NCBI GenBank assembly: GCA_037130365.1
Contig: JBAXTE010000022.1
Span: forward strand, 3,116-67,115
Direction of reading: 5' to 3'
Origin: Bacteroidota bacterium
GTDB taxonomy: Bacteria; Bacteroidota; Bacteroidia; Bacteroidales; WCHB1-69
DNA: 64,000 nucleotides
Every line of letters begins with the position of its first letter. Position 1 is the first letter of the stretch. Shown here in pieces: positions 1 to 64,000 of this stretch. Made by a program: the position numbers and the translations under genes. The notes beneath the pieces were generated by a model. The model was given only the letters and a program-made list of their open reading frames with translations, had not been told where the DNA came from and ran no database searches.

Positions 1-1
1 T

Positions 2-799
2 ACTGCGAACGGATACCAATCTCTAAAAACCAACGCAGATGGTTCAAACAATACCGCATTAGGTTACAAAGCTGATGTAACTTCAGGAAGTTTAACCAAT
101 GTAACGGTAATAGGCGCCAATGCTTCGGCAACCGTTAGTAACCAAATTGTATTGGGGGACAACAATGTAAATTCGGTTGTAATAAAGGGAGTGTATAATG
201 GAACTAGCAGTGCATCCCCTAACTTAGTGGTTGATGCTAATGGACAGATTATGAGAAGTACCGCAACCAATTCGCCAGCTGCCGGATTTAACCATTATAT
301 TGGTGAAATATACCAAGGTGGTATTATTGTGGCACTTTGGTATGAAGGTGTAGTAGAAACGGGGTTAGTAGCATCATTAACCGATTTGGGTAATACCGTT
401 GGTTGGAGTAATGTAACTTCTGGAACAGCTATTCCTGCTACCTCTTATGGAATTGCATACGATGGAAAGTCAAATACTGCTTCAGTTGTAGCACAGGCAG
501 GTTATTTGTCAGGAACATCAAGTGCTACTCAAATGTGCGATAATTACACTAGTGGTGCTTATAGCGATTGGTACCTACCTTCCGTTTGGGAGATGCAAAA
601 ATGTTATAGCAACATTAATTTAATTAACCCAATTTTAGGTTCTACAAATCAGTTTTCTCCTTATAATTATTGGACATCAACGGAAACTACATTCAATAGT
701 GCTGCTCAGATTTCCTTTGCAACTGCAATTGTATCTGTTACTGCTAAGAGTACTGCTAATGCAAGCCTTAAAGTGAGAGCATTTCGTAAAATAAACTAA
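2..799 (+). CDS. 5'-truncated surface protein: N-T-A-x-G-type repeats followed by a C-terminal DUF1566/Lcl-like (C-type-lectin-like) domain
   Basis: Frame is open from position 2 (TANGYQSLKTNADGSNNTALGYKADV...) into the 152..799 ORF. C-terminal motifs GGIIVALW, SDWYLPSVWEM, YWTSTE, VRAFR are typical of DUF1566-like domains. Confidence 0.6.
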   Translation, partial: TANGYQSLKTNADGSNNTALGYKADVTSGSLTNVTVIGANASATVSNQIVLGDNNVNSVVIKGVYNGTSSASPNLVVDANGQIMRSTATNSPAAGFNHYIGEIYQGGIIVALWYEGVVETGLVASLTDLGNTVGWSNVTSGTAIPATSYGIAYDGKSNTASVVAQAGYLSGTSSATQMCDNYTSGAYSDWYLPSVWEMQKCYSNINLINPILGSTNQFSPYNYWTSTETTFNSAAQISFATAIVSVTAKSTANASLKVRAFRKIN

Positions 800-866
800 A
801 TTGAATAGTGTCATGTTTCTAATATTAATATTAACTTCATAATACCATCAGTGGTGGTTGAATTTC

Positions 867-905
867 AAAACTGGCAGGGCGTAAAATCCTTGTCAGTTTT
901 TTTTA
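867..905 (+). terminator. Intrinsic terminator after first gene
   Basis: aaaactggcagg...ccttgtcagtttt imperfect hairpin followed by a T run. Confidence 0.6.
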
Positions 906-977
906 TAATGAAAATTTCAAACCGATAGCACAAAAAGGAATTGTTGCAAAAGTCCAAAATCAAGGCTTTTGTAGTTT

Positions 978-1240
978 ATACCATTACTTATTCCAAATCT
1001 CTATTGTCCGATAAATTTTCAATATTTTCAGCCCCTTTGTCCCCTGAAGGGGAAATCTTGAAAATTTAATTTTAATCAATTGATTTTCAATGCTCCCCTT
1101 CAGGGGATTTGGGGCAAAAGCATTGAAAATCATGCCTAAATTTCAATTTCATAAACCAAGCCTTTGTCAGAACAAAATCTTGTAATACCAATACATATTT
1201 CAAATTAGTCCACAGAACAATTTGGAATTTAGTTTGGCAT
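978..1240. repeat. Composite palindromic MITE/REP cluster
   Basis: ataccattacttattccaaat (978-998) and ataccaatacatatttcaaat (1185-1205) are inverted relative to atttggaatttagtttggcat (1220-1240). An internal exact inverted pair is present: tcccctgaagggga (1040-1053) / tccccttcagggga (1094-1107). Confidence 0.7.
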
Positions 1241-1442
1241 GCCCTCGTTATTTAACGGGGTTTAATACCGCTCGTAGATTATAAATAGTTCATTTAAAGT
1301 TTAAAAAATGGACTATATTATATCTAGAAGCGGTATTTGATGGTAAACAAAAAGAGACCAATGTAAAAAGTAGGGTTTTCATCTTGATTCTTCGTGCGCA
1401 AAGTCCATTTAGCAAGCTGGCAGGTGAATGTCTAAATGCTGA

Positions 1443-1919
1443 TTATCTCCTAATTGACCCCAATTCAACGGTATAATCATATTGTAAATCCTCGTGAAGT
1501 AAGGAAATTACTTTTTCAATTCGTGCCAATTGACGGAGGTAAATGTTTTGCAGAGCCAGGTCTCTTAGCTTCTGAAATCCTAATTCGGTATATGTTCTGC
1601 AGAAATGAAGTCGAATTTCAATCTCCATCTCTTTGGAAGCGGAGTATTTGGAATATTTTTTAATTGACCGCTCAATTTTACGAATCGATTTTTTTACTAA
1701 GAATGGCGTTCTAGAAGTAATCTCTGAAAATTCAAGTGTAATTTCTTCTTTTATTTCTGCGAGAAAACTCTCCTCGATATCGGTATAAAAAAGCGAATAG
1801 GAGAGAAGCTCCTTGTTTGAGGTAGAGAATTTGGCCAGTTTTAAGCATAAAGCCAATATCTCGTCCCGATCGAGGGTGTTTATCTCTTTGCGAATGTCAC
1901 TTAACGAGCGGGATTTCAT
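1443..1919 (-). CDS. Conserved Bacteroidota hypothetical protein
   Basis: 158-aa ORF with the LCLKLAKF...NKELLSYSLF pattern seen in a conserved Bacteroidota family; overlaps the upstream gene by 1 nt. Confidence 0.75.
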   Translation of the reverse strand: MKSRSLSDIRKEINTLDRDEILALCLKLAKFSTSNKELLSYSLFYTDIEESFLAEIKEEITLEFSEITSRTPFLVKKSIRKIERSIKKYSKYSASKEMEIEIRLHFCRTYTELGFQKLRDLALQNIYLRQLARIEKVISLLHEDLQYDYTVELGSIRR

Positions 1920-2146
1920 TAGCGATAGGTTTTGTTTTTCAGTGGGTAAAGCAGGCTCTCGAGACCATTAATCTTGATTTCATACATCGTTTGGAGTAAC
2001 ATCCCCAGCTTGCCCGTAGGAAAACCTTTGCGGGCAAACCATTCCAAATACGACACTGGTAAATTGCAGAGAATTGTGTCTTTGTATTTTCCGTAGGGCA
2101 TTTTCATCTCCACTAATTGTAATAAAAGCTCAGAATCGGGTTGCAT
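1919..2146 (-). CDS. DUF3820 family protein
   Basis: MKMPYGKYKD..LCNLPVSYLEWFARKGFPTGKLG signature. Confidence 0.85.
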   Translation of the reverse strand: MQPDSELLLQLVEMKMPYGKYKDTILCNLPVSYLEWFARKGFPTGKLGMLLQTMYEIKINGLESLLYPLKNKTYR

Positions 2147-2429
2147 TGTTTATTTTTGTTTCAAAAGTAAGCATAATTTAAGAAAAGAAGAAAAAGAAAT
2201 TTGTCACATAGGTCCAACTCTGACAAATTGTCCCGAGCGGATCGTGACGATTTATAGGTGTCAATCTTCTTCTTGACAACGCTCAAATCAACCAATTTCC
2301 CCAATTTTCCAATCTTCAGTTGTTCATCCCTTAGTCCCTTATTTACTGTGCAATCCGCCATCTTCATCCCGATAAAGTTTTTGTTGAATTTTTTTTATAA
2401 AAAAACATACAAAATCTAAATCGGGATTC

Positions 2430-2590
2430 AATCATCAAATCATCAAATCATCAAATCATCAACCATTTTTTGTTTATAGGTTTAAAGTTTATAAGTTGAT
2501 AGGGAAACCCAACATATCAACATATCAACTCATCAACATATCAACCCATCAACTCATCAAATCTTCAAATTTTCAAATTTTCCAATCATG
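2430..2590. repeat. Degenerate 8-bp tandem repeat (atcatcaa / catatcaa / tttcaaat variants)
   Basis: atcatcaaatcatcaaatcatcaaatcatcaacc and catatcaacatatcaactcatcaacatatcaacccatcaactcatcaaatcttcaaattttcaaatt. Confidence 0.75.
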
Positions 2591-2687
2591 CCTTTTAAAG
2601 ATTTTAACGAAAATTATACGAACGGTTTAAAGAAAAATGTTAATTTTGTGATGTTTAGCAGACACGAATTATTATTAGAAGCAAGGA

Positions 2688-3608
2688 ATGAAAGATAAAT
2701 CAGAACGTTACAAGAAATTTCTCGAACGATTACACTTCAAATATCGCTTGGTCATCATGGATCACGAGACGTTGGAGGAGAAATTTTCTATTCAATTATC
2801 TCGATTCAATGTTTTTGTAATTGGAGCCACTTCATCAGTAGTTATTGTGTTGCTTACCACGCTAATTATTGCCTATACACCTCTACGCGAGTATATTCCG
2901 GGATATGCTACGGTAGATGTTCAACGAAAAATATATGAGTTGCGCACAAAATCCGATTCCCTCGAAAAGGTGTTTCAGCAAAATAATCTCTACATTTATA
3001 ATATGAAACGGATTTTGGACGGCAAAGAGATGGTGGAGATAATGCCCAACGATTCTGTGATAAAAGAAGAGATTGCCCAATCGGATTCTCTTACCGAAAT
3101 TGCCGATGGCTCTGCAACTTCTAGCGATTCGTTGTTCCGCAAAGAGGTAGAAAGTCAGATGAAATACTTTGGAACTGTTAAGCGCACCTCTGATCAAGCA
3201 CCTCCGGGAGCAATTCAGCAAAAGAGCGATCCTTTAAAAAATGTATTTTTCACTTCGCCAGTCCGCGGATTTGTGTCTAATGTATATAATTCAGCAATTC
3301 AACATAATGGAATTGATATTGTAGCAGCGCCAGGTCAGCCGATTCACGCAGTGCTAGATGGTACAGTGATTTTTGCAGGATGGACCGTTAAAACAGGTTA
3401 TACCATAGCCATTCAACATCGAAATAATATTATTTCGGTATATAAACACAACGCATCATTGGCTAAATCGGAGGGAAACATTGTGCGAGCAGGCGATCCA
3501 ATAGCGATTATTGGCAACACAGGTAGTCAAACCACCGGAATTCATCTTCATTTTGAGTTATGGCAAAATGGCGTTTCTGTGGATCCGAAAAAATATATCT
3601 CTTTCTAA
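2688..3608 (+). CDS. M23 family metallopeptidase
   Basis: HNGID and HLHFEL zinc motifs, N-terminal TM segment; TAnnTTTG promoter at 2641-2648. Confidence 0.92.
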   Translation: MKDKSERYKKFLERLHFKYRLVIMDHETLEEKFSIQLSRFNVFVIGATSSVVIVLLTTLIIAYTPLREYIPGYATVDVQRKIYELRTKSDSLEKVFQQNNLYIYNMKRILDGKEMVEIMPNDSVIKEEIAQSDSLTEIADGSATSSDSLFRKEVESQMKYFGTVKRTSDQAPPGAIQQKSDPLKNVFFTSPVRGFVSNVYNSAIQHNGIDIVAAPGQPIHAVLDGTVIFAGWTVKTGYTIAIQHRNNIISVYKHNASLAKSEGNIVRAGDPIAIIGNTGSQTTGIHLHFELWQNGVSVDPKKYISF

Positions 3609-3668
3609 CTAAATTTTTATTTTTGTTTGGGCGTGTTTTGTTTTATCTCGTTAGAAAAAGAACGATAT

Positions 3669-3837
3669 AAAACAAAACCGGGCTTTCCGCTGCAAGTCCT
3701 CGTCCCGAAAGTGTTCGGGACTGTGGGCTTTCCGCTGCAATCCCTCACGCGAGGGTATGCAGAAAAAACCAGCTAGGAGCAAAGTCGGAGCGCGACTTAA
3801 AGTCGCACCCCGACTTGCACCGATAGCTGGTTTTTTG
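3669..3837. repeat. REP-like palindromic repeat cluster
   Basis: Two copies of gggctttccgctgcaa flank the palindrome tcccgaaagtgttcggga. A nested hairpin follows: aaaaaaccagcta...gtcgg..gcgactt/aagtcgc..cgac...tagctggtttttt (3759-3837). Confidence 0.7.
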
Positions 3838-4034
3838 CGTGAAGGATAGACGTGGAAATCCTTTTTTTTCAAAAAAGATTGAAACAGATAGCCTGACCCA
3901 AAGGGGCACGCCCAAATTATACCAAATCTAAGAATAATTGATAGATTATTTCCAATGATTAATAAACCGAGAATTTTAGAGATAAACATTCCTAAAATGT
4001 TATCAAATCCATATAAAAAACTCATTTGTTTTCG

Positions 4035-4042
4035 TAACTTTG
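4035..4042 (+). promoter_or_regulatory. Bacteroidota -7 promoter element (TAACTTTG) for dxr-rseP
   Basis: Matches the TAnnTTTG consensus 16 nt upstream of the dxr start. Confidence 0.65.
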
Positions 4043-4058
4043 CCAAAATTATAACGAT

Positions 4059-5219
4059 TTGAAAAAACGAATTGCGATATTAGGTTCTACTGGTTCTATT
4101 GGAACTCAAACTCTTGAGGTTGTTGATGCATATCCAGATGTATATCAGGTGGAAGTGCTTACGGCCATGAACAATGCAGAACTTCTTATTCAACAAGCTT
4201 TAAAATATTCGCCAAACGCAGTTGTAATTGCCAACGACAAAAAGTATTCGGAAGTGGCTGATGCTCTCGCACATACCGATATTAAGGTGTTTGCAGGCGA
4301 TTCTTCGTTAATTGATATTGTAGAAATGGAATCCATCGACATTGTGATGATGGCTTTGGTGGGTTATAGTGGGTTGAAACCTACGTACAATGCAATTAAA
4401 CATCGCAAACCAATTGCTTTATCTAACAAAGAAGTGCTTGTAGTGGGCGGGGAGCTGATTACGGCGCTATCTATTGAAAACAACGTCCCAATTTTTCCTG
4501 TGGATTCTGAACATTCGGCCATTTTTCAATGTCTAACGGGCGAATTTCACAATCCCATTGAGAAATTAATACTCACGGCCTCTGGTGGACCATTTAGAGG
4601 AAAATCTAAAGAATTTTTAGAATCTGTAACGGTAGAACAAGCGCTCAATCATCCCAATTGGAATATGGGAAATAAAGTCACCATTGATTCTGCTTCGCTT
4701 ATGAACAAAGGGCTGGAGGTGATTGAAGCCCATTGGTTGTTTCAAGTGCCGGTAGAAAATATTGAAGTCTTGGTGCATCCCCAATCGGTGATTCACAGCA
4801 TGGTTCAGTATTGCGATGGCTCCATTAAGGCTCAGTTGGGAGTTCCGGATATGAAACTGCCGATTATGTATTCGCTTTCTTACCCAAATCGGTTGCCATC
4901 GCCATTTCCACGGTTGTCGTTTGATGATTATACTTCACTCACTTTTGAAAAACCTGATAGAACTGTTTTCAGAAATCTAGACATTGCTTACAAATCAATT
5001 GCTTTAGGCGGAAATACACCGTGCATAATGAATGCTGCCAACGAAATTGCAGTTGAAGCATTTTTAAATAAAAAAATTGGATTTCTGCAGCTTTCCGATA
5101 TTATTGAACATACTATTCAAAAAGTAGGTTTTATTGCTAAACCAACTATGGATGACTATTTTGAGACCGATAAAGAATCACGCATTATTGCCAAACAACT
5201 AATAAATCAATCTATATGA
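4059..5219 (+). CDS. dxr: 1-deoxy-D-xylulose-5-phosphate reductoisomerase
   Basis: ILGSTGSIG, PVDSEH, LTASGGPF, HPNWNMG, NKGLEVIEAH motifs; TTG start. Confidence 0.98.
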   Translation: MKKRIAILGSTGSIGTQTLEVVDAYPDVYQVEVLTAMNNAELLIQQALKYSPNAVVIANDKKYSEVADALAHTDIKVFAGDSSLIDIVEMESIDIVMMALVGYSGLKPTYNAIKHRKPIALSNKEVLVVGGELITALSIENNVPIFPVDSEHSAIFQCLTGEFHNPIEKLILTASGGPFRGKSKEFLESVTVEQALNHPNWNMGNKVTIDSASLMNKGLEVIEAHWLFQVPVENIEVLVHPQSVIHSMVQYCDGSIKAQLGVPDMKLPIMYSLSYPNRLPSPFPRLSFDDYTSLTFEKPDRTVFRNLDIAYKSIALGGNTPCIMNAANEIAVEAFLNKKIGFLQLSDIIEHTIQKVGFIAKPTMDDYFETDKESRIIAKQLINQSI

Positions 5220-6529
5220 ATATTGTAATTATGGTTGCCCAACTTATTCTAGGGCTTTCAATTTTAGTACTCCTTCACGAATTTGGTCATTACATTACTG
5301 CACGTGCTTTTGGAATAAAAGTAGAAAAATTCTACCTTTTCTTTGATGCTTGGGGTTTTAAATTATTCAAATATACCTATAAAGGCACCGAATATGGAAT
5401 TGGTTGGTTGCCATTAGGTGGCTATGTTAAAATTGCCGGTATGATTGATGAATCGATGGATAAAGAGCAATTGAGTCAGCCAATGCAGCCTTGGGAATTT
5501 AGATCTAAACCAGCTTGGCAACGTTTAATTGTTATGATTGGTGGTGTGACTGTAAATTTAATTCTTGGTGTGGTTCTATTCACCATGGTGATTATGGTTT
5601 TTGAAAAAGAATATGTCCCAATTTCGGCTATCGACAAAGGAATTTATGCTTATGAAATGGGTCGCAAAGTAGGTTTCCAAACTGGTGATAAGATTGTAGC
5701 AGTTGGGGGTAAGAAAATCGAACGCTTTAAAGATGCATCTCCAATGATGCTTGTTATGGGAGAATCTTTTCAGGTTGAACGCAATGGTCAACTCAAAACG
5801 ATTACTGTTAATGATGCGTTTTATGCTGAGTTTAAAGAGTCTAAGAGCAAACGAATTTTCGAAGCTTATTCTAACGATTGTTCTATAGATAGTATTATTG
5901 CAATGCGACCTGCTGTAAAATCAGGTTTTAAAATTGGTGATAATCCTACAGCCATAAACGATTCTATAATAATTGACAGCTGGGGTACTTTTGAAGAAAA
6001 TATTATCAAATTTGCCAATAAATCTATAAAAATCACAGTCTTACGAAATGCTGAAAAGATTGATTTAACGATTACACCCGACACTGCAGGGATAGGTGTT
6101 GCTCATAAATTGCCAATTTTCCCAAAAACGGCTTATACCTTCTCGCAAGCCATTAAGTATGGTTGGAAAGATGCTATGGATATGCTCAGTTTGAATATTA
6201 AAGGAATGGGCAAAATTTTTAAAGGGGAAGAAAAAGCAACAGAATCACTAAGCGGTCCAATTGGAATAGCTCAAATTTATGGTGGTGTTTGGGACTGGCA
6301 TAAGTTCTGGTATATCACTGGATTGCTATCGTTGATTCTTGCTTTTATGAACATACTTCCAATACCAGCGCTTGATGGTGGTCACGTTATCTTCTTAATA
6401 ATTGAAGCAATTACAGGCAAAACCTTCTCCGATAAATTTATGGAACGTGTGCAAATGGTTGGAATGGTGCTGATTATGGGTTTGATGATTTTTGCCTTTG
6501 GGGTTGATATTTTCAAACTTTTCAGATAA
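5216..6529 (+). CDS. rseP: RIP metalloprotease RseP (M50, PDZ)
   Basis: HEFGH zinc motif, NILPIPALDGGH, adjacent to dxr. Confidence 0.96.
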   Translation: MNIVIMVAQLILGLSILVLLHEFGHYITARAFGIKVEKFYLFFDAWGFKLFKYTYKGTEYGIGWLPLGGYVKIAGMIDESMDKEQLSQPMQPWEFRSKPAWQRLIVMIGGVTVNLILGVVLFTMVIMVFEKEYVPISAIDKGIYAYEMGRKVGFQTGDKIVAVGGKKIERFKDASPMMLVMGESFQVERNGQLKTITVNDAFYAEFKESKSKRIFEAYSNDCSIDSIIAMRPAVKSGFKIGDNPTAINDSIIIDSWGTFEENIIKFANKSIKITVLRNAEKIDLTITPDTAGIGVAHKLPIFPKTAYTFSQAIKYGWKDAMDMLSLNIKGMGKIFKGEEKATESLSGPIGIAQIYGGVWDWHKFWYITGLLSLILAFMNILPIPALDGGHVIFLIIEAITGKTFSDKFMERVQMVGMVLIMGLMIFAFGVDIFKLFR

Positions 6530-6684
6530 ATTCACTCCGAAAAATCAATTTGCCCCGAATTCCTATAGCAATCGGAAGATTGACGATACTTAATTAAAAT
6601 ACTGATATTCAACGTTTAATCCTTGAGCTACCGGGAAAGAAATCGTTGAATATCAATATAATACACTTTTCGAAGTGGACTCTT

Positions 6685-6739
6685 ATACCAATACTTATTT
6701 CAAAATAGTCCAATGGCTATTTGAAATTTAGTATGGTTT
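6685..6739. repeat. Second copy of the ~55-bp palindromic element at 1185-1240
   Basis: ataccaatacttatttcaaaatagtcca...tggctatttgaaatttagtatgg is self-complementary and similar to 1185-1240. Confidence 0.7.
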
Positions 6740-7093
6740 AATGCTCGATGCTAATATGAACTATTGATTGTTTATTGAGTTATTGGACTAATTCATATTA
6801 GCATACGGTATTAAATAAGTTTTCGGTATAACACACATTCTGCTCTCGATTAGATCTAGACAGCCTGTTTTTTCAACTGAAAATGATTTCTTTTTTCAAA
6901 TTGAGCACTTCGCATTATTTATACCTCTTCAGTTATATTGATTTTGGGTAAAATTAGAAGATGATTTGGGTCACCTTAAAAAGTAGGGGGAGAAGACCCT
7001 TTGAAAAATGAAAACAACTTTTTCCAAACTCTAAAAATTCTTTGTTTATCTACTTCGTTTGTTCATTTGGAAAACAATAAAAAAACCGTTTGT

Positions 7094-7315
7094 CGCCTAA
7101 CTTTTTGTCTTGAAACAAAAAGTTACAAAAAATTCAAGACTTCACCAAAAAAGCTAAAAATCAACCATTTATATTGAGCGGGGCAAGTTAGATGCATTTT
7201 TCCAGTAATAAAATTCATTCGACGGATTATTCGGCTTGATATTTATTTGCGTTGCAGCACCCGCCTCGCCTTAAGCATATAAATGATTGATTTTCTTTAC
7301 GCTTTTTTGATGAGG
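7094..7315. repeat. Long-hairpin MITE-like element
   Basis: Head cgcctaactttttgtcttgaaacaaaaagttacaaaaaa resembles 11271-11312. It is followed by inverted arms caccaaaaaagctaaaaatcaaccatttatat / atataaatgattgattttc...gcttttttgatg. Confidence 0.6.
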
Positions 7316-8032
7316 TCGATTCCAAGGCTACCGCGGTGATTTTTAAAATCCGAGAGTTGCTTTGTAAGAATTGAGGAATGATATTCTTTGCTAGTCTATT
7401 CATGTGAGGGCTGAACCGCCTTGAGTAAAAGAGCATAAAGAAATGTTATTATGATAAATATTTAGAATGGAAAAGATATTTCTATAAACAATTATTTTAT
7501 GTTTTTAGGACCGACGGAGCGTAGTTATAAAAAGCAATAAGGAATACAAAATAATTAGCAATACAGCAGTGGCGTTTACGTCCAAATTTAAAGCATTACA
7601 CAAAGCAATCAATCCATGAAAAAATAAATAAGCTTTTAATTTGCCTACGCTGCTAAAGTATTGCTTTTATTTTGAAATCTTTGAAAAAAGGTTTACATAC
7701 GCTCCATCTTGATTTTTGTATACTTTTTATCAAGAAAAAGTATGAATGAGGAGTCTTAAATTCATGTGCATTTCAGGAAGAATTCATCGATTTTAGCAGA
7801 ACTAGTTCTTTTTTAGCCCTTTTGCGACAGCGGCGGCATTTTTTGCCACGCTTTTAGCGTGATGCCTCCCGCAAGGCGGGAGCATTAGGACATGTAAAAG
7901 AGAAAATATTTGACTAATACTTTATTATGGCAATCTTATACATCATAAACCCTTTCAAAATCTTTATTTATTTGTAATTACAATTATTTTTTGTAATTTT
8001 ATTCATCATTAATAATTGCAAATAATTAAGAT

Positions 8033-8902
8033 ATGAAAAAAGCATACATTCTCTTATTCCTTTTATTTCTTATTGTATCGGTAAAAGCTGGATTTGACCC
8101 ATCTGCTAGAGGTGGACGAGCTGCGGGTCTTGCTTATGGCTCCGCAACTTCAACTGATTTTTGGAGTGTGTTTAATAACCAAGCAGCTATGTCGTGGGAT
8201 GCAAAATTTGGCGCTGGTGTGTTTTTTGAAAACAGATATTTTGTAAAAGAAATGAGTACTCGAGGCATAGGGTTAACCTTGCCAGCTTCAAAAAGTGATG
8301 CTTTTGGATTGTCATTTTCACAATATGGATATTCCGCGTATAACGAAACCAAAGTTGGATTATCTTATTCAAAATCATTTGCTAATAAAGTTGCAGCTGG
8401 ATTACAATTCGACTATTTAAAAACCGCATCGAATAACGAAGGCGGTTCTAAAGGCGTATTTACTTTTGAATTTGGGATACAGTCAAAAATCAATAAAAAA
8501 CTTATGATTGGTTTTTATGCCTTTAATCCAATTCACTCCATTTTGAGCGACTATAATGGCTATTCTGAATATGTTCCGGTGGTGCTGAGGTTTGGTCTTT
8601 CGTATCGATTTTCTGATAAATTCTTACTACAAGTAGAAACTGAAAAAGACTTGCATTTCGATCCAATTATTAGAGTTGGTGGTGAATATCAACTGAATGA
8701 AAAGTTTTTTGTTAGAGGTGGTTTGTCCACAGGTGTTGTTCAATATTCCATTGGTTTTGGTACTAAGTGGAATGGATTTAGTTTTGATATTGCTTCATCA
8801 TATCATCAAATACTAGGTGTAACACCTTTGATATCATTGCATTATGATTTTTCAAATATTTTTCATAAAAAATCAGTTCCCTCATTAGAACCTAAAGTAT
8901 AA
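8033..8902 (+). CDS. Putative outer-membrane beta-barrel protein (PorV/FadL-like)
   Basis: Signal peptide, ARGGRAAGLA...VFNNQAAM N-terminal motif, alternating beta-strand pattern. Confidence 0.65.
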   Translation: MKKAYILLFLLFLIVSVKAGFDPSARGGRAAGLAYGSATSTDFWSVFNNQAAMSWDAKFGAGVFFENRYFVKEMSTRGIGLTLPASKSDAFGLSFSQYGYSAYNETKVGLSYSKSFANKVAAGLQFDYLKTASNNEGGSKGVFTFEFGIQSKINKKLMIGFYAFNPIHSILSDYNGYSEYVPVVLRFGLSYRFSDKFLLQVETEKDLHFDPIIRVGGEYQLNEKFFVRGGLSTGVVQYSIGFGTKWNGFSFDIASSYHQILGVTPLISLHYDFSNIFHKKSVPSLEPKV

Positions 8903-11061
8903 TGGAAATAAATCTAGTTTTTTATAAAAAGAGATTATACTCTGAGAATATGCGAAATAAAATTCATTTAACGATGTTCAAATCAATATCGTGGTTGATA
9001 GCAGTTGTATTTATTTTTATTTCTGCCCCACTTTATTCTCAGGTAAGTGATACCATTCAAATAGATCAACAGACGGAACAAATTATTGAAAATATTTCTG
9101 AAACTAACGATGGTGCAGATATCGACTACTCCGAAATTACCGAGGAGCTGGCTTTCTACCTAGAAAATCCAATAAACTTAAATGCTGCAGATCCTGATGT
9201 ACTTAAGCGTGTATTATTACTCAATGATTTTCAAATTTATAAACTAAAAGCTTATATCTCATTAGCTGGGGAGTTAGCAACATTATATGAACTCAATAAT
9301 ATTGAAGGTTTTGATTTGGAGACCATCTTCAGGATGATGCCTTATGTTTCGGTAAAACCATCTATAAGTGCTTATCATATTAATTTTAAAGATGTTCTAA
9401 AGTATGGTCGTAACCAATTGTTTTTGAGATACGTTCAGGTGTTAGAAGAGCAAAAAGGGTATTCCCCTGCATCTGATTCGTTGATGAATGTGAATCCAAA
9501 TGCTCGTTATTTGGGTGGTCCTCAAAAAATTTATGCCAAATACGCATTCAATTATCGCAATAAGATTCGTTTTGGAATCACTGCAGAAAAAGATCCGGGT
9601 GAAGAATTCTTTGCAGGCACTCAAAAAAATGGATTTGATTTCTATTCTGCCCACCTTTTTATTAAAGATTTTGGAATATTTAAAGCCATTGCTATTGGCG
9701 ATTATCATCTTCAATTTGGGCAAGGTTTAGCATTATGGACTGGTTTAGGAACAGGAAAATCATCTAATACATCGAGTTTGCAAAAAAATCCAATCGGTGT
9801 AAAACCATTCACCTCTGCCGACGAAAACAACTTTATGCGCGGTGTTGCTACAACAATTGGGTATAAGAAATTACGTCTTTCTTTGTTTTATTCGATTATG
9901 AATAAGGATGCGAATTTAGGTGACACACTTACTGCAGAAGAAAATTTTATCACTTCGATTCAAATTACAGGATTTCATCGCACCCCAGGCGAATTGGCCG
10001 ATAAACATGCGTTAAAAGAAGAACTATACGGTGCTCATCTCGATTACAAAACAGAGAACTTTAAACTAGGTGGAACTTTTGTTCGCTCATCATATAACTT
10101 AGACTTATCTAAGGATTTGGTTGCGTATAATCAATATGAGTTTGTGGGAAAACATAACCAGAATGTGAGTTTAGATTATAGTTTGTTGTATCATTCCACA
10201 TCTGTTTTTGGCGAAGTAGCCATGAGCGAAAATGGGGGAATGGCAGCAATTACTGGAATTTCACTTCGTCCTGATCCATTGATGAATTTATCACTGGTTC
10301 ATAGGTATTACCAACGAGATTATCAAGGAATTAGAGCTGCTGCTTTTGGCGAAAGTTCTAAAAATGCCAACGAGCATGCACTTTATTTAGGAACAAATAT
10401 AATTTTAAATTCACGAGTTACCATTGATGCTTATACTGATGTGTTTACTTTCCCATGGTTAAAGTATAGGGTAGATGCGCCTTCATCTGGAACAGAATAT
10501 ATGGTTCAGGTCAACTATACTCCAACGCGTACCACGCAAATGTATGTGAGATACCGCCAAACCGATAAAGTCATAAATTTAACCGATGATATTTTATTAA
10601 ATAGGGTAGTAGGGACTCAAAAAAGTTCGTTTAGATACCATATTTCTTACAAACCTTTGAGAAATTTGTCCATGAAAAACCGTTTAGAAATTGCCACTTT
10701 TAAAACTGGAACAAACGGTGTTGATTTTGGATATTTGGCATATCAGGATGCAAGTTATGCTTTCTCGAAAATTCCATTTACACTTTCAGGACGATTTGCC
10801 GTATTTAATACCGATTCGTACGATGCTCGTTTATATGCTTTTGAAGGCGATGTTTTATATGCATACTCAATTCCTGCATATTACTATCAGGGCACTCGTG
10901 CATACTTATTGTTGAAGTATTCTATTTTTAAAAATCTCGATTTTTGGTTTCGAATTTCCCAAACATGGTATTCCGATAAAGATGTTATCAGTTCTGGCTT
11001 AGAAGAAATTCTTGGAAAAACAAAAACCGATATTCATGCTCAAATTCGGTTGAAGTTTTAA
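8902..11061 (+). CDS. Helix-hairpin-helix domain (ComEA-like) outer-membrane barrel protein; true start possibly 8950 or 8974
   Basis: PINLNAAD...ELNNIEGFD HhH region, then beta-rich barrel ending in aromatic RLKF. Confidence 0.8.
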   Translation: MEINLVFYKKRLYSENMRNKIHLTMFKSISWLIAVVFIFISAPLYSQVSDTIQIDQQTEQIIENISETNDGADIDYSEITEELAFYLENPINLNAADPDVLKRVLLLNDFQIYKLKAYISLAGELATLYELNNIEGFDLETIFRMMPYVSVKPSISAYHINFKDVLKYGRNQLFLRYVQVLEEQKGYSPASDSLMNVNPNARYLGGPQKIYAKYAFNYRNKIRFGITAEKDPGEEFFAGTQKNGFDFYSAHLFIKDFGIFKAIAIGDYHLQFGQGLALWTGLGTGKSSNTSSLQKNPIGVKPFTSADENNFMRGVATTIGYKKLRLSLFYSIMNKDANLGDTLTAEENFITSIQITGFHRTPGELADKHALKEELYGAHLDYKTENFKLGGTFVRSSYNLDLSKDLVAYNQYEFVGKHNQNVSLDYSLLYHSTSVFGEVAMSENGGMAAITGISLRPDPLMNLSLVHRYYQRDYQGIRAAAFGESSKNANEHALYLGTNIILNSRVTIDAYTDVFTFPWLKYRVDAPSSGTEYMVQVNYTPTRTTQMYVRYRQTDKVINLTDDILLNRVVGTQKSSFRYHISYKPLRNLSMKNRLEIATFKTGTNGVDFGYLAYQDASYAFSKIPFTLSGRFAVFNTDSYDARLYAFEGDVLYAYSIPAYYYQGTRAYLLLKYSIFKNLDFWFRISQTWYSDKDVISSGLEEILGKTKTDIHAQIRLKF

Positions 11062-11138
11062 ATCTGTTTTTAATTTGAATCAATTAATTAGAATCATTGT
11101 TGTCCGAAATAAATTATCATATCATTTTTAAATAACTA

Positions 11139-11590
11139 GGGCTTGCTGAAAAACTTTCAAACAACTTATTATCAACACCATATATGACATCTATTCAGAA
11201 TCAAGTGCAAGATATTTTTGAAGTTTATTAAATAAACCTTGCACCTTGTGTTCTAAAATCATTTTTTTATCGCCTTACTTTTTGTCATTGCCACAAAAAG
11301 TAAGCAAAAAAGGCTAGGCGAAGCGATGCTCCACGCGCCCTGCCATAAGACTAACAAAACTAATTCGGAGTAGTGTGGCGCTCTGGCGCCACAAACGTAA
11401 ACGCCTCCGAAAGTTTTGTAAGTCTTACGTCATTCCCTCCCTGTCTGGCACCGCCGCTTCGCCCATGGCATCCCACGATTTTAGAAGAAGTAGAGATGTT
11501 TTAGTTACTTCAATGCTTCGTTGATGCTAATTGGTAACTTTTGAGTTTTTCAGCAAGACAATAATGGCACTTGAGTTTTTCAGCAGACCC
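11139..11590. mobile_element. Non-autonomous MITE with terminal inverted repeats and a 6-bp flanking direct repeat
   Basis: TIRs gggcttgctgaaaaact / agtttttcagcagaccc; taacta on both sides (11133-11138 and 11591-11596); an extra right end at 11544-11559; no transposase ORF. Confidence 0.75.
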
Positions 11591-11842
11591 TAACTAAATA
11601 TCAGTGTATTATAATTTATTTATTGAGATATAGCTTGCTTTGGAAAACACTAATATTCTTGATTTTCCGCAATTTTTTGCCTCGGTACTAAAGGATGTAA
11701 ATTGCTGAAAATCAATTCATCCGCCAGTTGGCGGATTGAGGCGAAAATAGATTGAAGCAATTTACTAAATAAGCAATATTATTGATTTTATCGGACAATA
11801 CTGAATTAGAATATTGTACTCCAATTCATTCCAATTTTACAA

Positions 11843-14155
11843 TTAAAACACCCAATTAATCCCAATACTTGGCATAAATGGTAATTGGTTTACGCGTTGT
11901 TTGGTGGTGCGGTCGAAATAAAAGATGTTTGGGCGATTATAGATGTTAGTAGCACCTAAGTTTATTTCTAAAATACTCCGTTCGGTAAAGTTGTATTTGT
12001 ATTTTAAATTGATGTCCATTCGATGAAAATCAGGTAATCTGCCTCCGTTTGTATCTTCGTATAACCAACCAAATGTTTCGTTAGATTGGGTGTAATTTCC
12101 GCCGATATTGGTTCCAAAATTTTGTGTAGGATAATTTCCCAATGTCCTCGAAAAAGCAAATCCAGTCCCATAATTCCAGCGTACATCAAATTGCCACTGA
12201 TCTAATCCTCCAAACCGATAAGAAACAAGCATATTGATATTATGTCTACGATCGAAATGGGTTGGATACTGAATAATTCCATCGTTTCTGTCTACCCAAC
12301 CTAATGAATATACAAACCAGAAATATACTTTTTCAAGTTCGTATTTTGCTGTAAAATCAGCTCCTTTAGCCATACCAGATTCCCAAATAAAATCTTCTCT
12401 TAAAATTGCTGGTTTGCTGCTGTTGGCTTCATTATCTTCATATATTTTTCGCTGATTTAGTTCAGTAAGTTGAGAGAAATTTTTAATATAACCTTCAAAA
12501 TTTAGGGTAAGATTTTTTACCACATCCCACTCCATTCCAAGAACTACATGCTGAGATTTTTGAATAAGATCGGAAACGGCCGTGCCATCAAATCTTTTAT
12601 CTGGCAATTGATCACTTCCCGATAAAAATCCGTAAAAAAGATTCACCACATCTCTTTCGGAGGATGCGCTGATTAGGTTTTGAGAATAGATTCCAGATGC
12701 TAATTTAAAACGAATTTTATCGTTAAGATTAAATTTCATCGAAAATCTAGGTTCGAAAGATATATCGCTCAACGAAGCGTAAAAATGTCCTCTAAAACTA
12801 GGTTCCAGAATAAATTTCCCATAGATTCCTTTATATTTAACATAACCAGCCATTTCTGTGGTGTTTTCTTGTTGCTGGATAATTAAATGCGAACTGTTTT
12901 GAAATTGGTAATTGGTTTGAAATCCAAGCATTTCGAAGCCGTATTTAATATTGTTTTTTCCCAATATGTAGTTGAATCCAAGTCCAATATTAAATCCATT
13001 GATATCACTACTTCGAGGTAATCCATCATGATTATCCAATACAATTCGATATTTTGAATAAGCAACAGAGCCATCCATAATTACTGGTGTAGATCCAGGA
13101 ATTAGCGAGAAGTTCATCCCACCACCAGATGATGTCCAATTAAAATCGGCTATACTTTTATATTTTACATTATCATTGAAATTGAATCCAAAAAAGTTTA
13201 TTTTGCTACCATTAGCGCTGTTCATTGATATTTTTCCATAGAAATCGTTGTAATTAAAAGGTAATCCAGCCGTGTCGATGTACTGATATAATAATTTTGA
13301 ACTTTCTGATAAATATGAATTTTTTGCTGAAAAAATGTATGAAATACTAGAGCCAGTGGCCTCATTGTATTTTACAAGTGGTCCCTCAATCAATAATTTA
13401 GCCCCAAAAGTATTTACATCGACTTTTCCTGAAACTCGTTTTTTGTTTCCTTCTCGGGTTTTAACATCCATAATTGAAGAAATTCTGCCACCATATTCAG
13501 CTCCAAATCCCCCAGAATATACATCCGCAGATTTCATGATGTCGGTATCAAAAACCGAAAATAGACCAATAGAATGAAATGGATTGTAAATAACCATTCC
13601 ATCTAAAAGCACTTTATTTTGAATTGGAGATCCTCCTCTAATATATAATTGACCACCTTGGTCTCCGGTAAATATTACTCCAGGAAGTATTTGTAGATAT
13701 TGAGCTAAATCAGGGGTGCCGCCAATGGTGGGCATTTGCTTAATTTGTTTTGGGGTAACATAAGCAACTGAAGTACGAGTTTCGTTTTGCGATCTTTCGC
13801 GCTCTGCTGTAAGACTAAATTGCGTTAATGTAAAAGCAGCTTTAGTAATTATTATTTTTTTTGTAACCACTTCTCCAGCTTTAACAGAAACAACCATAGC
13901 CAAGGAATCGTATCCCATCGATTTCATCATTAAAGTATAAGTTCCAGGTGGGATTTTATTGATTGCAAAGTTCCCATTTCCATCGCTTGTACTTCCTAAA
14001 CTTGTTCCTTTTAAAAACACGTTTGTAAATGGAACTGCTTCGCCACTTTCTTTTTCGATAATAATACCTTTAATAATAGCATTTTGCCCAAGTAATTGTC
14101 CAAAGATAAGTACAAACCCTAAAGTTATCCATAGACGGTAAATCGTTTTCCCCAT
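11843..14155 (-). CDS. TonB-dependent receptor-like protein with N-terminal carboxypeptidase-regulatory-like domain
   Basis: LPGVIFTGDQGGQLYIRGG plug motif, GEAVPFTNVFLKG N-domain, C-terminal WVF; ATG at 14155. Confidence 0.88.
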   Translation of the reverse strand: MGKTIYRLWITLGFVLIFGQLLGQNAIIKGIIIEKESGEAVPFTNVFLKGTSLGSTSDGNGNFAINKIPPGTYTLMMKSMGYDSLAMVVSVKAGEVVTKKIIITKAAFTLTQFSLTAERERSQNETRTSVAYVTPKQIKQMPTIGGTPDLAQYLQILPGVIFTGDQGGQLYIRGGSPIQNKVLLDGMVIYNPFHSIGLFSVFDTDIMKSADVYSGGFGAEYGGRISSIMDVKTREGNKKRVSGKVDVNTFGAKLLIEGPLVKYNEATGSSISYIFSAKNSYLSESSKLLYQYIDTAGLPFNYNDFYGKISMNSANGSKINFFGFNFNDNVKYKSIADFNWTSSGGGMNFSLIPGSTPVIMDGSVAYSKYRIVLDNHDGLPRSSDINGFNIGLGFNYILGKNNIKYGFEMLGFQTNYQFQNSSHLIIQQQENTTEMAGYVKYKGIYGKFILEPSFRGHFYASLSDISFEPRFSMKFNLNDKIRFKLASGIYSQNLISASSERDVVNLFYGFLSGSDQLPDKRFDGTAVSDLIQKSQHVVLGMEWDVVKNLTLNFEGYIKNFSQLTELNQRKIYEDNEANSSKPAILREDFIWESGMAKGADFTAKYELEKVYFWFVYSLGWVDRNDGIIQYPTHFDRRHNINMLVSYRFGGLDQWQFDVRWNYGTGFAFSRTLGNYPTQNFGTNIGGNYTQSNETFGWLYEDTNGGRLPDFHRMDINLKYKYNFTERSILEINLGATNIYNRPNIFYFDRTTKQRVNQLPFMPSIGINWVF

Positions 14156-14234
14156 GATGTATTCCAAATTTTCAATATTCTATTAACAGATTCCAAAAGT
14201 ATTAAAAAAAATCAAATATATTTCAATTTTTAAT

Positions 14235-15248
14235 TTATGCGTAAGCGATTTTGATAATTAGCTCCTTTAGTAATTGATCGCCCGAAATTTGATCTGCTTC
14301 AACTCCTTTAGATTTTAAATCATATTCTCGAAGAATAGATATAACCTTTATCGTTTTCAAAATTGGATAATTGTTAGCAGCTGTAAGATAATCTTGCACA
14401 AAGCTAGGACTAACGCCAACTTCTTTAGCAATATTCTCTCTTGTTTTTGCTTCTAAGCTATGTAAGATCATGATTTTGTTAAAAAAAGAGAACAGAATTG
14501 GGATCACTTTTGCTGGCGGATTTTCTTTTAAATTTTGACCAAAATAATCTATGATTTTAAAAGAAACTGCGTGGTTTTTATTTCCAAGCGATTTGTATAG
14601 CTCGAAGAGGTTATAATCTTTGCTAATACCAATGTTTTTTTCAATGTTGTCGGGTGTGATTTCGTCCCCTTTTTCGGTAAGAATGAAGAGTTTTGTTAAC
14701 TCATTGGTTTGTCGTGATAAATTATTTCCAACATATTCTGAAAGCATTAATGCGCCTTTTTCTCCCATTCTATAACCGCTCTCTTTTACAAAAGCCTGAA
14801 TCCAACTTGGAACCTGATTGTCGTAAATTTTAGCAGATTCAAATAGTATTCCAACGGATTGAATTGTTTTTGCAATTTTTTTGCGACTGTCGAGTTTCTT
14901 GTATTTGTGACAAAAAACAAGAATAGTGCTTTTTACAGGGTTTTCTAAATAGGTTGCCAATAACTCTAAAAATACTTCCGTGGGCTTAATGTCTTGAGCT
15001 TCTTTAACTACAATTACCTGATAATTAGACATCATTGGGAATCCTTTTGCTAAAGCAAACAACTCATTTGATTTAACATCTCTGCCATAAAGAACGGTTT
15101 GATTAAAATCACGTTCTGATGGATCGATGGCATGCTCTTCTATATAGTCAGAAATTACATCGATATAATACGGTTCTTCACCATGAAGAAAATAGATGGG
15201 TTGAAGAATCTTTTTATCAATTTGATTTAGAATTTCTTTATAGGTCAT
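14235..15248 (-). CDS. holA: DNA polymerase III subunit delta
   Basis: IYFLHGEEPYYID, FNQTVLYG, PMMSNYQVIVVKEAQ. Confidence 0.93.
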   Translation of the reverse strand: MTYKEILNQIDKKILQPIYFLHGEEPYYIDVISDYIEEHAIDPSERDFNQTVLYGRDVKSNELFALAKGFPMMSNYQVIVVKEAQDIKPTEVFLELLATYLENPVKSTILVFCHKYKKLDSRKKIAKTIQSVGILFESAKIYDNQVPSWIQAFVKESGYRMGEKGALMLSEYVGNNLSRQTNELTKLFILTEKGDEITPDNIEKNIGISKDYNLFELYKSLGNKNHAVSFKIIDYFGQNLKENPPAKVIPILFSFFNKIMILHSLEAKTRENIAKEVGVSPSFVQDYLTAANNYPILKTIKVISILREYDLKSKGVEADQISGDQLLKELIIKIAYA

Positions 15249-15280
15249 AGTTGAAAATATATTGGCTTTTATTCGTGGAA

Positions 15281-16057
15281 CTAAATATCAAATCTTAGGT
15301 GCTTTACTGTTAACCCCTCATTAATAAGCTGTTTTAAGGAGTCTATCCCTATAAGCAAATGGTTCTCCACAAAATTTTCAGTAACCAAATGGTCGCTTTT
15401 TTCCGTTTTTACACCGTCTGAAATCATTGGTTGATCAGAAACTAATAATAGAGCACCTGTAGGAATTTGGTTGGCAAATCCTGTAATAAACAAAGTCGCT
15501 GTTTCCATATCGATGGCCATAGCTCTAATTTTTCGGAGGTAATCCTTAAATGTTTCGTCATGTTCCCACACTCTTCGGTTGGTTGTGTAAACGGTGCCTG
15601 TCCAATAATCTAAAGCATGTTCTCTAATCGTGGTTGAAATTGCTTTTTGCATACTAAATGCAGGTAAGGCTGGGACTTCTGGAGGAAAATAATCATTGGA
15701 TGTACCTTCACCTCTTATTGCCGCAATTGGCAATATTAAATCACCAAGATTATTTTTTACTTTGAGTCCACCACATTTTCCTAAAAACAATACTGCTTTT
15801 GGTGATATTGCCGACAGTAAATCCATTACCGTTGCTGCATTTGCACTACCCATCGAAAAATCAATAATCGTAATATTATCACAAGAAGCCGATGGCATTG
15901 CCTTATCTTCACCACGTATAGGTACATTATTCCACTTTGCAAAAAGTTCAACATAATGCTTGAAGTTTGTTAGAATTATATATTCTCCGAACTCTTCTAC
16001 TGGAGTCCCAGTATATCTAGGAAGCCAATTGTTAACTATTTCTTTCTTGGTAATCAT
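15281..16057 (-). CDS. amn: AMP nucleosidase (PNP/UDP family)
   Basis: NWLPRYTG, LFLGKCGGL, AIRGEGTS, IDMETAT. Confidence 0.92.
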   Translation of the reverse strand: MITKKEIVNNWLPRYTGTPVEEFGEYIILTNFKHYVELFAKWNNVPIRGEDKAMPSASCDNITIIDFSMGSANAATVMDLLSAISPKAVLFLGKCGGLKVKNNLGDLILPIAAIRGEGTSNDYFPPEVPALPAFSMQKAISTTIREHALDYWTGTVYTTNRRVWEHDETFKDYLRKIRAMAIDMETATLFITGFANQIPTGALLLVSDQPMISDGVKTEKSDHLVTENFVENHLLIGIDSLKQLINEGLTVKHLRFDI

Positions 16058-16502
16058 CTCATTACGTATTTATTTTGACCAATTATCTTTGTTTTTATTA
16101 TTGGTAGTATTCCTATTACCAAATTGTTTTTTGCTTATTACTAAAATCTATAATTTGTCATGACAAACAAAAAAACATTTGAATAATTTGAAAAATGTTT
16201 TTAATATTTGATTTTACACATCAATTTATTCTCTACAAAAATAGTGTTTTTATACAAACAATCAGCACAAATTTGCTATTTGTCATATTCTAGGTTATGC
16301 TTGACTTCTAAAAAATTATTTAATCTCCTTTTTTTTAATGCATTCTGGATTATATTCGTTCGTTTTGTGTTCTATCAAAATCTGCTTTATTCAAATTGCT
16401 ATACGGATGATTAGTCTAGTGATATTTTCAAATTTTGAGTTTCTGTTATAATTGAATAAGTCCATTTTTTGCAATATCAATATTAATTACGATATTTGTA
16501 TA

Positions 16503-16979
16503 ATGGAAATACTCAATTTGCCTAAAGTTGAATTCAAATTACGAAATATTGGAGATTCTAAAACTGAAATTTTTGATTCGTTTCGTAAAAAGTTTGTAGT
16601 GCTCACCCCCGAAGAATGGGTGAGACAACATTTTGCACACTTTTTAATCAACCAAATTGGAGTTCCATTGGGATTGATTGCGCTTGAAAAAAAAATTTTG
16701 ATGAACAGTCTCACTCGAAGGTTTGATATTGTAGTGTATTCTAGAGATGTAAATCCATTGCTAATAATTGAATGTAAGTCTACGGCTGTGCAAATTTCTC
16801 AAGAAGTTTTTAATCAAGCAGCTCGATATAATACGGTTCTTAAAGCACCCTATTTAGTGGTTACAAACGGACATGTACATCACGCATGTAAAATTGATTT
16901 TGAAAATTTGAACATTAATTTCTTAAATTCATTACCTTTATATTCTGAAATGATTAATAATAATTCCGCTATAATATGA
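16503..16979 (+). CDS. Stand-alone HsdR N-terminal-domain protein (conserved Bacteroidota gene)
   Basis: RKKFVVLTPEEWVRQHF, RRFDIVVY..IIECK, VTNG; ATG at 16503. Confidence 0.85.
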   Translation: MEILNLPKVEFKLRNIGDSKTEIFDSFRKKFVVLTPEEWVRQHFAHFLINQIGVPLGLIALEKKILMNSLTRRFDIVVYSRDVNPLLIIECKSTAVQISQEVFNQAARYNTVLKAPYLVVTNGHVHHACKIDFENLNINFLNSLPLYSEMINNNSAII

Positions 16980-19723
16980 AACATTTTTATTGGTTACTTT
17001 TCACTTCACTTTTTATGATAAATGGAGTTTTTGGTCAAGTCCCTCCAAGCCAGCAATTGGTGTTGAAGGTAAAAGATCAATATCGCTCATATTGTGATAT
17101 TTATAAGATAAATATTCCTGGATTTCAACTGTTTGAAACCAACTTTCAACTACTACAGTTGCATAAAATATTTCCAAATATCGCGAAACCAAAAATGGTC
17201 GTCAATAAATTTGGCGATACATTAATAGATTTAAGCTTGATTTATGAAGTAAATTTTCAAAATACAAATTTAAATAAACAGCAAGTTTGTAATCAACTTA
17301 ATAATTCTGGGTGGTTTGAATATGTAGAACCAAAAAACACGCACTTTCCTCTGTTTGTGCCCGATGATGCAAATATTTTAAATCAGTATTATCTAAACAA
17401 AATTCATGCATACGAAGGTTGGGATGTTTCTAAGGGAGATAGTACAATTATAATAGGAATTTCTGATACTGGTTTCGATTTTACACATTTAGATTTATCG
17501 GGCTCAGTGGCGTATAATCTTAACGACACGATTGATGGTATTGATAATGATAACGATGGGTATATTGATAATTACCGCGGATGGGATTTAGGAGCAAACG
17601 ATAATAATCCTCAGATTACCTCAGGAAACCATGGATTGTTTGTCTCTGCAATTGCTGGTGCTCGTGCGAACAACTCAATTGGGATGGCTGGTGTTGGTTT
17701 TAACTCTAAAATATTGCCCTTAAAAATAACTAATAGCAGTGAACTAATTACACAAGGTTATGAATCAATTGTTTACGGGGCAACTCATGGTTGCAGCGTG
17801 ATTAATTGCTCATGGGGAGGACAAGTTACCGATGGTAAATTTGGCGAAGATGTGGTTAATTTTGCTTCGATTAATTGCAATACCCTGATTGTTGCTGCAT
17901 GTGGAAACGACGGAACAATTTTGCCATTTTGGCCAGCTTCGTATCCAAATGTATTAAGTGTAAGTTCTACCGATAATGTTGATGTTAGATCTGATTTTTC
18001 AAGTTTTGGATGGAATGTCGATATCGCTGCTCCGGGTAGCAATATCTATTCTGCTATACAAGGAAATGGCTATACTTATTCTGCCGGAACTTCTTTTTCT
18101 GCTCCAATGGTATCAGCTTGTGCAGCGATTGTGAAATCTTATTTCCCAACCCTTTCTGCTTTGCAAATTGCTGAACGACTTAAAGTTACTTCAGATAATA
18201 TTGATACAGTTTTGTTAAATGCAACTTATGTTGGAAAGCTTGGTAAAGGCAGATTGAATCTGTATAGAGCTCTTACCGATCTCGATAGACCATCCATTCG
18301 GTACGATAATCCAAATTTTTCAAAAAATTATCCGTTGGTGAATGATACTATTTCATTTTATGCAAACTTCAAAAACTATTTATCAGCCACTCAAAATCTC
18401 AGAATTGTGATGTCTGTGGTGCAAGGCAATGCGTATATTCTTGATTCAGCAATAACAGTTCCTTCACTTTCTGCTTTTCAATCTTTTAATAATCAATCAA
18501 ATCCGTTTAGATTTATTCTAGAAAATAATCCACCAAATAGTGAACTGGTTTTTAAACTTTCATATTTTGATACCGATTATCGTGGATATGAATATGTGAA
18601 ATTGTACGCAAATAAATCCTATATTTCGATAGATACCAATAATATATCAACTACTTTAACTGGAAATAGCCGTTTGGGATTCCCTGATAATCTTTTTGAA
18701 CAAGGGGAGGGTTTTAATTATTTACAGACCAATCAGATGTTTTATGTGGGTGGACTTATCTTGGGGAAAAATTCTGATTTTGTGTCTGATAATATCTATG
18801 GCGATGTTGATTACGATACAGATTTTCAGAACGTTGTACTTCCGTTAAGAGTCTTACCTTCAGTAGTTTCTGATTTAGATGCAAAAACTGTATATAACGA
18901 CGATGGGGCAGGAGCGAATAAAATGAATATTCAGGTTACACACAATATTTATGCTTGGAATCAAATTGGACTAGAGGACTTTATTGTTCATTCATTTACA
19001 TTGAAAAATATTGGAACTGCTTCTCAACTGGGAATGTATGCAGGATTGTTTATCGATTGGGATATTTATTTGTCTTCATACAACAAAGCAAATTATTTAT
19101 CAAGCTCCAAAATGATGTATGTTTGGAGTCCAATGGGTGGAAAATTTGGCGGTGTTGCTACTTTATCTGATTTTCCAACCAATAAATATGCATTTGATAA
19201 TGATGGAAGTAATTTGAGTTTAAAAATAAATAATGGATTCAGTAATATCGAAAAATATACTGCACTCACATCCAACCGTGATTCTGCTGGTTGTTCGGGT
19301 AATGGCAGTGATATTTCAACGTTATTAAGTTACGGACCAATAAATTTGTTGCCCAATGATACCATTACTTTAAATTTTGTAGTAATGGCGGGCAATTCAC
19401 CTCAATCGCTAATAAATTCAACAGCTGCTGCTTATCAAAAAATGAATCCAGATTTTAGTGGAGTTTTTGGTGTAAATAATTCTGAATCGATAGTGCAACT
19501 TTCTCCAAACCCAGTTAAAAATGAGCTTTTTGTAAAATCTACAGCCTCAATATCTGCTGTCGAATGTTATGATATTCTTGGAAATTTGTGCGTAATAACC
19601 CCAATTTCTATTAATCAAAATAGTTGTTCTGTAAATGTCTCATTATTCAAAAATGGATTATATGTAGTCAAAGTAATTACTCCAAATGGAAATTATTTTC
19701 AAAAAATTATTGTAAATCATTAA
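16976..19723 (+). CDS. S8 (subtilisin-like) serine peptidase with T9SS type A C-terminal domain
   Basis: Triad motifs ISDTG, NHGLFVS, GTSFSAP; C-terminal LSPNPVKN...NGLYVVKV CTD. Confidence 0.92.
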   Translation: MKHFYWLLFTSLFMINGVFGQVPPSQQLVLKVKDQYRSYCDIYKINIPGFQLFETNFQLLQLHKIFPNIAKPKMVVNKFGDTLIDLSLIYEVNFQNTNLNKQQVCNQLNNSGWFEYVEPKNTHFPLFVPDDANILNQYYLNKIHAYEGWDVSKGDSTIIIGISDTGFDFTHLDLSGSVAYNLNDTIDGIDNDNDGYIDNYRGWDLGANDNNPQITSGNHGLFVSAIAGARANNSIGMAGVGFNSKILPLKITNSSELITQGYESIVYGATHGCSVINCSWGGQVTDGKFGEDVVNFASINCNTLIVAACGNDGTILPFWPASYPNVLSVSSTDNVDVRSDFSSFGWNVDIAAPGSNIYSAIQGNGYTYSAGTSFSAPMVSACAAIVKSYFPTLSALQIAERLKVTSDNIDTVLLNATYVGKLGKGRLNLYRALTDLDRPSIRYDNPNFSKNYPLVNDTISFYANFKNYLSATQNLRIVMSVVQGNAYILDSAITVPSLSAFQSFNNQSNPFRFILENNPPNSELVFKLSYFDTDYRGYEYVKLYANKSYISIDTNNISTTLTGNSRLGFPDNLFEQGEGFNYLQTNQMFYVGGLILGKNSDFVSDNIYGDVDYDTDFQNVVLPLRVLPSVVSDLDAKTVYNDDGAGANKMNIQVTHNIYAWNQIGLEDFIVHSFTLKNIGTASQLGMYAGLFIDWDIYLSSYNKANYLSSSKMMYVWSPMGGKFGGVATLSDFPTNKYAFDNDGSNLSLKINNGFSNIEKYTALTSNRDSAGCSGNGSDISTLLSYGPINLLPNDTITLNFVVMAGNSPQSLINSTAAAYQKMNPDFSGVFGVNNSESIVQLSPNPVKNELFVKSTASISAVECYDILGNLCVITPISINQNSCSVNVSLFKNGLYVVKVITPNGNYFQKIIVNH

Positions 19724-19753
19724 TTCAAATTATCAAAAATAACCAGCTCAGAT

Positions 19754-21022
19754 ATGATTATACCAGAATTTGAACTTCCTAGTTTTATGACCAACTTCGT
19801 CTTGGTTACCGTCTTTTCGCTAATAATTGGATTATCACAACGTAGGTTACAGGACGCTCACGAAGCGGCCTTATCTTTTGGTACCGACCGCACATTTACT
19901 TTTATTGGGATGTTGGGGTACATTTTATATATCATCAGACCACAAGACCAATTGCTTTTTATTGTAGGTTTTGTCATAATCTCACTTTTTTTGATGCTGT
20001 TCTATTTTTACAAAATGCAACAATCAAAAAGCTATGGATTAACCTCGATTGTAATATCATTAATCACCTATAGTCTAGGACTATTACTTGTTACTCAACC
20101 ATTTTGGTTTTTTCTGCTAATTGTAGCTGTCGTGCTTATTTTTACAGAATTGAAGGAATCCTTTATGACTGTTTCTAAGCGTTTTAACAAAGATGAATTC
20201 TTGACTTTAGCTAAGTTTATTGTAATGGCTGGAGTTATTTTGCCAATTGTTCCAAACACTCCTTTTGTTTCATATTTGAGTCTTACTCCGTATAAAATTT
20301 GGATGGCTGTTGTGGTAATATCTTCAATTTCGTATATCAGTTATTTACTTAAGAAATTTGTCTTTCCCGATTCTGGAGTTATGCTCACAGGTATTTTAGG
20401 CGGATTATATAGTAGTACAGCTACTACTTTTATTCTAGCTCGTAAAATGAAAGAATGTCAAGGAGAAACATCTCAATTTGTTGCCGCTATTATAATGGCT
20501 ACCTCTATGATGTACTTGAGAATATTAGTGCTAATATTAATTTTTAATCAAGGATTATTTGATGTTGTTTGGATGTGGTTTTTGTTTATGTTTGCGATCT
20601 CTGCATCCATCAGCTTATTAATTCGATTAAAATTCCGTAAGCTAGCCATAAATAATCAATCAACCGGAGACGATAAAAACCCACTAGAGTTTAAAATTGC
20701 TATTTTATTTACCATTTTATTTGTTGCATTTACCTTTATAACCCACTTTACAATACAATATTTAGGTTCAAATGGTTTGCAAATTTTATCTCTTGTGGTT
20801 GGGGTTTCAGATATTGACCCATTTTTGTTAAATCTTTTTCAAGGACATTACGATGTTTCGCTAACTGTTATCGCAATTGCATCGTTCCAAGCAATTATTA
20901 GTAACAATGTATTAAAAGCACTGTATGCTTTTTGGCTCTCTGGAATGAAAAGTAAATCGCTAATCTTGGGTTCTTTTGCACTTATAATACTTGCAAATGT
21001 GTTGATACTCTTTCTGTTATAA
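19754..21022 (+). CDS. MgtC/SapB family membrane protein with DUF4010
   Basis: FGTDRTFTFIG, GGLYSSTATT, GVSDIDPF; polytopic. Confidence 0.88.
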   Translation: MIIPEFELPSFMTNFVLVTVFSLIIGLSQRRLQDAHEAALSFGTDRTFTFIGMLGYILYIIRPQDQLLFIVGFVIISLFLMLFYFYKMQQSKSYGLTSIVISLITYSLGLLLVTQPFWFFLLIVAVVLIFTELKESFMTVSKRFNKDEFLTLAKFIVMAGVILPIVPNTPFVSYLSLTPYKIWMAVVVISSISYISYLLKKFVFPDSGVMLTGILGGLYSSTATTFILARKMKECQGETSQFVAAIIMATSMMYLRILVLILIFNQGLFDVVWMWFLFMFAISASISLLIRLKFRKLAINNQSTGDDKNPLEFKIAILFTILFVAFTFITHFTIQYLGSNGLQILSLVVGVSDIDPFLLNLFQGHYDVSLTVIAIASFQAIISNNVLKALYAFWLSGMKSKSLILGSFALIILANVLILFLL

Positions 21023-21094
21023 TTACTTATATAAGATTGATTAGTGATTTTATTAAATGATGAATGATTTTATTAAATCATCAATAATCATTTG

Positions 21095-23149
21095 CTAAAA
21101 AAGAGTAACTCGATCATATTTCAACAAAATTTGCTCATTTGAACCGGTAGTTGCTCCCCAAATTTGATAGAAATACACTCCAAATTCAACTCTTTGAGAA
21201 CCATATTTCCCATCCCAGCCTATATTCCAATCTGAAGTAACAAATATTTGTTCGCCCCACCGATTAAAAATAATCATTTTGTAATTGGGTATTGCTGCGC
21301 CTACAGGTTTGAAAGAATCGTTTAAACCATCTTTGTTAGGACTAAATGAATTAGCAATCCACCAATCGCAGAATCCTTGTGCCACAAAAATACTATCGGA
21401 ATAGCTGCATTGTCCATTAATTATGGTTAATGCATAAGTGTTTGATTGATCAATAGTTATATAGCTATTTAAATTTCCATTAGACCAATAATAATCTAAA
21501 TTTTGATTAGGAACTCCAATAGAAATAGGATTTTGTTCGCAAACTAAAGTGTCTAATCCTAAACTAAAATGTGGAATTGTATCAACATATACAGTTACAG
21601 TATCTCGAGCAGTTCCGCAATTGTTTGTGATTGAAGCAAAATATTTAGTGGTTTCTGTAGGTTGCACAATTGGCGCTTGACCGGTTAAATCAACCCAAAA
21701 TAATTCGCCAGGACCAGAGCCAAATAATAATACATCATTGCCCTCACAAATTGTGGTGTCGGGTCTTACCGATATGTTTATGTATGATTTTATTACCGTT
21801 ATAGTATCTGATTCTGAGTCGTTACAAATGTCTGTAGCATTGATTATAAACGTGCTTATACTATCCACGGGCATCAATGTTTGTGAAAGGTTTGTTGCTC
21901 CATTGCTCCAAGTAAATTGGTGAGGAAGAAATCCGTCGATGAGTGTAGCTGTAAGGTTAGCACTATCACCATCGCATACTAATGTGTCTCCAACTAAAGT
22001 AAGCTTAAGTGAATCTCTGTTGATGATATTAATGGTGACCGTGTCGAAAATATCATAACATATAGAGGTTTTTATAATGAATTTTATGTTTTCTATACCT
22101 TCCGAAATATTATCCATAATTGGATGAATATTTATAAACGTGGAATCTTGATTAGCTGGGACAATAATATAGTCATAATTGCTCGGAGTTAATATATAAT
22201 CTGTATTTCTAGTAGCAGTTCCAGTTACTTGATAATCGAGCCAATAATCGGAGGTAGGAGTGAACGGAAGTTTGATTTTTAAATTTGCATCACTACATCC
22301 TTCAATAGCATTTCCTGGACTTATTTCTGTTTGAAAGTTTGGAGAAATAGTTACCCGAGGACTGCTAAAACTGTTGGCTTCTAAAAAAACTCCAGAATCA
22401 TAAACTGCATCTCCAACATCTCCAATAGCTAACTTTATATGATATTGAGTACAAGGTGTAACTCGAGCCCAAGCTGTAAGGATTATAGTTTTTCCGCCAA
22501 AAACTAAACTTGAGCTAGAAGCATTGTTAATGTAATAGGAAGTGTTTGTATGGTCATTAATATTGTCGATGGCAACGGGAGTGTTAGTGCCAGGAATCAG
22601 CGCAATATTCTTATTGGTATAACTGCCTCCAGCAGGGTTAATACCTGATATAAAAAACCCAAATATATCGTTAACCCCAAAGCCTACAAAATTTGGATAC
22701 TCCTCACTTGCAAAAATATAACGAAACCTCACAGTGTCTGATTCAGGAATAAAATCAAATTCTAAAACGGAAGCATCTTTAACCACAGCATCAGCAATGG
22801 CCGCTAATTGTGGGTCAGAACCTTGTGAATTATCCGTACTTGCAAATGAAGTTGCATTACCACTCACTGCAGTTGCAAGTCCTGTACTTAAAATAATCCC
22901 ACTCGAAAATGGCAAAGATGCAGATGTAGAAGTGAATTTTCCAATTGCTGCATTTGAGCCATGGTATTGAATATTGCTTGCTGTTACACCCACACCAATT
23001 AGCACATTCTGAACAGCAGAATTTGGAGTAATTGAGGTAACAGAAATCTGAGCTGAAATAGTAATATTCCAGATTGAAAAAATAAAAAATAGTAAGATGA
23101 GCGTAATTCGTTTATTCATGAGTAATAATATTATTTTTTTCATCACCAT
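21095..23149 (-). CDS. Choice-of-anchor L domain protein with gliding-motility-type (T9SS type B) C-terminal domain
   Basis: LEFDFIPE..FRYIFASEEYP, KLAIGDVGDAVYDSGVFLE; C-terminal NSFSPNKDGLND...IFNRWGE; start may be 23143 or 23119. Confidence 0.88.
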   Translation of the reverse strand: MVMKKIILLLMNKRITLILLFFIFSIWNITISAQISVTSITPNSAVQNVLIGVGVTASNIQYHGSNAAIGKFTSTSASLPFSSGIILSTGLATAVSGNATSFASTDNSQGSDPQLAAIADAVVKDASVLEFDFIPESDTVRFRYIFASEEYPNFVGFGVNDIFGFFISGINPAGGSYTNKNIALIPGTNTPVAIDNINDHTNTSYYINNASSSSLVFGGKTIILTAWARVTPCTQYHIKLAIGDVGDAVYDSGVFLEANSFSSPRVTISPNFQTEISPGNAIEGCSDANLKIKLPFTPTSDYWLDYQVTGTATRNTDYILTPSNYDYIIVPANQDSTFINIHPIMDNISEGIENIKFIIKTSICYDIFDTVTINIINRDSLKLTLVGDTLVCDGDSANLTATLIDGFLPHQFTWSNGATNLSQTLMPVDSISTFIINATDICNDSESDTITVIKSYINISVRPDTTICEGNDVLLFGSGPGELFWVDLTGQAPIVQPTETTKYFASITNNCGTARDTVTVYVDTIPHFSLGLDTLVCEQNPISIGVPNQNLDYYWSNGNLNSYITIDQSNTYALTIINGQCSYSDSIFVAQGFCDWWIANSFSPNKDGLNDSFKPVGAAIPNYKMIIFNRWGEQIFVTSDWNIGWDGKYGSQRVEFGVYFYQIWGATTGSNEQILLKYDRVTLF

Positions 23150-23516
23150 TTTAAAGACAGTTTCTTTTAAAAAATGGTTGTTCCATTCCTAAACTATATT
23201 TCTTGGTTTTGCAAAAATAATACTTTTTTGCTAGAAACTATCTAAATCCTGTTAGATTTAGTAAAAGTGGATTTGTTAATACTAATAAAGGTTTTAGAAA
23301 ACTAAAACCTTTATCTTTGTCGGGGTAAGAACCCGATTTTGTTACATTTTAGGGTAATCTTTGGGTAGTTTGAAATATGTGTAAAACATTATAAAACTGA
23401 GTTTTAAGGGATAAATATATTTGGGGTAATTTTTAGTTAATGTAAAAAAGGTGTGCAAATGGTGTGCAATATTTAAAAATAGTGTACCTTTGACCTTGTC
23501 AAATATACATAAAAAT

Positions 23517-24794
23517 ATGGAAGCAAAAGCAGTAGTATATAAAAAATCAATAATAATTTATTATAAAAAAAACAAAGATACACTTCGTTTTCCAACTGGA
23601 ATAACCAAAATTCCAAGTGACATATACTACTTTAAAGAAGGCAGATTAACACCTAAAAACACAAATTATAAAAGCAAAAATGAATTAATTTTATCGATAT
23701 TGCAACCAATAAACGAATTTATTTTGAAATATAAACTTGCAAATGCTAAAGATCCTTCTGTTGCAGTTATAAAAGAATTTCTAGCAAATAAATCAGAAAA
23801 AGTTGAAGTTATTGAAAGTAAAGTTGAGCAAAATCAACTATCTTTTGAGGTGTTTTATAATAAAATGTTTGATGAAAAAAAACTTGAAGCAATTCAACCT
23901 TCAAGTCTAAAAGACTATAAAAGCACATTGAATTCACTTCTTCTATATCAACATATTAAAAGTAAAAAAAAACTGACTTTGGAAAATATTAACTCAGCAG
24001 ACTTCTTGAAAAAGTTTGAGAAATTTCTATCAGAAAAACAAACTGATAAAGACGGAAAGTCGCTGGAGAATTTTAAAACGGTTGGGGGATTAAATGTAAA
24101 CACTGTAAAAAAAAGAATTAGTACAACCACCACATTCTTGAGATATTGCCACAAAAGCAAAGAAATTGATTTTTCTATATCTCCAGGAGTGGATATGTTT
24201 AAAACACAACTAAAAAAATTCCGCCCAACTCTTACTATTATAACCAAGGAGGAACAACAACAACTTTTAGCTTTAAATCTTCAAGGTGATGAAGAAAAAT
24301 TAAGGGATATTTTAATCTTTTTATGTTTGACGGGGCTCAGGTATTCAGACCTTCTCACTTTACATAAAGATTTTATTCGTGGTGGGTATATAATAAAAGA
24401 AGCACAAAAAACAGGAATCCAATTTAAAATTCCATTGACAAAAAAAGCAACTGAATTAATCAAAAAGTACAATTGTAATTTCAATATTTTTTCAACACAA
24501 CAATTCAATTTAAACATTAAAGAATTGCTAAAAGAACATAATATTTGTACAGAAATAATTAATATTAAGAATAAGGTATATTCAACAACAGTATATACAC
24601 AAAAGGTTAAATATAAGGAGATTGGAACTCACACTGGCAGGAGGAGTTTTGTTGCAAATTGTATTATAAATGGTTTCCCAATTCCTGAAATAATGGGGTT
24701 CACAGGACACTCTCAGTTAAGTAGCTTTCAATGCTATGTTGACCAATTTCAAGTTTCAAAAAATGAGCTTGAAAAAATTCAAGCTCTGGACTAA
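23517..24794 (+). CDS. Tyrosine recombinase/integrase (SAM-like domain plus catalytic domain)
   Basis: TGLRYSD, HTGRRSF, TGH...CY catalytic R-H-x-x-R-H-Y set; ATG at 23517 (ORF track starts at GTG 23451). Confidence 0.93.
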   Translation: MEAKAVVYKKSIIIYYKKNKDTLRFPTGITKIPSDIYYFKEGRLTPKNTNYKSKNELILSILQPINEFILKYKLANAKDPSVAVIKEFLANKSEKVEVIESKVEQNQLSFEVFYNKMFDEKKLEAIQPSSLKDYKSTLNSLLLYQHIKSKKKLTLENINSADFLKKFEKFLSEKQTDKDGKSLENFKTVGGLNVNTVKKRISTTTTFLRYCHKSKEIDFSISPGVDMFKTQLKKFRPTLTIITKEEQQQLLALNLQGDEEKLRDILIFLCLTGLRYSDLLTLHKDFIRGGYIIKEAQKTGIQFKIPLTKKATELIKKYNCNFNIFSTQQFNLNIKELLKEHNICTEIINIKNKVYSTTVYTQKVKYKEIGTHTGRRSFVANCIINGFPIPEIMGFTGHSQLSSFQCYVDQFQVSKNELEKIQALD

Positions 24795-25198
24795 CCTGCT
24801 CTATTAAAATATTCTGGTTTAAATAGATATGGGTTTTCCGATTTGAGTTCTTTTAATTTCTTCATAAACTCAATTACATTTTTCTTTTTATATTGCTTAA
24901 ACTTTCCAATTTTACCTTCTTCTTTGAGTTCAATTTCTTTGTAGAGTTTAACGTTTTTTCTGTACAACCAGAATGTTTTTGAAGAGATGCCGTATTTTAG
25001 TAGTACATCTTTAATAGTCCAGCATCCTTCTAGATCCTTTTTTAAGTCTAGTTTTTCCTTATTCAAATCATTAATGAGTTGTGGCTCATTTTTCAGCACC
25101 CAGGATATTACTCCTTTAAATTCCGAGAGGTAATTTTGCATGTTGTTAAATTTATTATTTATGCATTCTAGTTCATCGTAAATATTAATATTTTCCAT
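24791..25198 (-). CDS. Small DNA-binding protein, excisionase/MerR-like HTH
   Basis: WTIKDVLLKYGISSKTFWLYRK helix-turn-helix pattern; convergent with the integrase. Confidence 0.5.
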   Translation of the reverse strand: MENINIYDELECINNKFNNMQNYLSEFKGVISWVLKNEPQLINDLNKEKLDLKKDLEGCWTIKDVLLKYGISSKTFWLYRKNVKLYKEIELKEEGKIGKFKQYKKKNVIEFMKKLKELKSENPYLFKPEYFNRAG

Positions 25199-25959
25199 TT
25201 TTTATTTTTTTCTTATTATTTTTAGTTTTTACTTATTTAATTACTCTATTCTGATCAAGATTAATAAAAGTATTAATTAATGAAATGATCTTTTGATATT
25301 TTGAATTCTTTATTAATTGAATCCATTTTTTTATTTATTCAATTATTGATTAAATTTTGCGGTTTTTTGCATTTCTTATTTTATTTATATTTTTACATTT
25401 TCTTCTCCTTTCATTTATTGTAATTATAATTTATTTTTTTGTTTATTTTTAAAAGTATTGATTATAAAGTAGTTGAAAAGAGGTTGATTTATAACTACTT
25501 CTTTATTCATTATTAATTACATGCACTTCATAATAAGCATGTAAAATAAAGATGACATTGTTAAATTAATTATATTTAGTTGTGAGGAATTGAAAATGAA
25601 ATTTTAAAAACATTTTTAATAATTTGCAATAAATACATTTATATAACAATTAAGAGACGCAGCAAATATTAAAAAGGGTGCTTTCTTGTTTTTTTAATGC
25701 AATCAATTTATTCTAAGAAATAATCAATATGTTTATCACCATTTTTAAAAACAGACACAGCTTAAAAGAAGATGGTTGCATCTTTGTTTTTAGTGTTTTG
25801 TAGTTGTGAAGTAAATTTTATTTATTCAAAAAAGAATATTCAATATCGGTTCCAGTGTATTTAACACAAAATGGACTTATAAGAAAGATAATAAAAAAAG
25901 ATGGAAGAATAAAATGAATATCTTATATTTTTAAACTATTTAGCTGAAAGAATTAAATT

Positions 25960-26139
25960 AAAATATAATAATTATGGCAATTTAATTACTGAGTCTATAT
26001 GTAAATTTAACAAAGACCCAATTAATACTTACACATACAGTTATAGTGAATATGATGCTCAAGGAAATTGGTATAAAAAAACAAATTTCTAAATGAAATA
26101 CCCATTGAAATTGTTGTAAGAGAAATAATTTACTATTAG
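25960..26139 (+). pseudogene. 3' remnant of a YD-repeat-like protein gene
   Basis: Reads NNYGNLITESICKFNKDPINTYTYSYSEYDAQGNWYKKTNF, then after a frameshift near 26090 NEIPIEIVVREIIYY*; stops upstream. Confidence 0.55.
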
Positions 26140-26168
26140 AAGTTCTAAGTTAATATTAAAGTAATGCT

Positions 26169-29100
26169 TTAAATTACTTTGTTTAACCGATTGTAAACCT
26201 TTTTAAGCATATATGTTTTAACTATTTCACCAAACTCCTTGTCGTCTATCATTTTGCCAAAGATGTCTTGATTTTGCTCCATTCGGGCAATTAGTTTGTC
26301 CATAAACATATCATCAAAGCCAAATTTAAAGTTTTCAATGGAATTACTTTGAGCTTGCAATAACAATTTATCATCAGAAACTAATTCTTCTTCAATTTGA
26401 TCGAAGAATAATTTATCTGCTTGATTGAATTCGGTTGAGAATCTTTTGTTTAGCACTTCAATAATTTCAGAAAGTGCTGTTTTCTCTTCGTTTGATAAGC
26501 GAATTCCAGAATCTCCACCAACTTCTAATTTGTATTCCCCTTGTGATTCCATAGCAATACTTTGTTCTGCTATCTTTTGAAGTCGGTAATATTCTAATGA
26601 AACTTCATCACCAAGTTTAAATCGGTCATTCTGATTTGTTTTAGGTAATTTTTTGAGTAAATATTTAGTGTATGTAAATAGCTTTTCCAAATCTATGTCA
26701 GAAAATGGCATTATTTGAGATAAAAAAGAGTAGGCTCTATAAAAGGATTGAAGTGTATTTTTGAAACTATCTTGTGTAATTTCAGTTCCTATTACATCTT
26801 CTTTTGTATCGTCTTTTGGTAGTTGTTTAAAACGTTCAACAGCAGGGTCAATATAGGCATATAATTTACTTTGCTCTGCTACTGATAAGCTTTTGGCTGA
26901 TTTAAAGAAAACATTACAGAAATTTGTAACTTCGGTTTGCCAAATAATTTGTGCCTTATCAATTTCTGCTTTTAAATCGTATAAATGATTTGGGTCGGAG
27001 TTTTCAACTATTGTTGTTAACTCATAGTATGGTTGGAATGAATTTAATATATCGTCAGTTTCGTTTACAAAATCTAATATAAATGTATCTTCCTTGCCAG
27101 GGTACATACGATTTAACCGAGATAATGTTTGAACCGCTTTTACCCCACTCAATTTTTTATCAACATACATCGTGTGAAGCAAAGGTTGGTCGAATCCAGT
27201 TTGATATTTGTCAGCAACCAGTAACAAACTGTATTCATCGGTTGCAAACCTTTTAGGCAGTTCTTTTTCGCTGAATCCGTTTATTTCTACTTCTGTAACT
27301 CCCTCTGGATATATGTCGTAAATTACTTTTCCAGAAAATGCTACTAATGTTTTTATATCTGTATAGCCTTTCTCTTTGATGTATTTATCGAATTCCTCTT
27401 TATATCTTACTGCATGTAATCGTGAACTACTTACTACCATTGCTTTTGCTTTGCCACCCATTTTTTTTGATACAATTTGTCTGAAGTGTTCAACCATTAC
27501 TTCGGTTTTTTGCGCCAAATTATGAGGATGTAAAGACAAGAAACGGGCTATGACTCTAGCAGCTTGCTTCTTATTTACCTTGGGGTCGTCTTCGATTTTT
27601 TTTGATAACTTAAAGTACGTTTTATATGTAGTATAATTTTTAAGCACATCGAGGATAAAACCTTCTTCTATGGCTTGTCGCATGGAATAAAGATGAAATG
27701 GTTTTGGAATACCATCTTTGTCTTTTGTGCCAAATACTTGTACTGTTTTGGATTTTGGTGTGGCAGTAAATGCAAAGAAACTTAAATTATCTTGTTTTCC
27801 CCGTGCCATCATCGATTTCCGAATTTCATCTTCGGCATCCTCTTCAAGTCCTGAATATGCATCCTCAACTTCCGCTTCCTCTAATGATTTTGCTGATAGC
27901 ACTTCCTTCATTTTCTTTGATGCTTCGCCTCCTTGTGACGAGTGAGCTTCATCGATAATAACTGCATATTTTCTGGATGGAAGTTCCCCAATCTTAGATA
28001 AAATGTATGGGAATTTTTGAAGTGTGGTGATTACAATATTTGCACCTGTTGATAAAGCATCTGCAAGTTGCTGGGAGTCTTTATCAATTTTTTGAACTAC
28101 ACCTTCTTTGTGCTCAAATTGATAGATGGTGTTTTGTAATTGAGAATCAAGTACTTTTCTATCTGTAATAACTATGACAGAATCAAAAATCCGATTGTCA
28201 TTTTCATCGTGTAAACTTGATAAACGATAACTTAACCAAGCGATTGAATTTGATTTGCCTGAACCAGCCGAATGTTGAATTAGGTAATTTTGACCAGCAC
28301 CTTTCAATCGGGCATCTTGAGTTAATGCTCTTACTACTTGCATTTGGTGGAAACGAGGAAATATTATTGATTCTTTTTTCTTTTTCACGCCATCCAGCTT
28401 ATATTCTTCAACGCTTAAATGAAGGAACTTTCCAATAATATCCATAAAGCTATCTTTTACCCAGACATATTCCCATAGATACGATGTTCTGTAGCCATTT
28501 GGATTAATTGGGTTTCCAGCTCCGTTATTATTTCCGATGTTAAACGGCAAATATCGTGTGGATTTTCCCGATAACTTGGTGGTCATAAAGCATTCATCGG
28601 CATCTACGGCAAAATGCACTAATGCTCTTTTCTTAAATTGAAATATGGGTTCTGATGGTTCTCTATCGTAAACGTATTGTTTTTTTGCATTGTTAACATC
28701 TTGACCCGAGAATTGATTTTTTAGTTCAATTGTAGCAATTGGCAAACCGTTAATCGACAATACCATATCCAACGAGTTATTGCCATTTCGCTCGTAATAA
28801 AGCTGTCGGGTGACTGATAAATTGTTTTTGGAATACTGAGCTTCTGCTTCGGGATTGAGCTTGCTTTCGGGCTTAAAATAAGCCATTTGAAATTTTACCC
28901 CATAATCGGTAAATCCATTTCGGATAACATCTAAAATACCTCGTAAATCGATTTCTTTAACTAAACGGCTAATGACTTTCTTCTCTACCTCCTCTTTGTG
29001 TATGGTGGTTATTTTATCCCATTCTTTGGGTTGTGAATTCTTTAAAAAATCGGTGATATATTTCGGAAACAAACCAATTTGAGTGTCAAAATCACTGGAA

Positions 29101-29186
29101 AACCCTTTGATATAACCACCATTGGCTAATAAAGCTTCTTCTATTGCTGTTTCAAAGGTTTGCTCTGTATGTATTCCTTGTGCCAT
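26169..29186 (-). CDS. hsdR: Type I restriction endonuclease subunit R
   Basis: DMVLSING..IELKN nuclease motif, QHSAGSGKS Walker A, DEAH, FTATP, QTGFDQP. Confidence 0.96.
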   Translation of the reverse strand: MAQGIHTEQTFETAIEEALLANGGYIKGFSSDFDTQIGLFPKYITDFLKNSQPKEWDKITTIHKEEVEKKVISRLVKEIDLRGILDVIRNGFTDYGVKFQMAYFKPESKLNPEAEAQYSKNNLSVTRQLYYERNGNNSLDMVLSINGLPIATIELKNQFSGQDVNNAKKQYVYDREPSEPIFQFKKRALVHFAVDADECFMTTKLSGKSTRYLPFNIGNNNGAGNPINPNGYRTSYLWEYVWVKDSFMDIIGKFLHLSVEEYKLDGVKKKKESIIFPRFHQMQVVRALTQDARLKGAGQNYLIQHSAGSGKSNSIAWLSYRLSSLHDENDNRIFDSVIVITDRKVLDSQLQNTIYQFEHKEGVVQKIDKDSQQLADALSTGANIVITTLQKFPYILSKIGELPSRKYAVIIDEAHSSQGGEASKKMKEVLSAKSLEEAEVEDAYSGLEEDAEDEIRKSMMARGKQDNLSFFAFTATPKSKTVQVFGTKDKDGIPKPFHLYSMRQAIEEGFILDVLKNYTTYKTYFKLSKKIEDDPKVNKKQAARVIARFLSLHPHNLAQKTEVMVEHFRQIVSKKMGGKAKAMVVSSSRLHAVRYKEEFDKYIKEKGYTDIKTLVAFSGKVIYDIYPEGVTEVEINGFSEKELPKRFATDEYSLLLVADKYQTGFDQPLLHTMYVDKKLSGVKAVQTLSRLNRMYPGKEDTFILDFVNETDDILNSFQPYYELTTIVENSDPNHLYDLKAEIDKAQIIWQTEVTNFCNVFFKSAKSLSVAEQSKLYAYIDPAVERFKQLPKDDTKEDVIGTEITQDSFKNTLQSFYRAYSFLSQIMPFSDIDLEKLFTYTKYLLKKLPKTNQNDRFKLGDEVSLEYYRLQKIAEQSIAMESQGEYKLEVGGDSGIRLSNEEKTALSEIIEVLNKRFSTEFNQADKLFFDQIEEELVSDDKLLLQAQSNSIENFKFGFDDMFMDKLIARMEQNQDIFGKMIDDKEFGEIVKTYMLKKVYNRLNKVI

Positions 29187-29187
29187 A

Positions 29188-30747
29188 TTACTTTGTCGCT
29201 TTTTGTTTTTTCAGTAATGAAATCCCAATACTTGTTTGCTGATATTTTTGATTCCTATTTTTAATATTTTGCTTTATTAAATACTCAATATAGTTTTTCT
29301 CCAATAGAGGTTGTATATGCCTTTTTACATTATCCGTGTGATATTTCAAACCTATGAAGGCTAGTATCTCTTTTTTAGATTTAGGTGTTTTGCAAAATTC
29401 TATAATAGCAATTACTTGGTCGTATACTTGGTCGTATACTTGGTCGTATACTTGGTCGTTTACTTGGTCGTTTACTTGGTCGTTTACTTGATTATTAAAT
29501 GCATCATGAATAGGAATTTCAACAATAAAATGAAGTCTGTCTGGTTCATTTGCATCAAAATGTGGAACACCAGAACCATTTTCTTTTAATGCTCTTACAA
29601 TAGTAGGAATACCTGTACCTCTTCCTTCAGTAAGTTTCAGTTCCTTTAAAAATTCTCCAATTCTTCGGTTTCTATAACGCCTAGCTTTAACTACTCCTTT
29701 ATCAAAATCCGTTTGTTTAAGTGATGGGTCAGCACCGCTATAACTGATAATTTCAATTGCATTGGGAAGCACTCTAATTTCAATTGGGTCTTGTAATTCG
29801 TAATTCCTATGGTAAACGGCATTCGATAACGCTTCCTCAATTGCATCGTATGGATAATTAAACGATCTTTCCGATTTCTCATAATCTGAATGTTTAATCA
29901 CCTTTTCTTTGATAATATGAGCTTTTATATATGAAAGTACATCAATTAATTGTTTTTGGATAGTTCCTGTAAATATCTTTTCCGTAAACTCCTTGCCAGC
30001 CAGCCCATTTGGGAATTCAACTAATTCTATTTGAGCACCTTTAAAATATTTTTGTGGGTTTTTAGAAAACATTAAAAGCCCGACATTTTTTGGTAACAAG
30101 TATTCATTACCACCTTGACATAGATTCATTTTTTCAGAAAGGTCAAAAACTGACATGTTTTCGCTTTCCTCAAACAACTTACTTCGAGTTTCTCCTAAGT
30201 GTTCTCGCATAAGCGATTTGCTTAAATCAGAAACCGATGCAAATGAATTCACCCGGTCGTCAAATGGTATTTTGGCTGTAAGTCCTATTAACTCAGCCTG
30301 TTGTTGAGAATTTGGAATTATTGTGCTTGAATATTGTCGAATACGATAATTGTATGTTTTTGTTTTGGAAGTCACATCATCTGGGACTTTATATGGGCGA
30401 TTTGTTCCAGCTGGCACCCATATTACAAGAACATGCTTGCCATCGATTTCTTCCAAAGATAAATTAGGGAAATAGGGTGGTTGTATGAGGTTCCCATAAC
30501 GAAGCATATCCTGTTGAACGGCTTCAAATGAATCGGAATTAAATCCTAAAACAGGTCGAATCGGTTTTCCATTGGTTTCGTCAACACCAACCACAATATA
30601 TCCACTTCCTTCATTCTCGAAATCGTTGGCAAATGCACATACTGAACGCATAATTGTAACGGGATTCCAGCCCTCCTTGAATTCCATTCGTGGACCTTCT
30701 ACAACAGTACCTGACAGTAAATCTTCGATGTTGATTAATAAGCTCAT
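29188..30747 (-). CDS. Schlafen/AlbA_2 domain + HATPase_c_4-like domain + C-terminal HTH protein
   Basis: VEGPRMEFKE...AFAN..GYIVVGV; EEALSNAVYHRNY; YRNRRIGEFLKELKLTEGRGTG; NDQV repeat linker; HTH tail. Confidence 0.85.
   Translation of the reverse strand: MSLLINIEDLLSGTVVEGPRMEFKEGWNPVTIMRSVCAFANDFENEGSGYIVVGVDETNGKPIRPVLGFNSDSFEAVQQDMLRYGNLIQPPYFPNLSLEEIDGKHVLVIWVPAGTNRPYKVPDDVTSKTKTYNYRIRQYSSTIIPNSQQQAELIGLTAKIPFDDRVNSFASVSDLSKSLMREHLGETRSKLFEESENMSVFDLSEKMNLCQGGNEYLLPKNVGLLMFSKNPQKYFKGAQIELVEFPNGLAGKEFTEKIFTGTIQKQLIDVLSYIKAHIIKEKVIKHSDYEKSERSFNYPYDAIEEALSNAVYHRNYELQDPIEIRVLPNAIEIISYSGADPSLKQTDFDKGVVKARRYRNRRIGEFLKELKLTEGRGTGIPTIVRALKENGSGVPHFDANEPDRLHFIVEIPIHDAFNNQVNDQVNDQVNDQVYDQVYDQVYDQVIAIIEFCKTPKSKKEILAFIGLKYHTDNVKRHIQPLLEKNYIEYLIKQNIKNRNQKYQQTSIGISLLKKQKATK
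29413..29490. repeat. In-frame 12-bp tandem repeat, 6.5 copies (encodes NDQV/YDQV)
   Basis: tacttggtcgta x3, tacttggtcgtt x3, tacttg. Confidence 0.95.
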
Positions 30748-30773
30748 TCTCTCATTTGTTTTGTCAATTAATT

Positions 30774-31049
30774 TTACTTTTCCTGTTTGGAAACATTAAG
30801 AATTTTTTCTCCAAGCACCATCTCAATTTTAGCAATTGTATTAATTGTAAAGTTGTGTGTGCCGTGCATCCATTTGCTTACTTCTGCTTCGCTTTTATGC
30901 AACGATTTTGCTAAATCCCGTTGGGTTTTGTTTTGCTTCGCCAAAATTTCAGATATCCTGTCAGAAATTTCAAAAGACAAGTCAACTTCTCGTTTGATAT
31001 CTTCCGTAATCTCATTACGTATTTTTTCAATTAAAGAGTTTCTTTTCAT
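30774..31049 (-). CDS. Cro/C1-type HTH protein, probable antitoxin
   Basis: KTQRDLAKSLHKSEAEVSKWMHGTHNFTINTIAKIE. Confidence 0.85.
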   Translation of the reverse strand: MKRNSLIEKIRNEITEDIKREVDLSFEISDRISEILAKQNKTQRDLAKSLHKSEAEVSKWMHGTHNFTINTIAKIEMVLGEKILNVSKQEK

Positions 31050-31549
31050 TTGGTTATGTTGTTTTGTTTTATAACAAACGACAGATCACCAGTTATTGTT
31101 TTACCAATTATTGAGATGTTAGCCGTTTTCTTTTTTGTTTTTATATATTTATCTAAACTTGCCAGTATTGATACACAATCATTTAGTTTAGAATCTTCAT
31201 TATATGTCTTTTTGTTTTTTATTCCTCCACTTCCAATTATCAATATCTCATCAGAAATCCGTAGGCAATACAAGCGTAGTTTTGAAGTTTCAATTGGAAT
31301 AGCGCAAACTCCGTCATTCATTTTGCTTTCAGCCGTTCGGAAGTTCCGTTCTAAAGCTCCTCTAGTTGCAATTTTATCTATCCATGCAATTATAATTAAT
31401 AAATCTTTTTTGTATTTGGGTTGCTCAGCAAATTGATTAATGAATTTAATGAATTCATTTTCAGTTTCTCCATCGTATTGAATCGTATAGAAATTGACTT
31501 TCTCATGTTCTTCTAACAGTTCAATTGTTATTTTGTTTTCTGACTTCAC
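31046..31549 (-). CDS. Probable RelE/HigB-like toxin (toxin-first TA pair)
   Basis: GALERNFR...KLRLYCLRISDEILIIGSGGIK; 4-nt overlap with the HTH gene. Confidence 0.6.
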   Translation of the reverse strand: MKSENKITIELLEEHEKVNFYTIQYDGETENEFIKFINQFAEQPKYKKDLLIIIAWIDKIATRGALERNFRTAESKMNDGVCAIPIETSKLRLYCLRISDEILIIGSGGIKNKKTYNEDSKLNDCVSILASLDKYIKTKKKTANISIIGKTITGDLSFVIKQNNITK

Positions 31550-31566
31550 TTATAAGTTAAGTTTTG

Positions 31567-31574
31567 CAAATTTA
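31567..31574 (-). promoter_or_regulatory. TAAATTTG promoter element for the toxin-HTH-AlbA-hsdR unit
   Basis: TAnnTTTG consensus 17 nt upstream of the toxin start. Confidence 0.6.
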
Positions 31575-31726
31575 GGACTTATTTTTTATTAACCAAATAT
31601 TTCTGTATTAATTTTGTCAATTACTTTTAATTGAAGAATGTAAAAGTACAAATCATTGTTATTTTTATATAAGAATATTTCTTCTATTGCTGATTCAAAT
31701 GTTTGTTTTTCTTATATGAATTAATT

Positions 31727-32782
31727 CTAATATAAACTTGAATAAATATCATCTTTTGCCATTTCATCTACTAAAAAATCTACCCAATCATCAGTATATA
31801 GGTAATTTTCATTTGCCTCATCATAAATACAATAAGTCGGGTCTGTCATTTCAGGCTTTAATGCTCCTTTATTGGGTCTAATATTGTATTTTTTCCAACA
31901 TCTTGTATGGGTATCCATATTAAATTTCTCTTTTTCTTTCCCGTTTTTAATTATTTTGGGATTGCCTAAAGCTGCTTGAACTTTTTTAACTACATCGTTA
32001 GGTTTAATTTTATCCTTATTAGATACAGGGACTTGAATAAATTTATTTTTAACCAAAGCAGCAACTCTATTAACTCCGCTTTTTTGAATCTCATTTAATT
32101 TGTCATAAGGAACAAATTGAATTGGAAGTGAATTTTTTGATTGATGATTTGCAACTTGAATTAAGAATGCCTTGAAGGAATATTCGCCAGTATCTAATAT
32201 GTCAGCACTAATACTACTTCGATATGATTTAATAAAATCAACTATAGATTTTGTTGAAGGATTTTCAATTATCGCATTGTTTAAACTCTTTGAAGATGGA
32301 TATAATTGAAGGGCAAATGACAATGATTCCCTAATACAATATTTAACCCCAAATTCCTTTTCCATGATTTTGTCAAAATTTAGCAATAATGATTGACATT
32401 CGGCAAAAATATCTGAATCAATTTCAGGAATTGATTTATGTTCAATCATATTTCTAAGTGGTATAAAAAACTCCAAATTTTTTCGGATGGGATTATTTGT
32501 GTCTGACCCAAAATATTTGTTTAAGCATTCCTTCAATTCCCAATAATAATAGTCCCCATCTCGAATAACAAACCTACCATTACTTTCTTTGTGAAAGGGT
32601 TTTTTCTTTTGTTTAAAAAATATAGAATGAAACAAAGCAGTCCAAGCAATAGTCATTAGAACAATATACCCCCCAGATTTAAACTTGATAGCAGGTTTGT
32701 TATATGTTTCAACTGCAAGTAAAGCTGAGTCCTGAGACTTTTCAATACATTTCTTAACTGTTTTTGGTAATCCTTTGGGCAT
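31727..32782 (-). CDS. DUF3644 family protein, HEPN-like RNase
   Basis: SALLAVETYNKP...IVLMTIAWTALFH N-terminus; R-x4-H motif RNMIEH. Confidence 0.8.
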   Translation of the reverse strand: MPKGLPKTVKKCIEKSQDSALLAVETYNKPAIKFKSGGYIVLMTIAWTALFHSIFFKQKKKPFHKESNGRFVIRDGDYYYWELKECLNKYFGSDTNNPIRKNLEFFIPLRNMIEHKSIPEIDSDIFAECQSLLLNFDKIMEKEFGVKYCIRESLSFALQLYPSSKSLNNAIIENPSTKSIVDFIKSYRSSISADILDTGEYSFKAFLIQVANHQSKNSLPIQFVPYDKLNEIQKSGVNRVAALVKNKFIQVPVSNKDKIKPNDVVKKVQAALGNPKIIKNGKEKEKFNMDTHTRCWKKYNIRPNKGALKPEMTDPTYCIYDEANENYLYTDDWVDFLVDEMAKDDIYSSLY

Positions 32783-32794
32783 AAATCATAGTGT

Positions 32795-33106
32795 TTAAAT
32801 TTCTTTAGACTTTTTTATTTCATCTTCCAATTCTCTTATTTGCTTTCTTAGCGTTGTAATTTCTGGATTTGGAAATCTGTGATTTGGTCTTAACTTAATT
32901 GTTACCTTATGCGTATTTGTTGTTCCAGCACCAATTGTTCCATTGAAAATAACTACTTTGATCCCTCCACCAACTTTCTCAAATTCACTAACATTTATTT
33001 CAAGATTAACTTCGTCTATTTTATAATTCTTTTTGTTCTCGTAAAATTTACTTCTTGCTGTTTCAATTTCTTCAAGAGTATATCCAATTAATTCATTTAG
33101 TTCCAT
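32795..33106 (-). CDS. Trypco2-like small protein
   Basis: EVNLEINV...GGGIKVVIFNG.IG..NTHKVTIKLRP matches the Trypco2 pattern as recalled. Confidence 0.6.
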   Translation of the reverse strand: MELNELIGYTLEEIETARSKFYENKKNYKIDEVNLEINVSEFEKVGGGIKVVIFNGTIGAGTTNTHKVTIKLRPNHRFPNPEITTLRKQIRELEDEIKKSKEI

Positions 33107-33112
33107 AAAAAA

Positions 33113-34456
33113 TCAATATTTATTGTTATTATATCTAACATCTACTTTCCCCGTTACCACCTCACTGATTAATGCCGTTTTGTATTCTTTCAATAGGTCG
33201 ATTTCTTGTTGAGTGTTTGAAATGATTTCATTTATCTTTTGTGACTCAACTTTTATAAAATCATTAATATCTTTTTGTTCCTCAATAGATGGGTTTGGAC
33301 ATTTTAATTTTTTTAATATATCTTGGCTTACATTTGGTTGTCCACCACCTTTTGACAAATTAACAATATGTTCTTTATTAGATTTGAACCAGTTAAATAA
33401 AAATTCATCTGTTATTTGACTAGAACCATAAAAAACACAACAAGCTTGATTCATTGTTGTTTCGCATTTGACAATACTTGTTTTTCCAATTGTTGCTCCA
33501 TACATTGCTATAACAACAGACTCCGCTGGAAATAATTTTAGTGCAGAATAATCTTCAATAGCTTTTGGGGTTATTTTCTTAGAAGTTTGATAAAGATAGT
33601 CATCATTTAAATCCCCAGTGTTTAACCAATTAATTGTGCCATTCTCATGATAAATTGGGTTGCCCGATTCTGGAGTCGTTCCACTCCCAACAAGTTGATA
33701 TGCATGACCTAATTTCCAAACCTCCCAATGCTCCGGTATCTCCCCAAGCCATTCAATCCCCGAATCCTTCATTTTTACATTCGGGTTCAGCCCTTTAGTA
33801 ACGGCTTGGTTAATCATGGCGGTGCGTTCTTCGTGCAGCAACTCTATCAAACGTTGCTTCTTGCCAATTAGGTCGTCAATTTGGGTGGTTTTTTTGTCGA
33901 GGTAGTTGGCAATGGCGGTTTGTTCTTGAATTGGAGGCAACAATACTTTGTATTCACCACATGCTTCTTGAGAAATTCCGAAAAATGTAGTTCCAGTTTT
34001 AGTCAGCTCAACATGGTTATAGAAGTAATCTGTTTGTAGCTGATAATAAATAAATCTTGTATAATATTCATCTCTTAGCGGTCTAAACACCAATAAATGA
34101 CTATTTAAGGATGCTTTACCTGGCAAGTCATTAACAAAAAGTAATTTCCCAATTGTTCCATCTTTTGTCATTAGAACATCACCTTCTTTTAATTGAATTT
34201 CTGGGGCTTCATCATATCTTTCATTAGTAATATGATAAACTTCATCCCATCTTATTTTGCCATCTTTAAAATTCATTCCAGTTATTAAATATGGTAAATC
34301 TTTATTTTCTAAAAATTCAGATTGTTTTAAACCTTGCCATCCAATCCGACCTTTCATATATGAAACTCTTTTGAATTTATTCAAAGACCAATTAGAAGGT
34401 ATTTCATTTAAACAATTTGATTGTATCTTATTATATGAATCGTATTTTTTCATCAT
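33113..34456 (-). CDS. hsdS: Type I RM specificity subunit (two TRDs)
   Basis: PPIQEQTAIANYLD...AVTKGLNPNVKMKDSGIEWLGEIPEHW central repeat; PSIEEQ...ALISEVVTGKVDV; ATG at 34456. Confidence 0.95.
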   Translation of the reverse strand: MMKKYDSYNKIQSNCLNEIPSNWSLNKFKRVSYMKGRIGWQGLKQSEFLENKDLPYLITGMNFKDGKIRWDEVYHITNERYDEAPEIQLKEGDVLMTKDGTIGKLLFVNDLPGKASLNSHLLVFRPLRDEYYTRFIYYQLQTDYFYNHVELTKTGTTFFGISQEACGEYKVLLPPIQEQTAIANYLDKKTTQIDDLIGKKQRLIELLHEERTAMINQAVTKGLNPNVKMKDSGIEWLGEIPEHWEVWKLGHAYQLVGSGTTPESGNPIYHENGTINWLNTGDLNDDYLYQTSKKITPKAIEDYSALKLFPAESVVIAMYGATIGKTSIVKCETTMNQACCVFYGSSQITDEFLFNWFKSNKEHIVNLSKGGGQPNVSQDILKKLKCPNPSIEEQKDINDFIKVESQKINEIISNTQQEIDLLKEYKTALISEVVTGKVDVRYNNNKY

Positions 34457-34457
34457 T

Positions 34458-36176
34458 TTACCCAATCACTTCCTTTATTAATCCATCGGTTTCTTGTTCC
34501 AAAGCAAAAATATCAGCACGTATTTCTTCCAAACTGCGGAGTGGTTTATATTGGTAAAAGTATTTGGTAAAGTTAATTTCGTATCCAATATTGGTTTTGG
34601 TTTCATCTGCCCAAGCGTCATTCACGTGTGGCAACACTTCACGCTTAATGTAATCGTGTATGTTCTCTATCAATGGAATGTTTTCAGTATCACGTAAGCT
34701 GCAATCGGGTTTTGGTTTACCGTTTTTATCCTTCACAATTTCTCCTTTGGCATTGCGCTCTGGGCGTTCAATAGTTACTTTGGCATAACCAAACTCTTTG
34801 TTGTCAAATATCTTGCAGTATTCGTTGGCTTTAAATTCGCCATACATTTTGGTGATTTCTTCAATATGTTGTTCGCTTAGTTCATTACGTTTATCGCCCA
34901 GCGATTTACTCATTTTTTTGAAGAAATCTACCGCATTTATTAATTGAACTTTTCCTTTGCGTTGGTTGGGTTTGTTATTCGATATTATCCAAATATAGGT
35001 GCTAATGCCTGTATTGTAAAATAGCTGATTTGGCAATGCAATAATGGCTTCCAGTAAGTCGTTTTCGATAACCCATTGGCGAATACTGCTTTCGTTTTTT
35101 GTTTTACTAGGTGAACCCGAAAACAATGGCGAACCATTAAAAACTATTGCCAATCGAGAACCTTCCGATTTCATTTTGCTCATTAGTTGCATTAAAAACA
35201 AAAACGAACCATCGCTCATAGAGGGCAATCCAGCTCCAAAACGTCCACCATGCCCAAGTTGTTCGTGTTCTTCTTTTACTTTTTTACCAAACTTTTCCCA
35301 TTTAACGCCAAATGGTGGATTTGTAATTAAATAATCGAATTTCTGGTTACTTAATTGGTCTTCGGAAATACTATTTCCCTTTTTTATATTGGTTGGGTTT
35401 TGTCCTTTAATCATTAAATCCGACTTGCAAATGGCATAGGATTCTGGGTTGAGTTCTTGCCCGAATACTTCCAAACGTGCATCGGGATTGAGTTCGTTAA
35501 GATATTCTTCGGCTACCGATAACATTCCTCCTGTACCTGCACAGCAATCGTAAATGGTTTTTGTAATTCCTTTTTTGGTTAGAATTTCTCTATCGTTTAA
35601 AAATAATATGTTTACCATTAGCCTAATAACTTCTCTTGGAGTGAAGTGTTCTCCAGCGGTTTCGTTTGATATTTCGGCAAATTTACGAATCAACTCTTCA
35701 AACATATATCCCATTTCCATGCTTGAAATTTTATCGGGATGTAAGTCAACTTCCTGGAACCTTTTCACTATCATAAATAGCAAATTGGCTTCATCCAGTT
35801 TTGTAATTTGATTTTCAAATTCAAATTGTTCAATTACTTCACGAGCATCGTCAGAAAAGCCGTTTATGTAATTTCTGAGGTTGGCTGCTAAGTTATTTGG
35901 GTCAGCTATTAGCTTATTGAAATCGAATTTGCTACGATTGTGAAAGTTATATCCAGCCGCTTTATTCAAAATTGGGTCAAGGTTTTCGATATTCATCGCT
36001 TTTGCTTGCTCAAATTTAGCTAAAACAGTTTCTTTGGTGGGTTCTAGCACACAATCTAATCTGCGTAATACGGTAAGGGGTAAAACCACTTTTCCGTAAT
36101 CGCTTTGTTTATAATCACCCCTTAATAGGTCGGCAATTGACCAAATAAAGTTAGCAGATTCTTTTACGTTTTTCAT
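34458..36176 (-). CDS. hsdM: Type I RM m6A methyltransferase
   Basis: GEHFTPREVI, YDCCAGTGGML, NPPF motif IV; ATG at 36176; TACATTTG promoter at 36259-36266. Confidence 0.96.
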   Translation of the reverse strand: MKNVKESANFIWSIADLLRGDYKQSDYGKVVLPLTVLRRLDCVLEPTKETVLAKFEQAKAMNIENLDPILNKAAGYNFHNRSKFDFNKLIADPNNLAANLRNYINGFSDDAREVIEQFEFENQITKLDEANLLFMIVKRFQEVDLHPDKISSMEMGYMFEELIRKFAEISNETAGEHFTPREVIRLMVNILFLNDREILTKKGITKTIYDCCAGTGGMLSVAEEYLNELNPDARLEVFGQELNPESYAICKSDLMIKGQNPTNIKKGNSISEDQLSNQKFDYLITNPPFGVKWEKFGKKVKEEHEQLGHGGRFGAGLPSMSDGSFLFLMQLMSKMKSEGSRLAIVFNGSPLFSGSPSKTKNESSIRQWVIENDLLEAIIALPNQLFYNTGISTYIWIISNNKPNQRKGKVQLINAVDFFKKMSKSLGDKRNELSEQHIEEITKMYGEFKANEYCKIFDNKEFGYAKVTIERPERNAKGEIVKDKNGKPKPDCSLRDTENIPLIENIHDYIKREVLPHVNDAWADETKTNIGYEINFTKYFYQYKPLRSLEEIRADIFALEQETDGLIKEVIG

Positions 36177-36571
36177 ATCTAATTTGTATTCTTTTAGCTC
36201 TGGTGTCAATAGAGATGTGGCATTAACGTGTTCACATCTGATATTCATAATTAATGTACAAATGTAAGGAATAAAATAAATTATATACAGAAAATAATAA
36301 ATGAATTTCGAAACTGATAAAGTGTATTTTTAATGATGATTTCACTGAAGTCACGTAAACAAATATGGAATTGTTTTGATAATTGAGGATTTCAATAATG
36401 AAGGATTATTTTGGATAAAACTGTAATGAAAAACATATAGGTAATTCATTTAATATAATTGATTTAATAGCTAAATAAAGCGATTTGCGGAGCTTTCTTT
36501 GAGTTGAAAATGGGAACCTTGGGTTGTTGTGTTTTCAATTGCCTTAAATCAATTAATTCTCACATCTTCTA

Positions 36572-37054
36572 TTATTTCAAATTTGATCTAATAAACGTTT
36601 TATCAAGGATGTTAGACTGTTTCAAATGATATTTCATTAAGCCATTTTCATCGTAAATATCAGCAGAATCATACAAATCAATTTTGATTTTATTTTTCAT
36701 AAATGTTTCAATTATTTGAGTCCTAAATTCTTCTATAATTACACTATTAAATAAATTTATGTTTTTATCAATAATCAAATGAGCATGATAACCCATTCCT
36801 GATATTTTAGACTGATTAATTTTTGAAATTGATGGATCTACTTCAATATTACAGAGATATTTAATGTATTCGTGAGATTTGTTTATATTTTGTTTCTTAC
36901 AATAATCACCAATAGATTTTCGAATTATAAATTTCAATTGATTATAACTTTTTAAATTGGTTATAGGTGTAATTACTATATAATGTAAATCATCACTATT
37001 TTTTATTTTGTTGAATTGTTTAATATATTCATCTTTATATTCATTATTATTCAT
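36572..37054 (-). CDS. Small HUH-superfamily (rolling-circle Rep-like) protein
   Basis: Ordered motifs YIVITP (I), YHAHLII (II, HUH), KYHLKQ (III). Confidence 0.6.
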   Translation of the reverse strand: MNNNEYKDEYIKQFNKIKNSDDLHYIVITPITNLKSYNQLKFIIRKSIGDYCKKQNINKSHEYIKYLCNIEVDPSISKINQSKISGMGYHAHLIIDKNINLFNSVIIEEFRTQIIETFMKNKIKIDLYDSADIYDENGLMKYHLKQSNILDKTFIRSNLK

Positions 37055-37390
37055 TTTATTAATATTCTTTTTTTATATATAATAAACAACTAAAGAAAAC
37101 CCAAATGCTTTTCTTCTAACTAGTTGTTTTTCATAAAATTTCCGCTGTATTTTACTTAAAATTGGAAAGTTTTTAAGTGATGTAAGTTTTAATTGCAGAG
37201 TCCTCACAACTCAGTATTCCTTTAAATTTTCAATGCCAATATTTTATTCAAAATGCCTTATCTCTAATAATATTTTCTTAAAATTGATTTTGATGTTTAT
37301 CGCATTCTAAACTGTCTTTGTTTTTAATTTGTCTTTTCCTTTTGAAATTATTCATTGTTTTTGATTATTTTTTGAAATCTATTTCTAGAT

Positions 37391-37558
37391 TTATTTGCAA
37401 TCCAGTTCCTTGTCAATTAACTCTTTTAGTCCAATATATTCATTTTTTATTAAATTTTCTAAATAAGCCTTCATCGTCCTTCTGTCTGACTCAGAAAGCT
37501 TTCTAATCATAGACCTTGTTTCAAGTTTGACTACCACATACCGTTCATCTTTTTTCAT
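37391..37558 (-). CDS. 55-aa ribbon-helix-helix-like protein (below ORF-track cutoff)
   Basis: MKKDERYVVVKLETRSMIRKLSESDRRTMKAYLENLIKNEYIGLKELIDKELDCK: strand followed by two amphipathic helices. Confidence 0.5.
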   Translation of the reverse strand: MKKDERYVVVKLETRSMIRKLSESDRRTMKAYLENLIKNEYIGLKELIDKELDCK

Positions 37559-37978
37559 AGTTGTTTATTTTTTTTTGACTGAAAAATTCAGTTGAGTTAT
37601 TACAAAACCATATACATTTGTTTTTTCTTTAGAATATACTTTTGTAATTTGAATTGTATATATAAATTCCATGTAGGGCAAAAAAGACAAAAAGTTTAAT
37701 AATTTTTGATAGTGAGTAAAAAAAAAGCTAAACCCCAATTGGAATTTAACTTTTTTGTTTAGAAAAGGAATTATGGAACAATGTCCAAAGTGTTTTATTC
37801 ATCAAAAAAATAAAGGAAATTTGAATCTTTTATTTTGAGTTTATTACTGAAAGTAAATGGTTTGTTATTTTCAGAAAAATAAAACAAATATTATTAATAA
37901 AACATGATCTATTTACTGCTAGAAAATATTGGGAAGATCAAAAAACATTAACCTTTTTGATAAAATTCATATGTGAGA

Positions 37979-38119
37979 TTATCTATGACCACAAGTACGC
38001 TTAACATCCATTCCAACACCATTGTTCCCTGTTTTGATTGAATGCTTATGCCTTTTTTGAACACTGCATGATGATATTAAAATCACTAAAACTAATAATA
38101 TTAGGGTTTTTGCCTTCAT
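37979..38119 (-). CDS. 46-aa putative lipoprotein (below ORF-track cutoff)
   Basis: MKAKTLILLVLVILISSC lipoprotein signal, then SVQKRHKHSIKTGNNGVGMDVKRTCGHR. Confidence 0.55.
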   Translation of the reverse strand: MKAKTLILLVLVILISSCSVQKRHKHSIKTGNNGVGMDVKRTCGHR

Positions 38120-38149
38120 TTAGTTGTTCTATTTTACAATAATGTTTAT

Positions 38150-38223
38150 CGTATATTACTCTGTATAATTTCGGAATAAAACCAGTCACTCTGCTATTGT
38201 GTCAAACTGCTGCTATGTGAAGT
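38150..38223 (-). repeat. attC-like cassette repeat, copy A
   Basis: Minus strand cacatagcagcagtttgacacaatagcagagtg overlaps the stop of 38213..38659 and resembles copy E (gtttggcacaatagcaaggtgg). Confidence 0.5.
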
Positions 38224-38659
38224 ATTTTTGTTCGGTTTGTCTGTATATTTTATCTAATTTGTATAATGTTAAAAAATTGACTGACCAATATACTACAAAA
38301 GCAATAGTGCCAGTCAATGAAATCATAAAAAGTTCAATAAGTCCAAGACGTGTTTCCCCAAAAACTAATCCGAAAAGCAATCCAAAAAGAATACATTGAA
38401 TACCTGTTAATTGAATAAGTGTCAAACCCCAAACATTTCGATGTTTAGAAAATTTATTCCATAACGGAATTATCATAGTAAATTGAATTAGCAATGCAAG
38501 AATTGTCAAAGATGGAACAAACCAATTTAAAAAACCATTGTCTGGTAAAAAAAAAGCATCACCTTCATTTTTTATCAAATTAAATATTACCAGAAGCCCA
38601 AGAACTGTTAAAACACCAAATAATGTTGGTAATATTGTTTTAATCATTTTCGTTTTCAT
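38213..38659 (-). CDS. Hypothetical 4-TM membrane protein
   Basis: 148-aa ORF with four hydrophobic segments. Confidence 0.7.
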   Translation of the reverse strand: MKTKMIKTILPTLFGVLTVLGLLVIFNLIKNEGDAFFLPDNGFLNWFVPSLTILALLIQFTMIIPLWNKFSKHRNVWGLTLIQLTGIQCILFGLLFGLVFGETRLGLIELFMISLTGTIAFVVYWSVNFLTLYKLDKIYRQTEQKYFT

Positions 38660-38768
38660 ATTTTAACTAATTTAATTTTTTAAACGAAAATTATATTAAG
38701 ATATTTTTAAAAGCATTTAAAACTTTTGTTAAAAAATGATACTAGAATCTAACTTCAATAAGGAAAAA

Positions 38769-39665
38769 TTATAAATTTCTGATTGCTCCATTCAAATATT
38801 GATAAGTTTTTGCACCATTTTTTGTAATAAATGTAATTGGATTTCCATTTGATTTACTTATAACAATAGCATCATTAAAAGGCTCAATTGCCATAATTGA
38901 ATTCAAAGTAATCGTTGAGCTTTTTTCATTACTTTTAAAAAGAACTCTATTTGTTGTAATATTAATAACTCCTTTACCTCTTGATATTTTTTTAATTTCT
39001 TTTTCCATTCCAACATTGTAACTTCCTAAATTATAGCTCAATCCTTTTGCTATTTTAATCCTAACACTTGGTCCACCATAATTAATTCTTTTAGTTACTT
39101 GTCTTTGCTCTATAAGTTCAACATTTTCTTCTCGATATATGCATTGTTCATTTTTCTGCAAAATAAAATCTGAATTCAAGTTTGGAAATATTCCTTTGTC
39201 TAACTCCCAATTTGTTACGTAATATTCAAATTTATTCTTAATCTTTTCTGAAGTGTCATATTCACTTACTTTTAAATCCTTACTATATTCAATAATACTT
39301 TGAATTTCATCGGGATCTAAGGCATCATCATTATTGATTTTTTCAAAAATCATTGATTCAATCATGTCCTTATTAACTAAGGATAAAATTTCATCATTCG
39401 ATTCATTTGGAAACAAGTTTGAAAAAAAATCTAAATAGGAATTACCTAAAGTTTTAACATTTTCATAATTAATTTTCGTAGAATATCCTTGAATAATTCT
39501 TTTTTTAACAGCATTATAATCTTCATTATTAGACCATTCTTGTCTATTATTTATTAAATATTCTAAGTCTTTCTGATTGTCTGGAAAAGTACGAATTGCA
39601 TTGTTTAATTTGTTTATCAATTTTATGGCTTTTCCCCAGCCTTTAAACCAATTTATTATTCCCAT
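38769..39665 (-). CDS. Hypothetical protein: helical N-terminus with a TerB-like DDALDPDE motif and a PH-like beta C-terminus
   Basis: GVINITTNRVLFKS...TITLNSIMAIE pattern; ATG at 39665. Confidence 0.55.
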   Translation of the reverse strand: MGIINWFKGWGKAIKLINKLNNAIRTFPDNQKDLEYLINNRQEWSNNEDYNAVKKRIIQGYSTKINYENVKTLGNSYLDFFSNLFPNESNDEILSLVNKDMIESMIFEKINNDDALDPDEIQSIIEYSKDLKVSEYDTSEKIKNKFEYYVTNWELDKGIFPNLNSDFILQKNEQCIYREENVELIEQRQVTKRINYGGPSVRIKIAKGLSYNLGSYNVGMEKEIKKISRGKGVINITTNRVLFKSNEKSSTITLNSIMAIEPFNDAIVISKSNGNPITFITKNGAKTYQYLNGAIRNL

Positions 39666-39734
39666 AGTTTTATTTTTTAATAGTTTTTCAATATAATACG
39701 GGTATACAAAAATATACCACATAAGGTTTGTTTA

Positions 39735-39835
39735 ACTTATTGCTAAAGGATGCAAATTTGGGCAATAGTTTACAAAATAATACTTACATTTTAAATTTCC
39801 ACCAAAGTTAATTAATCTTGTTTAACATTCAAAAC
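39735..39835 (-). repeat. attC-like cassette repeat, copy B (degenerate)
   Basis: caccaaagttaattaatcttgtttaacattc (39800-39830) matches copy D at 25/31; minus-strand end tattgcccaaatttgcatcctttagc parallels tactgcacaaagtcgcctccgttata. Confidence 0.5.
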
Positions 39836-39930
39836 TTGTATAATACTTTAACATCAAATAGAATTTGTTTTTTTCTAAAATACAACTATTCGTTAAACAA
39901 TAAATTTTAGTTTTCAAATATCATATTTGG

Positions 39931-40045
39931 AGTTTTGTAGTTCAAAGATATATGTAATTTTTTAGAATTACATATATTAATTACTTTTGTTGAACTTTCA
40001 AAACCCGCCACAACACTCTTGCACTATGTCGTTGTTATTCAAAGG
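39931..40045 (-). repeat. attC-like cassette repeat, copy C
   Basis: Shares tttcaaaacccgccac with copy E; hairpin with perfect 12-bp arms atatatgtaatt/aattacatatat and outer arms agttttgtagttcaa/ttgaactttcaaaac; overlaps the stop of 39998..40855. Confidence 0.6.
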
Positions 40046-40855
40046 TATAATATTACTTTTCTTTTCAGAATTACTATTAACTTGAAAAATTTTGTTATTC
40101 AAGGAATCGATTTTAATTGTTATATTATCCTTAAATTGCAAATCAAAAATACTCTTATTAAGAGTGGCTGGAACTAGAAGTTTAAACTCATTCAAATTAG
40201 TAACTTTAATATCGGAAATTTCTTTTTTCAAAAATAATGTTGATGCTATTACAAGAATTGTCATTATACCAAATCCAATATTGCCAATTTTGAAACACCT
40301 AGCTCCATAAATTAAATTATCACCCTTTATGTTGTCAATTGGCGTTGTGTTATTTATGATATAAATCAAATCTTCAATTTCTGAATTTACGAAATCGAGT
40401 TCTATTTCCTTTCTTTCTTTCTTTGTAATTGAAATAGTGCTTCGACTAGGATACTTATATTTGTCTACAGTCAATGTTTTAATTGCGTGAAGAATTGACA
40501 AAAGATAATGTAATAGAACAATTAAAAACAAAAAGGACAAGGGTAATTTAAGCCATAAACTAACTCCGCTTAGATTATTTATTAATAATGGAATAAATAA
40601 TGCAAATATAGAGGTGACAATACTTGCTTGACCAACTAACTGTGAATTTTTATTTTCTATAGTAGTTCTTCTGTCTCTTTGATAATCGTGAATTTCCTTA
40701 AGATATGTCAAATATCTATCTGCAACTTTAATCTCTTTAGAATGACAATATATTTCTTTAATGTCTGATGTTTTATCAGTTTTTAACTCTTCTGATTTTA
40801 AAGTTTGAAATGACCTTTTTATTAGACCAATATATATTAGATATTGCTTTATCAT
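39998..40855 (-). CDS. 3-TM membrane protein resembling Pycsar (PycTM)-type effectors
   Basis: RRTTIENKNSQLVG leads into TM1, then TM2 ending LLSILHAIKTL, a soluble linker with IINN..IDNIK, and TM3; similarity judged by eye. Confidence 0.55.
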   Translation of the reverse strand: MIKQYLIYIGLIKRSFQTLKSEELKTDKTSDIKEIYCHSKEIKVADRYLTYLKEIHDYQRDRRTTIENKNSQLVGQASIVTSIFALFIPLLINNLSGVSLWLKLPLSFLFLIVLLHYLLSILHAIKTLTVDKYKYPSRSTISITKKERKEIELDFVNSEIEDLIYIINNTTPIDNIKGDNLIYGARCFKIGNIGFGIMTILVIASTLFLKKEISDIKVTNLNEFKLLVPATLNKSIFDLQFKDNITIKIDSLNNKIFQVNSNSEKKSNIIPLNNNDIVQECCGGF

Positions 40856-41778
40856 ATGATTTCAGTTAAATAGTTAATAATTTCATCTGATATTTTTAGA
40901 CCTGTTTCCATTTCAATCCAAGCCCATTGCCCATTTGGATTGATTTCTAAAAAAATGTAATTGCCATTTTTATCTCTTACTAAATCTATTGCTCCAAATG
41001 AGATATTGAGTTTTTTGGTTAATTGAATACATTTTTGTTCGATTTCAATAGGTAGATTATATTTCAAAAATGGATTTTTTTCTTTTCTCCAATCTGTTAT
41101 AGTATTTTTATTTTCCTGAGAGTTAACTTTGGCTGAAAATACTTTATCCCCAACAATAGTAATTCTTAACTCATAATCCTTTAAAATATTATTTTGAATT
41201 ATGCAAGGTGTTAAATCATAATGTAATATATTATCAATGACCGTTTTATCTATTTGATTGGTAAAAATAGTTTTAACCCCATCTTCAAGGTTAATTCTCC
41301 CTTGTCTAATTGGTTTAATTATTACATCTTCATTATTAAGTATGATAAAATCTTTTAATTCTTTATGATTATTTGCTACTATCGTTTCTGGGACATTAAA
41401 CCCTAAGCTTTTAGCTAGCTTTAATTGATAAATTTTATTTTCCGCTTTATATACAAAACTTGGATGACTAAGCCATCTTTTAGAGTCTATCAATATGAAA
41501 GCATTGTCAAACAATGTTTCATAGTCGCCTAAAAGAAATAATTGTTGTCCTTTATTAGAAGTTTCTATTTCTGGAAGTTTAGTTCTTCTGAACCAAACCG
41601 AATTAAACTCGGCAATCCCATTTATTGAAAATTTAAAATCTGAAGAATTAGTAAAGGAATAGTTGTATTTATTGATGTCTTCACAATTCAATCTAAAATA
41701 CTTGATATCTCTTTCATTCAGCTTTTCAATAACAAAGTCAGCTGTAAAATCTTGCTTGTGAGTTATAATTAATATCAT
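40852..41778 (-). CDS. ATP-grasp ribosomal peptide maturase (MvdC/MvdD-like graspetide synthetase)
   Basis: ILIITHKQDFTADFV, SVWFRR, ENKIYQL..AKSLGFNVPETIV, IIKPI, YELRITIVG, DWR, FGAIDL, FLEINPNGQW. Confidence 0.92.
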   Translation of the reverse strand: MILIITHKQDFTADFVIEKLNERDIKYFRLNCEDINKYNYSFTNSSDFKFSINGIAEFNSVWFRRTKLPEIETSNKGQQLFLLGDYETLFDNAFILIDSKRWLSHPSFVYKAENKIYQLKLAKSLGFNVPETIVANNHKELKDFIILNNEDVIIKPIRQGRINLEDGVKTIFTNQIDKTVIDNILHYDLTPCIIQNNILKDYELRITIVGDKVFSAKVNSQENKNTITDWRKEKNPFLKYNLPIEIEQKCIQLTKKLNISFGAIDLVRDKNGNYIFLEINPNGQWAWIEMETGLKISDEIINYLTEII

Positions 41779-42122
41779 TTGTCTGAATCTGTTCCTTCTA
41801 CTGATTCTGTAATGGTTTGGGTGTCCATTAAAAGCTTGAATATTTTTAAGTCATTGTCACTATCACTTGGTTCAGCTAAGGTTAGCGTTTCCGTGCTTGT
41901 ATCTAAAAGCTGTCTTAAATTGAATTTATAATCATTATCTGAATCACTTGATTCTCCTGAACTTTTAGTATAAGTTTCGGTATCCAAGGAAACGTATTTA
42001 ATTGCTGGCATTTCAGTATCTTTAATAACAGATAGGTTTTGTTTTTGGGAATATTCGATCAGAGAAAAATTCAAATTTTTCAAAATAGGATTTTCAGTAA
42101 ATTCTAAAATTAATGGTTTCAT
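41775..42122 (-). CDS. Graspetide (omega-ester peptide) precursor with three core repeats
   Basis: Leader MKPLILEFTE...; cores DTETYTKSSGESSDSDND, DTSTETLTLAEPSDSDND, DTQTITESVEGTDSDK; ATGA overlap with the ligase. Confidence 0.88.
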   Translation of the reverse strand: MKPLILEFTENPILKNLNFSLIEYSQKQNLSVIKDTEMPAIKYVSLDTETYTKSSGESSDSDNDYKFNLRQLLDTSTETLTLAEPSDSDNDLKIFKLLMDTQTITESVEGTDSDK

Positions 42123-42163
42123 AATTTGTGATTTTTTTTAAATATGTAATTTCTTTTTTCATG

Positions 42164-42303
42164 CTTGTATATAACGGAGGCGACTTTGTGCAGTAGCGGA
42201 GTCTATTCCGTTTTGTACTCACTGTACACCAAAATTAATTAATTATTTCAAACATTCCAAATATGCCAACTTGCTATTTCAAGTAAACTGATGTATTAGT
42301 CCG
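42164..42303 (-). repeat. attC-like cassette repeat, copy D
   Basis: Shares cggaggc(g/a)actttg, accaaaattaattaattatttcaa and cttgctatt with copy E; ends gttatatacaag on the minus strand just before the precursor gene. Confidence 0.65.
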
Positions 42304-42409
42304 TGACATCTTATCCCCCCAGTATTATATTCAATTTACTTTATCATTTCTATCGGATTAGTATGCACTTTGGCTGGTTTTGGTCATGCGTTGGCTTTTG
42401 TGCAACCAG

Positions 42410-43585
42410 TTACAAAGTAACGAGACTAATTTCATTACTAAAAAACCGGTTGACGTAATCGAATGGAATTTTCTCTTGTTCTAGTCGCCAATTATTTGAT
42501 TTTAAAATATTATATAGTTCTTGTTCACTTTGAGTCAAATTTAATTTTGCACTTATGTTCGTTGGGGTTCCCAAATCATGTTCGAAGAATTTCTCAAAGG
42601 TTACAAGATCCATTAAGATACTTTTTGTCTCCTGAAAATACCCCCTAAATTGAGATAAAATTTCAAAACCTTGCACATCAATGTCACCCCAATAAAGCAA
42701 TTCAATATTTTCAAACCACTTTACATTTTTTAAATTAGCAACACTGTAACCACTCCCGAATATTGCAATTGTCTTTTCCATTTTAGGAAGTGTTAAAAAT
42801 GTAGTTACTGAATAAAGTGTTGTTTTATTTTCTACCACCAACACTTTATTTATTGGTATGTTTAATGTTTCAAATTGACTTACGGGAATTGCCAAATCAT
42901 CAATACCTGAAAAATAAATTTGACTGATTTCTTTATCAAGTATTTTGAATCGTATTTGTGGTTCGCTGTATTTTAGGTTAAACCTTTTTTCAAATTGTTT
43001 TTCATTATTATTGAGATGTTCCAAGATAAGAACATCAAGCAAATCTTTTATTACAACTTGCTTTCTTTCAATGAATTTAGTGTGTACATTTATCGGTAAT
43101 TCTCTGATATATAAATTTGGTTTAGGATTTTGTCTGAAATATTGGCACACATTTAAAATACTTTCCCATTCAGCTTGGTTCTGGATGACTTTTATAGAGT
43201 TTTTAATCACCCATTCATGCAATTCGGGAAATTTTTTAAGTATTCGTTCAACGCTTAATAGGTACAATTCAACTTCATTGTCCTTTCCCAAAAATCTCAA
43301 AAAATCCCTTTTTGTATCAAAATAAATTGAGGTAGGCAAATCTTGCATTCCTAATGACTTTGTTTTTACTTGTTGAAATTCCAATGTGTAGCCAAATCCT
43401 TTTATCTCTTTGGATTGACTAATAATTTGTTGAATTTCATTCTCAAATTCGGATAATGATGATTTCGAGTAAGATTTATCACCACGAATTACGAGTTTCT
43501 CAAAAGGTTTGTTTTCAACTAAAGTTTGAAGAAAAGAAATATATTTTCTTTCGGCTTTGTCTTTTATTTCTTTGGGCGTAATCAT
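42410..43585 (-). CDS. jetD: Wadjet nuclease subunit (DUF3322 + DUF2220 Toprim)
   Basis: LVVENK, YWGDIDVQG, RLEQEKIP. Confidence 0.92.
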   Translation of the reverse strand: MITPKEIKDKAERKYISFLQTLVENKPFEKLVIRGDKSYSKSSLSEFENEIQQIISQSKEIKGFGYTLEFQQVKTKSLGMQDLPTSIYFDTKRDFLRFLGKDNEVELYLLSVERILKKFPELHEWVIKNSIKVIQNQAEWESILNVCQYFRQNPKPNLYIRELPINVHTKFIERKQVVIKDLLDVLILEHLNNNEKQFEKRFNLKYSEPQIRFKILDKEISQIYFSGIDDLAIPVSQFETLNIPINKVLVVENKTTLYSVTTFLTLPKMEKTIAIFGSGYSVANLKNVKWFENIELLYWGDIDVQGFEILSQFRGYFQETKSILMDLVTFEKFFEHDLGTPTNISAKLNLTQSEQELYNILKSNNWRLEQEKIPFDYVNRFFSNEISLVTL

Positions 43586-46500
43586 TGTTTCAGGTAGTTT
43601 GCTTTTTCTACTTTGAATTGTTCAATAGGCATATCATACAGCCAAGAATGTCTTTCCTCTTTGCGTTCTACAAAATGAACAAACGAAATATCGTTTTCTA
43701 CAATGTGAATATTGTCGCTTGGAGTAACAACCAACAACTGCAAATGAAGTTGTTTGCATAACGTAATTAAATAACGTGCTTTGTCCTCGTCTTGTGCTTT
43801 AAATGCTTCGTCAATGGCAATAAATCGAAATGAGTTAGTTTGTAAACCTACTTTTGTTAAACCAAATTGATAGGCTATTGCTGAACCTAAAATAGTGTAA
43901 GTAAGTTGAGCCTTTTCGCCTCCAGAAAGCTGTCCCATATTTTCATAAGTTTTAAACTTCTGATTGTTTTCTTTGTAAAACTCTTCGGCTTTATAGCTGA
44001 ACCAAGAACGAACATCCATAACTTTCTTGCGCCATTCTTCTTTGTCTAATTTTGTAATTAGTGGCTCAATGTGATTGTAAAAATGATTTTTTCGTCCGTC
44101 AATTGAAGCATTAACTTCTCTGATATTGGGAATTGCTTTTTCCAAAAGATTTCTGAACTCTTTTACCTCATCGCTTATTTTATTGGGTGCCACAAGTTGA
44201 ATGTATGTTTGAGGCTTATTTTTAAAATCTATTTCTTTCAAAGAATCATTCAAATGTTTTATGTTATCTTTGATTGAATCCGACCAGTGCTCAAAAAACA
44301 TTCTGAAATCGCCAACTTTGTTTGTTATAGTTTCATGCAAATAATCGTTGAACTTCTTTTCAAATTTAGGAAGATTGTCTTTTTCTAATCTGTCTAAAAA
44401 CTTTTGATACTCACCGAGAAATTCTAAATGGGTTGATTCAGGAAGAGAACTCACATCAGAACGCCAATCTTTGAATTTGTATGTGATTTCTTCTGAAGGC
44501 TGTTTAAAGGTGTTTATTTTAATTATTACTTCTCTTTCACTTTGTTGTTTTTGATTTCTAAGTTCTATTTCTTTTCTTGATAATTCCTTTTGAAAATTGG
44601 TTTGTGTAGTCTTGATGTTTAAGAAATCCGTATTTAGAATTTCAAGGTTGGTCTTTTCAAACTCAGCAATGTTAGCAAATCCCGTAATCTCAACTACCTT
44701 CTTATCTGCATCTATTACTCTTTCAATATCTTCAATATCTTTTTTCTTTTTAAAAATATCTTGACTTTTATTGAAAATATCAACTTCCGATAGTTGTTTT
44801 AAATTTTTTTGGACTTTGTTTAATTGTTCTTGTAATTTCTTAACTCGGTCATTAGTTTTTTCTAAATCAGATTTCTGCTTTTCTTTTTCAAGAATTTCTT
44901 TGGCGTAGGTTTGCCAATTTATGTCATCGTACTTTCCAAACATAGAAAACAAATTGTGAGCATTATCTCTATTATCTTCCAATTTTTTTAATGTTCCATT
45001 TTCTTTATTGGTAATTGTAGAAATCAATTTTAGATTTTCTTTTTGAAGTTCTTGTTGTTTTTTCAGTTCTTCTTTTAAACCAGCAATTTTTTCTTTGTTG
45101 TCCCAACCTAAAACATAATTTTCCTTTTTTGAAACGTGAACACGGTCGTCTTTTTCGTGCTTACCTCTTTTGAATTTTATCAAACCGTTTTGAGTGATTG
45201 CCATTTCAGAATAACGCTCAAACTCTGAAAGATTATCTACACAAACAAAGTCAAACTGGTTTTGTAAAGAATCCTCAATCCATTCGTAATATTGCGTTTT
45301 GGACTTTACGTTAATTTTATTGACTATGGATTTTTCGTTTGCAGTTTTGTTCTGAAAATTTTTGAGATAATTTTCTTCATATCTATCATAACGGATTCTA
45401 CCTCTTAAATTATTGCTGTTTACATACTCATTTACTTTGGAGTAATATTTGGGCGGAACAATCAATCGCAAAGCAAAATTGTGAAGCACTTTTTCAATTG
45501 AAGATTCCCAATTAATTTCTTCTTCTTTTACTTTAATTAGCTCGCCAATGAATGGAATTTCTTCCTTGCTAGCTCCAATGTGGTCAATAATTTCATCTCG
45601 TATTTCCGCTTCTCGTCCAGCGATATTGTTTTTGTTTTTTTGAAGAGTTTGAATTGTGATTACTAATTCTTCTGTTGATTTTATTAATTCATCATCTTTG
45701 TTTTTCAAAGCACGGAGATTTTCACCTTCTTCATCAATTCTTTGTTGTGTGCTTTGTTTTATTTGTTTTGCTTTTTCTCGATTCGCAATAAAAGTTTCTT
45801 CACTTGGATCTGTTTTTAAATCAATACTTTGAGCAATTTTATTGTAATCATCTAACTTTTTACTTTTATTTTCTTTCAAGCCTTGAAGATTTTTAATTTC
45901 CTTTTCTAAATCTTTGATTTTACCACCAACTTCATCTTTTTCAATAGAAATGGAAATTGCTCTTTCTTCTTGTTTCAATATTTCTTCTTTGCCTCGTAAT
46001 TCTGTTAATTCATCATTAAGACGTTGTATTTCTTCCTTACATTTTTCTAATTCCTTTTCTCCTAATTCAACACTTTTTTTAGCAAACCAAAAAACAGCGG
46101 TTTCTTTTGAATTTTCTAATCGCTCTATATCAACTTGGATATTTGTTAGCGTTATTGCAATTTCATTGATTGGCATTAGCTGTTTGATTTGTTCTTTGGC
46201 TTTTTCAATGTTGGTTTTAGCATCCATTAAAGTCAAAAAACTTTCTTTCAGTTGAACAAATTCTGGTTCAGCGTCCAACTCTTCCAACATATTTGTTCTT
46301 ATAAACTCGTCTAAATCTTCCAAAACTTTTACCCCAACTACTTGATTAAATAGACTTAACGCTTTAATGGAACGCATTCCAAACAAATTGGACATTCTCT
46401 CGGCATATGCCATAGGACCCTCTATGAATTCTATTTTCTTTTTAGTTGTATTTGAGTTATATGTTTTATCTAACCTTTTTTTCCACATTCCCTTTGAATC

Positions 46501-46998
46501 GAAATCACGAAAATCTTTCTCTATTTCAAGCGGTATATGAGCAATGCCATATTGCCTATTTAATTCACCATTACTATTAAACCAACGAACTTGAAATAAT
46601 GTAACCTGTTTTGAATCTGTATTTTTAAAATGAGCTAGAATAACAGAATAGGTATTTTTTTCTCTCAGCTTTTGCGTAGAAGTAGAACTTTTACCCTCTT
46701 CTTGGATATTTCCATAATGTCCCAAAACATAGGTTTCTTCAGTACGATTACCTTTCTTATCAATACCGGATGATTGATTGTAAAACCTGTCTTTCTTTGC
46801 AGGAACCATTAATGTGAGTAAAGCATCTATGTATGTGCTTTTCCCTGATGCATTCGCTCCAGTCAATAAGGAATTATTCCCGCTAGGATTAATTCTGAAT
46901 ACTTTTTCGTCAAATGTTCCCCAATTGTAAACCTCCATATATTGAAGTCTAAAACCCACTTTGTCGGAACTTGTACTAAATAGACTCAACATATTCAT
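43582..46998 (-). CDS. jetC: Wadjet SMC ATPase
   Basis: YNWGTFD, GANASGKST, long coiled coils, LSGGEK, IAIDEAF. Confidence 0.94.
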   Translation of the reverse strand: MNMLSLFSTSSDKVGFRLQYMEVYNWGTFDEKVFRINPSGNNSLLTGANASGKSTYIDALLTLMVPAKKDRFYNQSSGIDKKGNRTEETYVLGHYGNIQEEGKSSTSTQKLREKNTYSVILAHFKNTDSKQVTLFQVRWFNSNGELNRQYGIAHIPLEIEKDFRDFDSKGMWKKRLDKTYNSNTTKKKIEFIEGPMAYAERMSNLFGMRSIKALSLFNQVVGVKVLEDLDEFIRTNMLEELDAEPEFVQLKESFLTLMDAKTNIEKAKEQIKQLMPINEIAITLTNIQVDIERLENSKETAVFWFAKKSVELGEKELEKCKEEIQRLNDELTELRGKEEILKQEERAISISIEKDEVGGKIKDLEKEIKNLQGLKENKSKKLDDYNKIAQSIDLKTDPSEETFIANREKAKQIKQSTQQRIDEEGENLRALKNKDDELIKSTEELVITIQTLQKNKNNIAGREAEIRDEIIDHIGASKEEIPFIGELIKVKEEEINWESSIEKVLHNFALRLIVPPKYYSKVNEYVNSNNLRGRIRYDRYEENYLKNFQNKTANEKSIVNKINVKSKTQYYEWIEDSLQNQFDFVCVDNLSEFERYSEMAITQNGLIKFKRGKHEKDDRVHVSKKENYVLGWDNKEKIAGLKEELKKQQELQKENLKLISTITNKENGTLKKLEDNRDNAHNLFSMFGKYDDINWQTYAKEILEKEKQKSDLEKTNDRVKKLQEQLNKVQKNLKQLSEVDIFNKSQDIFKKKKDIEDIERVIDADKKVVEITGFANIAEFEKTNLEILNTDFLNIKTTQTNFQKELSRKEIELRNQKQQSEREVIIKINTFKQPSEEITYKFKDWRSDVSSLPESTHLEFLGEYQKFLDRLEKDNLPKFEKKFNDYLHETITNKVGDFRMFFEHWSDSIKDNIKHLNDSLKEIDFKNKPQTYIQLVAPNKISDEVKEFRNLLEKAIPNIREVNASIDGRKNHFYNHIEPLITKLDKEEWRKKVMDVRSWFSYKAEEFYKENNQKFKTYENMGQLSGGEKAQLTYTILGSAIAYQFGLTKVGLQTNSFRFIAIDEAFKAQDEDKARYLITLCKQLHLQLLVVTPSDNIHIVENDISFVHFVERKEERHSWLYDMPIEQFKVEKANYLKQ

Positions 46999-47554
46999 GC
47001 AATCTTGTTTTGAAATCCTGTAATATATCCAGTGTTATTTTTTCTTTTATAATTCGGTGTATCTGATATTTCGTTTCGTTTTCTTTTTTTATAATTTCTT
47101 TTAAATAGCCCAAATCAGCAGCACTATTGATATATTTGTCAAGTTCTTTGATGAATTTTACTCTATTGAATCTTTCAGGAAGAAATAATTCTAATTCGTC
47201 TTTTATCTCAGTATTTGTAATGAATTTTTCTGTTGCTAACTGTGTTGGATTACTATCAAATTCTTCCAAACTTTGTCTTAGTACAACAAGCACTATTGAC
47301 GTTTCAAAACCAATCTGTCGTCTTTGAATCATACCAAGAGTATTACCTTCGCTATCTTCAAATTGTTTAACAAAAGCAAAGCCTTCATCTTTTTTTACGA
47401 TTAGTTCCAAACCAATTAGGCTGATGTATTCCTGAATCTCGTTTTGATAATTAATTACATCTTCCCAAACAATTGAGTTCCTCTCAACAGTTGATTTGAG
47501 TAATCTTACTATTGCTTTACTGTATGGTTTTATATTTTTCTCTAAATTATTCAT
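46976..47554 (-). CDS. jetB: Wadjet KITE subunit (DUF4194)
   Basis: IGLELIVKKDEGFAFVKQ...LRQSLEEFD; position between jetA and jetC. Confidence 0.9.
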   Translation of the reverse strand: MNNLEKNIKPYSKAIVRLLKSTVERNSIVWEDVINYQNEIQEYISLIGLELIVKKDEGFAFVKQFEDSEGNTLGMIQRRQIGFETSIVLVVLRQSLEEFDSNPTQLATEKFITNTEIKDELELFLPERFNRVKFIKELDKYINSAADLGYLKEIIKKENETKYQIHRIIKEKITLDILQDFKTRLHEYVESI

Positions 47555-49011
47555 TTGGTCAAAATTATTTCTGGAATTCTAATTTGTTTTCTGTTTTCAA
47601 TATCAAACACGATACTTTGAGTTTTTTCAGGGTTTATGAAGTGTTTAAACTCTTTTACAATACCAATGTATCCGAATAATTCAGGCAGCCCCTTATCAAG
47701 TCCACCGTAATTTTCAACCACATCTAAAAGTGTAGTTTGTGATTTTTCTTTGAGTATATCTTTAATTCTTTTCCGAATTAACTCTTTATCAATGTTTGAT
47801 TGAGAAAACAATCTTAATAAGTGGTTTGACGAAGTGATATCTTCGTTTGCAATTTTTGGCTTGTTTTTGTAAATAACTTCTTCGCTTTTTTCATTCGTCA
47901 ATCTGCGTTCAAACGGAATATTGATTTCGATTTCGGTTTGCAGTTCAAATGATATTTCAGTTTTCTTTTTTGTCTTACTAATTTCTATGAGTTGTTTTTT
48001 TATTCCCTGAATTATATTTTTCGTTGCTTCCGATTTTGAACTCTCGTTTTCACGAATAATACGGCTTAGTTTTTCAGCCATTTTATCATTGGCTTTATAT
48101 ACCTTTTGTCCAGCACTGTGAAGATGTCTTTTCATTCCTTTCAGAAATAGGTCATTTACAGGAATTGATTTTTCTTCCAAAGTCTTGTACAATTCATTTG
48201 TTAGACTTTCCCATTTGTTTTGCAAATCGGGATTTAGAATAAACGACCAAAAAGCGTAAAAACTTTTACCTTGCTGACTATCTTTCAACTCTTCAAGAGC
48301 GTCAAAAGTAAATTCCAAAATATCGCTTTTGCTTAAACTTCCATCTGCGTGTTTTTGATAAATACCTTTCGTAATTTCTTTGAAATTGTCTTCGACTACT
48401 TTAAAGTCCGACAACAATTCCTTAGCAGATTGATTTATTTGATTGAAACGTGGAACAATTTCAAATTCTTCAAAAACTTTTACATCTTCGCCCGTTTTTA
48501 TTCGTTGAATTTGTTGTTCAATTTCTAATTTTCTTTCTTCTAAAAGTTGAATACGTTTTTCAGCATCTTCGTTAGTATTCTCAACTAACTCTTTCAACTG
48601 ATTTAATATGTTATTGAATTTTGATTCTGTACCAACAAATTCTTCTTTTTTCAAACTTGCTAACCAATCAATAGTTTTACTTGAATGAGCTGAAAGTTCA
48701 TAAAAAACCTCACCCTGTTCGTCATGATAATTGGTTAAGAAACCCTTGTTTGTCCAACTTTGTATATATTTTTTAGCTTTTGTTTCATCGGTGTCAAAAA
48801 AATTGATTTCACTTTCCTCATCGTTTTCAATTTGTTTATTATCTAAATAGTCTGCCAGTAGAACTTGAATTTTCTCGGCTGATATTGCTCCTTGTTGATT
48901 TGAAAATGTATTTATTAGAAATACTATTATAGCCTCTCTATTTCTTAATTTAAGAAGTTCTATACCCGGAGAGTTATTTAGTATTTTTGCTATTTCTAAA
49001 CTATCTATCAT
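47551..49011 (-). CDS. jetA: Wadjet kleisin subunit (DUF3375)
   Basis: EEFVGTESKF, DFKVVEDNF, QGKSFYAFW; ATG at 49011; TAAGTTTG promoter at 49057-49064. Confidence 0.92.
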   Translation of the reverse strand: MIDSLEIAKILNNSPGIELLKLRNREAIIVFLINTFSNQQGAISAEKIQVLLADYLDNKQIENDEESEINFFDTDETKAKKYIQSWTNKGFLTNYHDEQGEVFYELSAHSSKTIDWLASLKKEEFVGTESKFNNILNQLKELVENTNEDAEKRIQLLEERKLEIEQQIQRIKTGEDVKVFEEFEIVPRFNQINQSAKELLSDFKVVEDNFKEITKGIYQKHADGSLSKSDILEFTFDALEELKDSQQGKSFYAFWSFILNPDLQNKWESLTNELYKTLEEKSIPVNDLFLKGMKRHLHSAGQKVYKANDKMAEKLSRIIRENESSKSEATKNIIQGIKKQLIEISKTKKKTEISFELQTEIEINIPFERRLTNEKSEEVIYKNKPKIANEDITSSNHLLRLFSQSNIDKELIRKRIKDILKEKSQTTLLDVVENYGGLDKGLPELFGYIGIVKEFKHFINPEKTQSIVFDIENRKQIRIPEIILTK

Positions 49012-49181
49012 TCTTTTACTTATTTTGAGAGTCGGCAAAAAAAATCTACTTTTTTGCAAACTTAGATTTTATGTCGGATTGAGCGGTTTGCAATTGTGCT
49101 GTTTCCTGCATTAGTCATTTATTAAACATTTTTTTCTGTCTTTTTGTAACAAATTTTCTATTTTTACTATATTGGATCACA

Positions 49182-49320
49182 CTTGACCTATCGGAGGCAA
49201 CTTTGAGTATTTGCAAATTAAATCACATTTTATTAAAATTGCATACCAAAATTAATTAATTATTTCAATCTTTCAAAACCCGCCACCTTGCTATTGTGCC
49301 AAACCACTTTTAATATTAGC
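49182..49320 (-). repeat. attC-like cassette repeat, copy E
   Basis: Begins 8 nt after the AlbA-gene stop; shares blocks with copies A, C and D. Confidence 0.65.
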
Positions 49321-49327
49321 TTTTTTA

Positions 49328-50506
49328 TCAAATTCTATTTATCGGACTGTTTGAATAGCCAACAGATTGCCATAAAATATCAAAATTAGGTTTCAGATGA
49401 GAATACAAATCAGTCTCGTATGTCGGTAGTATTATTGGAGGTAGAACAATTTCATCCGTCATAAATGTTCTACTGTAACCTCTATCCCCTTTTAGAGCTC
49501 CATCAAAGACACTGTGGATACTTAAACAAATTAAAAATGGCGGTTCTAATTGAAATTGCCTCAAAACGGTAAGTCCATTTTGAATTTTTTCAATAGTGAT
49601 TGGAATAAATTCATTTTCATATACACAATTTACTGTTTTGCCATTAAATTCTTTTTGATAAAAAAGTCGTGATGTGTATGCTTCATAAATTCCATTTCTG
49701 AAAATCTGGTCATAGCCATCTATTTTTTGCCTGTCTGAGGTTTTAGAAAAAGTTGCATATCCATCAAGGTTATACATACTATCCCACCCACTAGTAAATA
49801 GGGGTTTCATTGTGGTTTTGAGGTTCATACTTTCAGCATTTGTAAAATCAAGAGTTTCATCAGATAAAAAGCTGAAAGGAATTATTTGAATAAAAAATGA
49901 AGCAGTATTATCAAGAGTTGGAAAAACTTTTAGATTTCTAACTTTTTCTATTCTCTGAAGTCTAAATTTTTCTGCACTTACTTTTAAAACCTGATTTTGC
50001 ATAAACATATGATTAAGTTCATAAACATCAACAGCATATTTGCCACTATTTCTTCTTCTATAAAATTTATTTGTTTCGTTAAAAGTAATCATAGATGGGA
50101 GTCCTAGACCCTTTGAAATTCCAATTACTAATACAATTTGTTCGTCAACGTTGATGATTTTTATAGCAATATTCGAAATACTTGGTTCTGAATTGCCACG
50201 TATTATGTCTTCAATTTGTTGTATCAGTTTGTCCGAGTTATCAATTGTAATACCACATATTTTATTAGGTCTTCCTGTGTTCTGTCCTTTATCGTCTTTA
50301 CGCTCTTCTATACCAAAAATTAAGCACCCTCCTTCGGTATTATACATTGCAGAAATGTCGTATAAAAATTCTTTTTTGTCTTTGTCTTGTCCAATTTTAA
50401 GTTCTTTTTTATAGTCTAAAGACTTAGATTCTTGAACTTCATTTTTAACTAGACGTTTTATGTCTGTTTCGTCAAGTTGGTCTGTTCGTTTTCCTAAAAT
50501 ATACAT
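49328..50506 (-). CDS. Schlafen/AlbA_2 domain protein with uncharacterised C-terminal domain
   Basis: VQESKSLDYKKE...ISAMYNTEGGCLIFGIEE; preceded on the minus strand by cassette-start-like gttagcagtaac (50526-50537). Confidence 0.85.
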   Translation of the reverse strand: MYILGKRTDQLDETDIKRLVKNEVQESKSLDYKKELKIGQDKDKKEFLYDISAMYNTEGGCLIFGIEERKDDKGQNTGRPNKICGITIDNSDKLIQQIEDIIRGNSEPSISNIAIKIINVDEQIVLVIGISKGLGLPSMITFNETNKFYRRRNSGKYAVDVYELNHMFMQNQVLKVSAEKFRLQRIEKVRNLKVFPTLDNTASFFIQIIPFSFLSDETLDFTNAESMNLKTTMKPLFTSGWDSMYNLDGYATFSKTSDRQKIDGYDQIFRNGIYEAYTSRLFYQKEFNGKTVNCVYENEFIPITIEKIQNGLTVLRQFQLEPPFLICLSIHSVFDGALKGDRGYSRTFMTDEIVLPPIILPTYETDLYSHLKPNFDILWQSVGYSNSPINRI

Positions 50507-50961
50507 TTTTATTCTGTTTTTTTAAGTTACTGCTAACTAGCTATTATTCACAATATTATCCCAAATTATATAAATTCCACATTAATTATTATAAAATCAA
50601 CACCTAATGTTCAGTAATTATAATAACCATAAAGAAAGGATACTTTGGAACAACAGCAAATCTATAAAAGCAATGTCATTGAACTAAAATTAAGGCTATA
50701 TATTGGGTTAATTGACATGTGGAAAAGAACGGTGGAAAGTTGATATTGCAAATTTAGGAAATTATTTATATAATTCACGTTAATAAAATATTTTTCAAAA
50801 AAACGAGACTACAGCATTTGTGGAAAGAGAGCTATTGATAGTCTGGGACTTATCTTTATATTCTAAATGCGCTGTCGTTTTGTTTTACAAATGGAACTTT
50901 GTCGAAATGTAACTCTTTTATTGGAACAATATGCACCCTTTTTGCTTATTTGAAATGAAAA

Positions 50962-50990
50962 AGAGACTGCGTTATTTGACAGTCTCTCTT
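50962..50990. terminator. Hairpin, terminator-like
   Basis: agagactg-cgttatttga-cagtctct. Confidence 0.4.
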
Positions 50991-51223
50991 CAAATCTTAG
51001 TTTAAAGAAGTATAGTTATTTAAGTTATTCATCACTTGAATAGCGAGCAATCAAATATTTGCTGCGCTGTTTTTTTAAGGGGATGCTTAACAAATTAATG
51101 TTTTTTATTTTGAAGTTATTTAAAATAATGTGTTTGAATATTAAATTTAAAAATGTAGTTTTGTATCCATAAAAATATCTAAGATAAACTATACACACTT
51201 GTATAGTTTTTTTATGGTGGGTT

Positions 51224-51251
51224 AGCCTCGTTAGCAATAGCGGGGCTTTTT
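51224..51251 (+). terminator. Intrinsic-terminator-like hairpin
   Basis: agcctcg-ttagcaatag-cggggct followed by a T run. Confidence 0.45.
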
Positions 51252-51396
51252 AATAAAAAACTTACCTAAGTAAAATAACATTGTATTTTGAAATAAAAAT
51301 TGGATTATTTGATGTAAAATTATAATTTTATGCAATTAAATATATACTGTACTCCATCTATCAAAACATAAATGAACAAACTAAAAACATTAAATA

Positions 51397-52347
51397 ATGA
51401 ATATTAAATTTCGAGACATAGGAATTGATTCACAAGCAATTGTTCCAACGCTAAAAATTGGAATCAATATAGATTTTTGTAATTTGATTGAAGTTCCAAT
51501 TTTCATTTCAGGAAGGTTAATTTCCTCTGATAACAAAGTGGTATCGCATTTAAATGAATATCAGTTAAATACTGATTATAAATATGAACTAAAAATACTA
51601 AGTAAAAAAGAAAGAGATAACCTTCAACGAGAGAATAATAATGAAAAATATTATGCTCAACTAACAGCATTGCTTTCTCAAAAGAGCATTGACTATATTG
51701 AAGCATTGAGAGAGAAAGACAAAGATAAATCAGTTAGTTTTACATTAGACTTAATTGTGAAGTATTTAGAACTTCCTATTTCTCAACATTCTGTTATGGA
51801 TGAGCCATTAATTCGAGTGAATTCAAAAAAGTTTTATGATAGTTTAATTATAAATCAAAGTGATTGGATAAATAGTTTTTCGCCCTTTCTTGGCATCGGC
51901 AAATTCATCCTAATTGAACTTGAAATTCCAGAAAAACAAAAAGTAAATGATGAATGGATTGAAATGTATGATCGACTTTTTTTGCGACTTAACGAAATAC
52001 AAGATCTTATAAGACAAGGAAATTGGAAAGGAACAATGATAAGTGGCAGACAGTTTTACGAGAGTTTAAAATTTAGTAAAAATAATTCCAATAAAGGCAT
52101 AGAGTTAAGAGAAAGCTTGAAACAACTTTTTCTTGATGATATGCACTCAGAGGAAGGTTTTGAAGATTTTTACCTAGGTATTAAAAGCTTTTTCAATTTT
52201 GTGTCAAAATTTATTCACGATAAAAGTAATAAAACTGGGGCGTATATTCCAGTGCCAAATCCATCTAAAGAGGATGCATATTTCGTGTATGCATTAGCAA
52301 TTGGATTAATTAATATTATAAGTAAAAAGATTGCAAAAACCCGTTAA
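51397..52347 (+). CDS. Hypothetical protein with possible C-terminal HEPN-like domain
   Basis: GNWKGTMISGRQFYESL...FVSKFIHD...EDAYFV helical pattern. Confidence 0.5.
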   Translation: MNIKFRDIGIDSQAIVPTLKIGINIDFCNLIEVPIFISGRLISSDNKVVSHLNEYQLNTDYKYELKILSKKERDNLQRENNNEKYYAQLTALLSQKSIDYIEALREKDKDKSVSFTLDLIVKYLELPISQHSVMDEPLIRVNSKKFYDSLIINQSDWINSFSPFLGIGKFILIELEIPEKQKVNDEWIEMYDRLFLRLNEIQDLIRQGNWKGTMISGRQFYESLKFSKNNSNKGIELRESLKQLFLDDMHSEEGFEDFYLGIKSFFNFVSKFIHDKSNKTGAYIPVPNPSKEDAYFVYALAIGLINIISKKIAKTR

Positions 52348-52433
52348 AAGAAAGTTCTTATAGTATATAAAAACTGGATATGATTTCACAAGGTAGGTAT
52401 TAAGCATGATTATTTTAAAAAAGCAATAAAAAA

Positions 52434-53195
52434 ATGAATGAATTCTATTCAATATGTAAAGAGGATGCAGATCCAGAGAATGAATATCAAATGCAAAATT
52501 TGGGCAAACAAACGATTATGGCTGTTATTGGGAAACAAGTTCGTGGTGATTGGGGAGAAAGTCGAAGTTGTCAATCACAAACTTTCTACAAGGATACAGT
52601 GCCTGAAGATTATGATGATGCTTTTGTGTTAAAACTTACAAGTGTCAAACCCCCATATGATTTATATAAGGTTTTAGATTACCATCTTTCATATTATATT
52701 AACACTAACCATGGAGATAAAGATAGATTCTTAAAGCAGATTAAATATGTAATATTACCAATAATTCAAAAAAGGAAAAGCTTAGATGTTTATATGGAAT
52801 TAATAACAGAATGGATTAAAAAAAATGACATGAATACAAAGAATAACAAGACAGCAGACATTACTTTAAATATTGGTGATATAAATGCACCAACTCAATT
52901 TCAATTGAATTCAGATAATTCATCCCAATCCCAAGAAATTTATTATAATAAAGAGGATATTAAAGAATTATTTGAATTGCTAAAAAAAGACATCGAAAAA
53001 ATTAATGAAGAGTTCAAAGAGGAATTTCAATATGAAATTGAAAGTGCTATAAAACAACTAAATAAGGGAAAAGATATTCGAAATAGACTTTTCACTATAG
53101 GCTCATTAATCAAAGAAGTCGGAATTAATTTGTTTGCTAATCTTCTTGCCTCTCCGATTTACAGTTTAATGAAACCTTTTTTGGGAATAAAATGA
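52434..53195 (+). CDS. Hypothetical protein with N/Q/S-rich motif and helical C-terminus
   Basis: 253-aa ORF; NIGDINAPTQFQLNSDNSSQSQ followed by amphipathic helices. Confidence 0.6.
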   Translation: MNEFYSICKEDADPENEYQMQNLGKQTIMAVIGKQVRGDWGESRSCQSQTFYKDTVPEDYDDAFVLKLTSVKPPYDLYKVLDYHLSYYINTNHGDKDRFLKQIKYVILPIIQKRKSLDVYMELITEWIKKNDMNTKNNKTADITLNIGDINAPTQFQLNSDNSSQSQEIYYNKEDIKELFELLKKDIEKINEEFKEEFQYEIESAIKQLNKGKDIRNRLFTIGSLIKEVGINLFANLLASPIYSLMKPFLGIK

Positions 53196-53210
53196 TTTAA
53201 TACTTTAAAA

Positions 53211-54311
53211 ATGTCAAATAATACAAAAAGCGCATTACTTAAAAGAGGTATAGATAGTGAATCAACTCGAAAATTAGTTGAGAATGGTTATACTGTACAA
53301 TCTCTTCAACAAAAATCATTAGAAACATTGCGATTATTAGGGATACCTAAAATACAAGCAATTAAACTATTAGATGGACGACCACCAATTCCAAATAAAA
53401 TCTTTAATCAGGTTTTGCATGATTCAAAGTACGTGTGTTGTATTTGCAGAGAAAAAAATAAAGGGATAATTATTCACCATATTGATGAATGGAGTGTTAG
53501 CCACAATCACAATTATGATAATTTAGCTGTTTTATGCACCGAACATCATGATGAAGCCCATACAAATAGACAAATGACAATTATGCTTAGCCCTAAAAGG
53601 ATTAGAAGTTCAAGAGATAAATGGTATTCTCAGGTTAAAGCAAATGATGAATCTATTATAAATGAACAGCTAGGTTCTTTTGATGATAAACTTCACACAG
53701 ATGAAATTACTATTAATAAAATAGATATAAATAAGTCCAAAGAAAATGAGAGAAAACTCAAACATTCTTTAAGATTGGAAAAAAGAGTATATAAAGAACT
53801 TATTGACCAAAAGTTTTGCTCAAACAGGGAAAATTTCGACCAACTTTTAAAGAATCCTGCATCGAAGTTTATTTCATCGAAAGTATTTATTCGTGATGTT
53901 AATGACAAAACATATCCCAACCCTGATTTTACAAGGTCAAACAAAATTAGTCCTTGGTTTAAAACATTTTTTCATGATACTTACCATAACGGAATTGAAT
54001 TTGTATTAGATGCAGGAATAGGAACAATTATTATAATGGACGAAAATGGTTATTGGGAGCCGTTAAGAAAATCTGATGACTCTAGAAAAAGCAATCCAAA
54101 ATTCAAAGTTTTAAGAGCACAAACAATTGGGAAAATTCCATATAATAATATTGTTGACTTTAAAGCAAATGGAGACGATTACAACCCAGAGCCACATTTG
54201 TTTTGTAAATTTGATATTAATGGAATGCCATATGAAGAAATATATTATAAAAGGTTAGGAAATTTTTTAGCAAGAGAATTTGATAAAGGTAAACAGACTA
54301 TATTCAAATAG
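53211..54311 (+). CDS. HNH endonuclease domain protein
   Basis: CCIC...IHHID...NLAVLCTEHHDEAH zinc-finger HNH. Confidence 0.85.
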   Translation: MSNNTKSALLKRGIDSESTRKLVENGYTVQSLQQKSLETLRLLGIPKIQAIKLLDGRPPIPNKIFNQVLHDSKYVCCICREKNKGIIIHHIDEWSVSHNHNYDNLAVLCTEHHDEAHTNRQMTIMLSPKRIRSSRDKWYSQVKANDESIINEQLGSFDDKLHTDEITINKIDINKSKENERKLKHSLRLEKRVYKELIDQKFCSNRENFDQLLKNPASKFISSKVFIRDVNDKTYPNPDFTRSNKISPWFKTFFHDTYHNGIEFVLDAGIGTIIIMDENGYWEPLRKSDDSRKSNPKFKVLRAQTIGKIPYNNIVDFKANGDDYNPEPHLFCKFDINGMPYEEIYYKRLGNFLAREFDKGKQTIFK

Positions 54312-54428
54312 CATCCCCAACTCGTTTATTCTTAAAATCAGCACACTTATAATTAAAACTAATACGTTAAAAAAATAATAAATAATTTTCTAAATAAATT
54401 CGTTATCTTTGAATAAAAATCTTTTTTT

Positions 54429-55187
54429 ATGATTAGTTGTATTATCATAGATGATGAAATAAATGCACGTGAAGCCTTAGATAAAATTATAAAAAGATAT
54501 TTTAGTGATAAAATATATGTAACCTGTTTAACCGATTCTGTTAAAGCTGGGGTTGAGGCAATTAATAAATTTAAACCTGAATTAGTGTTTTTAGATGTAG
54601 AAATGCCAATTGAGAATGGATTTAAACTCTTTGATTATATCAATACAATTAGTTTTGATATAATATTTACAACAGCTCATACTCATTATGCAATAGATGC
54701 AATAAAATTTTCAGCATTAGATTATTTATTAAAACCAATAAATTTTGTTGACTTAAATGATGCATTAAAAAAAATTGAAAGAAAGCAAGTTTTCATGAAT
54801 AATCAAATTAGAATTGAAACATTACTTTACAATTTAAATAATGAATCTGATAAGTATAACAAAATAGCTTTACCTACAAGTACAGGTTATCGATTTGAAA
54901 AATTAAACAACATAATGTATTGTGTCGCTGACGAAAACTATACAAATGTTTATATGATAAAAAAGGAGAAGTTTTTGGTGACTAAAACACTTAAAAACAT
55001 GGAAGAAATACTTCCTTCTGCTAACTTCTTTAGAATACACAAATCACATATAGTGAACTTAAACTATATTAAGGATTTTAACAAATCTGATAATATAATT
55101 ACACTTGAAGACGGGACGATACTAGGAGTTGCTATGCGAAGAACCGATGATTTTTTGAATCATATTACCTACAAACAAAAAGACTAA
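54429..55187 (+). CDS. LytTR family response regulator
   Basis: IIDDE, VFLDVEMP, DYLLKP receiver; FFRIHKSHIVN LytTR; TATCTTTG promoter at 54404-54411. Confidence 0.95.
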   Translation: MISCIIIDDEINAREALDKIIKRYFSDKIYVTCLTDSVKAGVEAINKFKPELVFLDVEMPIENGFKLFDYINTISFDIIFTTAHTHYAIDAIKFSALDYLLKPINFVDLNDALKKIERKQVFMNNQIRIETLLYNLNNESDKYNKIALPTSTGYRFEKLNNIMYCVADENYTNVYMIKKEKFLVTKTLKNMEEILPSANFFRIHKSHIVNLNYIKDFNKSDNIITLEDGTILGVAMRRTDDFLNHITYKQKD

Positions 55188-58100
55188 TGACATTTTGCTT
55201 AAAATGTAAACAATTTTATATTCTTACATTCTTGTTTTTTTTTACAACACGATATGTGTATGCTCAAAATTACAATGTTCGTAATTTTACAGCAGCGGAT
55301 GGATTGCCCACAAACTCAACAAGAAAAATATTTAAAGATTCAAGGGGATACATTTGGATTGGGACAGATGCTGGCGTTGCACGGTTTGACGGGAAAACTT
55401 TTAATGTTTTTAACAGTCTTGATGGATTAGCAGGCGATGAAGTATGGGGAATTACAGAGGACAAGAATGGAAATATGTTTTTTGCCTGTTATGATGGAGG
55501 AGTGACAAAATATGACGGTTCAAAATTTTTAAATTACACTCCAAAAAATGGACTTGTGGGAAAAAGTGCTCGTGTTGTTCAGTATAGCCCCCAATTTGAT
55601 CTTGTTTTTGTAGCTACCGAAAGCGGATTTAGCATAATAAAAGATGATAAAATAAAATCTTTTTCAGCTGAATCAATTTATAGGAAACCCCGGGTTTATT
55701 TTACAGGAATGATTGAGGCAAATGGGTATCTATACATTTATAGTCATGGGGATTCAATGATTACATATTGTCCCCAAATTAACAAAATAAAAGTCCTTAA
55801 TTGTAATTCGCATTTATTCACTATGGCTGCTTCCAGTTCTATTGTGAGATCAAATGGAGATACTTTGTTGGGTTTTGAAAGAAGTGGATTTTCAGCTTAT
55901 TCCAAAAAACGAACAGATTATGATAATATTGGTCAAATATTTGACTTTTCGGAAGATAAACAACGAAATATATGGATTGCAGGATGGAGCTGCTCTTTTA
56001 TGAAAGAACCTGGAGGGTTGTTTAAGTTTGATGGGGAAAAAGTGTGGCAAATGAATAATGTGCTAGGCATAGAAACTCGGACAATGTTTAGTGTCTTTTG
56101 CGACCGTCAAACGAATTCGATATGGGCTGCCAGCGATAATATGGGGGTGTATCAGATTACTCCTTCAATTTTCTTATATTATAAATCTGATTTCTTTAAT
56201 TCCGATAAAATCAAAGTTATAGATTTATTATTCTTAAACCATAATTTGTGGATTGTATCTCCAACGTGCATATATGTAATGGATAAGGACAAAAAGCTGT
56301 TTGCATACCAGAAGGCTTTATTTGAGAAAGTCTATTCCAAAAGTAAGATAAAAGCAGTAAATCGAAAGTTAGTATGTTTTACACACGTTACATCTGATAA
56401 CCAAAATAATATTTGGATAACTTCAGATATTGGATTATTTAGAATCACACACGAATCACAAAAGATAAAATATTTTCCAATAGAAAATAATGGCGGATTG
56501 TGTCAAACCCAGTTTGATAAAAACAATATATTATATTTTGGTGGATGGGGGTACTTGTCTATTGTGGAAAACGTGGATAACATCTGCTTTAAAAAGATTG
56601 ATGAAAATCCAAAAAACATCCCATGCGATATTTTAAAAATTGCAATCAATAAGAATGAAGTTTGGATAGGAAGTTCAAATAGAGGAATTTATCGAATCAA
56701 AAACAATATAATTTATTCTTCGCATAAAAGACAACCGGATTTAATTAAAAATGTAAGTGAAATTTATATAGACAAGAATGATGATATAATTTTTGGAGGG
56801 ACTAATGGGACTGTTTATATCGCTTGTTTTATTGCGGATTCACTTCAGGTTAGATGCAAAATATCGAGGAAAGAGGGACTCAATGGTCAAGCAATAAGTT
56901 GGATAAAGACAAGTAACAATGACGAGTTTCTTTGGATTGCAACTAACACCGGTTTAAATAGGTTGAATCTTAAAAAATTATTGAAAAAACATGAATTTAA
57001 GTTTAATTTTTACAATAAATCTGAAGGTCTGGAAAGTTTAAATGTGGGATGTAGTGCAATTGATGATGATGGGAATTTGTGGGCAGGATCGAATATCGGA
57101 TTAGTAAAAATAAATACTCACGAGAATGAAGTGCCAATATCTGTTCAACCGAAAATAATACTTGCTTCATTTGAAGTTAACAATAAACCAATTCGCCATC
57201 TTTATCCTAATGATATTAACTCATGGAATCAAATGCCAACAACTCCAATTGTATTAGAACACGATCAGAACAATCTTATTCTTACTGTTGGAATATTAAA
57301 TTATGTGAATCCCGAAAAGGATATTTTTAGATATAAACTTAAAGGACTTGACAATCAATGGACCACTTTTGATAAATCAAGGAAGATTAGCTATACGAAC
57401 TTATACCCAGGAGAATATACGCTTTGTGTTGAGTCTAAAAATTTAAGTTCCGGACAGTTTGCTAATCCGTTACATCTGAAGTTTTATATTAAGAAACCTT
57501 TTTGGGCAACTTGGTGGTTTCTAGTTTCCATGTTTTCGATTGCTATTTCTAGTATATTTTATATTATTCGATATCGAACCCAACGAATAATCAAACAAGA
57601 ACAATTGAAAACTACTATTGCAAAAACTATAGCTGAATATGAGATGAAAGCCTTACAAGCACAAATGAATCCTCATTTTATCTTTAATGCAATGAACTCC
57701 ATTCAAAATTATATTTTAGAGCAAGATACTGATCAAGCTTTAAGTTACCTTTCTGACTTTGCAAAGATTATTAGGCTTACCTTAGACCAAGCATCAAAAA
57801 AACTCATCTCTTTATCTGATGAGATAGAATATCTTTCTAACTATTTGAAATTAGAGCAAATGAGATTTAAGGATAAATTCGAAATTACAATAAATATAAA
57901 TGGATTAGATAAAGATGCGATTTTGCTCCCCCCTATGATGATACAACCATTTGTAGAAAATGCAATAAAGCATGGACTAACTCCATGTAATTACAAAGGT
58001 AAATTAAACATTAATTTTCTTTCAACCACTGAAAACTTAATCTGTACTATAGAAGATAATGGTATAGGTATAAATAAATCTATTGAACTAAATAAAAACA

Positions 58101-58273
58101 ACCCAAATTTTTATAAATCTCAAGGAACATCTATAACAGCTAATCGTTTAGCTTTAGTTGAAACCAACAAGAATATAACTTGTAAAATTGAAATTTATGA
58201 CTTAGCTCAAATAAATACAAACTGCACAGGAACAAAAATAATAGTAGTTTTACCTTTGGTTATAGATGAATAA
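55187..58273 (+). CDS. LytS-type sensor histidine kinase with beta-propeller and Y_Y_Y domains
   Basis: DGL...IFKDSRGYIWIGT repeats; FRYKLKG..YTNLYPGEY; LQAQMNPHFIFN; IQPFVENAIKHG; IEDNGIG. Confidence 0.93.
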   Translation: MTFCLKCKQFYILTFLFFFTTRYVYAQNYNVRNFTAADGLPTNSTRKIFKDSRGYIWIGTDAGVARFDGKTFNVFNSLDGLAGDEVWGITEDKNGNMFFACYDGGVTKYDGSKFLNYTPKNGLVGKSARVVQYSPQFDLVFVATESGFSIIKDDKIKSFSAESIYRKPRVYFTGMIEANGYLYIYSHGDSMITYCPQINKIKVLNCNSHLFTMAASSSIVRSNGDTLLGFERSGFSAYSKKRTDYDNIGQIFDFSEDKQRNIWIAGWSCSFMKEPGGLFKFDGEKVWQMNNVLGIETRTMFSVFCDRQTNSIWAASDNMGVYQITPSIFLYYKSDFFNSDKIKVIDLLFLNHNLWIVSPTCIYVMDKDKKLFAYQKALFEKVYSKSKIKAVNRKLVCFTHVTSDNQNNIWITSDIGLFRITHESQKIKYFPIENNGGLCQTQFDKNNILYFGGWGYLSIVENVDNICFKKIDENPKNIPCDILKIAINKNEVWIGSSNRGIYRIKNNIIYSSHKRQPDLIKNVSEIYIDKNDDIIFGGTNGTVYIACFIADSLQVRCKISRKEGLNGQAISWIKTSNNDEFLWIATNTGLNRLNLKKLLKKHEFKFNFYNKSEGLESLNVGCSAIDDDGNLWAGSNIGLVKINTHENEVPISVQPKIILASFEVNNKPIRHLYPNDINSWNQMPTTPIVLEHDQNNLILTVGILNYVNPEKDIFRYKLKGLDNQWTTFDKSRKISYTNLYPGEYTLCVESKNLSSGQFANPLHLKFYIKKPFWATWWFLVSMFSIAISSIFYIIRYRTQRIIKQEQLKTTIAKTIAEYEMKALQAQMNPHFIFNAMNSIQNYILEQDTDQALSYLSDFAKIIRLTLDQASKKLISLSDEIEYLSNYLKLEQMRFKDKFEITININGLDKDAILLPPMMIQPFVENAIKHGLTPCNYKGKLNINFLSTTENLICTIEDNGIGINKSIELNKNNPNFYKSQGTSITANRLALVETNKNITCKIEIYDLAQINTNCTGTKIIVVLPLVIDE

Positions 58274-58646
58274 TGACATTTAAATATTATAGTATAAAAT
58301 TTAATTAATTTGCTTTTTCTTAATTGACAAATAAAATCTGTAAACTCTATCCCAATTTGCAATACAATATAATCGATTACCTATTAAAAGACTACACTTA
58401 CTTGCTATTTTGATACGATTAATAAGTCAAAATTTTATTCGAATTAATTGTTTGTAATATTGTTCAATAGAATCGTTACCTATAAGTATAATATTAACAA
58501 TAATAAAAGAACAACTTCGAGTACAAAGATTGGTTCAGTAAAAAAAACAGGCTTGATTTCATTTTCAAACTTGTATAAAGATGTTGATTTTAGCAGTTAT
58601 ATTATTAAATAATCAATTTCGTAAATGATTAATAGCTTAGATTAAC

Positions 58647-58684
58647 GAATAAAAGGCGGATTCCGAAAAGCCTTATGAGTAGGA
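58647..58684 (+). promoter_or_regulatory. Repeated 5' leader motif, copy 1
   Basis: aaggcggattccgaaaagccttatgagtagga ending 21 nt before the ATG; near-identical copy at 59768-59802. Confidence 0.6.
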
Positions 58685-58705
58685 TATAATTTAAAATTAA
58701 TAGAA

Positions 58706-59719
58706 ATGAAAAAGATTTTTACTGTTTTGGGGTTACTCGTCTTTATAGGATGTAGTGGGGTTTTAATTGCACAAACTACTTGGTTACCAAGTGATACAGT
58801 ATGGGGTTATAGAACTGATAAAAATTATTCACTTTTGAATTATACCCCTGATGAAAGTTATAGGGGTATTGATGGTGATTTAAGTAATTCATATGCAGGA
58901 TTACAAAACAGTTGGACTGTCGGTGCAAATAATGATGTTTGGTATTTAGAAGCCTCTTTTTATTATGATTTACAACAACCAAAAACACTAAATGCATTTA
59001 AAATTTATTCTCAATCATCTTATCCATATGGAACTGTTGATAATTTCCAAGTTTATTATTCTGACAATCCCACAAATGGTTGGACTTTAGCTTTAAATCA
59101 AACGATGCCTACTACATATGGGTTAGATTGGTATTTTTATACTTTTCCTAATCAAACTGCACGTTATTGGAAACTTACGGCTAAGCCAAAAGATAAATCA
59201 TTTGATATTAAGGAAATTGGTTTTGGCGCAGCATGTACAGATTATATTATTAAGGACACTACAACATACTCTGTATCTGACAATAATTTTAATTCAAATT
59301 CTATAAAAGTATATTTTGACCATGTTGATTCTTTATACACAACAGTTGGAGGTTGTGATAGTTTAATTTTTCATTATTCTAAATTTATATATAATCCCAC
59401 GTATTGTTCTGTTACAGATACATTAGTAATAGATGTAACTCTCACAGGAGTTGCAGAGCCAAGCAATTTAAATACCTTGAAAATTTATCCAAATCCAACT
59501 AAAACATTTGTTATAATTAATACTGGAAATTATAGTATAATGAACAATTACACCATTAGAATTGAAAATTTACTTGGTCAGCAAGTTTTTCAAACCTTAA
59601 CTAATCAGCAGGAATTTCAAATTGATGTAAATAATTTTGGAGGTACTGGAACATACATTGTGAAAATTATCGACAATACTAGCAATGTCGTTACTACAAG
59701 AAAAATCGTACTGAATTAA
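58706..59719 (+). CDS. T9SS type A cargo protein with discoidin/F5-8-like domain
   Basis: Signal peptide; YDLQQPKTLNAFKIY...FQVYYSDN...TARYWKL; LKIYPNPT...GTYIVKI CTD. Confidence 0.82.
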   Translation: MKKIFTVLGLLVFIGCSGVLIAQTTWLPSDTVWGYRTDKNYSLLNYTPDESYRGIDGDLSNSYAGLQNSWTVGANNDVWYLEASFYYDLQQPKTLNAFKIYSQSSYPYGTVDNFQVYYSDNPTNGWTLALNQTMPTTYGLDWYFYTFPNQTARYWKLTAKPKDKSFDIKEIGFGAACTDYIIKDTTTYSVSDNNFNSNSIKVYFDHVDSLYTTVGGCDSLIFHYSKFIYNPTYCSVTDTLVIDVTLTGVAEPSNLNTLKIYPNPTKTFVIINTGNYSIMNNYTIRIENLLGQQVFQTLTNQQEFQIDVNNFGGTGTYIVKIIDNTSNVVTTRKIVLN

Positions 59720-59767
59720 AATAAGGAAAAAACAAATTTAGCTACTTCCTGATAAATTAAAAAACAA

Positions 59768-59802
59768 GAATAGGCGAAATCCGAAAAGCTTTATGAGTAG
59801 GA
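59768..59802 (+). promoter_or_regulatory. Repeated 5' leader motif, copy 2
   Basis: aggcgaaatccgaaaagctttatgagtagga ending 24 nt before the ATG. Confidence 0.6.
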
Positions 59803-59826
59803 GCAAATTAAAACAATGTATAAAAA

Positions 59827-60513
59827 ATGAAAAAAACAAAGTCAATCATTGCATTAATGGCAATTTCAATGGTGCTTTTTTCTTGTGGAAACAAATCAGG
59901 AGAAAAAAAAACTGAACAAAAAGATTCAATAGCAACAACTACTGAAAAAAAACCCGAAGTTAATCCAAATGAGGTTAAAATTGGAAATCAGACTTGGGCT
60001 GTGAAGAATTTAAATGTAAGTACTTTTAGCAATGGAGATCCAATACCAGAAGCAAAAACGGTTAAAGAATTTGAAGCGGCAGGAAACAAAGGAAAACCAA
60101 TGAGCTATTTTTCAAAAAATGACCCAGTTAATGGTGATAAATATGGTAAAATTTATAATTGGTATGCTGCAACTGATCCAAGAGGAATTGCTCCAAAAGG
60201 ATGGCATGTTCCATCAGAGGGTGAATGGAATGAATTAATTAATTTCTTAGGGGGAGAAGACGAAGCGGCAAAAAAAATAATGAGTGCCAGTGTTGAAGGT
60301 GGCGGAAATTCAAGTGGATTTTCAGCTATTGAAACTCCTGATATTCAAGGCACTTTAGGTGATAACGGTGATGTTTATTATTTACGTTGGTGGACAACTA
60401 GTGAACAGAGCAAAAATAACGGACAAACTTCATTTATTCAAAATCATAGATCCATTATTACATCATGGTTGCGCAAAGAAAATGGCATCTTTATCCGTTG
60501 TATTAAAGATTAA
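59827..60513 (+). CDS. FISUMP (Fibrobacter succinogenes major paralogous) domain lipoprotein
   Basis: Lipobox VLFSC; VKIGNQTWAVKNL, YGKIYNWYAA, PKGWHVPS, IRCIKD. Confidence 0.9.
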   Translation: MKKTKSIIALMAISMVLFSCGNKSGEKKTEQKDSIATTTEKKPEVNPNEVKIGNQTWAVKNLNVSTFSNGDPIPEAKTVKEFEAAGNKGKPMSYFSKNDPVNGDKYGKIYNWYAATDPRGIAPKGWHVPSEGEWNELINFLGGEDEAAKKIMSASVEGGGNSSGFSAIETPDIQGTLGDNGDVYYLRWWTTSEQSKNNGQTSFIQNHRSIITSWLRKENGIFIRCIKD

Positions 60514-60566
60514 CCATTTTATATTTGGAAAGATTTGATCGCTAAAATAAATAATAGCTATTACAA

Positions 60567-60599
60567 AAAAAATGCTCAGTATTACACTGGGCATTTTTT
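60567..60599 (+). terminator. Intrinsic terminator (possibly bidirectional)
   Basis: aaaaaatgctcagt-attac-actgggcatttttt. Confidence 0.75.
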
Positions 60600-60641
60600 G
60601 TTTTTAATATTTAATATATAGAATTAAAATAATGCACAAAT

Positions 60642-60812
60642 ATGAGATCTCTAAAAAATTACATCAAACAAAAGCAAAAAAACAATAAGGAAACGGGGCT
60701 GATTACGATTAATAATTTTGCTGACGAAAACACAGAATATTTAACTCTTTCAACATTTGATGAATGGATAAATAAAAATAAGTTAAGCAAAAAAGAAATT
60801 AAATTACTGTGA
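60642..60812 (+). CDS. 56-aa hypothetical protein (below ORF-track cutoff)
   Basis: MRSLKNYIKQKQKNNKETGLITINNFADENTEYLTLSTFDEWINKNKLSKKEIKLL; GTGA overlap with the next ORF. Confidence 0.45.
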   Translation: MRSLKNYIKQKQKNNKETGLITINNFADENTEYLTLSTFDEWINKNKLSKKEIKLL

Positions 60813-61294
60813 AAAAACAAAAAGCCCAATGTTGGTTATCAAGAAGACAAAAACTGAAGATGATTTCAAAATCTTATAATGAAAATATCGAACATTTTAC
60901 GCCATCATATTTAAATTCACTAAACAAAGAATGGAGAATGTTCTATTTTAGTTATAAATGGGTAAAACACGTAAAAGAGTCACTAAAAGTTAAATATTCA
61001 GGGGTAGGAGATAATAAATATAGGTTGAGACAACATAATTATCGAGTTTTTGTAACATCTTTTTATTTAAATAAATACAATTTGACAATTGCTATTGTAA
61101 TCGAAAACATTGAGAATAAAGCATTTGAAATATTCAACGAATACTCCGATCAAATTGGTAAAGGTGAGCATTATTTTCATGTGAGACAACGCAACGGTTT
61201 TCTCGATCAGGAGACTTTTGAAATTTTTCAAAAATTTGAATTTGAACATTTAAATAAAATCCGAAAAAATAAACTTCAACGATTGTTAGAATAG
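60809..61294 (+). CDS. Hypothetical protein
   Basis: 161-aa ORF, no recognisable motif. Confidence 0.6.
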   Translation: MKKQKAQCWLSRRQKLKMISKSYNENIEHFTPSYLNSLNKEWRMFYFSYKWVKHVKESLKVKYSGVGDNKYRLRQHNYRVFVTSFYLNKYNLTIAIVIENIENKAFEIFNEYSDQIGKGEHYFHVRQRNGFLDQETFEIFQKFEFEHLNKIRKNKLQRLLE

Positions 61295-61333
61295 TTAAAG
61301 GTTTCAGTAATCATTTTTTAGGATGAATAACAA

Positions 61334-61362
61334 AATGTATAATAATATCATTATTATACATT
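61334..61362. other. Perfect 13-bp inverted repeat, candidate recombination or operator site
   Basis: aatgtataataat-atc-attattatacatt, 140 bp upstream of a recombinase gene. Confidence 0.5.
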
Positions 61363-61501
61363 ATTTGTTTATATTATTGATATTCAGCTGTATGTCTATA
61401 TTTTTTGAGACCCCATTCAAAATATATGTATATTAATATATCAATTTATTTGTTATTATACATATTTTTGCTTATATTTACACTAATCAAAAAAACATAG
61501 T

Positions 61502-62077
61502 ATGAATAATACAAGTGATTATATAGAATATGATGTTGCTTTAAAAAAAGGAATATCATTATTAAAAGATCCCAGAAAATGTGTAGTTGGATTTTATATT
61601 ACACTTTCAATAAATGCGGGATTGCGGGCAAGTGACTTATTAAAACTAAAATTTTCAGATTTAAATGACTTAAAAGAAAATGACTGTTTATTGATCGAAG
61701 AAAAAAAGACAAAGAAAAAAAGAAGAATTACAATTAACAAACATGTTGAGTATTCATATTTGACTTTAGTTTCTGAATTAAAAAAACAAAATAAATATAA
61801 AGAAGATGACTATATTTTCAAAAGTCAAAAAAACACTATCTACTCTACTGTGTCGATTAATAGATTATTGAAAGAAGTATTCAAAATCAAAAAATTAAAC
61901 ATATCAAGCCACTCTCTTAGAAAGAGTTTCGGTCGAAAAATATATGATAATAACAATCAGACAGAGCATTCCTTGGTGCTCTTGAGTGATATTTTTGGGC
62001 ATTCCAATTTGTCAATAACAAGACGTTATCTGGGACTTCGGGAAGAAGAAATAGAAAATGTTTATTTGTCTTTATAG
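61502..62077 (+). CDS. Small catalytic-domain-only tyrosine recombinase
   Basis: NAGLRASDLL, SSHSLRKSFG, FGHSN..TRRY. Confidence 0.92.
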   Translation: MNNTSDYIEYDVALKKGISLLKDPRKCVVGFYITLSINAGLRASDLLKLKFSDLNDLKENDCLLIEEKKTKKKRRITINKHVEYSYLTLVSELKKQNKYKEDDYIFKSQKNTIYSTVSINRLLKEVFKIKKLNISSHSLRKSFGRKIYDNNNQTEHSLVLLSDIFGHSNLSITRRYLGLREEEIENVYLSL

Positions 62078-62150
62078 CTCCCTTATAGAAAGAAATTTAA
62101 TATGTCTGAATTGCTCATAGTGGTGGAAATCCTATAAGGTTTATTCGCTC

Positions 62151-62783
62151 TTATCCCCAGATCAGGTCAATCAAATCATCCTTATACCTTTTGTGGACCA
62201 GGTAATAAAAATTCGTTTTCAAACTAATCTCTCCTGTTGACATCAAAGCGGAATTTAAACATTGATTTGAATAGTTTAAAGCCTCAACTTTTTTAAATAG
62301 TTTTTGATCCAATTGAAAATAATCTTCTTTTAATTGGCTAATATCAGTTTTTGCTTTTGCATCCAATTCAAAATACATTTTATTTAAATCCTGAAATTTG
62401 ACAGTCAAGTCAATAATGCCAGAATCATATATAAATTCTATTTTCCGGTCTGTAGGAAAGACTATAAACTCCTTATCGAATAGATTAATTGGTTCCGGTT
62501 CATGAAGTAAATTACGTGAATAACAGAAGCAACCATTGCGGATTTTCCATTTGAATTGATCAAAAAAACAATCATTGATAAAATTGTGTATTCGGGGATT
62601 CATCCCCCTTGGCATTCTGTTATTTAAAGCATTACTATGATCAAAACCGTCATCATATTTATAATTTCTTTTATTAACCTTTCGGACAAGCATATATCCT
62701 TTTTCACATTTTGATAATTCTTTAATATACGTGCTGCATTCTTTTTCTATTACAATTTTTAATTTTGCCCAATTCTTTTTCAT
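62151..62783 (-). CDS. Hypothetical, phage-like protein with possible ADP-ribosyltransferase fold
   Basis: LVRK...RMPRG..IHNFIND.F..QFKWKIRNGCFC...FIVFP...GEI. Confidence 0.35.
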   Translation of the reverse strand: MKKNWAKLKIVIEKECSTYIKELSKCEKGYMLVRKVNKRNYKYDDGFDHSNALNNRMPRGMNPRIHNFINDCFFDQFKWKIRNGCFCYSRNLLHEPEPINLFDKEFIVFPTDRKIEFIYDSGIIDLTVKFQDLNKMYFELDAKAKTDISQLKEDYFQLDQKLFKKVEALNYSNQCLNSALMSTGEISLKTNFYYLVHKRYKDDLIDLIWG

Positions 62784-62802
62784 TTATTTTTATTTTTTGC
62801 AA

Positions 62803-64000
62803 TTAAAATAGCTGATTTTCAGAGTCATCATCATCATTGAGAAATGGGAATTTATAACGATGAGAGACTATTTTTAATAATTGATTGTCGAAGAAATATG
62901 GGTTCAAAATAATACTACTTGATATTTTAAAATCAGTTTTAAATTCGAAATTAGACCCACATTTGATTAAATTTTTTTCAATTTTTTTCATTAGCTCCCA
63001 TCGTTTGTCTACAAATATTTTTGCATCTTTCCGGCTTTCTTGTAAAACTTCAAAAAACCGCTCTTGGAATAGAATTGCTTCTTCAACAACATCAATTATT
63101 GGAATTTGTGAAATTTTCTCAAAATATTTATTTGTCATATCTGATGAGAGCCATAAGTACTTGGTAACGTAGTCTTTAATATAATAATCATCAAAACCCA
63201 TAAATTCTGGGATCAAACCTTCATATTCTGATAACAACTTGCAGTAATCATCATTATTTTTAATATAATAATCAGCTTTTTGAATTTGTATTTCAATATA
63301 CATTTTCGAAAAGTCTAGTATTTTTTGTTCAATATTTAGATATTGATAGGCGTAGTTTACCGCCTTACACTCGTTGTATGTCAGTATAGATTGGTTTTCT
63401 ACAGTAGTTTTAAAAAGATCTATTATTGATGCTTTAGCTAATTCTTGATTCTCTAGTGTTTCATTGTAAAATTTGACTAAATCATATATTGAGTTGATCT
63501 TGATGGGAGAAGGTCTTTCACATATAAAGTCCGGTAACTTGTTTTTTATATTTTGCTCGCTTTCAAGAAATGTCAACAAATTATCTCTGTATTTATTGAC
63601 ATAATTTTTTCGGGAAATGAGGCTGTAAAAATCAAAAGATTGATGTTGGCTTTTTTCAAATATAAAGCTTTTCGACTCAAGGATAAAGCAAATTTTCAAA
63701 TAAATCTCTTCAATGTTTGCAATTGAGAAATTTGAAAAAGATTGTTGTAAATTCATAAAATCACAGGGAATTTTTAGTTCAAGATCAATCCCAGGGCAAT
63801 ACTTTAAATATTCAATATATTTAATCAACTCATCTTTACTCTGAATCATAACTTGCGAAAATTCCAACTCTGAAAATTGAAGAGCAACGTTTGTTATATC
63901 TAAATCTTCTCTACGTATGCATTTTACGTAGTAATGCAATTCCTTTTCGCTTTCTAATGAAATGACACCGAAAATTTTCTCTAAATCATCTTTATCATAT
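62803..64000 (-). CDS. Hypothetical protein, 5'-truncated by window end
   Basis: Frame stays open upstream of 63939 (YDKDDLEKIFGVISLESEKEL...) to the window edge. Confidence 0.65.
   Translation of the reverse strand, partial: YDKDDLEKIFGVISLESEKELHYYVKCIRREDLDITNVALQFSELEFSQVMIQSKDELIKYIEYLKYCPGIDLELKIPCDFMNLQQSFSNFSIANIEEIYLKICFILESKSFIFEKSQHQSFDFYSLISRKNYVNKYRDNLLTFLESEQNIKNKLPDFICERPSPIKINSIYDLVKFYNETLENQELAKASIIDLFKTTVENQSILTYNECKAVNYAYQYLNIEQKILDFSKMYIEIQIQKADYYIKNNDDYCKLLSEYEGLIPEFMGFDDYYIKDYVTKYLWLSSDMTNKYFEKISQIPIIDVVEEAILFQERFFEVLQESRKDAKIFVDKRWELMKKIEKNLIKCGSNFEFKTDFKISSSIILNPYFFDNQLLKIVSHRYKFPFLNDDDDSENQLF

Follow-up and report, generated by a model that had tools for sequence, protein, structure and literature searches.

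Integrons are defined by their integrase, IntI, and to our knowledge they are usually called rare or absent in Bacteroidota. In sedentary chromosomal integrons and CALINs, of which the Vibrio cholerae superintegron is an example (Cury et al. 2016, PMC4889954), co-directional cassettes alternate with ~130-nt sites that form imperfect hairpins and have AAC...GTT cores, features shared with the system described here. CALINs lacking IntI are frequently encountered (PMC4889954), there are reports of integrons from Bacteroidota (PMC8618304), and the cargo of sedentary chromosomal integrons is rich in anti-phage defence genes (bioRxiv 10.1101/2024.07.02.601686). The closest published relative of our system is rAID-1 (recombinase-associated acquired interbacterial defence clusters), which comprises recombinase-associated arrays with integron-like intergenic repeats in Bacteroidales (Ross et al. 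2019; bioRxiv 10.1101/471110). Such clusters are present in more than half of sequenced Bacteroidales (bioRxiv 10.1101/471110) and are recognised by a 5′ recombinase of the XerD type with no less than 44% identity to BF9343_RS08045, at least two co-directional downstream genes of low G+C content, and interbacterial immunity cargo (Ross et al. 2019).

The locus studied here lies in a 64-kb stretch of a Bacteroidota genome (the whole stretch is referred to below as the window). It contains five related repeats, which are likely decayed recombination sites, analogous to attC, of a gene-capture system resembling integrons and found widely in Bacteroidota. Whereas the cargo of rAID-1 consists of orphan T6SS immunity genes, the cargo here comprises a Wadjet system, an AlbA_2/Schlafen gene, and a RiPP-type operon. 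The rAID-1 paper reported sequence motifs only; hairpin sites, a likely crossover point, a chain rule linking neighbouring sites, and an attI-like site are reported here. Recombination by archaeal XerA and bacterial XerCD-dif provides a further comparison, in which a single 28-bp duplex dif site serves chromosome dimer resolution, in contrast to the many ~135-nt hairpin sites that bound cassettes in the present system.

Five decayed repeats in a defence island

A covariance model (R1) was trained only on copies outside the window and run with search filters off. Over the whole window it returned exactly five significant matches, all on the same strand (Table 1), and an nhmmer search of the whole 4.2-Mb genome recovered the same five elements. 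An earlier sequence-only reading had described five related, co-oriented repeats at these positions, and the sequence blocks that it quoted as shared are present in the elements on inspection. That reading had made its case depend on similarity that is significant against the AT-rich background, which the E-values of 1.8e-22 to 2.5e-4 bear out. Chance similarity in AT-rich intergenic DNA might be suspected in a region of 29% G+C, where the weakest copy scores only 22 bits. However, these E-values come from a model trained on other contigs, all matches are on one strand, and no sixth match was significant in the 128 kb searched (next best 13.8 bits, E 0.13). The R1 scan of the window had already ruled out chance, whose probability is negligible.

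The array reads, in order, junction, AlbA_2 gene, element E, jetABCD, element D, graspetide operon, elements C and B, the 317-aa and four-helix membrane (4-TM) genes, and element A. Its genes are co-directional, and its G+C content is 29.2%, compared with 31.8% in the remaining window. Three elements had been described as starting at or overlapping the stop codon of the preceding gene, and indeed the stops of the 285-aa gene (TGA, 40000-39998) and the 4-TM gene (TAG, 38215-38213) lie inside elements, while that of the AlbA gene (49330-49328) abuts element E. The element end noted just before the precursor gene was also found, with GTTATATACAAGC-ATG directly before the small ORF at 42162, as was the cassette-like start GTTAGCAGTAAC before the AlbA gene. 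This junction matches a cassette start on contig C93 (GTTAGCAGTAAG) and is preceded by ..aatagcta, resembling the attI-type context (..aCTA/GTTA, the slash marking the junction) and not the attC-type context (..CC/GTTA). Upstream of the AlbA gene, neither a sixth element (R1) nor a recombinase remnant was found, and the gene has no paralogue in the genome.

Table 1 Features of the window array, in array order. Bit scores and E-values in the fourth column are from model R1.
Feature	Position	Strand	R1 score	Remarks
Cassette-start junction GTTAGCAGTAAC	50529-50540	-		22 nt before the AlbA_2 ATG
Putative cassette 1: 392-aa Schlafen/AlbA_2 protein	49328-50506	-		PF04326, E 7e-14
Element E	49183-49317	-	76.5 bits, E 1.8e-22	Best-preserved window copy
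Putative cassette 2: Wadjet operon	42410-49059	-		Pfam DUF3375, DUF4194/MksE, SbcC/AAA_29, JetD_C
jetA	47551-49059	-		
jetB	46976-47554	-		
jetC	43582-46998	-		
jetD	42410-43585	-		
Element D	42166-42301	-	60.5 bits, E 3.8e-17	
Putative cassette 3: graspetide-type operon	39998-42162	-		RimK/MvdD ATP-grasp match
22-codon ORF	from 42162	-		
115-aa gene	41775-42122	-		
ATP-grasp gene	40852-41778	-		
285-aa membrane protein	39998-40855	-		
Element C	39913-40042	-	30.9 bits, E 2.7e-7	nhmmer covers model positions 10-80 only
Element B	39738-39872	-	43.6 bits, E 1.5e-11	40 nt past C
Putative cassette 4	38213-39722	-		
317-aa gene	38769-39722	-		
148-aa four-helix membrane gene	38213-38659	-		
Element A	38141-38220	-	22 bits, E 2.5e-4	Truncated, 5′ part only; nhmmer model positions 8-55

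All window copies show decay. Both cores of E are mutated (TAAA for TAAC at 49312-49309 and GATA for GTTA at 49192-49189). D retains an intact 3′ arm and R′ core (GTTA, 42175-42172) together with its promoter-like centre, and its 5′ arm is decayed (TAAT; segment identities of 27/30, 10/30, and 25/31). C has kept its 5′ half, with the R″ core TAAC (40037-40034) within the end of the 285-aa ORF, and has a 12-bp AT-rich perfect hairpin in place of its 3′ half. B has kept its 3′ half, in which R′ reads TTTA for GTTA (39747-39744), and in A the R″ core reads TAGC and shares bases with the stop codon of the 4-TM gene. The graspetide operon begins 13 nt past the GTTA of D and ends within C. No element lies between the 317-aa and 148-aa genes, for which neither a Pfam family above threshold nor paralogues were found.

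None of the window copies combines two intact cores with two intact arms, and their predicted folds are no better than those of shuffled sequence; cassette status in the window therefore rests on homology and position, from which each gene block appears to have entered as a cassette. The matches between neighbouring sites (see below) are weak in the window, amounting to GTTAT plus 4/8 across the graspetide operon (D to C) and 1/8 from B to A. Neither a gene resembling the recombinase P0001 (see below) nor a remnant of one was found in the window. Since the array lacks a recombinase and every copy has at least one mutated or missing core or arm, it is probably frozen. Provided that the sites count as attC-type, it has the make-up of a CALIN, i.e., two or more sites that share a strand and have no neighbouring integrase.

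A genome-wide family of hairpin sites

The five repeats belong to a genome-wide family of about 45 copies, each ~135 nt long and bounded by TAAC...GTTA. An intact site reads 5′-nnnnTAAC-A-GCGGTTTGGC...variable or lineage-specific centre...GCCAAGCCGC-(3-6 nt)-GTTAnnnn-3′. The bottom strand of intact copies is predicted to form a long imperfect hairpin in which an asymmetric internal loop separates the R box from the L stem. In single-sequence DNA folds followed by pair counting, the R and L stems were paired at 83% over 20 copies, compared with 35-49% when the partner was slid. RNAalifold predicted almost no consensus structure for the 20 copies, and covariation in the 20-copy stem test was modest. 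In the genus, each arm of the predicted fold has a conserved bulge of a single C, at a position that in other lineages is readable as a T-G wobble or a C-A mismatch. In the cross-lineage alignment the arms are conserved and the centre is variable. No Rfam family covering the element turned up when the C40 locus was scanned. Intact genome copies thus combine the features by which attC sites are recognised: AAC/GTT cores, R and L boxes, and an imperfect hairpin with a centre that varies.

The site centres of the genus appear to carry an outward-facing Bacteroidota promoter (TTTG-N19-TAnnTTTG), whose activity is predicted from its consensus. Among 419 genome matches to TTTG-N18-21-TAnnTTTG, 18 lie in 35 elements (0.3 expected), every one of them on the gene strand and zero on the opposite strand. 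Two window copies have complete matches, namely E (TTTG-N19-TAATTTTG, oriented toward jetA) and B (TTTG-N19-TAACTTTG, oriented toward the 317-aa gene). The promoter is the best-kept part of the decayed window copies, its segment retaining 25-26/31 in four copies and the arms 0 to 27/30.

A perfect promoter consensus in the centre and on the gene strand, a centre that is the most conserved part of the window copies, and a copy upstream of every gene block are also what would be seen if the repeats were a shared promoter or leader module, duplicated before the operons of the island and without a role in recombination. We consider such a module unlikely, as it leaves unexplained the conserved arms, the hairpin, the TAAC/GTTA cores, and the chain rule, as well as the fixed place of the elements downstream of a recombinase in 25 loci. 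Furthermore, other lineages combine conserved arms with a variable centre, and in 5 of 20 intact copies a 15-nt palindrome destroys the -7 box.

The interpretation of the repeats as recombination sites is supported by the relation between neighbours. The bases before the TAAC of a copy complement those after the GTTA of the previous copy, not those after its own GTTA. Over 12 adjacent pairs, with 8 nt compared in each, there were 50 matches in total, against a null of 2.29 per pair and an own-to-own value of 2.23 (permutation p ~1e-5); well-kept pairs reached 6, 7, 7, 5, and 5 of 8. In Flavobacterium terrisoli, 7 of 9 pairs likewise obey this chain rule. Such neighbour-to-neighbour complementarity is a signature of integron cassettes. 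Multi-gene cassettes with exact chains are found elsewhere in the genome, on contigs C114 (two genes, 4.4 kb) and C72 (5.4 kb), and for the intact arrays there cassette status is well established. The proposal of the sequence-only reading that the gene blocks, possibly including Wadjet, were assembled as cassettes therefore gains support from the AAC...GTT cores, hairpin, co-orientation, and chain rule of the family.

Dispersed, multi-copy elements of ~135 nt with inverted-repeat character, many of them at contig ends, might also represent a selfish MITE- or REP-like element that inserted independently into intergenic regions. Such an element would be expected in either orientation and with target duplications. 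However, within each contig all copies (100%) share the orientation of the flanking genes, they have no target-site duplications, and their flanks form a reverse-complement chain between neighbours, not a direct repeat around one copy. The associated enzyme is a tyrosine recombinase with an attI-like site, and no transposase was found, which makes independent insertion very unlikely.

A recombinase and an attI-like site outside the window

The sequence-only reading had placed the integrase outside the window, where we also found the recombinase, and had suggested that an IntI-like gene be sought elsewhere. Contig C40 encodes an intact 452-aa Xer/IntI-like tyrosine recombinase, P0001, which is not an IntI. 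P0001 is the best TIGR02249 match of the genome, but its 212 bits are split over two stretches and fall below the cut-off of 265; it scores 208 bits on NF040815. Residues R309, K334, H399, R402, H425, and Y434 are invariant. XerA (4a8e, 5hxy) can be aligned with the catalytic domain over its full length, and the closest solved structure is VchIntIA, whose residues 186-242 have only 15 counterparts in P0001, so that ~40 residues are missing. At the N-terminus, P0001 has an extra ~170-aa double beta-beta-alpha-beta-beta-alpha module, a domain that also sets it apart from Xer; a fold search with the whole recombinase model gave matches to the catalytic domain only and none to this module.

On C40, an attI-like junction (motif at C40:2570) and two chained cassettes come after P0001 and read in its direction. 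The R″ of the first site has its reverse complement 70-127 nt past the recombinase gene at 12 of 21 loci, in the context ..TATAnnCTA/GTTA... This junction, which is beside the recombinase gene and chained to the first cassette, is predicted to function as attI. Covariance-model matches occur in 25 of 80 loci encoding homologues of the recombinase; all 46 matches share the orientation of the recombinase gene, and 45 are downstream of it. The same layout is found in genomes G002, G003, G025, G027, G029, and G031, with an exception in G035, where a single element precedes the recombinase and points the other way. Arrays associated with such a recombinase and an attI-like site thus recur across genomes of Bacteroidota.

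The assembly comprises 130 contigs and is 97.8% complete, IntI-less CALINs are common (PMC4889954), and integrons are on record in Bacteroidota (PMC8618304), so the locus could in principle be a conventional integron CALIN with a canonical IntI that the draft does not include. This is very unlikely, because the genome has no reading frame that attains the IntI cut-off or carries the IntI-specific insertion, whereas in other genomes an insertion-less recombinase is directly upstream of arrays in 25 loci, with the attI-like site chained to the first cassette at such loci.

The integron-like system that we favour shares with integrons its lineage-homogeneous sites, an attI-like site beside a tyrosine recombinase, recombinase-less clusters in the genome, and a cargo rich in anti-phage defence. 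As in integrons, the crossover is placed next to G/TT, so that the R″ of each site pairs with the start of its own cassette. In contrast to integron integrases, P0001 has the extra N-terminal module and lacks the IntI-specific additional domain, which a TIGR02249 or intI_Cterm score above cut-off would indicate, and it is co-directional with the cassettes. Furthermore, the clusters are scattered over many loci, not gathered in one array, the sites of the genus carry their own predicted outward promoter, and the cassettes can be multi-gene and 4-7 kb long.

Cargo, proposed mechanism and implications

The Wadjet operon shows 80-82% nucleotide identity to four genomes of other families, only over window positions 49104-42365, and in those families jetD is likewise followed by an attC-like site (in G193 with a fold of -31.9 kcal/mol, z -5.3). 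Wadjet has thus spread patchily in near-identical form with a site at its 3′ end. Like the graspetide operon, it sits exactly between sites in the window. The site after jetD is of the type of the host lineage, indicating that site and 80%-identical cargo did not simply move together. The similarity of the jetA leader up to the junction was not statistically significant for window pairs in an alignment test. AlbA and Wadjet, tried as a conserved unit, were rejected as such, since the 392-aa gene upstream of jetA in G133 is unrelated to the window AlbA gene.

The graspetide operon is also patchy, being present in 5 of 401 genomes of the order, and its closest orthologue is in G091 (62% amino acid identity). 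With the lineage-specific model, no flanking elements were found at the orthologue loci in G091 (on neither side), G278, G319, and G223. An empty-site comparison found the flanking 316-aa gene to be missing from 25 relatives. The idea of whole multi-gene defence operons as cassettes in Bacteroidota, which the sequence-only reading had called notable, is not wholly new in view of rAID-1.

We propose that a P0001-type recombinase, presumably acting on the folded single strand, most likely cuts directly after the G of GTTA. A cassette would then extend from TTAnnnn through the leader and gene(s) to the G of its site. It would be excised as a circle and re-inserted either at the attI-like site, ~100 nt past the recombinase gene, or at another site, and the promoter in the site centre would transcribe the next cassette.

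On balance, we lean towards the broader view that Bacteroidota, together with Ignavibacteria, possess an integron lineage of their own. Its Xer-like recombinase would lack the insertion that reads extrahelical bases and carry a new tandem N-terminal module; its promoter-bearing hairpin sites would express every cassette anywhere; and it would move whole multi-gene defence systems such as the 7-kb Wadjet. The same ~80%-identical Wadjet cargo is joined to different host-lineage site types, suggesting that sites are added or homogenised locally.

Integron logic (folded site, G/TT crossover, attI, arrays) would thus be reproduced with a recombinase that standard finders would reject, and a large mobile reservoir of defence genes in a major phylum may therefore be unannotated. 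The intergenic repeats of the window would best be annotated as the fossil boundaries of cassettes, or as promoters, in a defence island. Beyond the description of rAID-1, the chain rule and the attI-like site offer a concrete, testable recombination mechanism, and promoter-bearing sites would lift the classical limit that distance from Pc sets on expression and explain the persistence of fossil sites. A four-gene Wadjet as a cassette, with ~80% nucleotide identity across families and local site types, would provide a natural experiment on cassette genesis, and local site addition, if true, would bear on the unsolved origin of integron cassettes.

The repeat family and its decayed copies in the window

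The five repeats on which the sequence-only reading had built a cassette array are real: their shared blocks were recovered by repeat search, and the sequences could be aligned by eye. One block, GGCGGGTTTTGAAAG, had 10 exact occurrences in the 4.2-Mb source genome, and extension of these matches led to a well-conserved, genome-wide element of ~135 nt. Trained on 14 copies from other parts of the genome than the window, an HMM gave 47 matches, co-oriented in every contig and including exactly the five window repeats. A covariance model of 20 copies from other contigs, run over the whole window with filters off, returned the same five, all on one strand (E values from 1.8e-22 to 2.5e-4). The similarity is far beyond the AT-rich background, because the next best match in the window reached only E 0.13.

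Decayed elements and neighbouring features in the window
Feature	Position	Strand	E value (covariance model)	State or content
Element A	38141-38220	minus	2.5e-4	truncated 5' piece
Element B	39738-39872	minus		3' half alone kept; TTTA for GTTA
Element C	39913-40042	minus		5' half alone kept
Element D	42166-42301	minus		5' arm gone
Element E	49183-49317	minus	1.8e-22	TAAA and GATA where TAAC and GTTA expected
Wadjet DNA	42365-49104			jetABCD
Short ORF	42094-42162	minus		22 codons, MKKEITYLKKITNYETINFRIY
Direct repeats	50541-50680	minus		ATAATAATTAATGTGGAAT and ATAATATTGTGAAT
Type I RM system	26169-36248			HsdR, HsdS, HsdM
Second Schlafen gene	29188-30747			AlbA_2-HATPase
Recombinase-like frame	23451-24794	plus		23% identity to P0001
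Recombinase-like frame	61502-62077	plus		21% identity to P0001

On the gene strand, an intact element reads nnnnTAAC-A-GCGGTTTGGCACAATAGCGGGG, a centre, and CCGCTACTGCGCAAAGCCGC-CTCC-GTTAnnnn, with TAAC and GTTA as its R'' and R' ends. Folded as single-stranded DNA, the bottom strand formed a long hairpin with an R box (CTAAC/GTTAG), an asymmetric unpaired spacer, an L stem of ~20 bp with single-base bulges, and a terminal part. Pairing in the R and L stems was 83% over 20 copies, versus 35-49% when the partner was slid by 1-3 columns, and a few compensatory changes were present. RNAalifold alone predicted no structure, and no Rfam family matched the element. In distant genomes the two arms were conserved and the centre was variable, which is the pattern of attC R and L boxes with a variable terminal structure. 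The two window copies that were folded, E and D, folded no better than shuffles.

In the source genus, the centre was the most conserved part of the element and carried on the gene strand TTTG-N19-TAATTTTG, which is the Bacteroidota -33/-7 consensus. This pattern occurred 419 times in the genome; 18 occurrences lay inside 35 elements (0.3 expected), all on the gene strand and 0 on the other. Cross-lineage alignment showed that the feature was absent from other lineages. Three window copies have the full pattern: that of E faces jetA, that of D the graspetide operon, and that of B the 317-aa gene. Four of the five window copies retain 25-26 of the 31 positions of the promoter segment (arms, 0 to 27 of 30). 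We infer that the element sites may double as cassette promoters, a role that would be the reason why fossil copies persist.

Five of the 20 intact copies (C98_103551, C39_1150, C72_9773, C107_344, C83_9811) had a palindromic insertion of 15-16 nt, CACGATAGCTATCGTG, in the centre, which broke the -7 box. In addition, four contigs of the source genome ended in the same 54-nt sequence, beginning GAGTCGTCCTGAAAAATGTCTACACTAAAAGAAGTAG (C44:~54-1, minus; C111:5357-5410; C114:4761-4814; C1:201436-201489), which in three of them started exactly 12 nt past the GTTA of an element. It looks like an insertion sequence that targets the elements, in the manner of the IS1111-attC group; the assembly lacks the body of this repeat.

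Cassette signature and recombinase

Where two elements are neighbours on a contig, the bases past the upstream GTTA matched the reverse complement of those ahead of the next TAAC, as in GTTACCGCCAAG with GTTACCGCCAGG (C114), GTTATAGCCAAT with GTTATAGCCAAG (C72), and GTTAGCAAGC with GTTAGCAACC (C40). The two flanks of one and the same element did not match each other. In 12 adjacent pairs, 50 matches were counted over the 8 positions beyond the conserved core (null 2.29 per pair, own-to-own 2.23; permutation p ~1e-5), and the chain was also present in Flavobacterium terrisoli (7 of 9 neighbouring pairs). Target-site duplication by a MITE would have left a direct repeat around a single element, and none was seen; the chain is the product expected of integron recombination at G^TT. 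A cassette would thus comprise TTAnnnn, one or more genes, and the site, its R'' pairing with its own 5' end after circularisation. Multi-gene cassettes with exact chains were found elsewhere in the genome, on C114 (an HTH gene and a 1227-aa gene) and C99.

The suggested search for an IntI-like gene elsewhere in the genome gave no canonical IntI: no frame reached the integron-integrase cut-off. The best frame, P0001, an intact 452-aa Xer/IntI-like tyrosine recombinase on contig C40, scored 212 bits on TIGR02249 (cut-off 265) and 208 bits on the archaeal XerA model. Compared with VchIntIA, it lacks ~40 residues at the IntI-specific insertion; its closest solved folds were VchIntIA and XerA. The catalytic R-K-H-R-H-Y was invariant across the family, and the additional N-terminal ~170 residues were modelled as two beta-beta-alpha-beta-beta-alpha modules (pLDDT > 80).

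On the coding strand of P0001, the C40 locus (L017) continues with an MNT gene, a truncated HepT gene, the junction catataaacta^GTTAGTGGC, a NADAR-gene cassette, an element, a short cassette, another element, a 326-aa cassette, and the contig end. The MNT nucleotidyltransferase and HepT genes (L017 2569-3112, minus) separate the recombinase gene from the attI-like junction; HepT is cut after ~37 profile positions, its frame extending into the junction palindrome TATATGTCTGAC-GAA-GTCAGACATATA. The contig end (L017 1-54, plus) weakly matched the group II intron domain V/VI model RF00029 (23.7 bits, under the gathering score).

The element family was found in 16 of 41 relatives. P0001 orthologues were widespread and annotated merely as XerD-like or tyrosine recombinases. 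We inspected 80 loci with homologues, taken from Bacteroidales, Prolixibacteraceae, Flavobacterium, Pedobacter, Crocinitomicaceae, and Ignavibacteria, and the covariance model detected 46 elements in 25 of them. All 46 shared the direction of the recombinase gene and 45 lay downstream of it. Many contigs ended <1 kb past this gene, as expected from repeats. The R'' flank of the first element reappeared in reverse complement 70-127 nt past the recombinase gene in 12 of 21 loci, within a conserved TATAnnCTA^GTTA context that follows repeats. This junction is an attI-like site in chain with the first cassette. The platform, with a recombinase, co-directional downstream elements, and an attI-like site, therefore matches the integron in its three parts but has a different integrase. 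In the same genus, a genome with a better assembly (G003:C5 428268-442786, L043) had an array of at least 8 elements after a P0001-like gene with an in-frame TGA, two of them duplicated with identical scores.

Defence operons as probable cargo

Every gene at 38-50.5 kb of the window lies on the minus strand: an AlbA_2/Schlafen gene, jetABCD, the ATP-grasp (graspetide-type) operon, the 317-aa gene, and a 148-aa membrane gene. As had been stated, the window lacks the integrase: neither a P0001-like gene nor a remnant of one is present. A fossil, CALIN-like cluster (attCs without an integrase) is the best description of the array, which shares its defence island with a type I RM system and a second Schlafen gene. 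The RM system, directly downstream of the array, has this Schlafen gene and a DUF3644 gene embedded in it. The two other tyrosine-recombinase-like frames, weak tblastn matches to P0001, fall outside its family and may be part of the surrounding island.

The leader from the R' position to the gene block measured 13 nt for the graspetide operon and 25 nt for the 317-aa gene. A short ORF starts 13 nt past the GTTA of element D and overlaps the start of a 115-aa gene; these two are the candidates for the graspetide precursor. The AlbA gene begins 22 nt after GTTAGCAGTAAC, in a context (aatagcta^GTTA) closer to attI-type than attC-type junctions. Just upstream of this cassette start are two direct repeats, the region ending in an attI-like AGCTA^GTTA; no recombinase gene or remnant was found in this upstream region.

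Wadjet had been proposed as a possible cassette. Orthologues of jetD with 74-77% identity were confined to four other families of the order, and the Wadjet DNA was 80-82% identical to four genomes of these families; the identity began 45 nt ahead of jetA and stopped ~40 nt past jetD. The operon was absent from ~395 other sampled genomes. This indicates that the Wadjet block alone spread horizontally and recently. The covariance model placed an element right after jetD, on the expected strand, in two of the four genomes, G193 and G133; that of G193 had an intact hairpin (-31.9 kcal/mol, z -5.3; R box GGCGGTAAC/GTTACCGCC). By eye, G320 had a decayed copy resembling it and G241 a short one. The element past jetD was of the type of each host lineage, and therefore site and cargo have not simply co-diverged. 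A GATA/GTTA junction stands ahead of jetA in the window and in G320 and G241; it is followed by similar words, and the sequence before it is unrelated. This leader similarity was not significant for window pairs. The graspetide operon was patchy (5 of 401 genomes), and its closest orthologue had no recognisable site nearby.

Relation to known systems

The cassette-array reading is thus supported by the element family, the hairpin, the chain, and the attI-like site, but its integrase is not IntI. The logic is that of classical integrons with a different integrase, and we do not file the platform as an integron sensu stricto because P0001 lacks the defining IntI insertion and scores under the TIGR02249 cut-off. 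Reviews count Bacteroidota among phyla with integrons; another paper places them among clades previously found without integrons. The closest published system, likened by description, is rAID-1, the recombinase-associated defence clusters of Bacteroidales, with a XerD-like recombinase, co-directional low-GC genes, integron-reminiscent intergenic repeats, and immunity-gene cargo (Ross et al. 2019; bioRxiv 10.1101/471110); its description is without hairpins, crossover point, or attI. To this, the window would add a complete Wadjet operon that behaves like a cassette, sites that may bear promoters, and shared cargo with lineage-specific sites.

Follow-up and report, generated by a model that had tools for sequence, protein, structure and literature searches.

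Three genes lie on the minus strand between positions 39998 and 42122 of the window, by which we mean the whole 64,000-nucleotide stretch of DNA analysed. They form a real, self-contained unit that encodes a repeat peptide, a predicted ring-forming enzyme and a small membrane protein that is a constant member of the set. An earlier note on this DNA had described the genes as chained by ATGA overlaps, and the open reading frames were found exactly where it had placed them: the precursor stop codon and the ligase start codon share the ATGA at 41775-41778, and the ligase stop codon and the start codon of the membrane gene share that at 40852-40855. The genes and the elements at both ends of the unit are the following:

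42172..42278, minus strand: upstream repeat element with a promoter-like site; 73% identity over 107 nt to 49189-49295
41775-42122, minus strand: graspetide precursor, 115 aa; leader and three cores
40852-41778, minus strand: ATP-grasp peptide maturase, MvdC/MvdD-type, 308 aa; TIGR and Pfam profile matches
39998-40855, minus strand: three-TM partner protein of an unnamed family, 285 aa; helices from an AlphaFold2 model
39925..40030, minus strand: strong stem-loop across the stop codon of the membrane gene; fold calculated with DNA parameters

The trio is located downstream from jetD, which matched PADLOC JetD (6.4e-149), with the gap of 287 bp that had been reported. The island around it contains Wadjet (JetABCD), two Schlafen AlbA_2 genes, a type I RM system (HsdM/S/R), DUF3644 and a tyrosine integrase. 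The RM and Schlafen genes previously attributed to this island were found, and the putative HNH gene (53211-54311) gave no Pfam match at E<=0.001. No ABC transporter, C39 peptidase or acetyltransferase was called within +-10 kb of the trio, in agreement with the earlier note. Two downstream proteins of 317 aa and 148 aa were considered as a fourth component and rejected, since no relatives of them were found beside other trios.

The second copy of the upstream repeat (repeat family D2) is located upstream of jetA. A core sequence, ACCAAAATTAATTAA, is exact at 42228-42242 and 49245-49259 and occurs with one mismatch at 39801-39815; each of these sites precedes a minus-strand unit. On the gene strand the upstream repeat reads ...TATTTGG-N20-TAATTTTGG, compatible with the Bacteroidota promoter pattern (TTTG / TAnnTTTG), and the promoter reading rests on this consensus. 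The segment 42269-42242 was also among the sites of a sigma-70 scan. At the other end of the unit, the stem-loop had a calculated energy of -16.1 kcal/mol, compared with -6.5 +- 2.0 for shuffled sequences (z = -4.78; 0 of 200 shuffles equally stable), and is likely to be the 3' end of the transcription unit; it was absent from the list of a simple terminator scan. The cassette carries, then, its own promoter-like element and terminal hairpin.

A reading of the flanking repeats as integron attC sites, which fold as imperfect hairpins, was discarded: when the copies preceding jetA, the precursor gene and the 317-aa gene were folded, no hairpin signal was obtained (z +0.55 to -1.2 against shuffles). 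The flanking repeats look like repeated promoter elements rather than attC sites.

Precursor, ligase and their catalogued relatives

The peptide had been claimed to carry three Thr/Glu/Asp core repeats, and this proved correct. A leader (residues 1 to about 45, with the motifs KPLILEF, IEYS and NLSV) is followed by three copies of the type T-x-T-x-T-x3/4-E-x2-D-S-D: DTETYTKSSGESSDSDND, DTSTETLTLAEPSDSDND and DTQTITESVEGTDSDK. Alignment of 14 precursor homologues showed that T50, T52, D60, E84, D87 and T103 are invariant and that T48, K53, E57, D62, D64, T75, T79, D89, T101, T105, D112 and D114 are conserved in at least 90% of the sequences. The start of the leader, KPLILEF, fits the signature Phhx(1,2)h given for leaders in PMC8939145. 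No double-glycine or other export/cleavage signal was found in the precursor.

The ligase matched the profiles TIGR04187 (1.5e-60), TIGR04185 (MvdC; 9.9e-59) and TIGR04184 (6.6e-51), all with scores under the curated equivalog cut-offs, and is therefore a relative of these models rather than an MvdC/MvdD orthologue. Pfam matches were obtained to RimK (PF08443; 3.2e-10) and to the MvdD pre-ATP-grasp domain (PF21068; 2.7e-06). The sequence TITDWRKEK contains the DWR motif that the earlier note had named. Identity to the ligases of other such trios is 55-88%. The locus has, in sum, the two marks of a graspetide cluster: an MvdC/MvdD-type ATP-grasp ligase with a pre-ATP-grasp domain, and an adjacent precursor with a leader and with Thr donor and Glu/Asp acceptor positions conserved across the 14 homologues.

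Judged by sequence, this gene set is already catalogued and not new: it belongs to the thuringinin branch, within group 6 of the graspetides. The loci of Flavobacterium frigidarium DSM 17623 and OLB23, whose ligases are 64-72% and precursors 63-81% identical to those of the window, are entered as Branch_Thuringinin, cluster13, gr_06 in Makarova et al. 2022 (PMC8939145), and the group 6 precursor displayed there is the 63% identical homologue of ours. For the F. frigidarium locus the identities are 64% (ligase), 63% (precursor) and 60% (membrane protein). The ligase and the precursor of the window accordingly cluster with catalogued members of group 6 of Lee et al. 2020. Group 6 loci such as that of F. 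frigidarium have the same gene order, leader and three T/E/D cores; the window copy differs in lying within a Wadjet/RM/Schlafen island and in its membrane gene, which is about 20 codons longer than those of the homologues and extends into the flanking repeat.

Thuringinin itself (Bacillus thuringiensis TgnA/TgnB, group 3) is made from a precursor with several cores of the form Thr...Glu...Asp-x-Asp. One ATP-grasp enzyme, which belongs to the same branch of ligases, makes all its rings, and a membrane protein that is specific to the branch and uncharacterised may correspond to ours (PMC8939145); phylum, core spacing and group differ. Leader-guided ATP-grasp macrocyclisation is also shared with microviridin, the clusters of which, unlike the window, contain two ligases and a GNAT.

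The membrane partner and its distribution

The third protein had been claimed to be a 3-TM protein, and three hydrophobic helices were found, also in the AlphaFold2 model (42-94, 100-132 and 152-208; pLDDT 70.7). Its conserved polar residues (R62, E67, K69, Q76, Y135 and K177) would lie on the cytoplasmic side; a variable, disordered tail makes up the C-terminus. The family comprises 96 close homologues and 301 representative clusters and matched no Pfam, PADLOC or NCBIfam family. A fold search with the AlphaFold2 model gave nothing usable (best E 0.45 in PDB and 0.097 in BFVD), and no published experiments on family members were found.

Members of the same family follow the ligase in alphaproteobacterial plasmid loci of the branch, and the window protein is homologous to the partner encoded there (hhalign 95.9%, E 5.8e-9). 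Makarova et al. 2022 (PMC8939145) describe an uncharacterised membrane family, cluster 18, specific to the thuringinin branch, for which a transport function was guessed; the partner family, present in both Bacteroidota and alphaproteobacterial loci, fits this description and may correspond to cluster 18. The membrane-protein family is an old one that crosses phylum boundaries, and some of its members exist as fusions to the ligase.

This fusion occurs in one lineage, as a single 482-aa protein (P0329/P0358); 20 sequence variants were found, and P0358 was present on 11 contigs. The existence of a natural fusion suggests that the ligase and the membrane protein act together and that the N-terminal part of the partner, being joined to the ligase, is cytoplasmic.

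The earlier note had called the partner Pycsar-like, which held only as a loose topological likeness. No Pfam match to PycTM (PF18967, cutoff E<=1) or SLATT was found for the window protein or for 107 family members (21 + 86), and three profile-profile comparisons with an alignment of 9 Bacteroidota PycTM domains gave insignificant hhalign probabilities of 1.5%, 8.9% and 7.7%; homology to PycTM or SLATT was rejected on these results. A precomputed PF18967 label is attached to three relatives from alphaproteobacteria, but our own Pfam scan did not reproduce it. No model of the PycC cyclase matched the trio proteins or their immediate neighbours. Pycsar is defined by an effector with a PycTM domain and an adjacent PycC; the window has neither, and its enzyme is an ATP-grasp ligase.

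The likeness consists of an enzyme gene followed by that of a small membrane protein in a defence-island setting, as in Pycsar and in CBASS with TM effectors, and, for PycTM, of a comparable arrangement of the helices (2+1, with a helical insert) and of a short motif before TM1, [D/E]-x-K or, in longer form, [D/E]-x-K-[A/N]. In contrast to both systems, the window unit contains no cyclase and no nucleotide-binding domain.

Conservation of the precursor-ligase-TM triplet had been proposed as a check. The trio was strictly kept in all loci examined, 10 of 10 with the membrane protein as seed and 3 of 3 with the ligase; as the three genes recurred in this order in every related locus retrieved, their arrangement is not due to chance. 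Few Bacteroidota carry the cassette, and its distribution is patchy (6 of 401 species, in six genera); its copies are frequently decayed. It usually adjoins integrases, ICE genes and defence systems, and resolvases are also found among its neighbours. A tblastn search with the membrane protein gave no match among 50,697 records of phages and 72,556 of plasmids; in the plasmid records only distant relatives of the ligase were found.

Defence and mobile-element genes were far commoner near the trio than in random regions of the same genomes, a point that the earlier note had proposed to check for defence genes. Neighbours within 7 kb of 20 loci matched 370 and 189 PADLOC models, compared with 29, mostly housekeeping cross-hits, for random control regions from three genomes; these are counts of models matched rather than per-locus hits, obtained with a crude ORF caller and redundant models, and they show a large difference and not a calibrated enrichment. 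Wadjet, RM I/II/III, Shosta (twice), Hachiman, DpdF and PsyrTA were among the neighbouring systems, and one variant of the ligase fusion lies directly downstream of Gabija and an integrase. PADLOC-DB 2.0 contained no family matching the precursor, the ligase or the membrane protein at E<=0.1, which answers the question, raised before, of whether its models cover the trio. The cassette rides mobile DNA among anti-phage genes, which makes a fair but unproven case for an immune role.

The earlier note had known of no description of the combination as a defence system. Close homologues of the locus are catalogued in PMC8939145, which also reports a membrane protein family specific to the branch; as a defence system the combination stands undescribed in the literature searched, where no graspetide or ATP-grasp system of phage defence was found.

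Possible functions of the cassette

The reading that we prefer, and to which we give about an even chance, is that of a mobile cassette of the thuringinin branch (omega-ester group 6) whose membrane partner probably exports the peptide or serves as a scaffold with the ligase. The genes are translationally coupled, so the ATGA overlap would keep synthesis of the 115-aa precursor in step with that of the ligase. The ligase would recognise the conserved leader and is predicted to join the conserved Thr hydroxyls to Glu/Asp carboxyls in all three cores, yielding small side-chain macrocycles. The 3-TM protein would be an obligate partner and not a passenger: it probably contacts the ligase physically on the cytoplasmic side of the inner membrane and probably brings the cross-linked peptide to or across this membrane, in a role analogous to that reported for the MdnE transporter scaffold in microviridin biosynthesis. 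The whole cassette would be cargo of the integrase-bounded island, together with the Wadjet, type I RM and Schlafen-type genes.

Export or scaffolding is favoured because no exporter or peptidase besides it is encoded within 10 kb and because the branch-specific membrane protein is predicted to be a peptide transporter in PMC8939145. A scaffold has a precedent in MdnE, a membrane protein needed as a processing scaffold (Weiz et al. 2011, as cited in PMC8939145); MdnE is, however, an ABC transporter, whereas the window partner is a 3-TM protein without an ATPase. This lack of an ATPase, together with conserved residues that would all be cytoplasmic, corresponds to no known type of peptide exporter, and export is made doubtful also by the precursor, given its lack of an export/cleavage signal. 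A secreted product would in addition sit oddly with the ATGA coupling, which implies near-equimolar amounts of precursor and enzyme, and the preferred reading is weakened by the strong link of the cassette to defence islands.

A second, tentative explanation, clearly less probable than the first and put forward in the earlier note, is that the trio is a peptide-gated defence or abortive-infection module. The precursor, cross-linked or unmodified and produced one-to-one with the ligase and the membrane protein, would have the 3-TM protein as its putative target and would close or open it; when a phage disturbed ligase activity, ATP supply or peptide turnover, the membrane protein would depolarise the cell. 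The part of the peptide as signal or latch is pure inference. The defence-gene neighbourhood, the position of the fusion variant right after Gabija and an integrase, the patchy distribution with frequent decay, the conserved translational coupling of all three genes, the missing exporter and peptidase and the predicted cytoplasmic position of the partner's conserved face all point this way. The argument is nevertheless one of guilt by association, with a small control (three genomes, crude ORF calls, redundant models), and RiPP clusters are also common ICE cargo in Bacteroidota (bioRxiv 10.64898/2026.08.04.741601). Moreover, neither PycTM nor any PADLOC effector is homologous to the trio, which has no recognisable sensor domain, and according to PMC8939145 all graspetides characterised are protease inhibitors.

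Two further explanations appear improbable, each well behind the defence module. Bacteriocin immunity is usually conferred by a small membrane protein encoded beside the peptide gene, and the trio has this form; the peptide might be released by a general route to harm competitors or inhibit proteases, with the membrane protein as immunity. The basic residue K53, at least 90% conserved and located in the loop of core 1, would suit inhibition of trypsin-like proteases, and the genes belong to the accessory cargo of mobile elements. For an immunity protein, however, fusion to the enzyme that modifies the peptide would be unusual; in addition, the predicted cytoplasmic face is conserved across phyla while the outward-facing tail is variable, and no export route is encoded. 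It is similarly doubtful that the trio acts for the benefit of the mobile element, as an addiction module of the toxin-antitoxin kind or as an intracellular inhibitor module, in which the membrane protein or the peptide would be harmful, or would block a rival element or phage protease, and the other components would neutralise or anchor it, thereby stabilising the island. The adjoining integrases, resolvases and ICE genes, the tight coupling of the three genes and the frequent decayed copies are consistent with such a module; but no known toxin or antitoxin family resembles them, three components including an ATP-dependent enzyme would be elaborate, and their toxicity is presumed.

Nothing about the locus itself is out of the ordinary, since its chemistry and its set of genes have been catalogued before. 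Should the membrane partner of the preferred cassette reading be an exporter, it would define a minimal protein for peptide export or scaffolding of a new kind. There is a smaller possibility that thuringinin-branch trios are a widespread mobile immune or conflict module and not natural-product clusters, in which a ribosomal peptide, continually cross-linked by the ligase and produced one-to-one with its partners, would be the latch of a membrane-breaching effector or its ligand. If the trios are immune, a RiPP would take the place held by cyclic nucleotides in CBASS and Pycsar; with a role in phage defence or conflict, this would be the first immune system built on a graspetide, and the branch of RiPPs would have a use for the cells that produce them.

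The three genes and their apparent transcription unit

An ORF check recovered three minus-strand ORFs at the positions proposed in the earlier note, with an ATGA overlap at both junctions:

41775-42122, minus strand: graspetide precursor, 115 aa, with a leader and three cores
40852-41778, minus strand: ATP-grasp ligase, 308 aa, matching TIGR04187 (1.5e-60), TIGR04185 (9.9e-59), Pfam RimK and the MvdD pre-ATP-grasp domain
39998-40855, minus strand: membrane protein, 285 aa, with three hydrophobic helices

These matches mark the ligase as a peptide maturase of the MvdC/MvdD ATP-grasp type. The precursor leader starts with KPLILEF and is followed by three cores of the form T-x-T-x-T-x3/4-E-x2-D-S-D. 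No family match was found for the membrane protein in Pfam, NCBIfam or PADLOC. The identity of the cassette is secure. The precursor gene starts 287 bp downstream of jetD (identified by PADLOC, 6.4e-149), and no ABC transporter, peptidase or acetyltransferase was found within 10 kb of the trio, both as previously described.

Analysis of the flanking DNA revealed related repeats and a hairpin:

49189-49295: repeat upstream of jetA, co-oriented, 73% identical to 42172-42278
42172-42278: repeat upstream of the precursor gene, co-oriented with the other copies, 73% identical to 49189-49295
39925-40030: strong stem-loop across the membrane-gene stop codon (z = -4.78)
39800-39842: related repeat, co-oriented, upstream of the 317-aa gene that follows the trio; core with one mismatch
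38178-38207: further related stretch, grouped with the co-oriented repeats

The repeat core, ACCAAAATTAATTAA, is exact at 42228 and 49245 and has one mismatch at 39801. On the gene strand it reads TAATTTTGG, with TTTG 20 nt before it, an arrangement that fits the Bacteroidota promoter pattern. An attC (integron cassette) site was considered and rejected: the copies fold unlike attC, with z near 0. Because they give no hairpin signal, the repeats look like a shared Bacteroidota promoter element. With this element upstream and the stem-loop at the membrane-gene stop codon, the trio has the look of a unit transcribed on its own, not of an extension of the Wadjet operon.

The 3' end of the membrane gene (39998-40060) is about 20 codons longer than in all homologues; the extra codons, with the tail ...NNNDIVQECCGGF, enter the flanking repeat and hairpin, and the native end was apparently replaced there, at the boundary of the cassette. 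After the trio lie genes for a 317-aa protein (38769-39722), with weak C-terminal PH/GRAM-like matches (Vps36 GLUE, 1.1e-4), and for a 148-aa multi-helix membrane protein (38213-38659). The two genes appear to form separate units, and no relatives of either protein lie next to other trios.

Conservation, previous description and distribution

The membrane protein has 96 close homologues. At the ten genome loci found with the membrane-protein alignment, the ligase gene was always directly upstream of the membrane gene, and the precursor gene was also present at nine. Three look-ups that began with ligase homologues (55-72% identity) gave the same picture: every one revealed a gene for a 110-115-aa peptide together with the ligase gene and an overlapping gene for a member of this membrane family, confirming that the triplet is conserved. 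Identities across loci vary together (membrane protein 33-82%, ligase 51-88%, precursor 42-83%), the pattern that would be expected of a jointly inherited unit. Among 14 precursors the leader and the Thr, Glu and Asp residues that putatively form the rings were invariant or nearly so.

Makarova et al. 2022 (PMC8939145) include the ligases of Flavobacterium frigidarium DSM 17623 (our locus L003) and 'Microgenomates OLB23' (L001) in Branch_Thuringinin, precursor cluster 13, group 6 of Lee et al. 2020; the F. frigidarium precursor sequence is printed there. The same paper describes an uncharacterised membrane protein family (its cluster 18) as specific to the branch and suggests peptide transport for it, on the ground that no known transporter is encoded at those loci. 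In two alphaproteobacterial plasmid loci of this branch, the ligase gene is followed by a member of our membrane family (hmmsearch 2.2e-10; hhalign 95.9%, E 5.8e-9). Since homologous ligases appear as group 6 and the alphaproteobacterial partner is of the same family, the trio is a catalogued type of gene set. Its membrane partner is an old family found across phyla, whose published function is a guess. The L001 contig (LMZU01000023.1, 'Microgenomates bacterium OLB23') is assigned to the candidate phyla radiation and its cassette is 70-81% identical to those of Bacteroidota; probably the contig was mis-binned or the cassette was transferred recently.

Of 401 Bacteroidota species genomes, six carried the family, each from a different genus; it was not found in the seven other same-order genomes listed. 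Decayed copies were seen at several loci:

G287:C34:108834-109478 (genome contig): membrane gene with 7 stop codons
L001, 5106-6020: ligase gene, frameshifted and spread over three frames
L004, 3723-3842: last 40 codons of a ligase gene, without precursor
L019, 8833-9078: precursor gene cut to 31 codons, adjoining an integrase gene

The membrane protein

The earlier note had likened the membrane protein to the Pycsar effector PycTM (PF18967). PycTM domains were gathered from 15 Bacteroidota genomes and nine were aligned. Profile comparison gave probabilities of 1.5% (21-member alignment), 8.9% (86 members) and 7.7% (alphaproteobacterial branch), and no family member matched PF18967 or a SLATT family in Pfam scans; membership in PycTM, as distinct from a functional analogy, is not supported. 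The likeness is confined to a 2+1 helix layout, a helical insert and a [D/E]-x-K motif ahead of the first helix. A Foldseek search of the predicted structure against PDB and BFVD gave no significant match. Three alphaproteobacterial partner proteins (P0384, P0390, P0391) carry a precomputed PF18967 label, but our own hmmscan found no PycTM in them at E<=1; weak matches were instead to DUF2721 (P0384 and several relatives), DUF4231 (P0384) and MscS_TM/DUF2200 (P0390, P0391).

A whole-library profile search placed the membrane family in 301 representative clusters, one of which, P0329 (482 aa), is an ATP-grasp ligase joined to the membrane domain. This cluster has 20 members and a variant, P0358, occurs on 11 contigs, so the fusion is no sequencing accident. 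The fusion argues that ligase and membrane protein act together and that the N-terminal part of the latter is cytoplasmic. Under this topology R62, E67, K69, Q76, Y135, K177, L181 and F188, conserved in 86 diverse members, would all sit on the cytoplasmic face of the membrane, and the tail at the C-terminus, which is variable and modelled as disordered, would point outward. At L061 (7643-9449; also L062-L064) a two-gene variant, encoding a 118-aa precursor and a 482-aa fusion, directly follows a tyrosine integrase and a Gabija pair (OLD-like ATPase and UvrD helicase), with a transposase next.

Genomic surroundings and possible role

The island in the window is bounded on its low-coordinate side by a tyrosine integrase gene (23451-24794) and continues through type I RM and two Schlafen genes to the trio and Wadjet. 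One Schlafen protein (29188-30747; AlbA_2/HATPase_c_4/Fic-like_C) is encoded immediately beside hsdR, and its gene, with an HTH and a DUF3644 gene, parts hsdR from hsdS. At related loci, integrases lie directly upstream in some cases, and the neighbours include serine recombinases, Shosta, ICE transfer genes, Hachiman, GAPS4, AbiC, PemK, DNA methylases and an LmuB_C-domain (Lamassu LmuB-like) gene; the fusion variant adjoins Gabija. In Flavobacterium nitrogenifigens (L006/L015, 6536-8601) a co-oriented Shosta-like pair (PADLOC ShosT/ShosA; DprA/SLOG domain) stops about 120 bp short of the precursor gene, and serine recombinase genes enclose the whole region.

A rough PADLOC test bore out the defence-rich setting. 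ORFs within 7 kb of 20 trio loci matched 370 models (98 proteins) and 189 models (112 proteins), against 29 for 94 control ORFs, which came from eight regions picked arbitrarily in three genomes that carry the trio. The models are redundant, the ORF caller is crude and the control genomes are few, yet the difference is large. The control matches were mostly housekeeping cross-hits, such as IscS-like SspA/DndA.

A peptide-gated defence module, although the less favoured reading at perhaps one chance in four, would fit the habitual location in defence islands, the patchy distribution and decay of the cassette, the conserved way in which translation of the precursor is coupled to that of the enzyme, a precursor without any export or cleavage signal, and the inward-looking conserved face of the membrane protein. 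However, RiPP clusters too are ordinary ICE cargo in Bacteroidota (bioRxiv 10.64898/2026.08.04.741601), so that genomic context alone is insufficient to decide the role. That the membrane protein is an immunity protein seems improbable, and an addiction or inhibitor function deserves similarly little credence. The reading that we favour, at about even odds, is that the membrane partner serves export or acts as a scaffold, because transport has been proposed and no other exporter is present, because a membrane-bound maturation complex would be consistent with the ligase fusion, and because MdnE, a microviridin-pathway transporter reported as a biosynthesis scaffold, offers a precedent.
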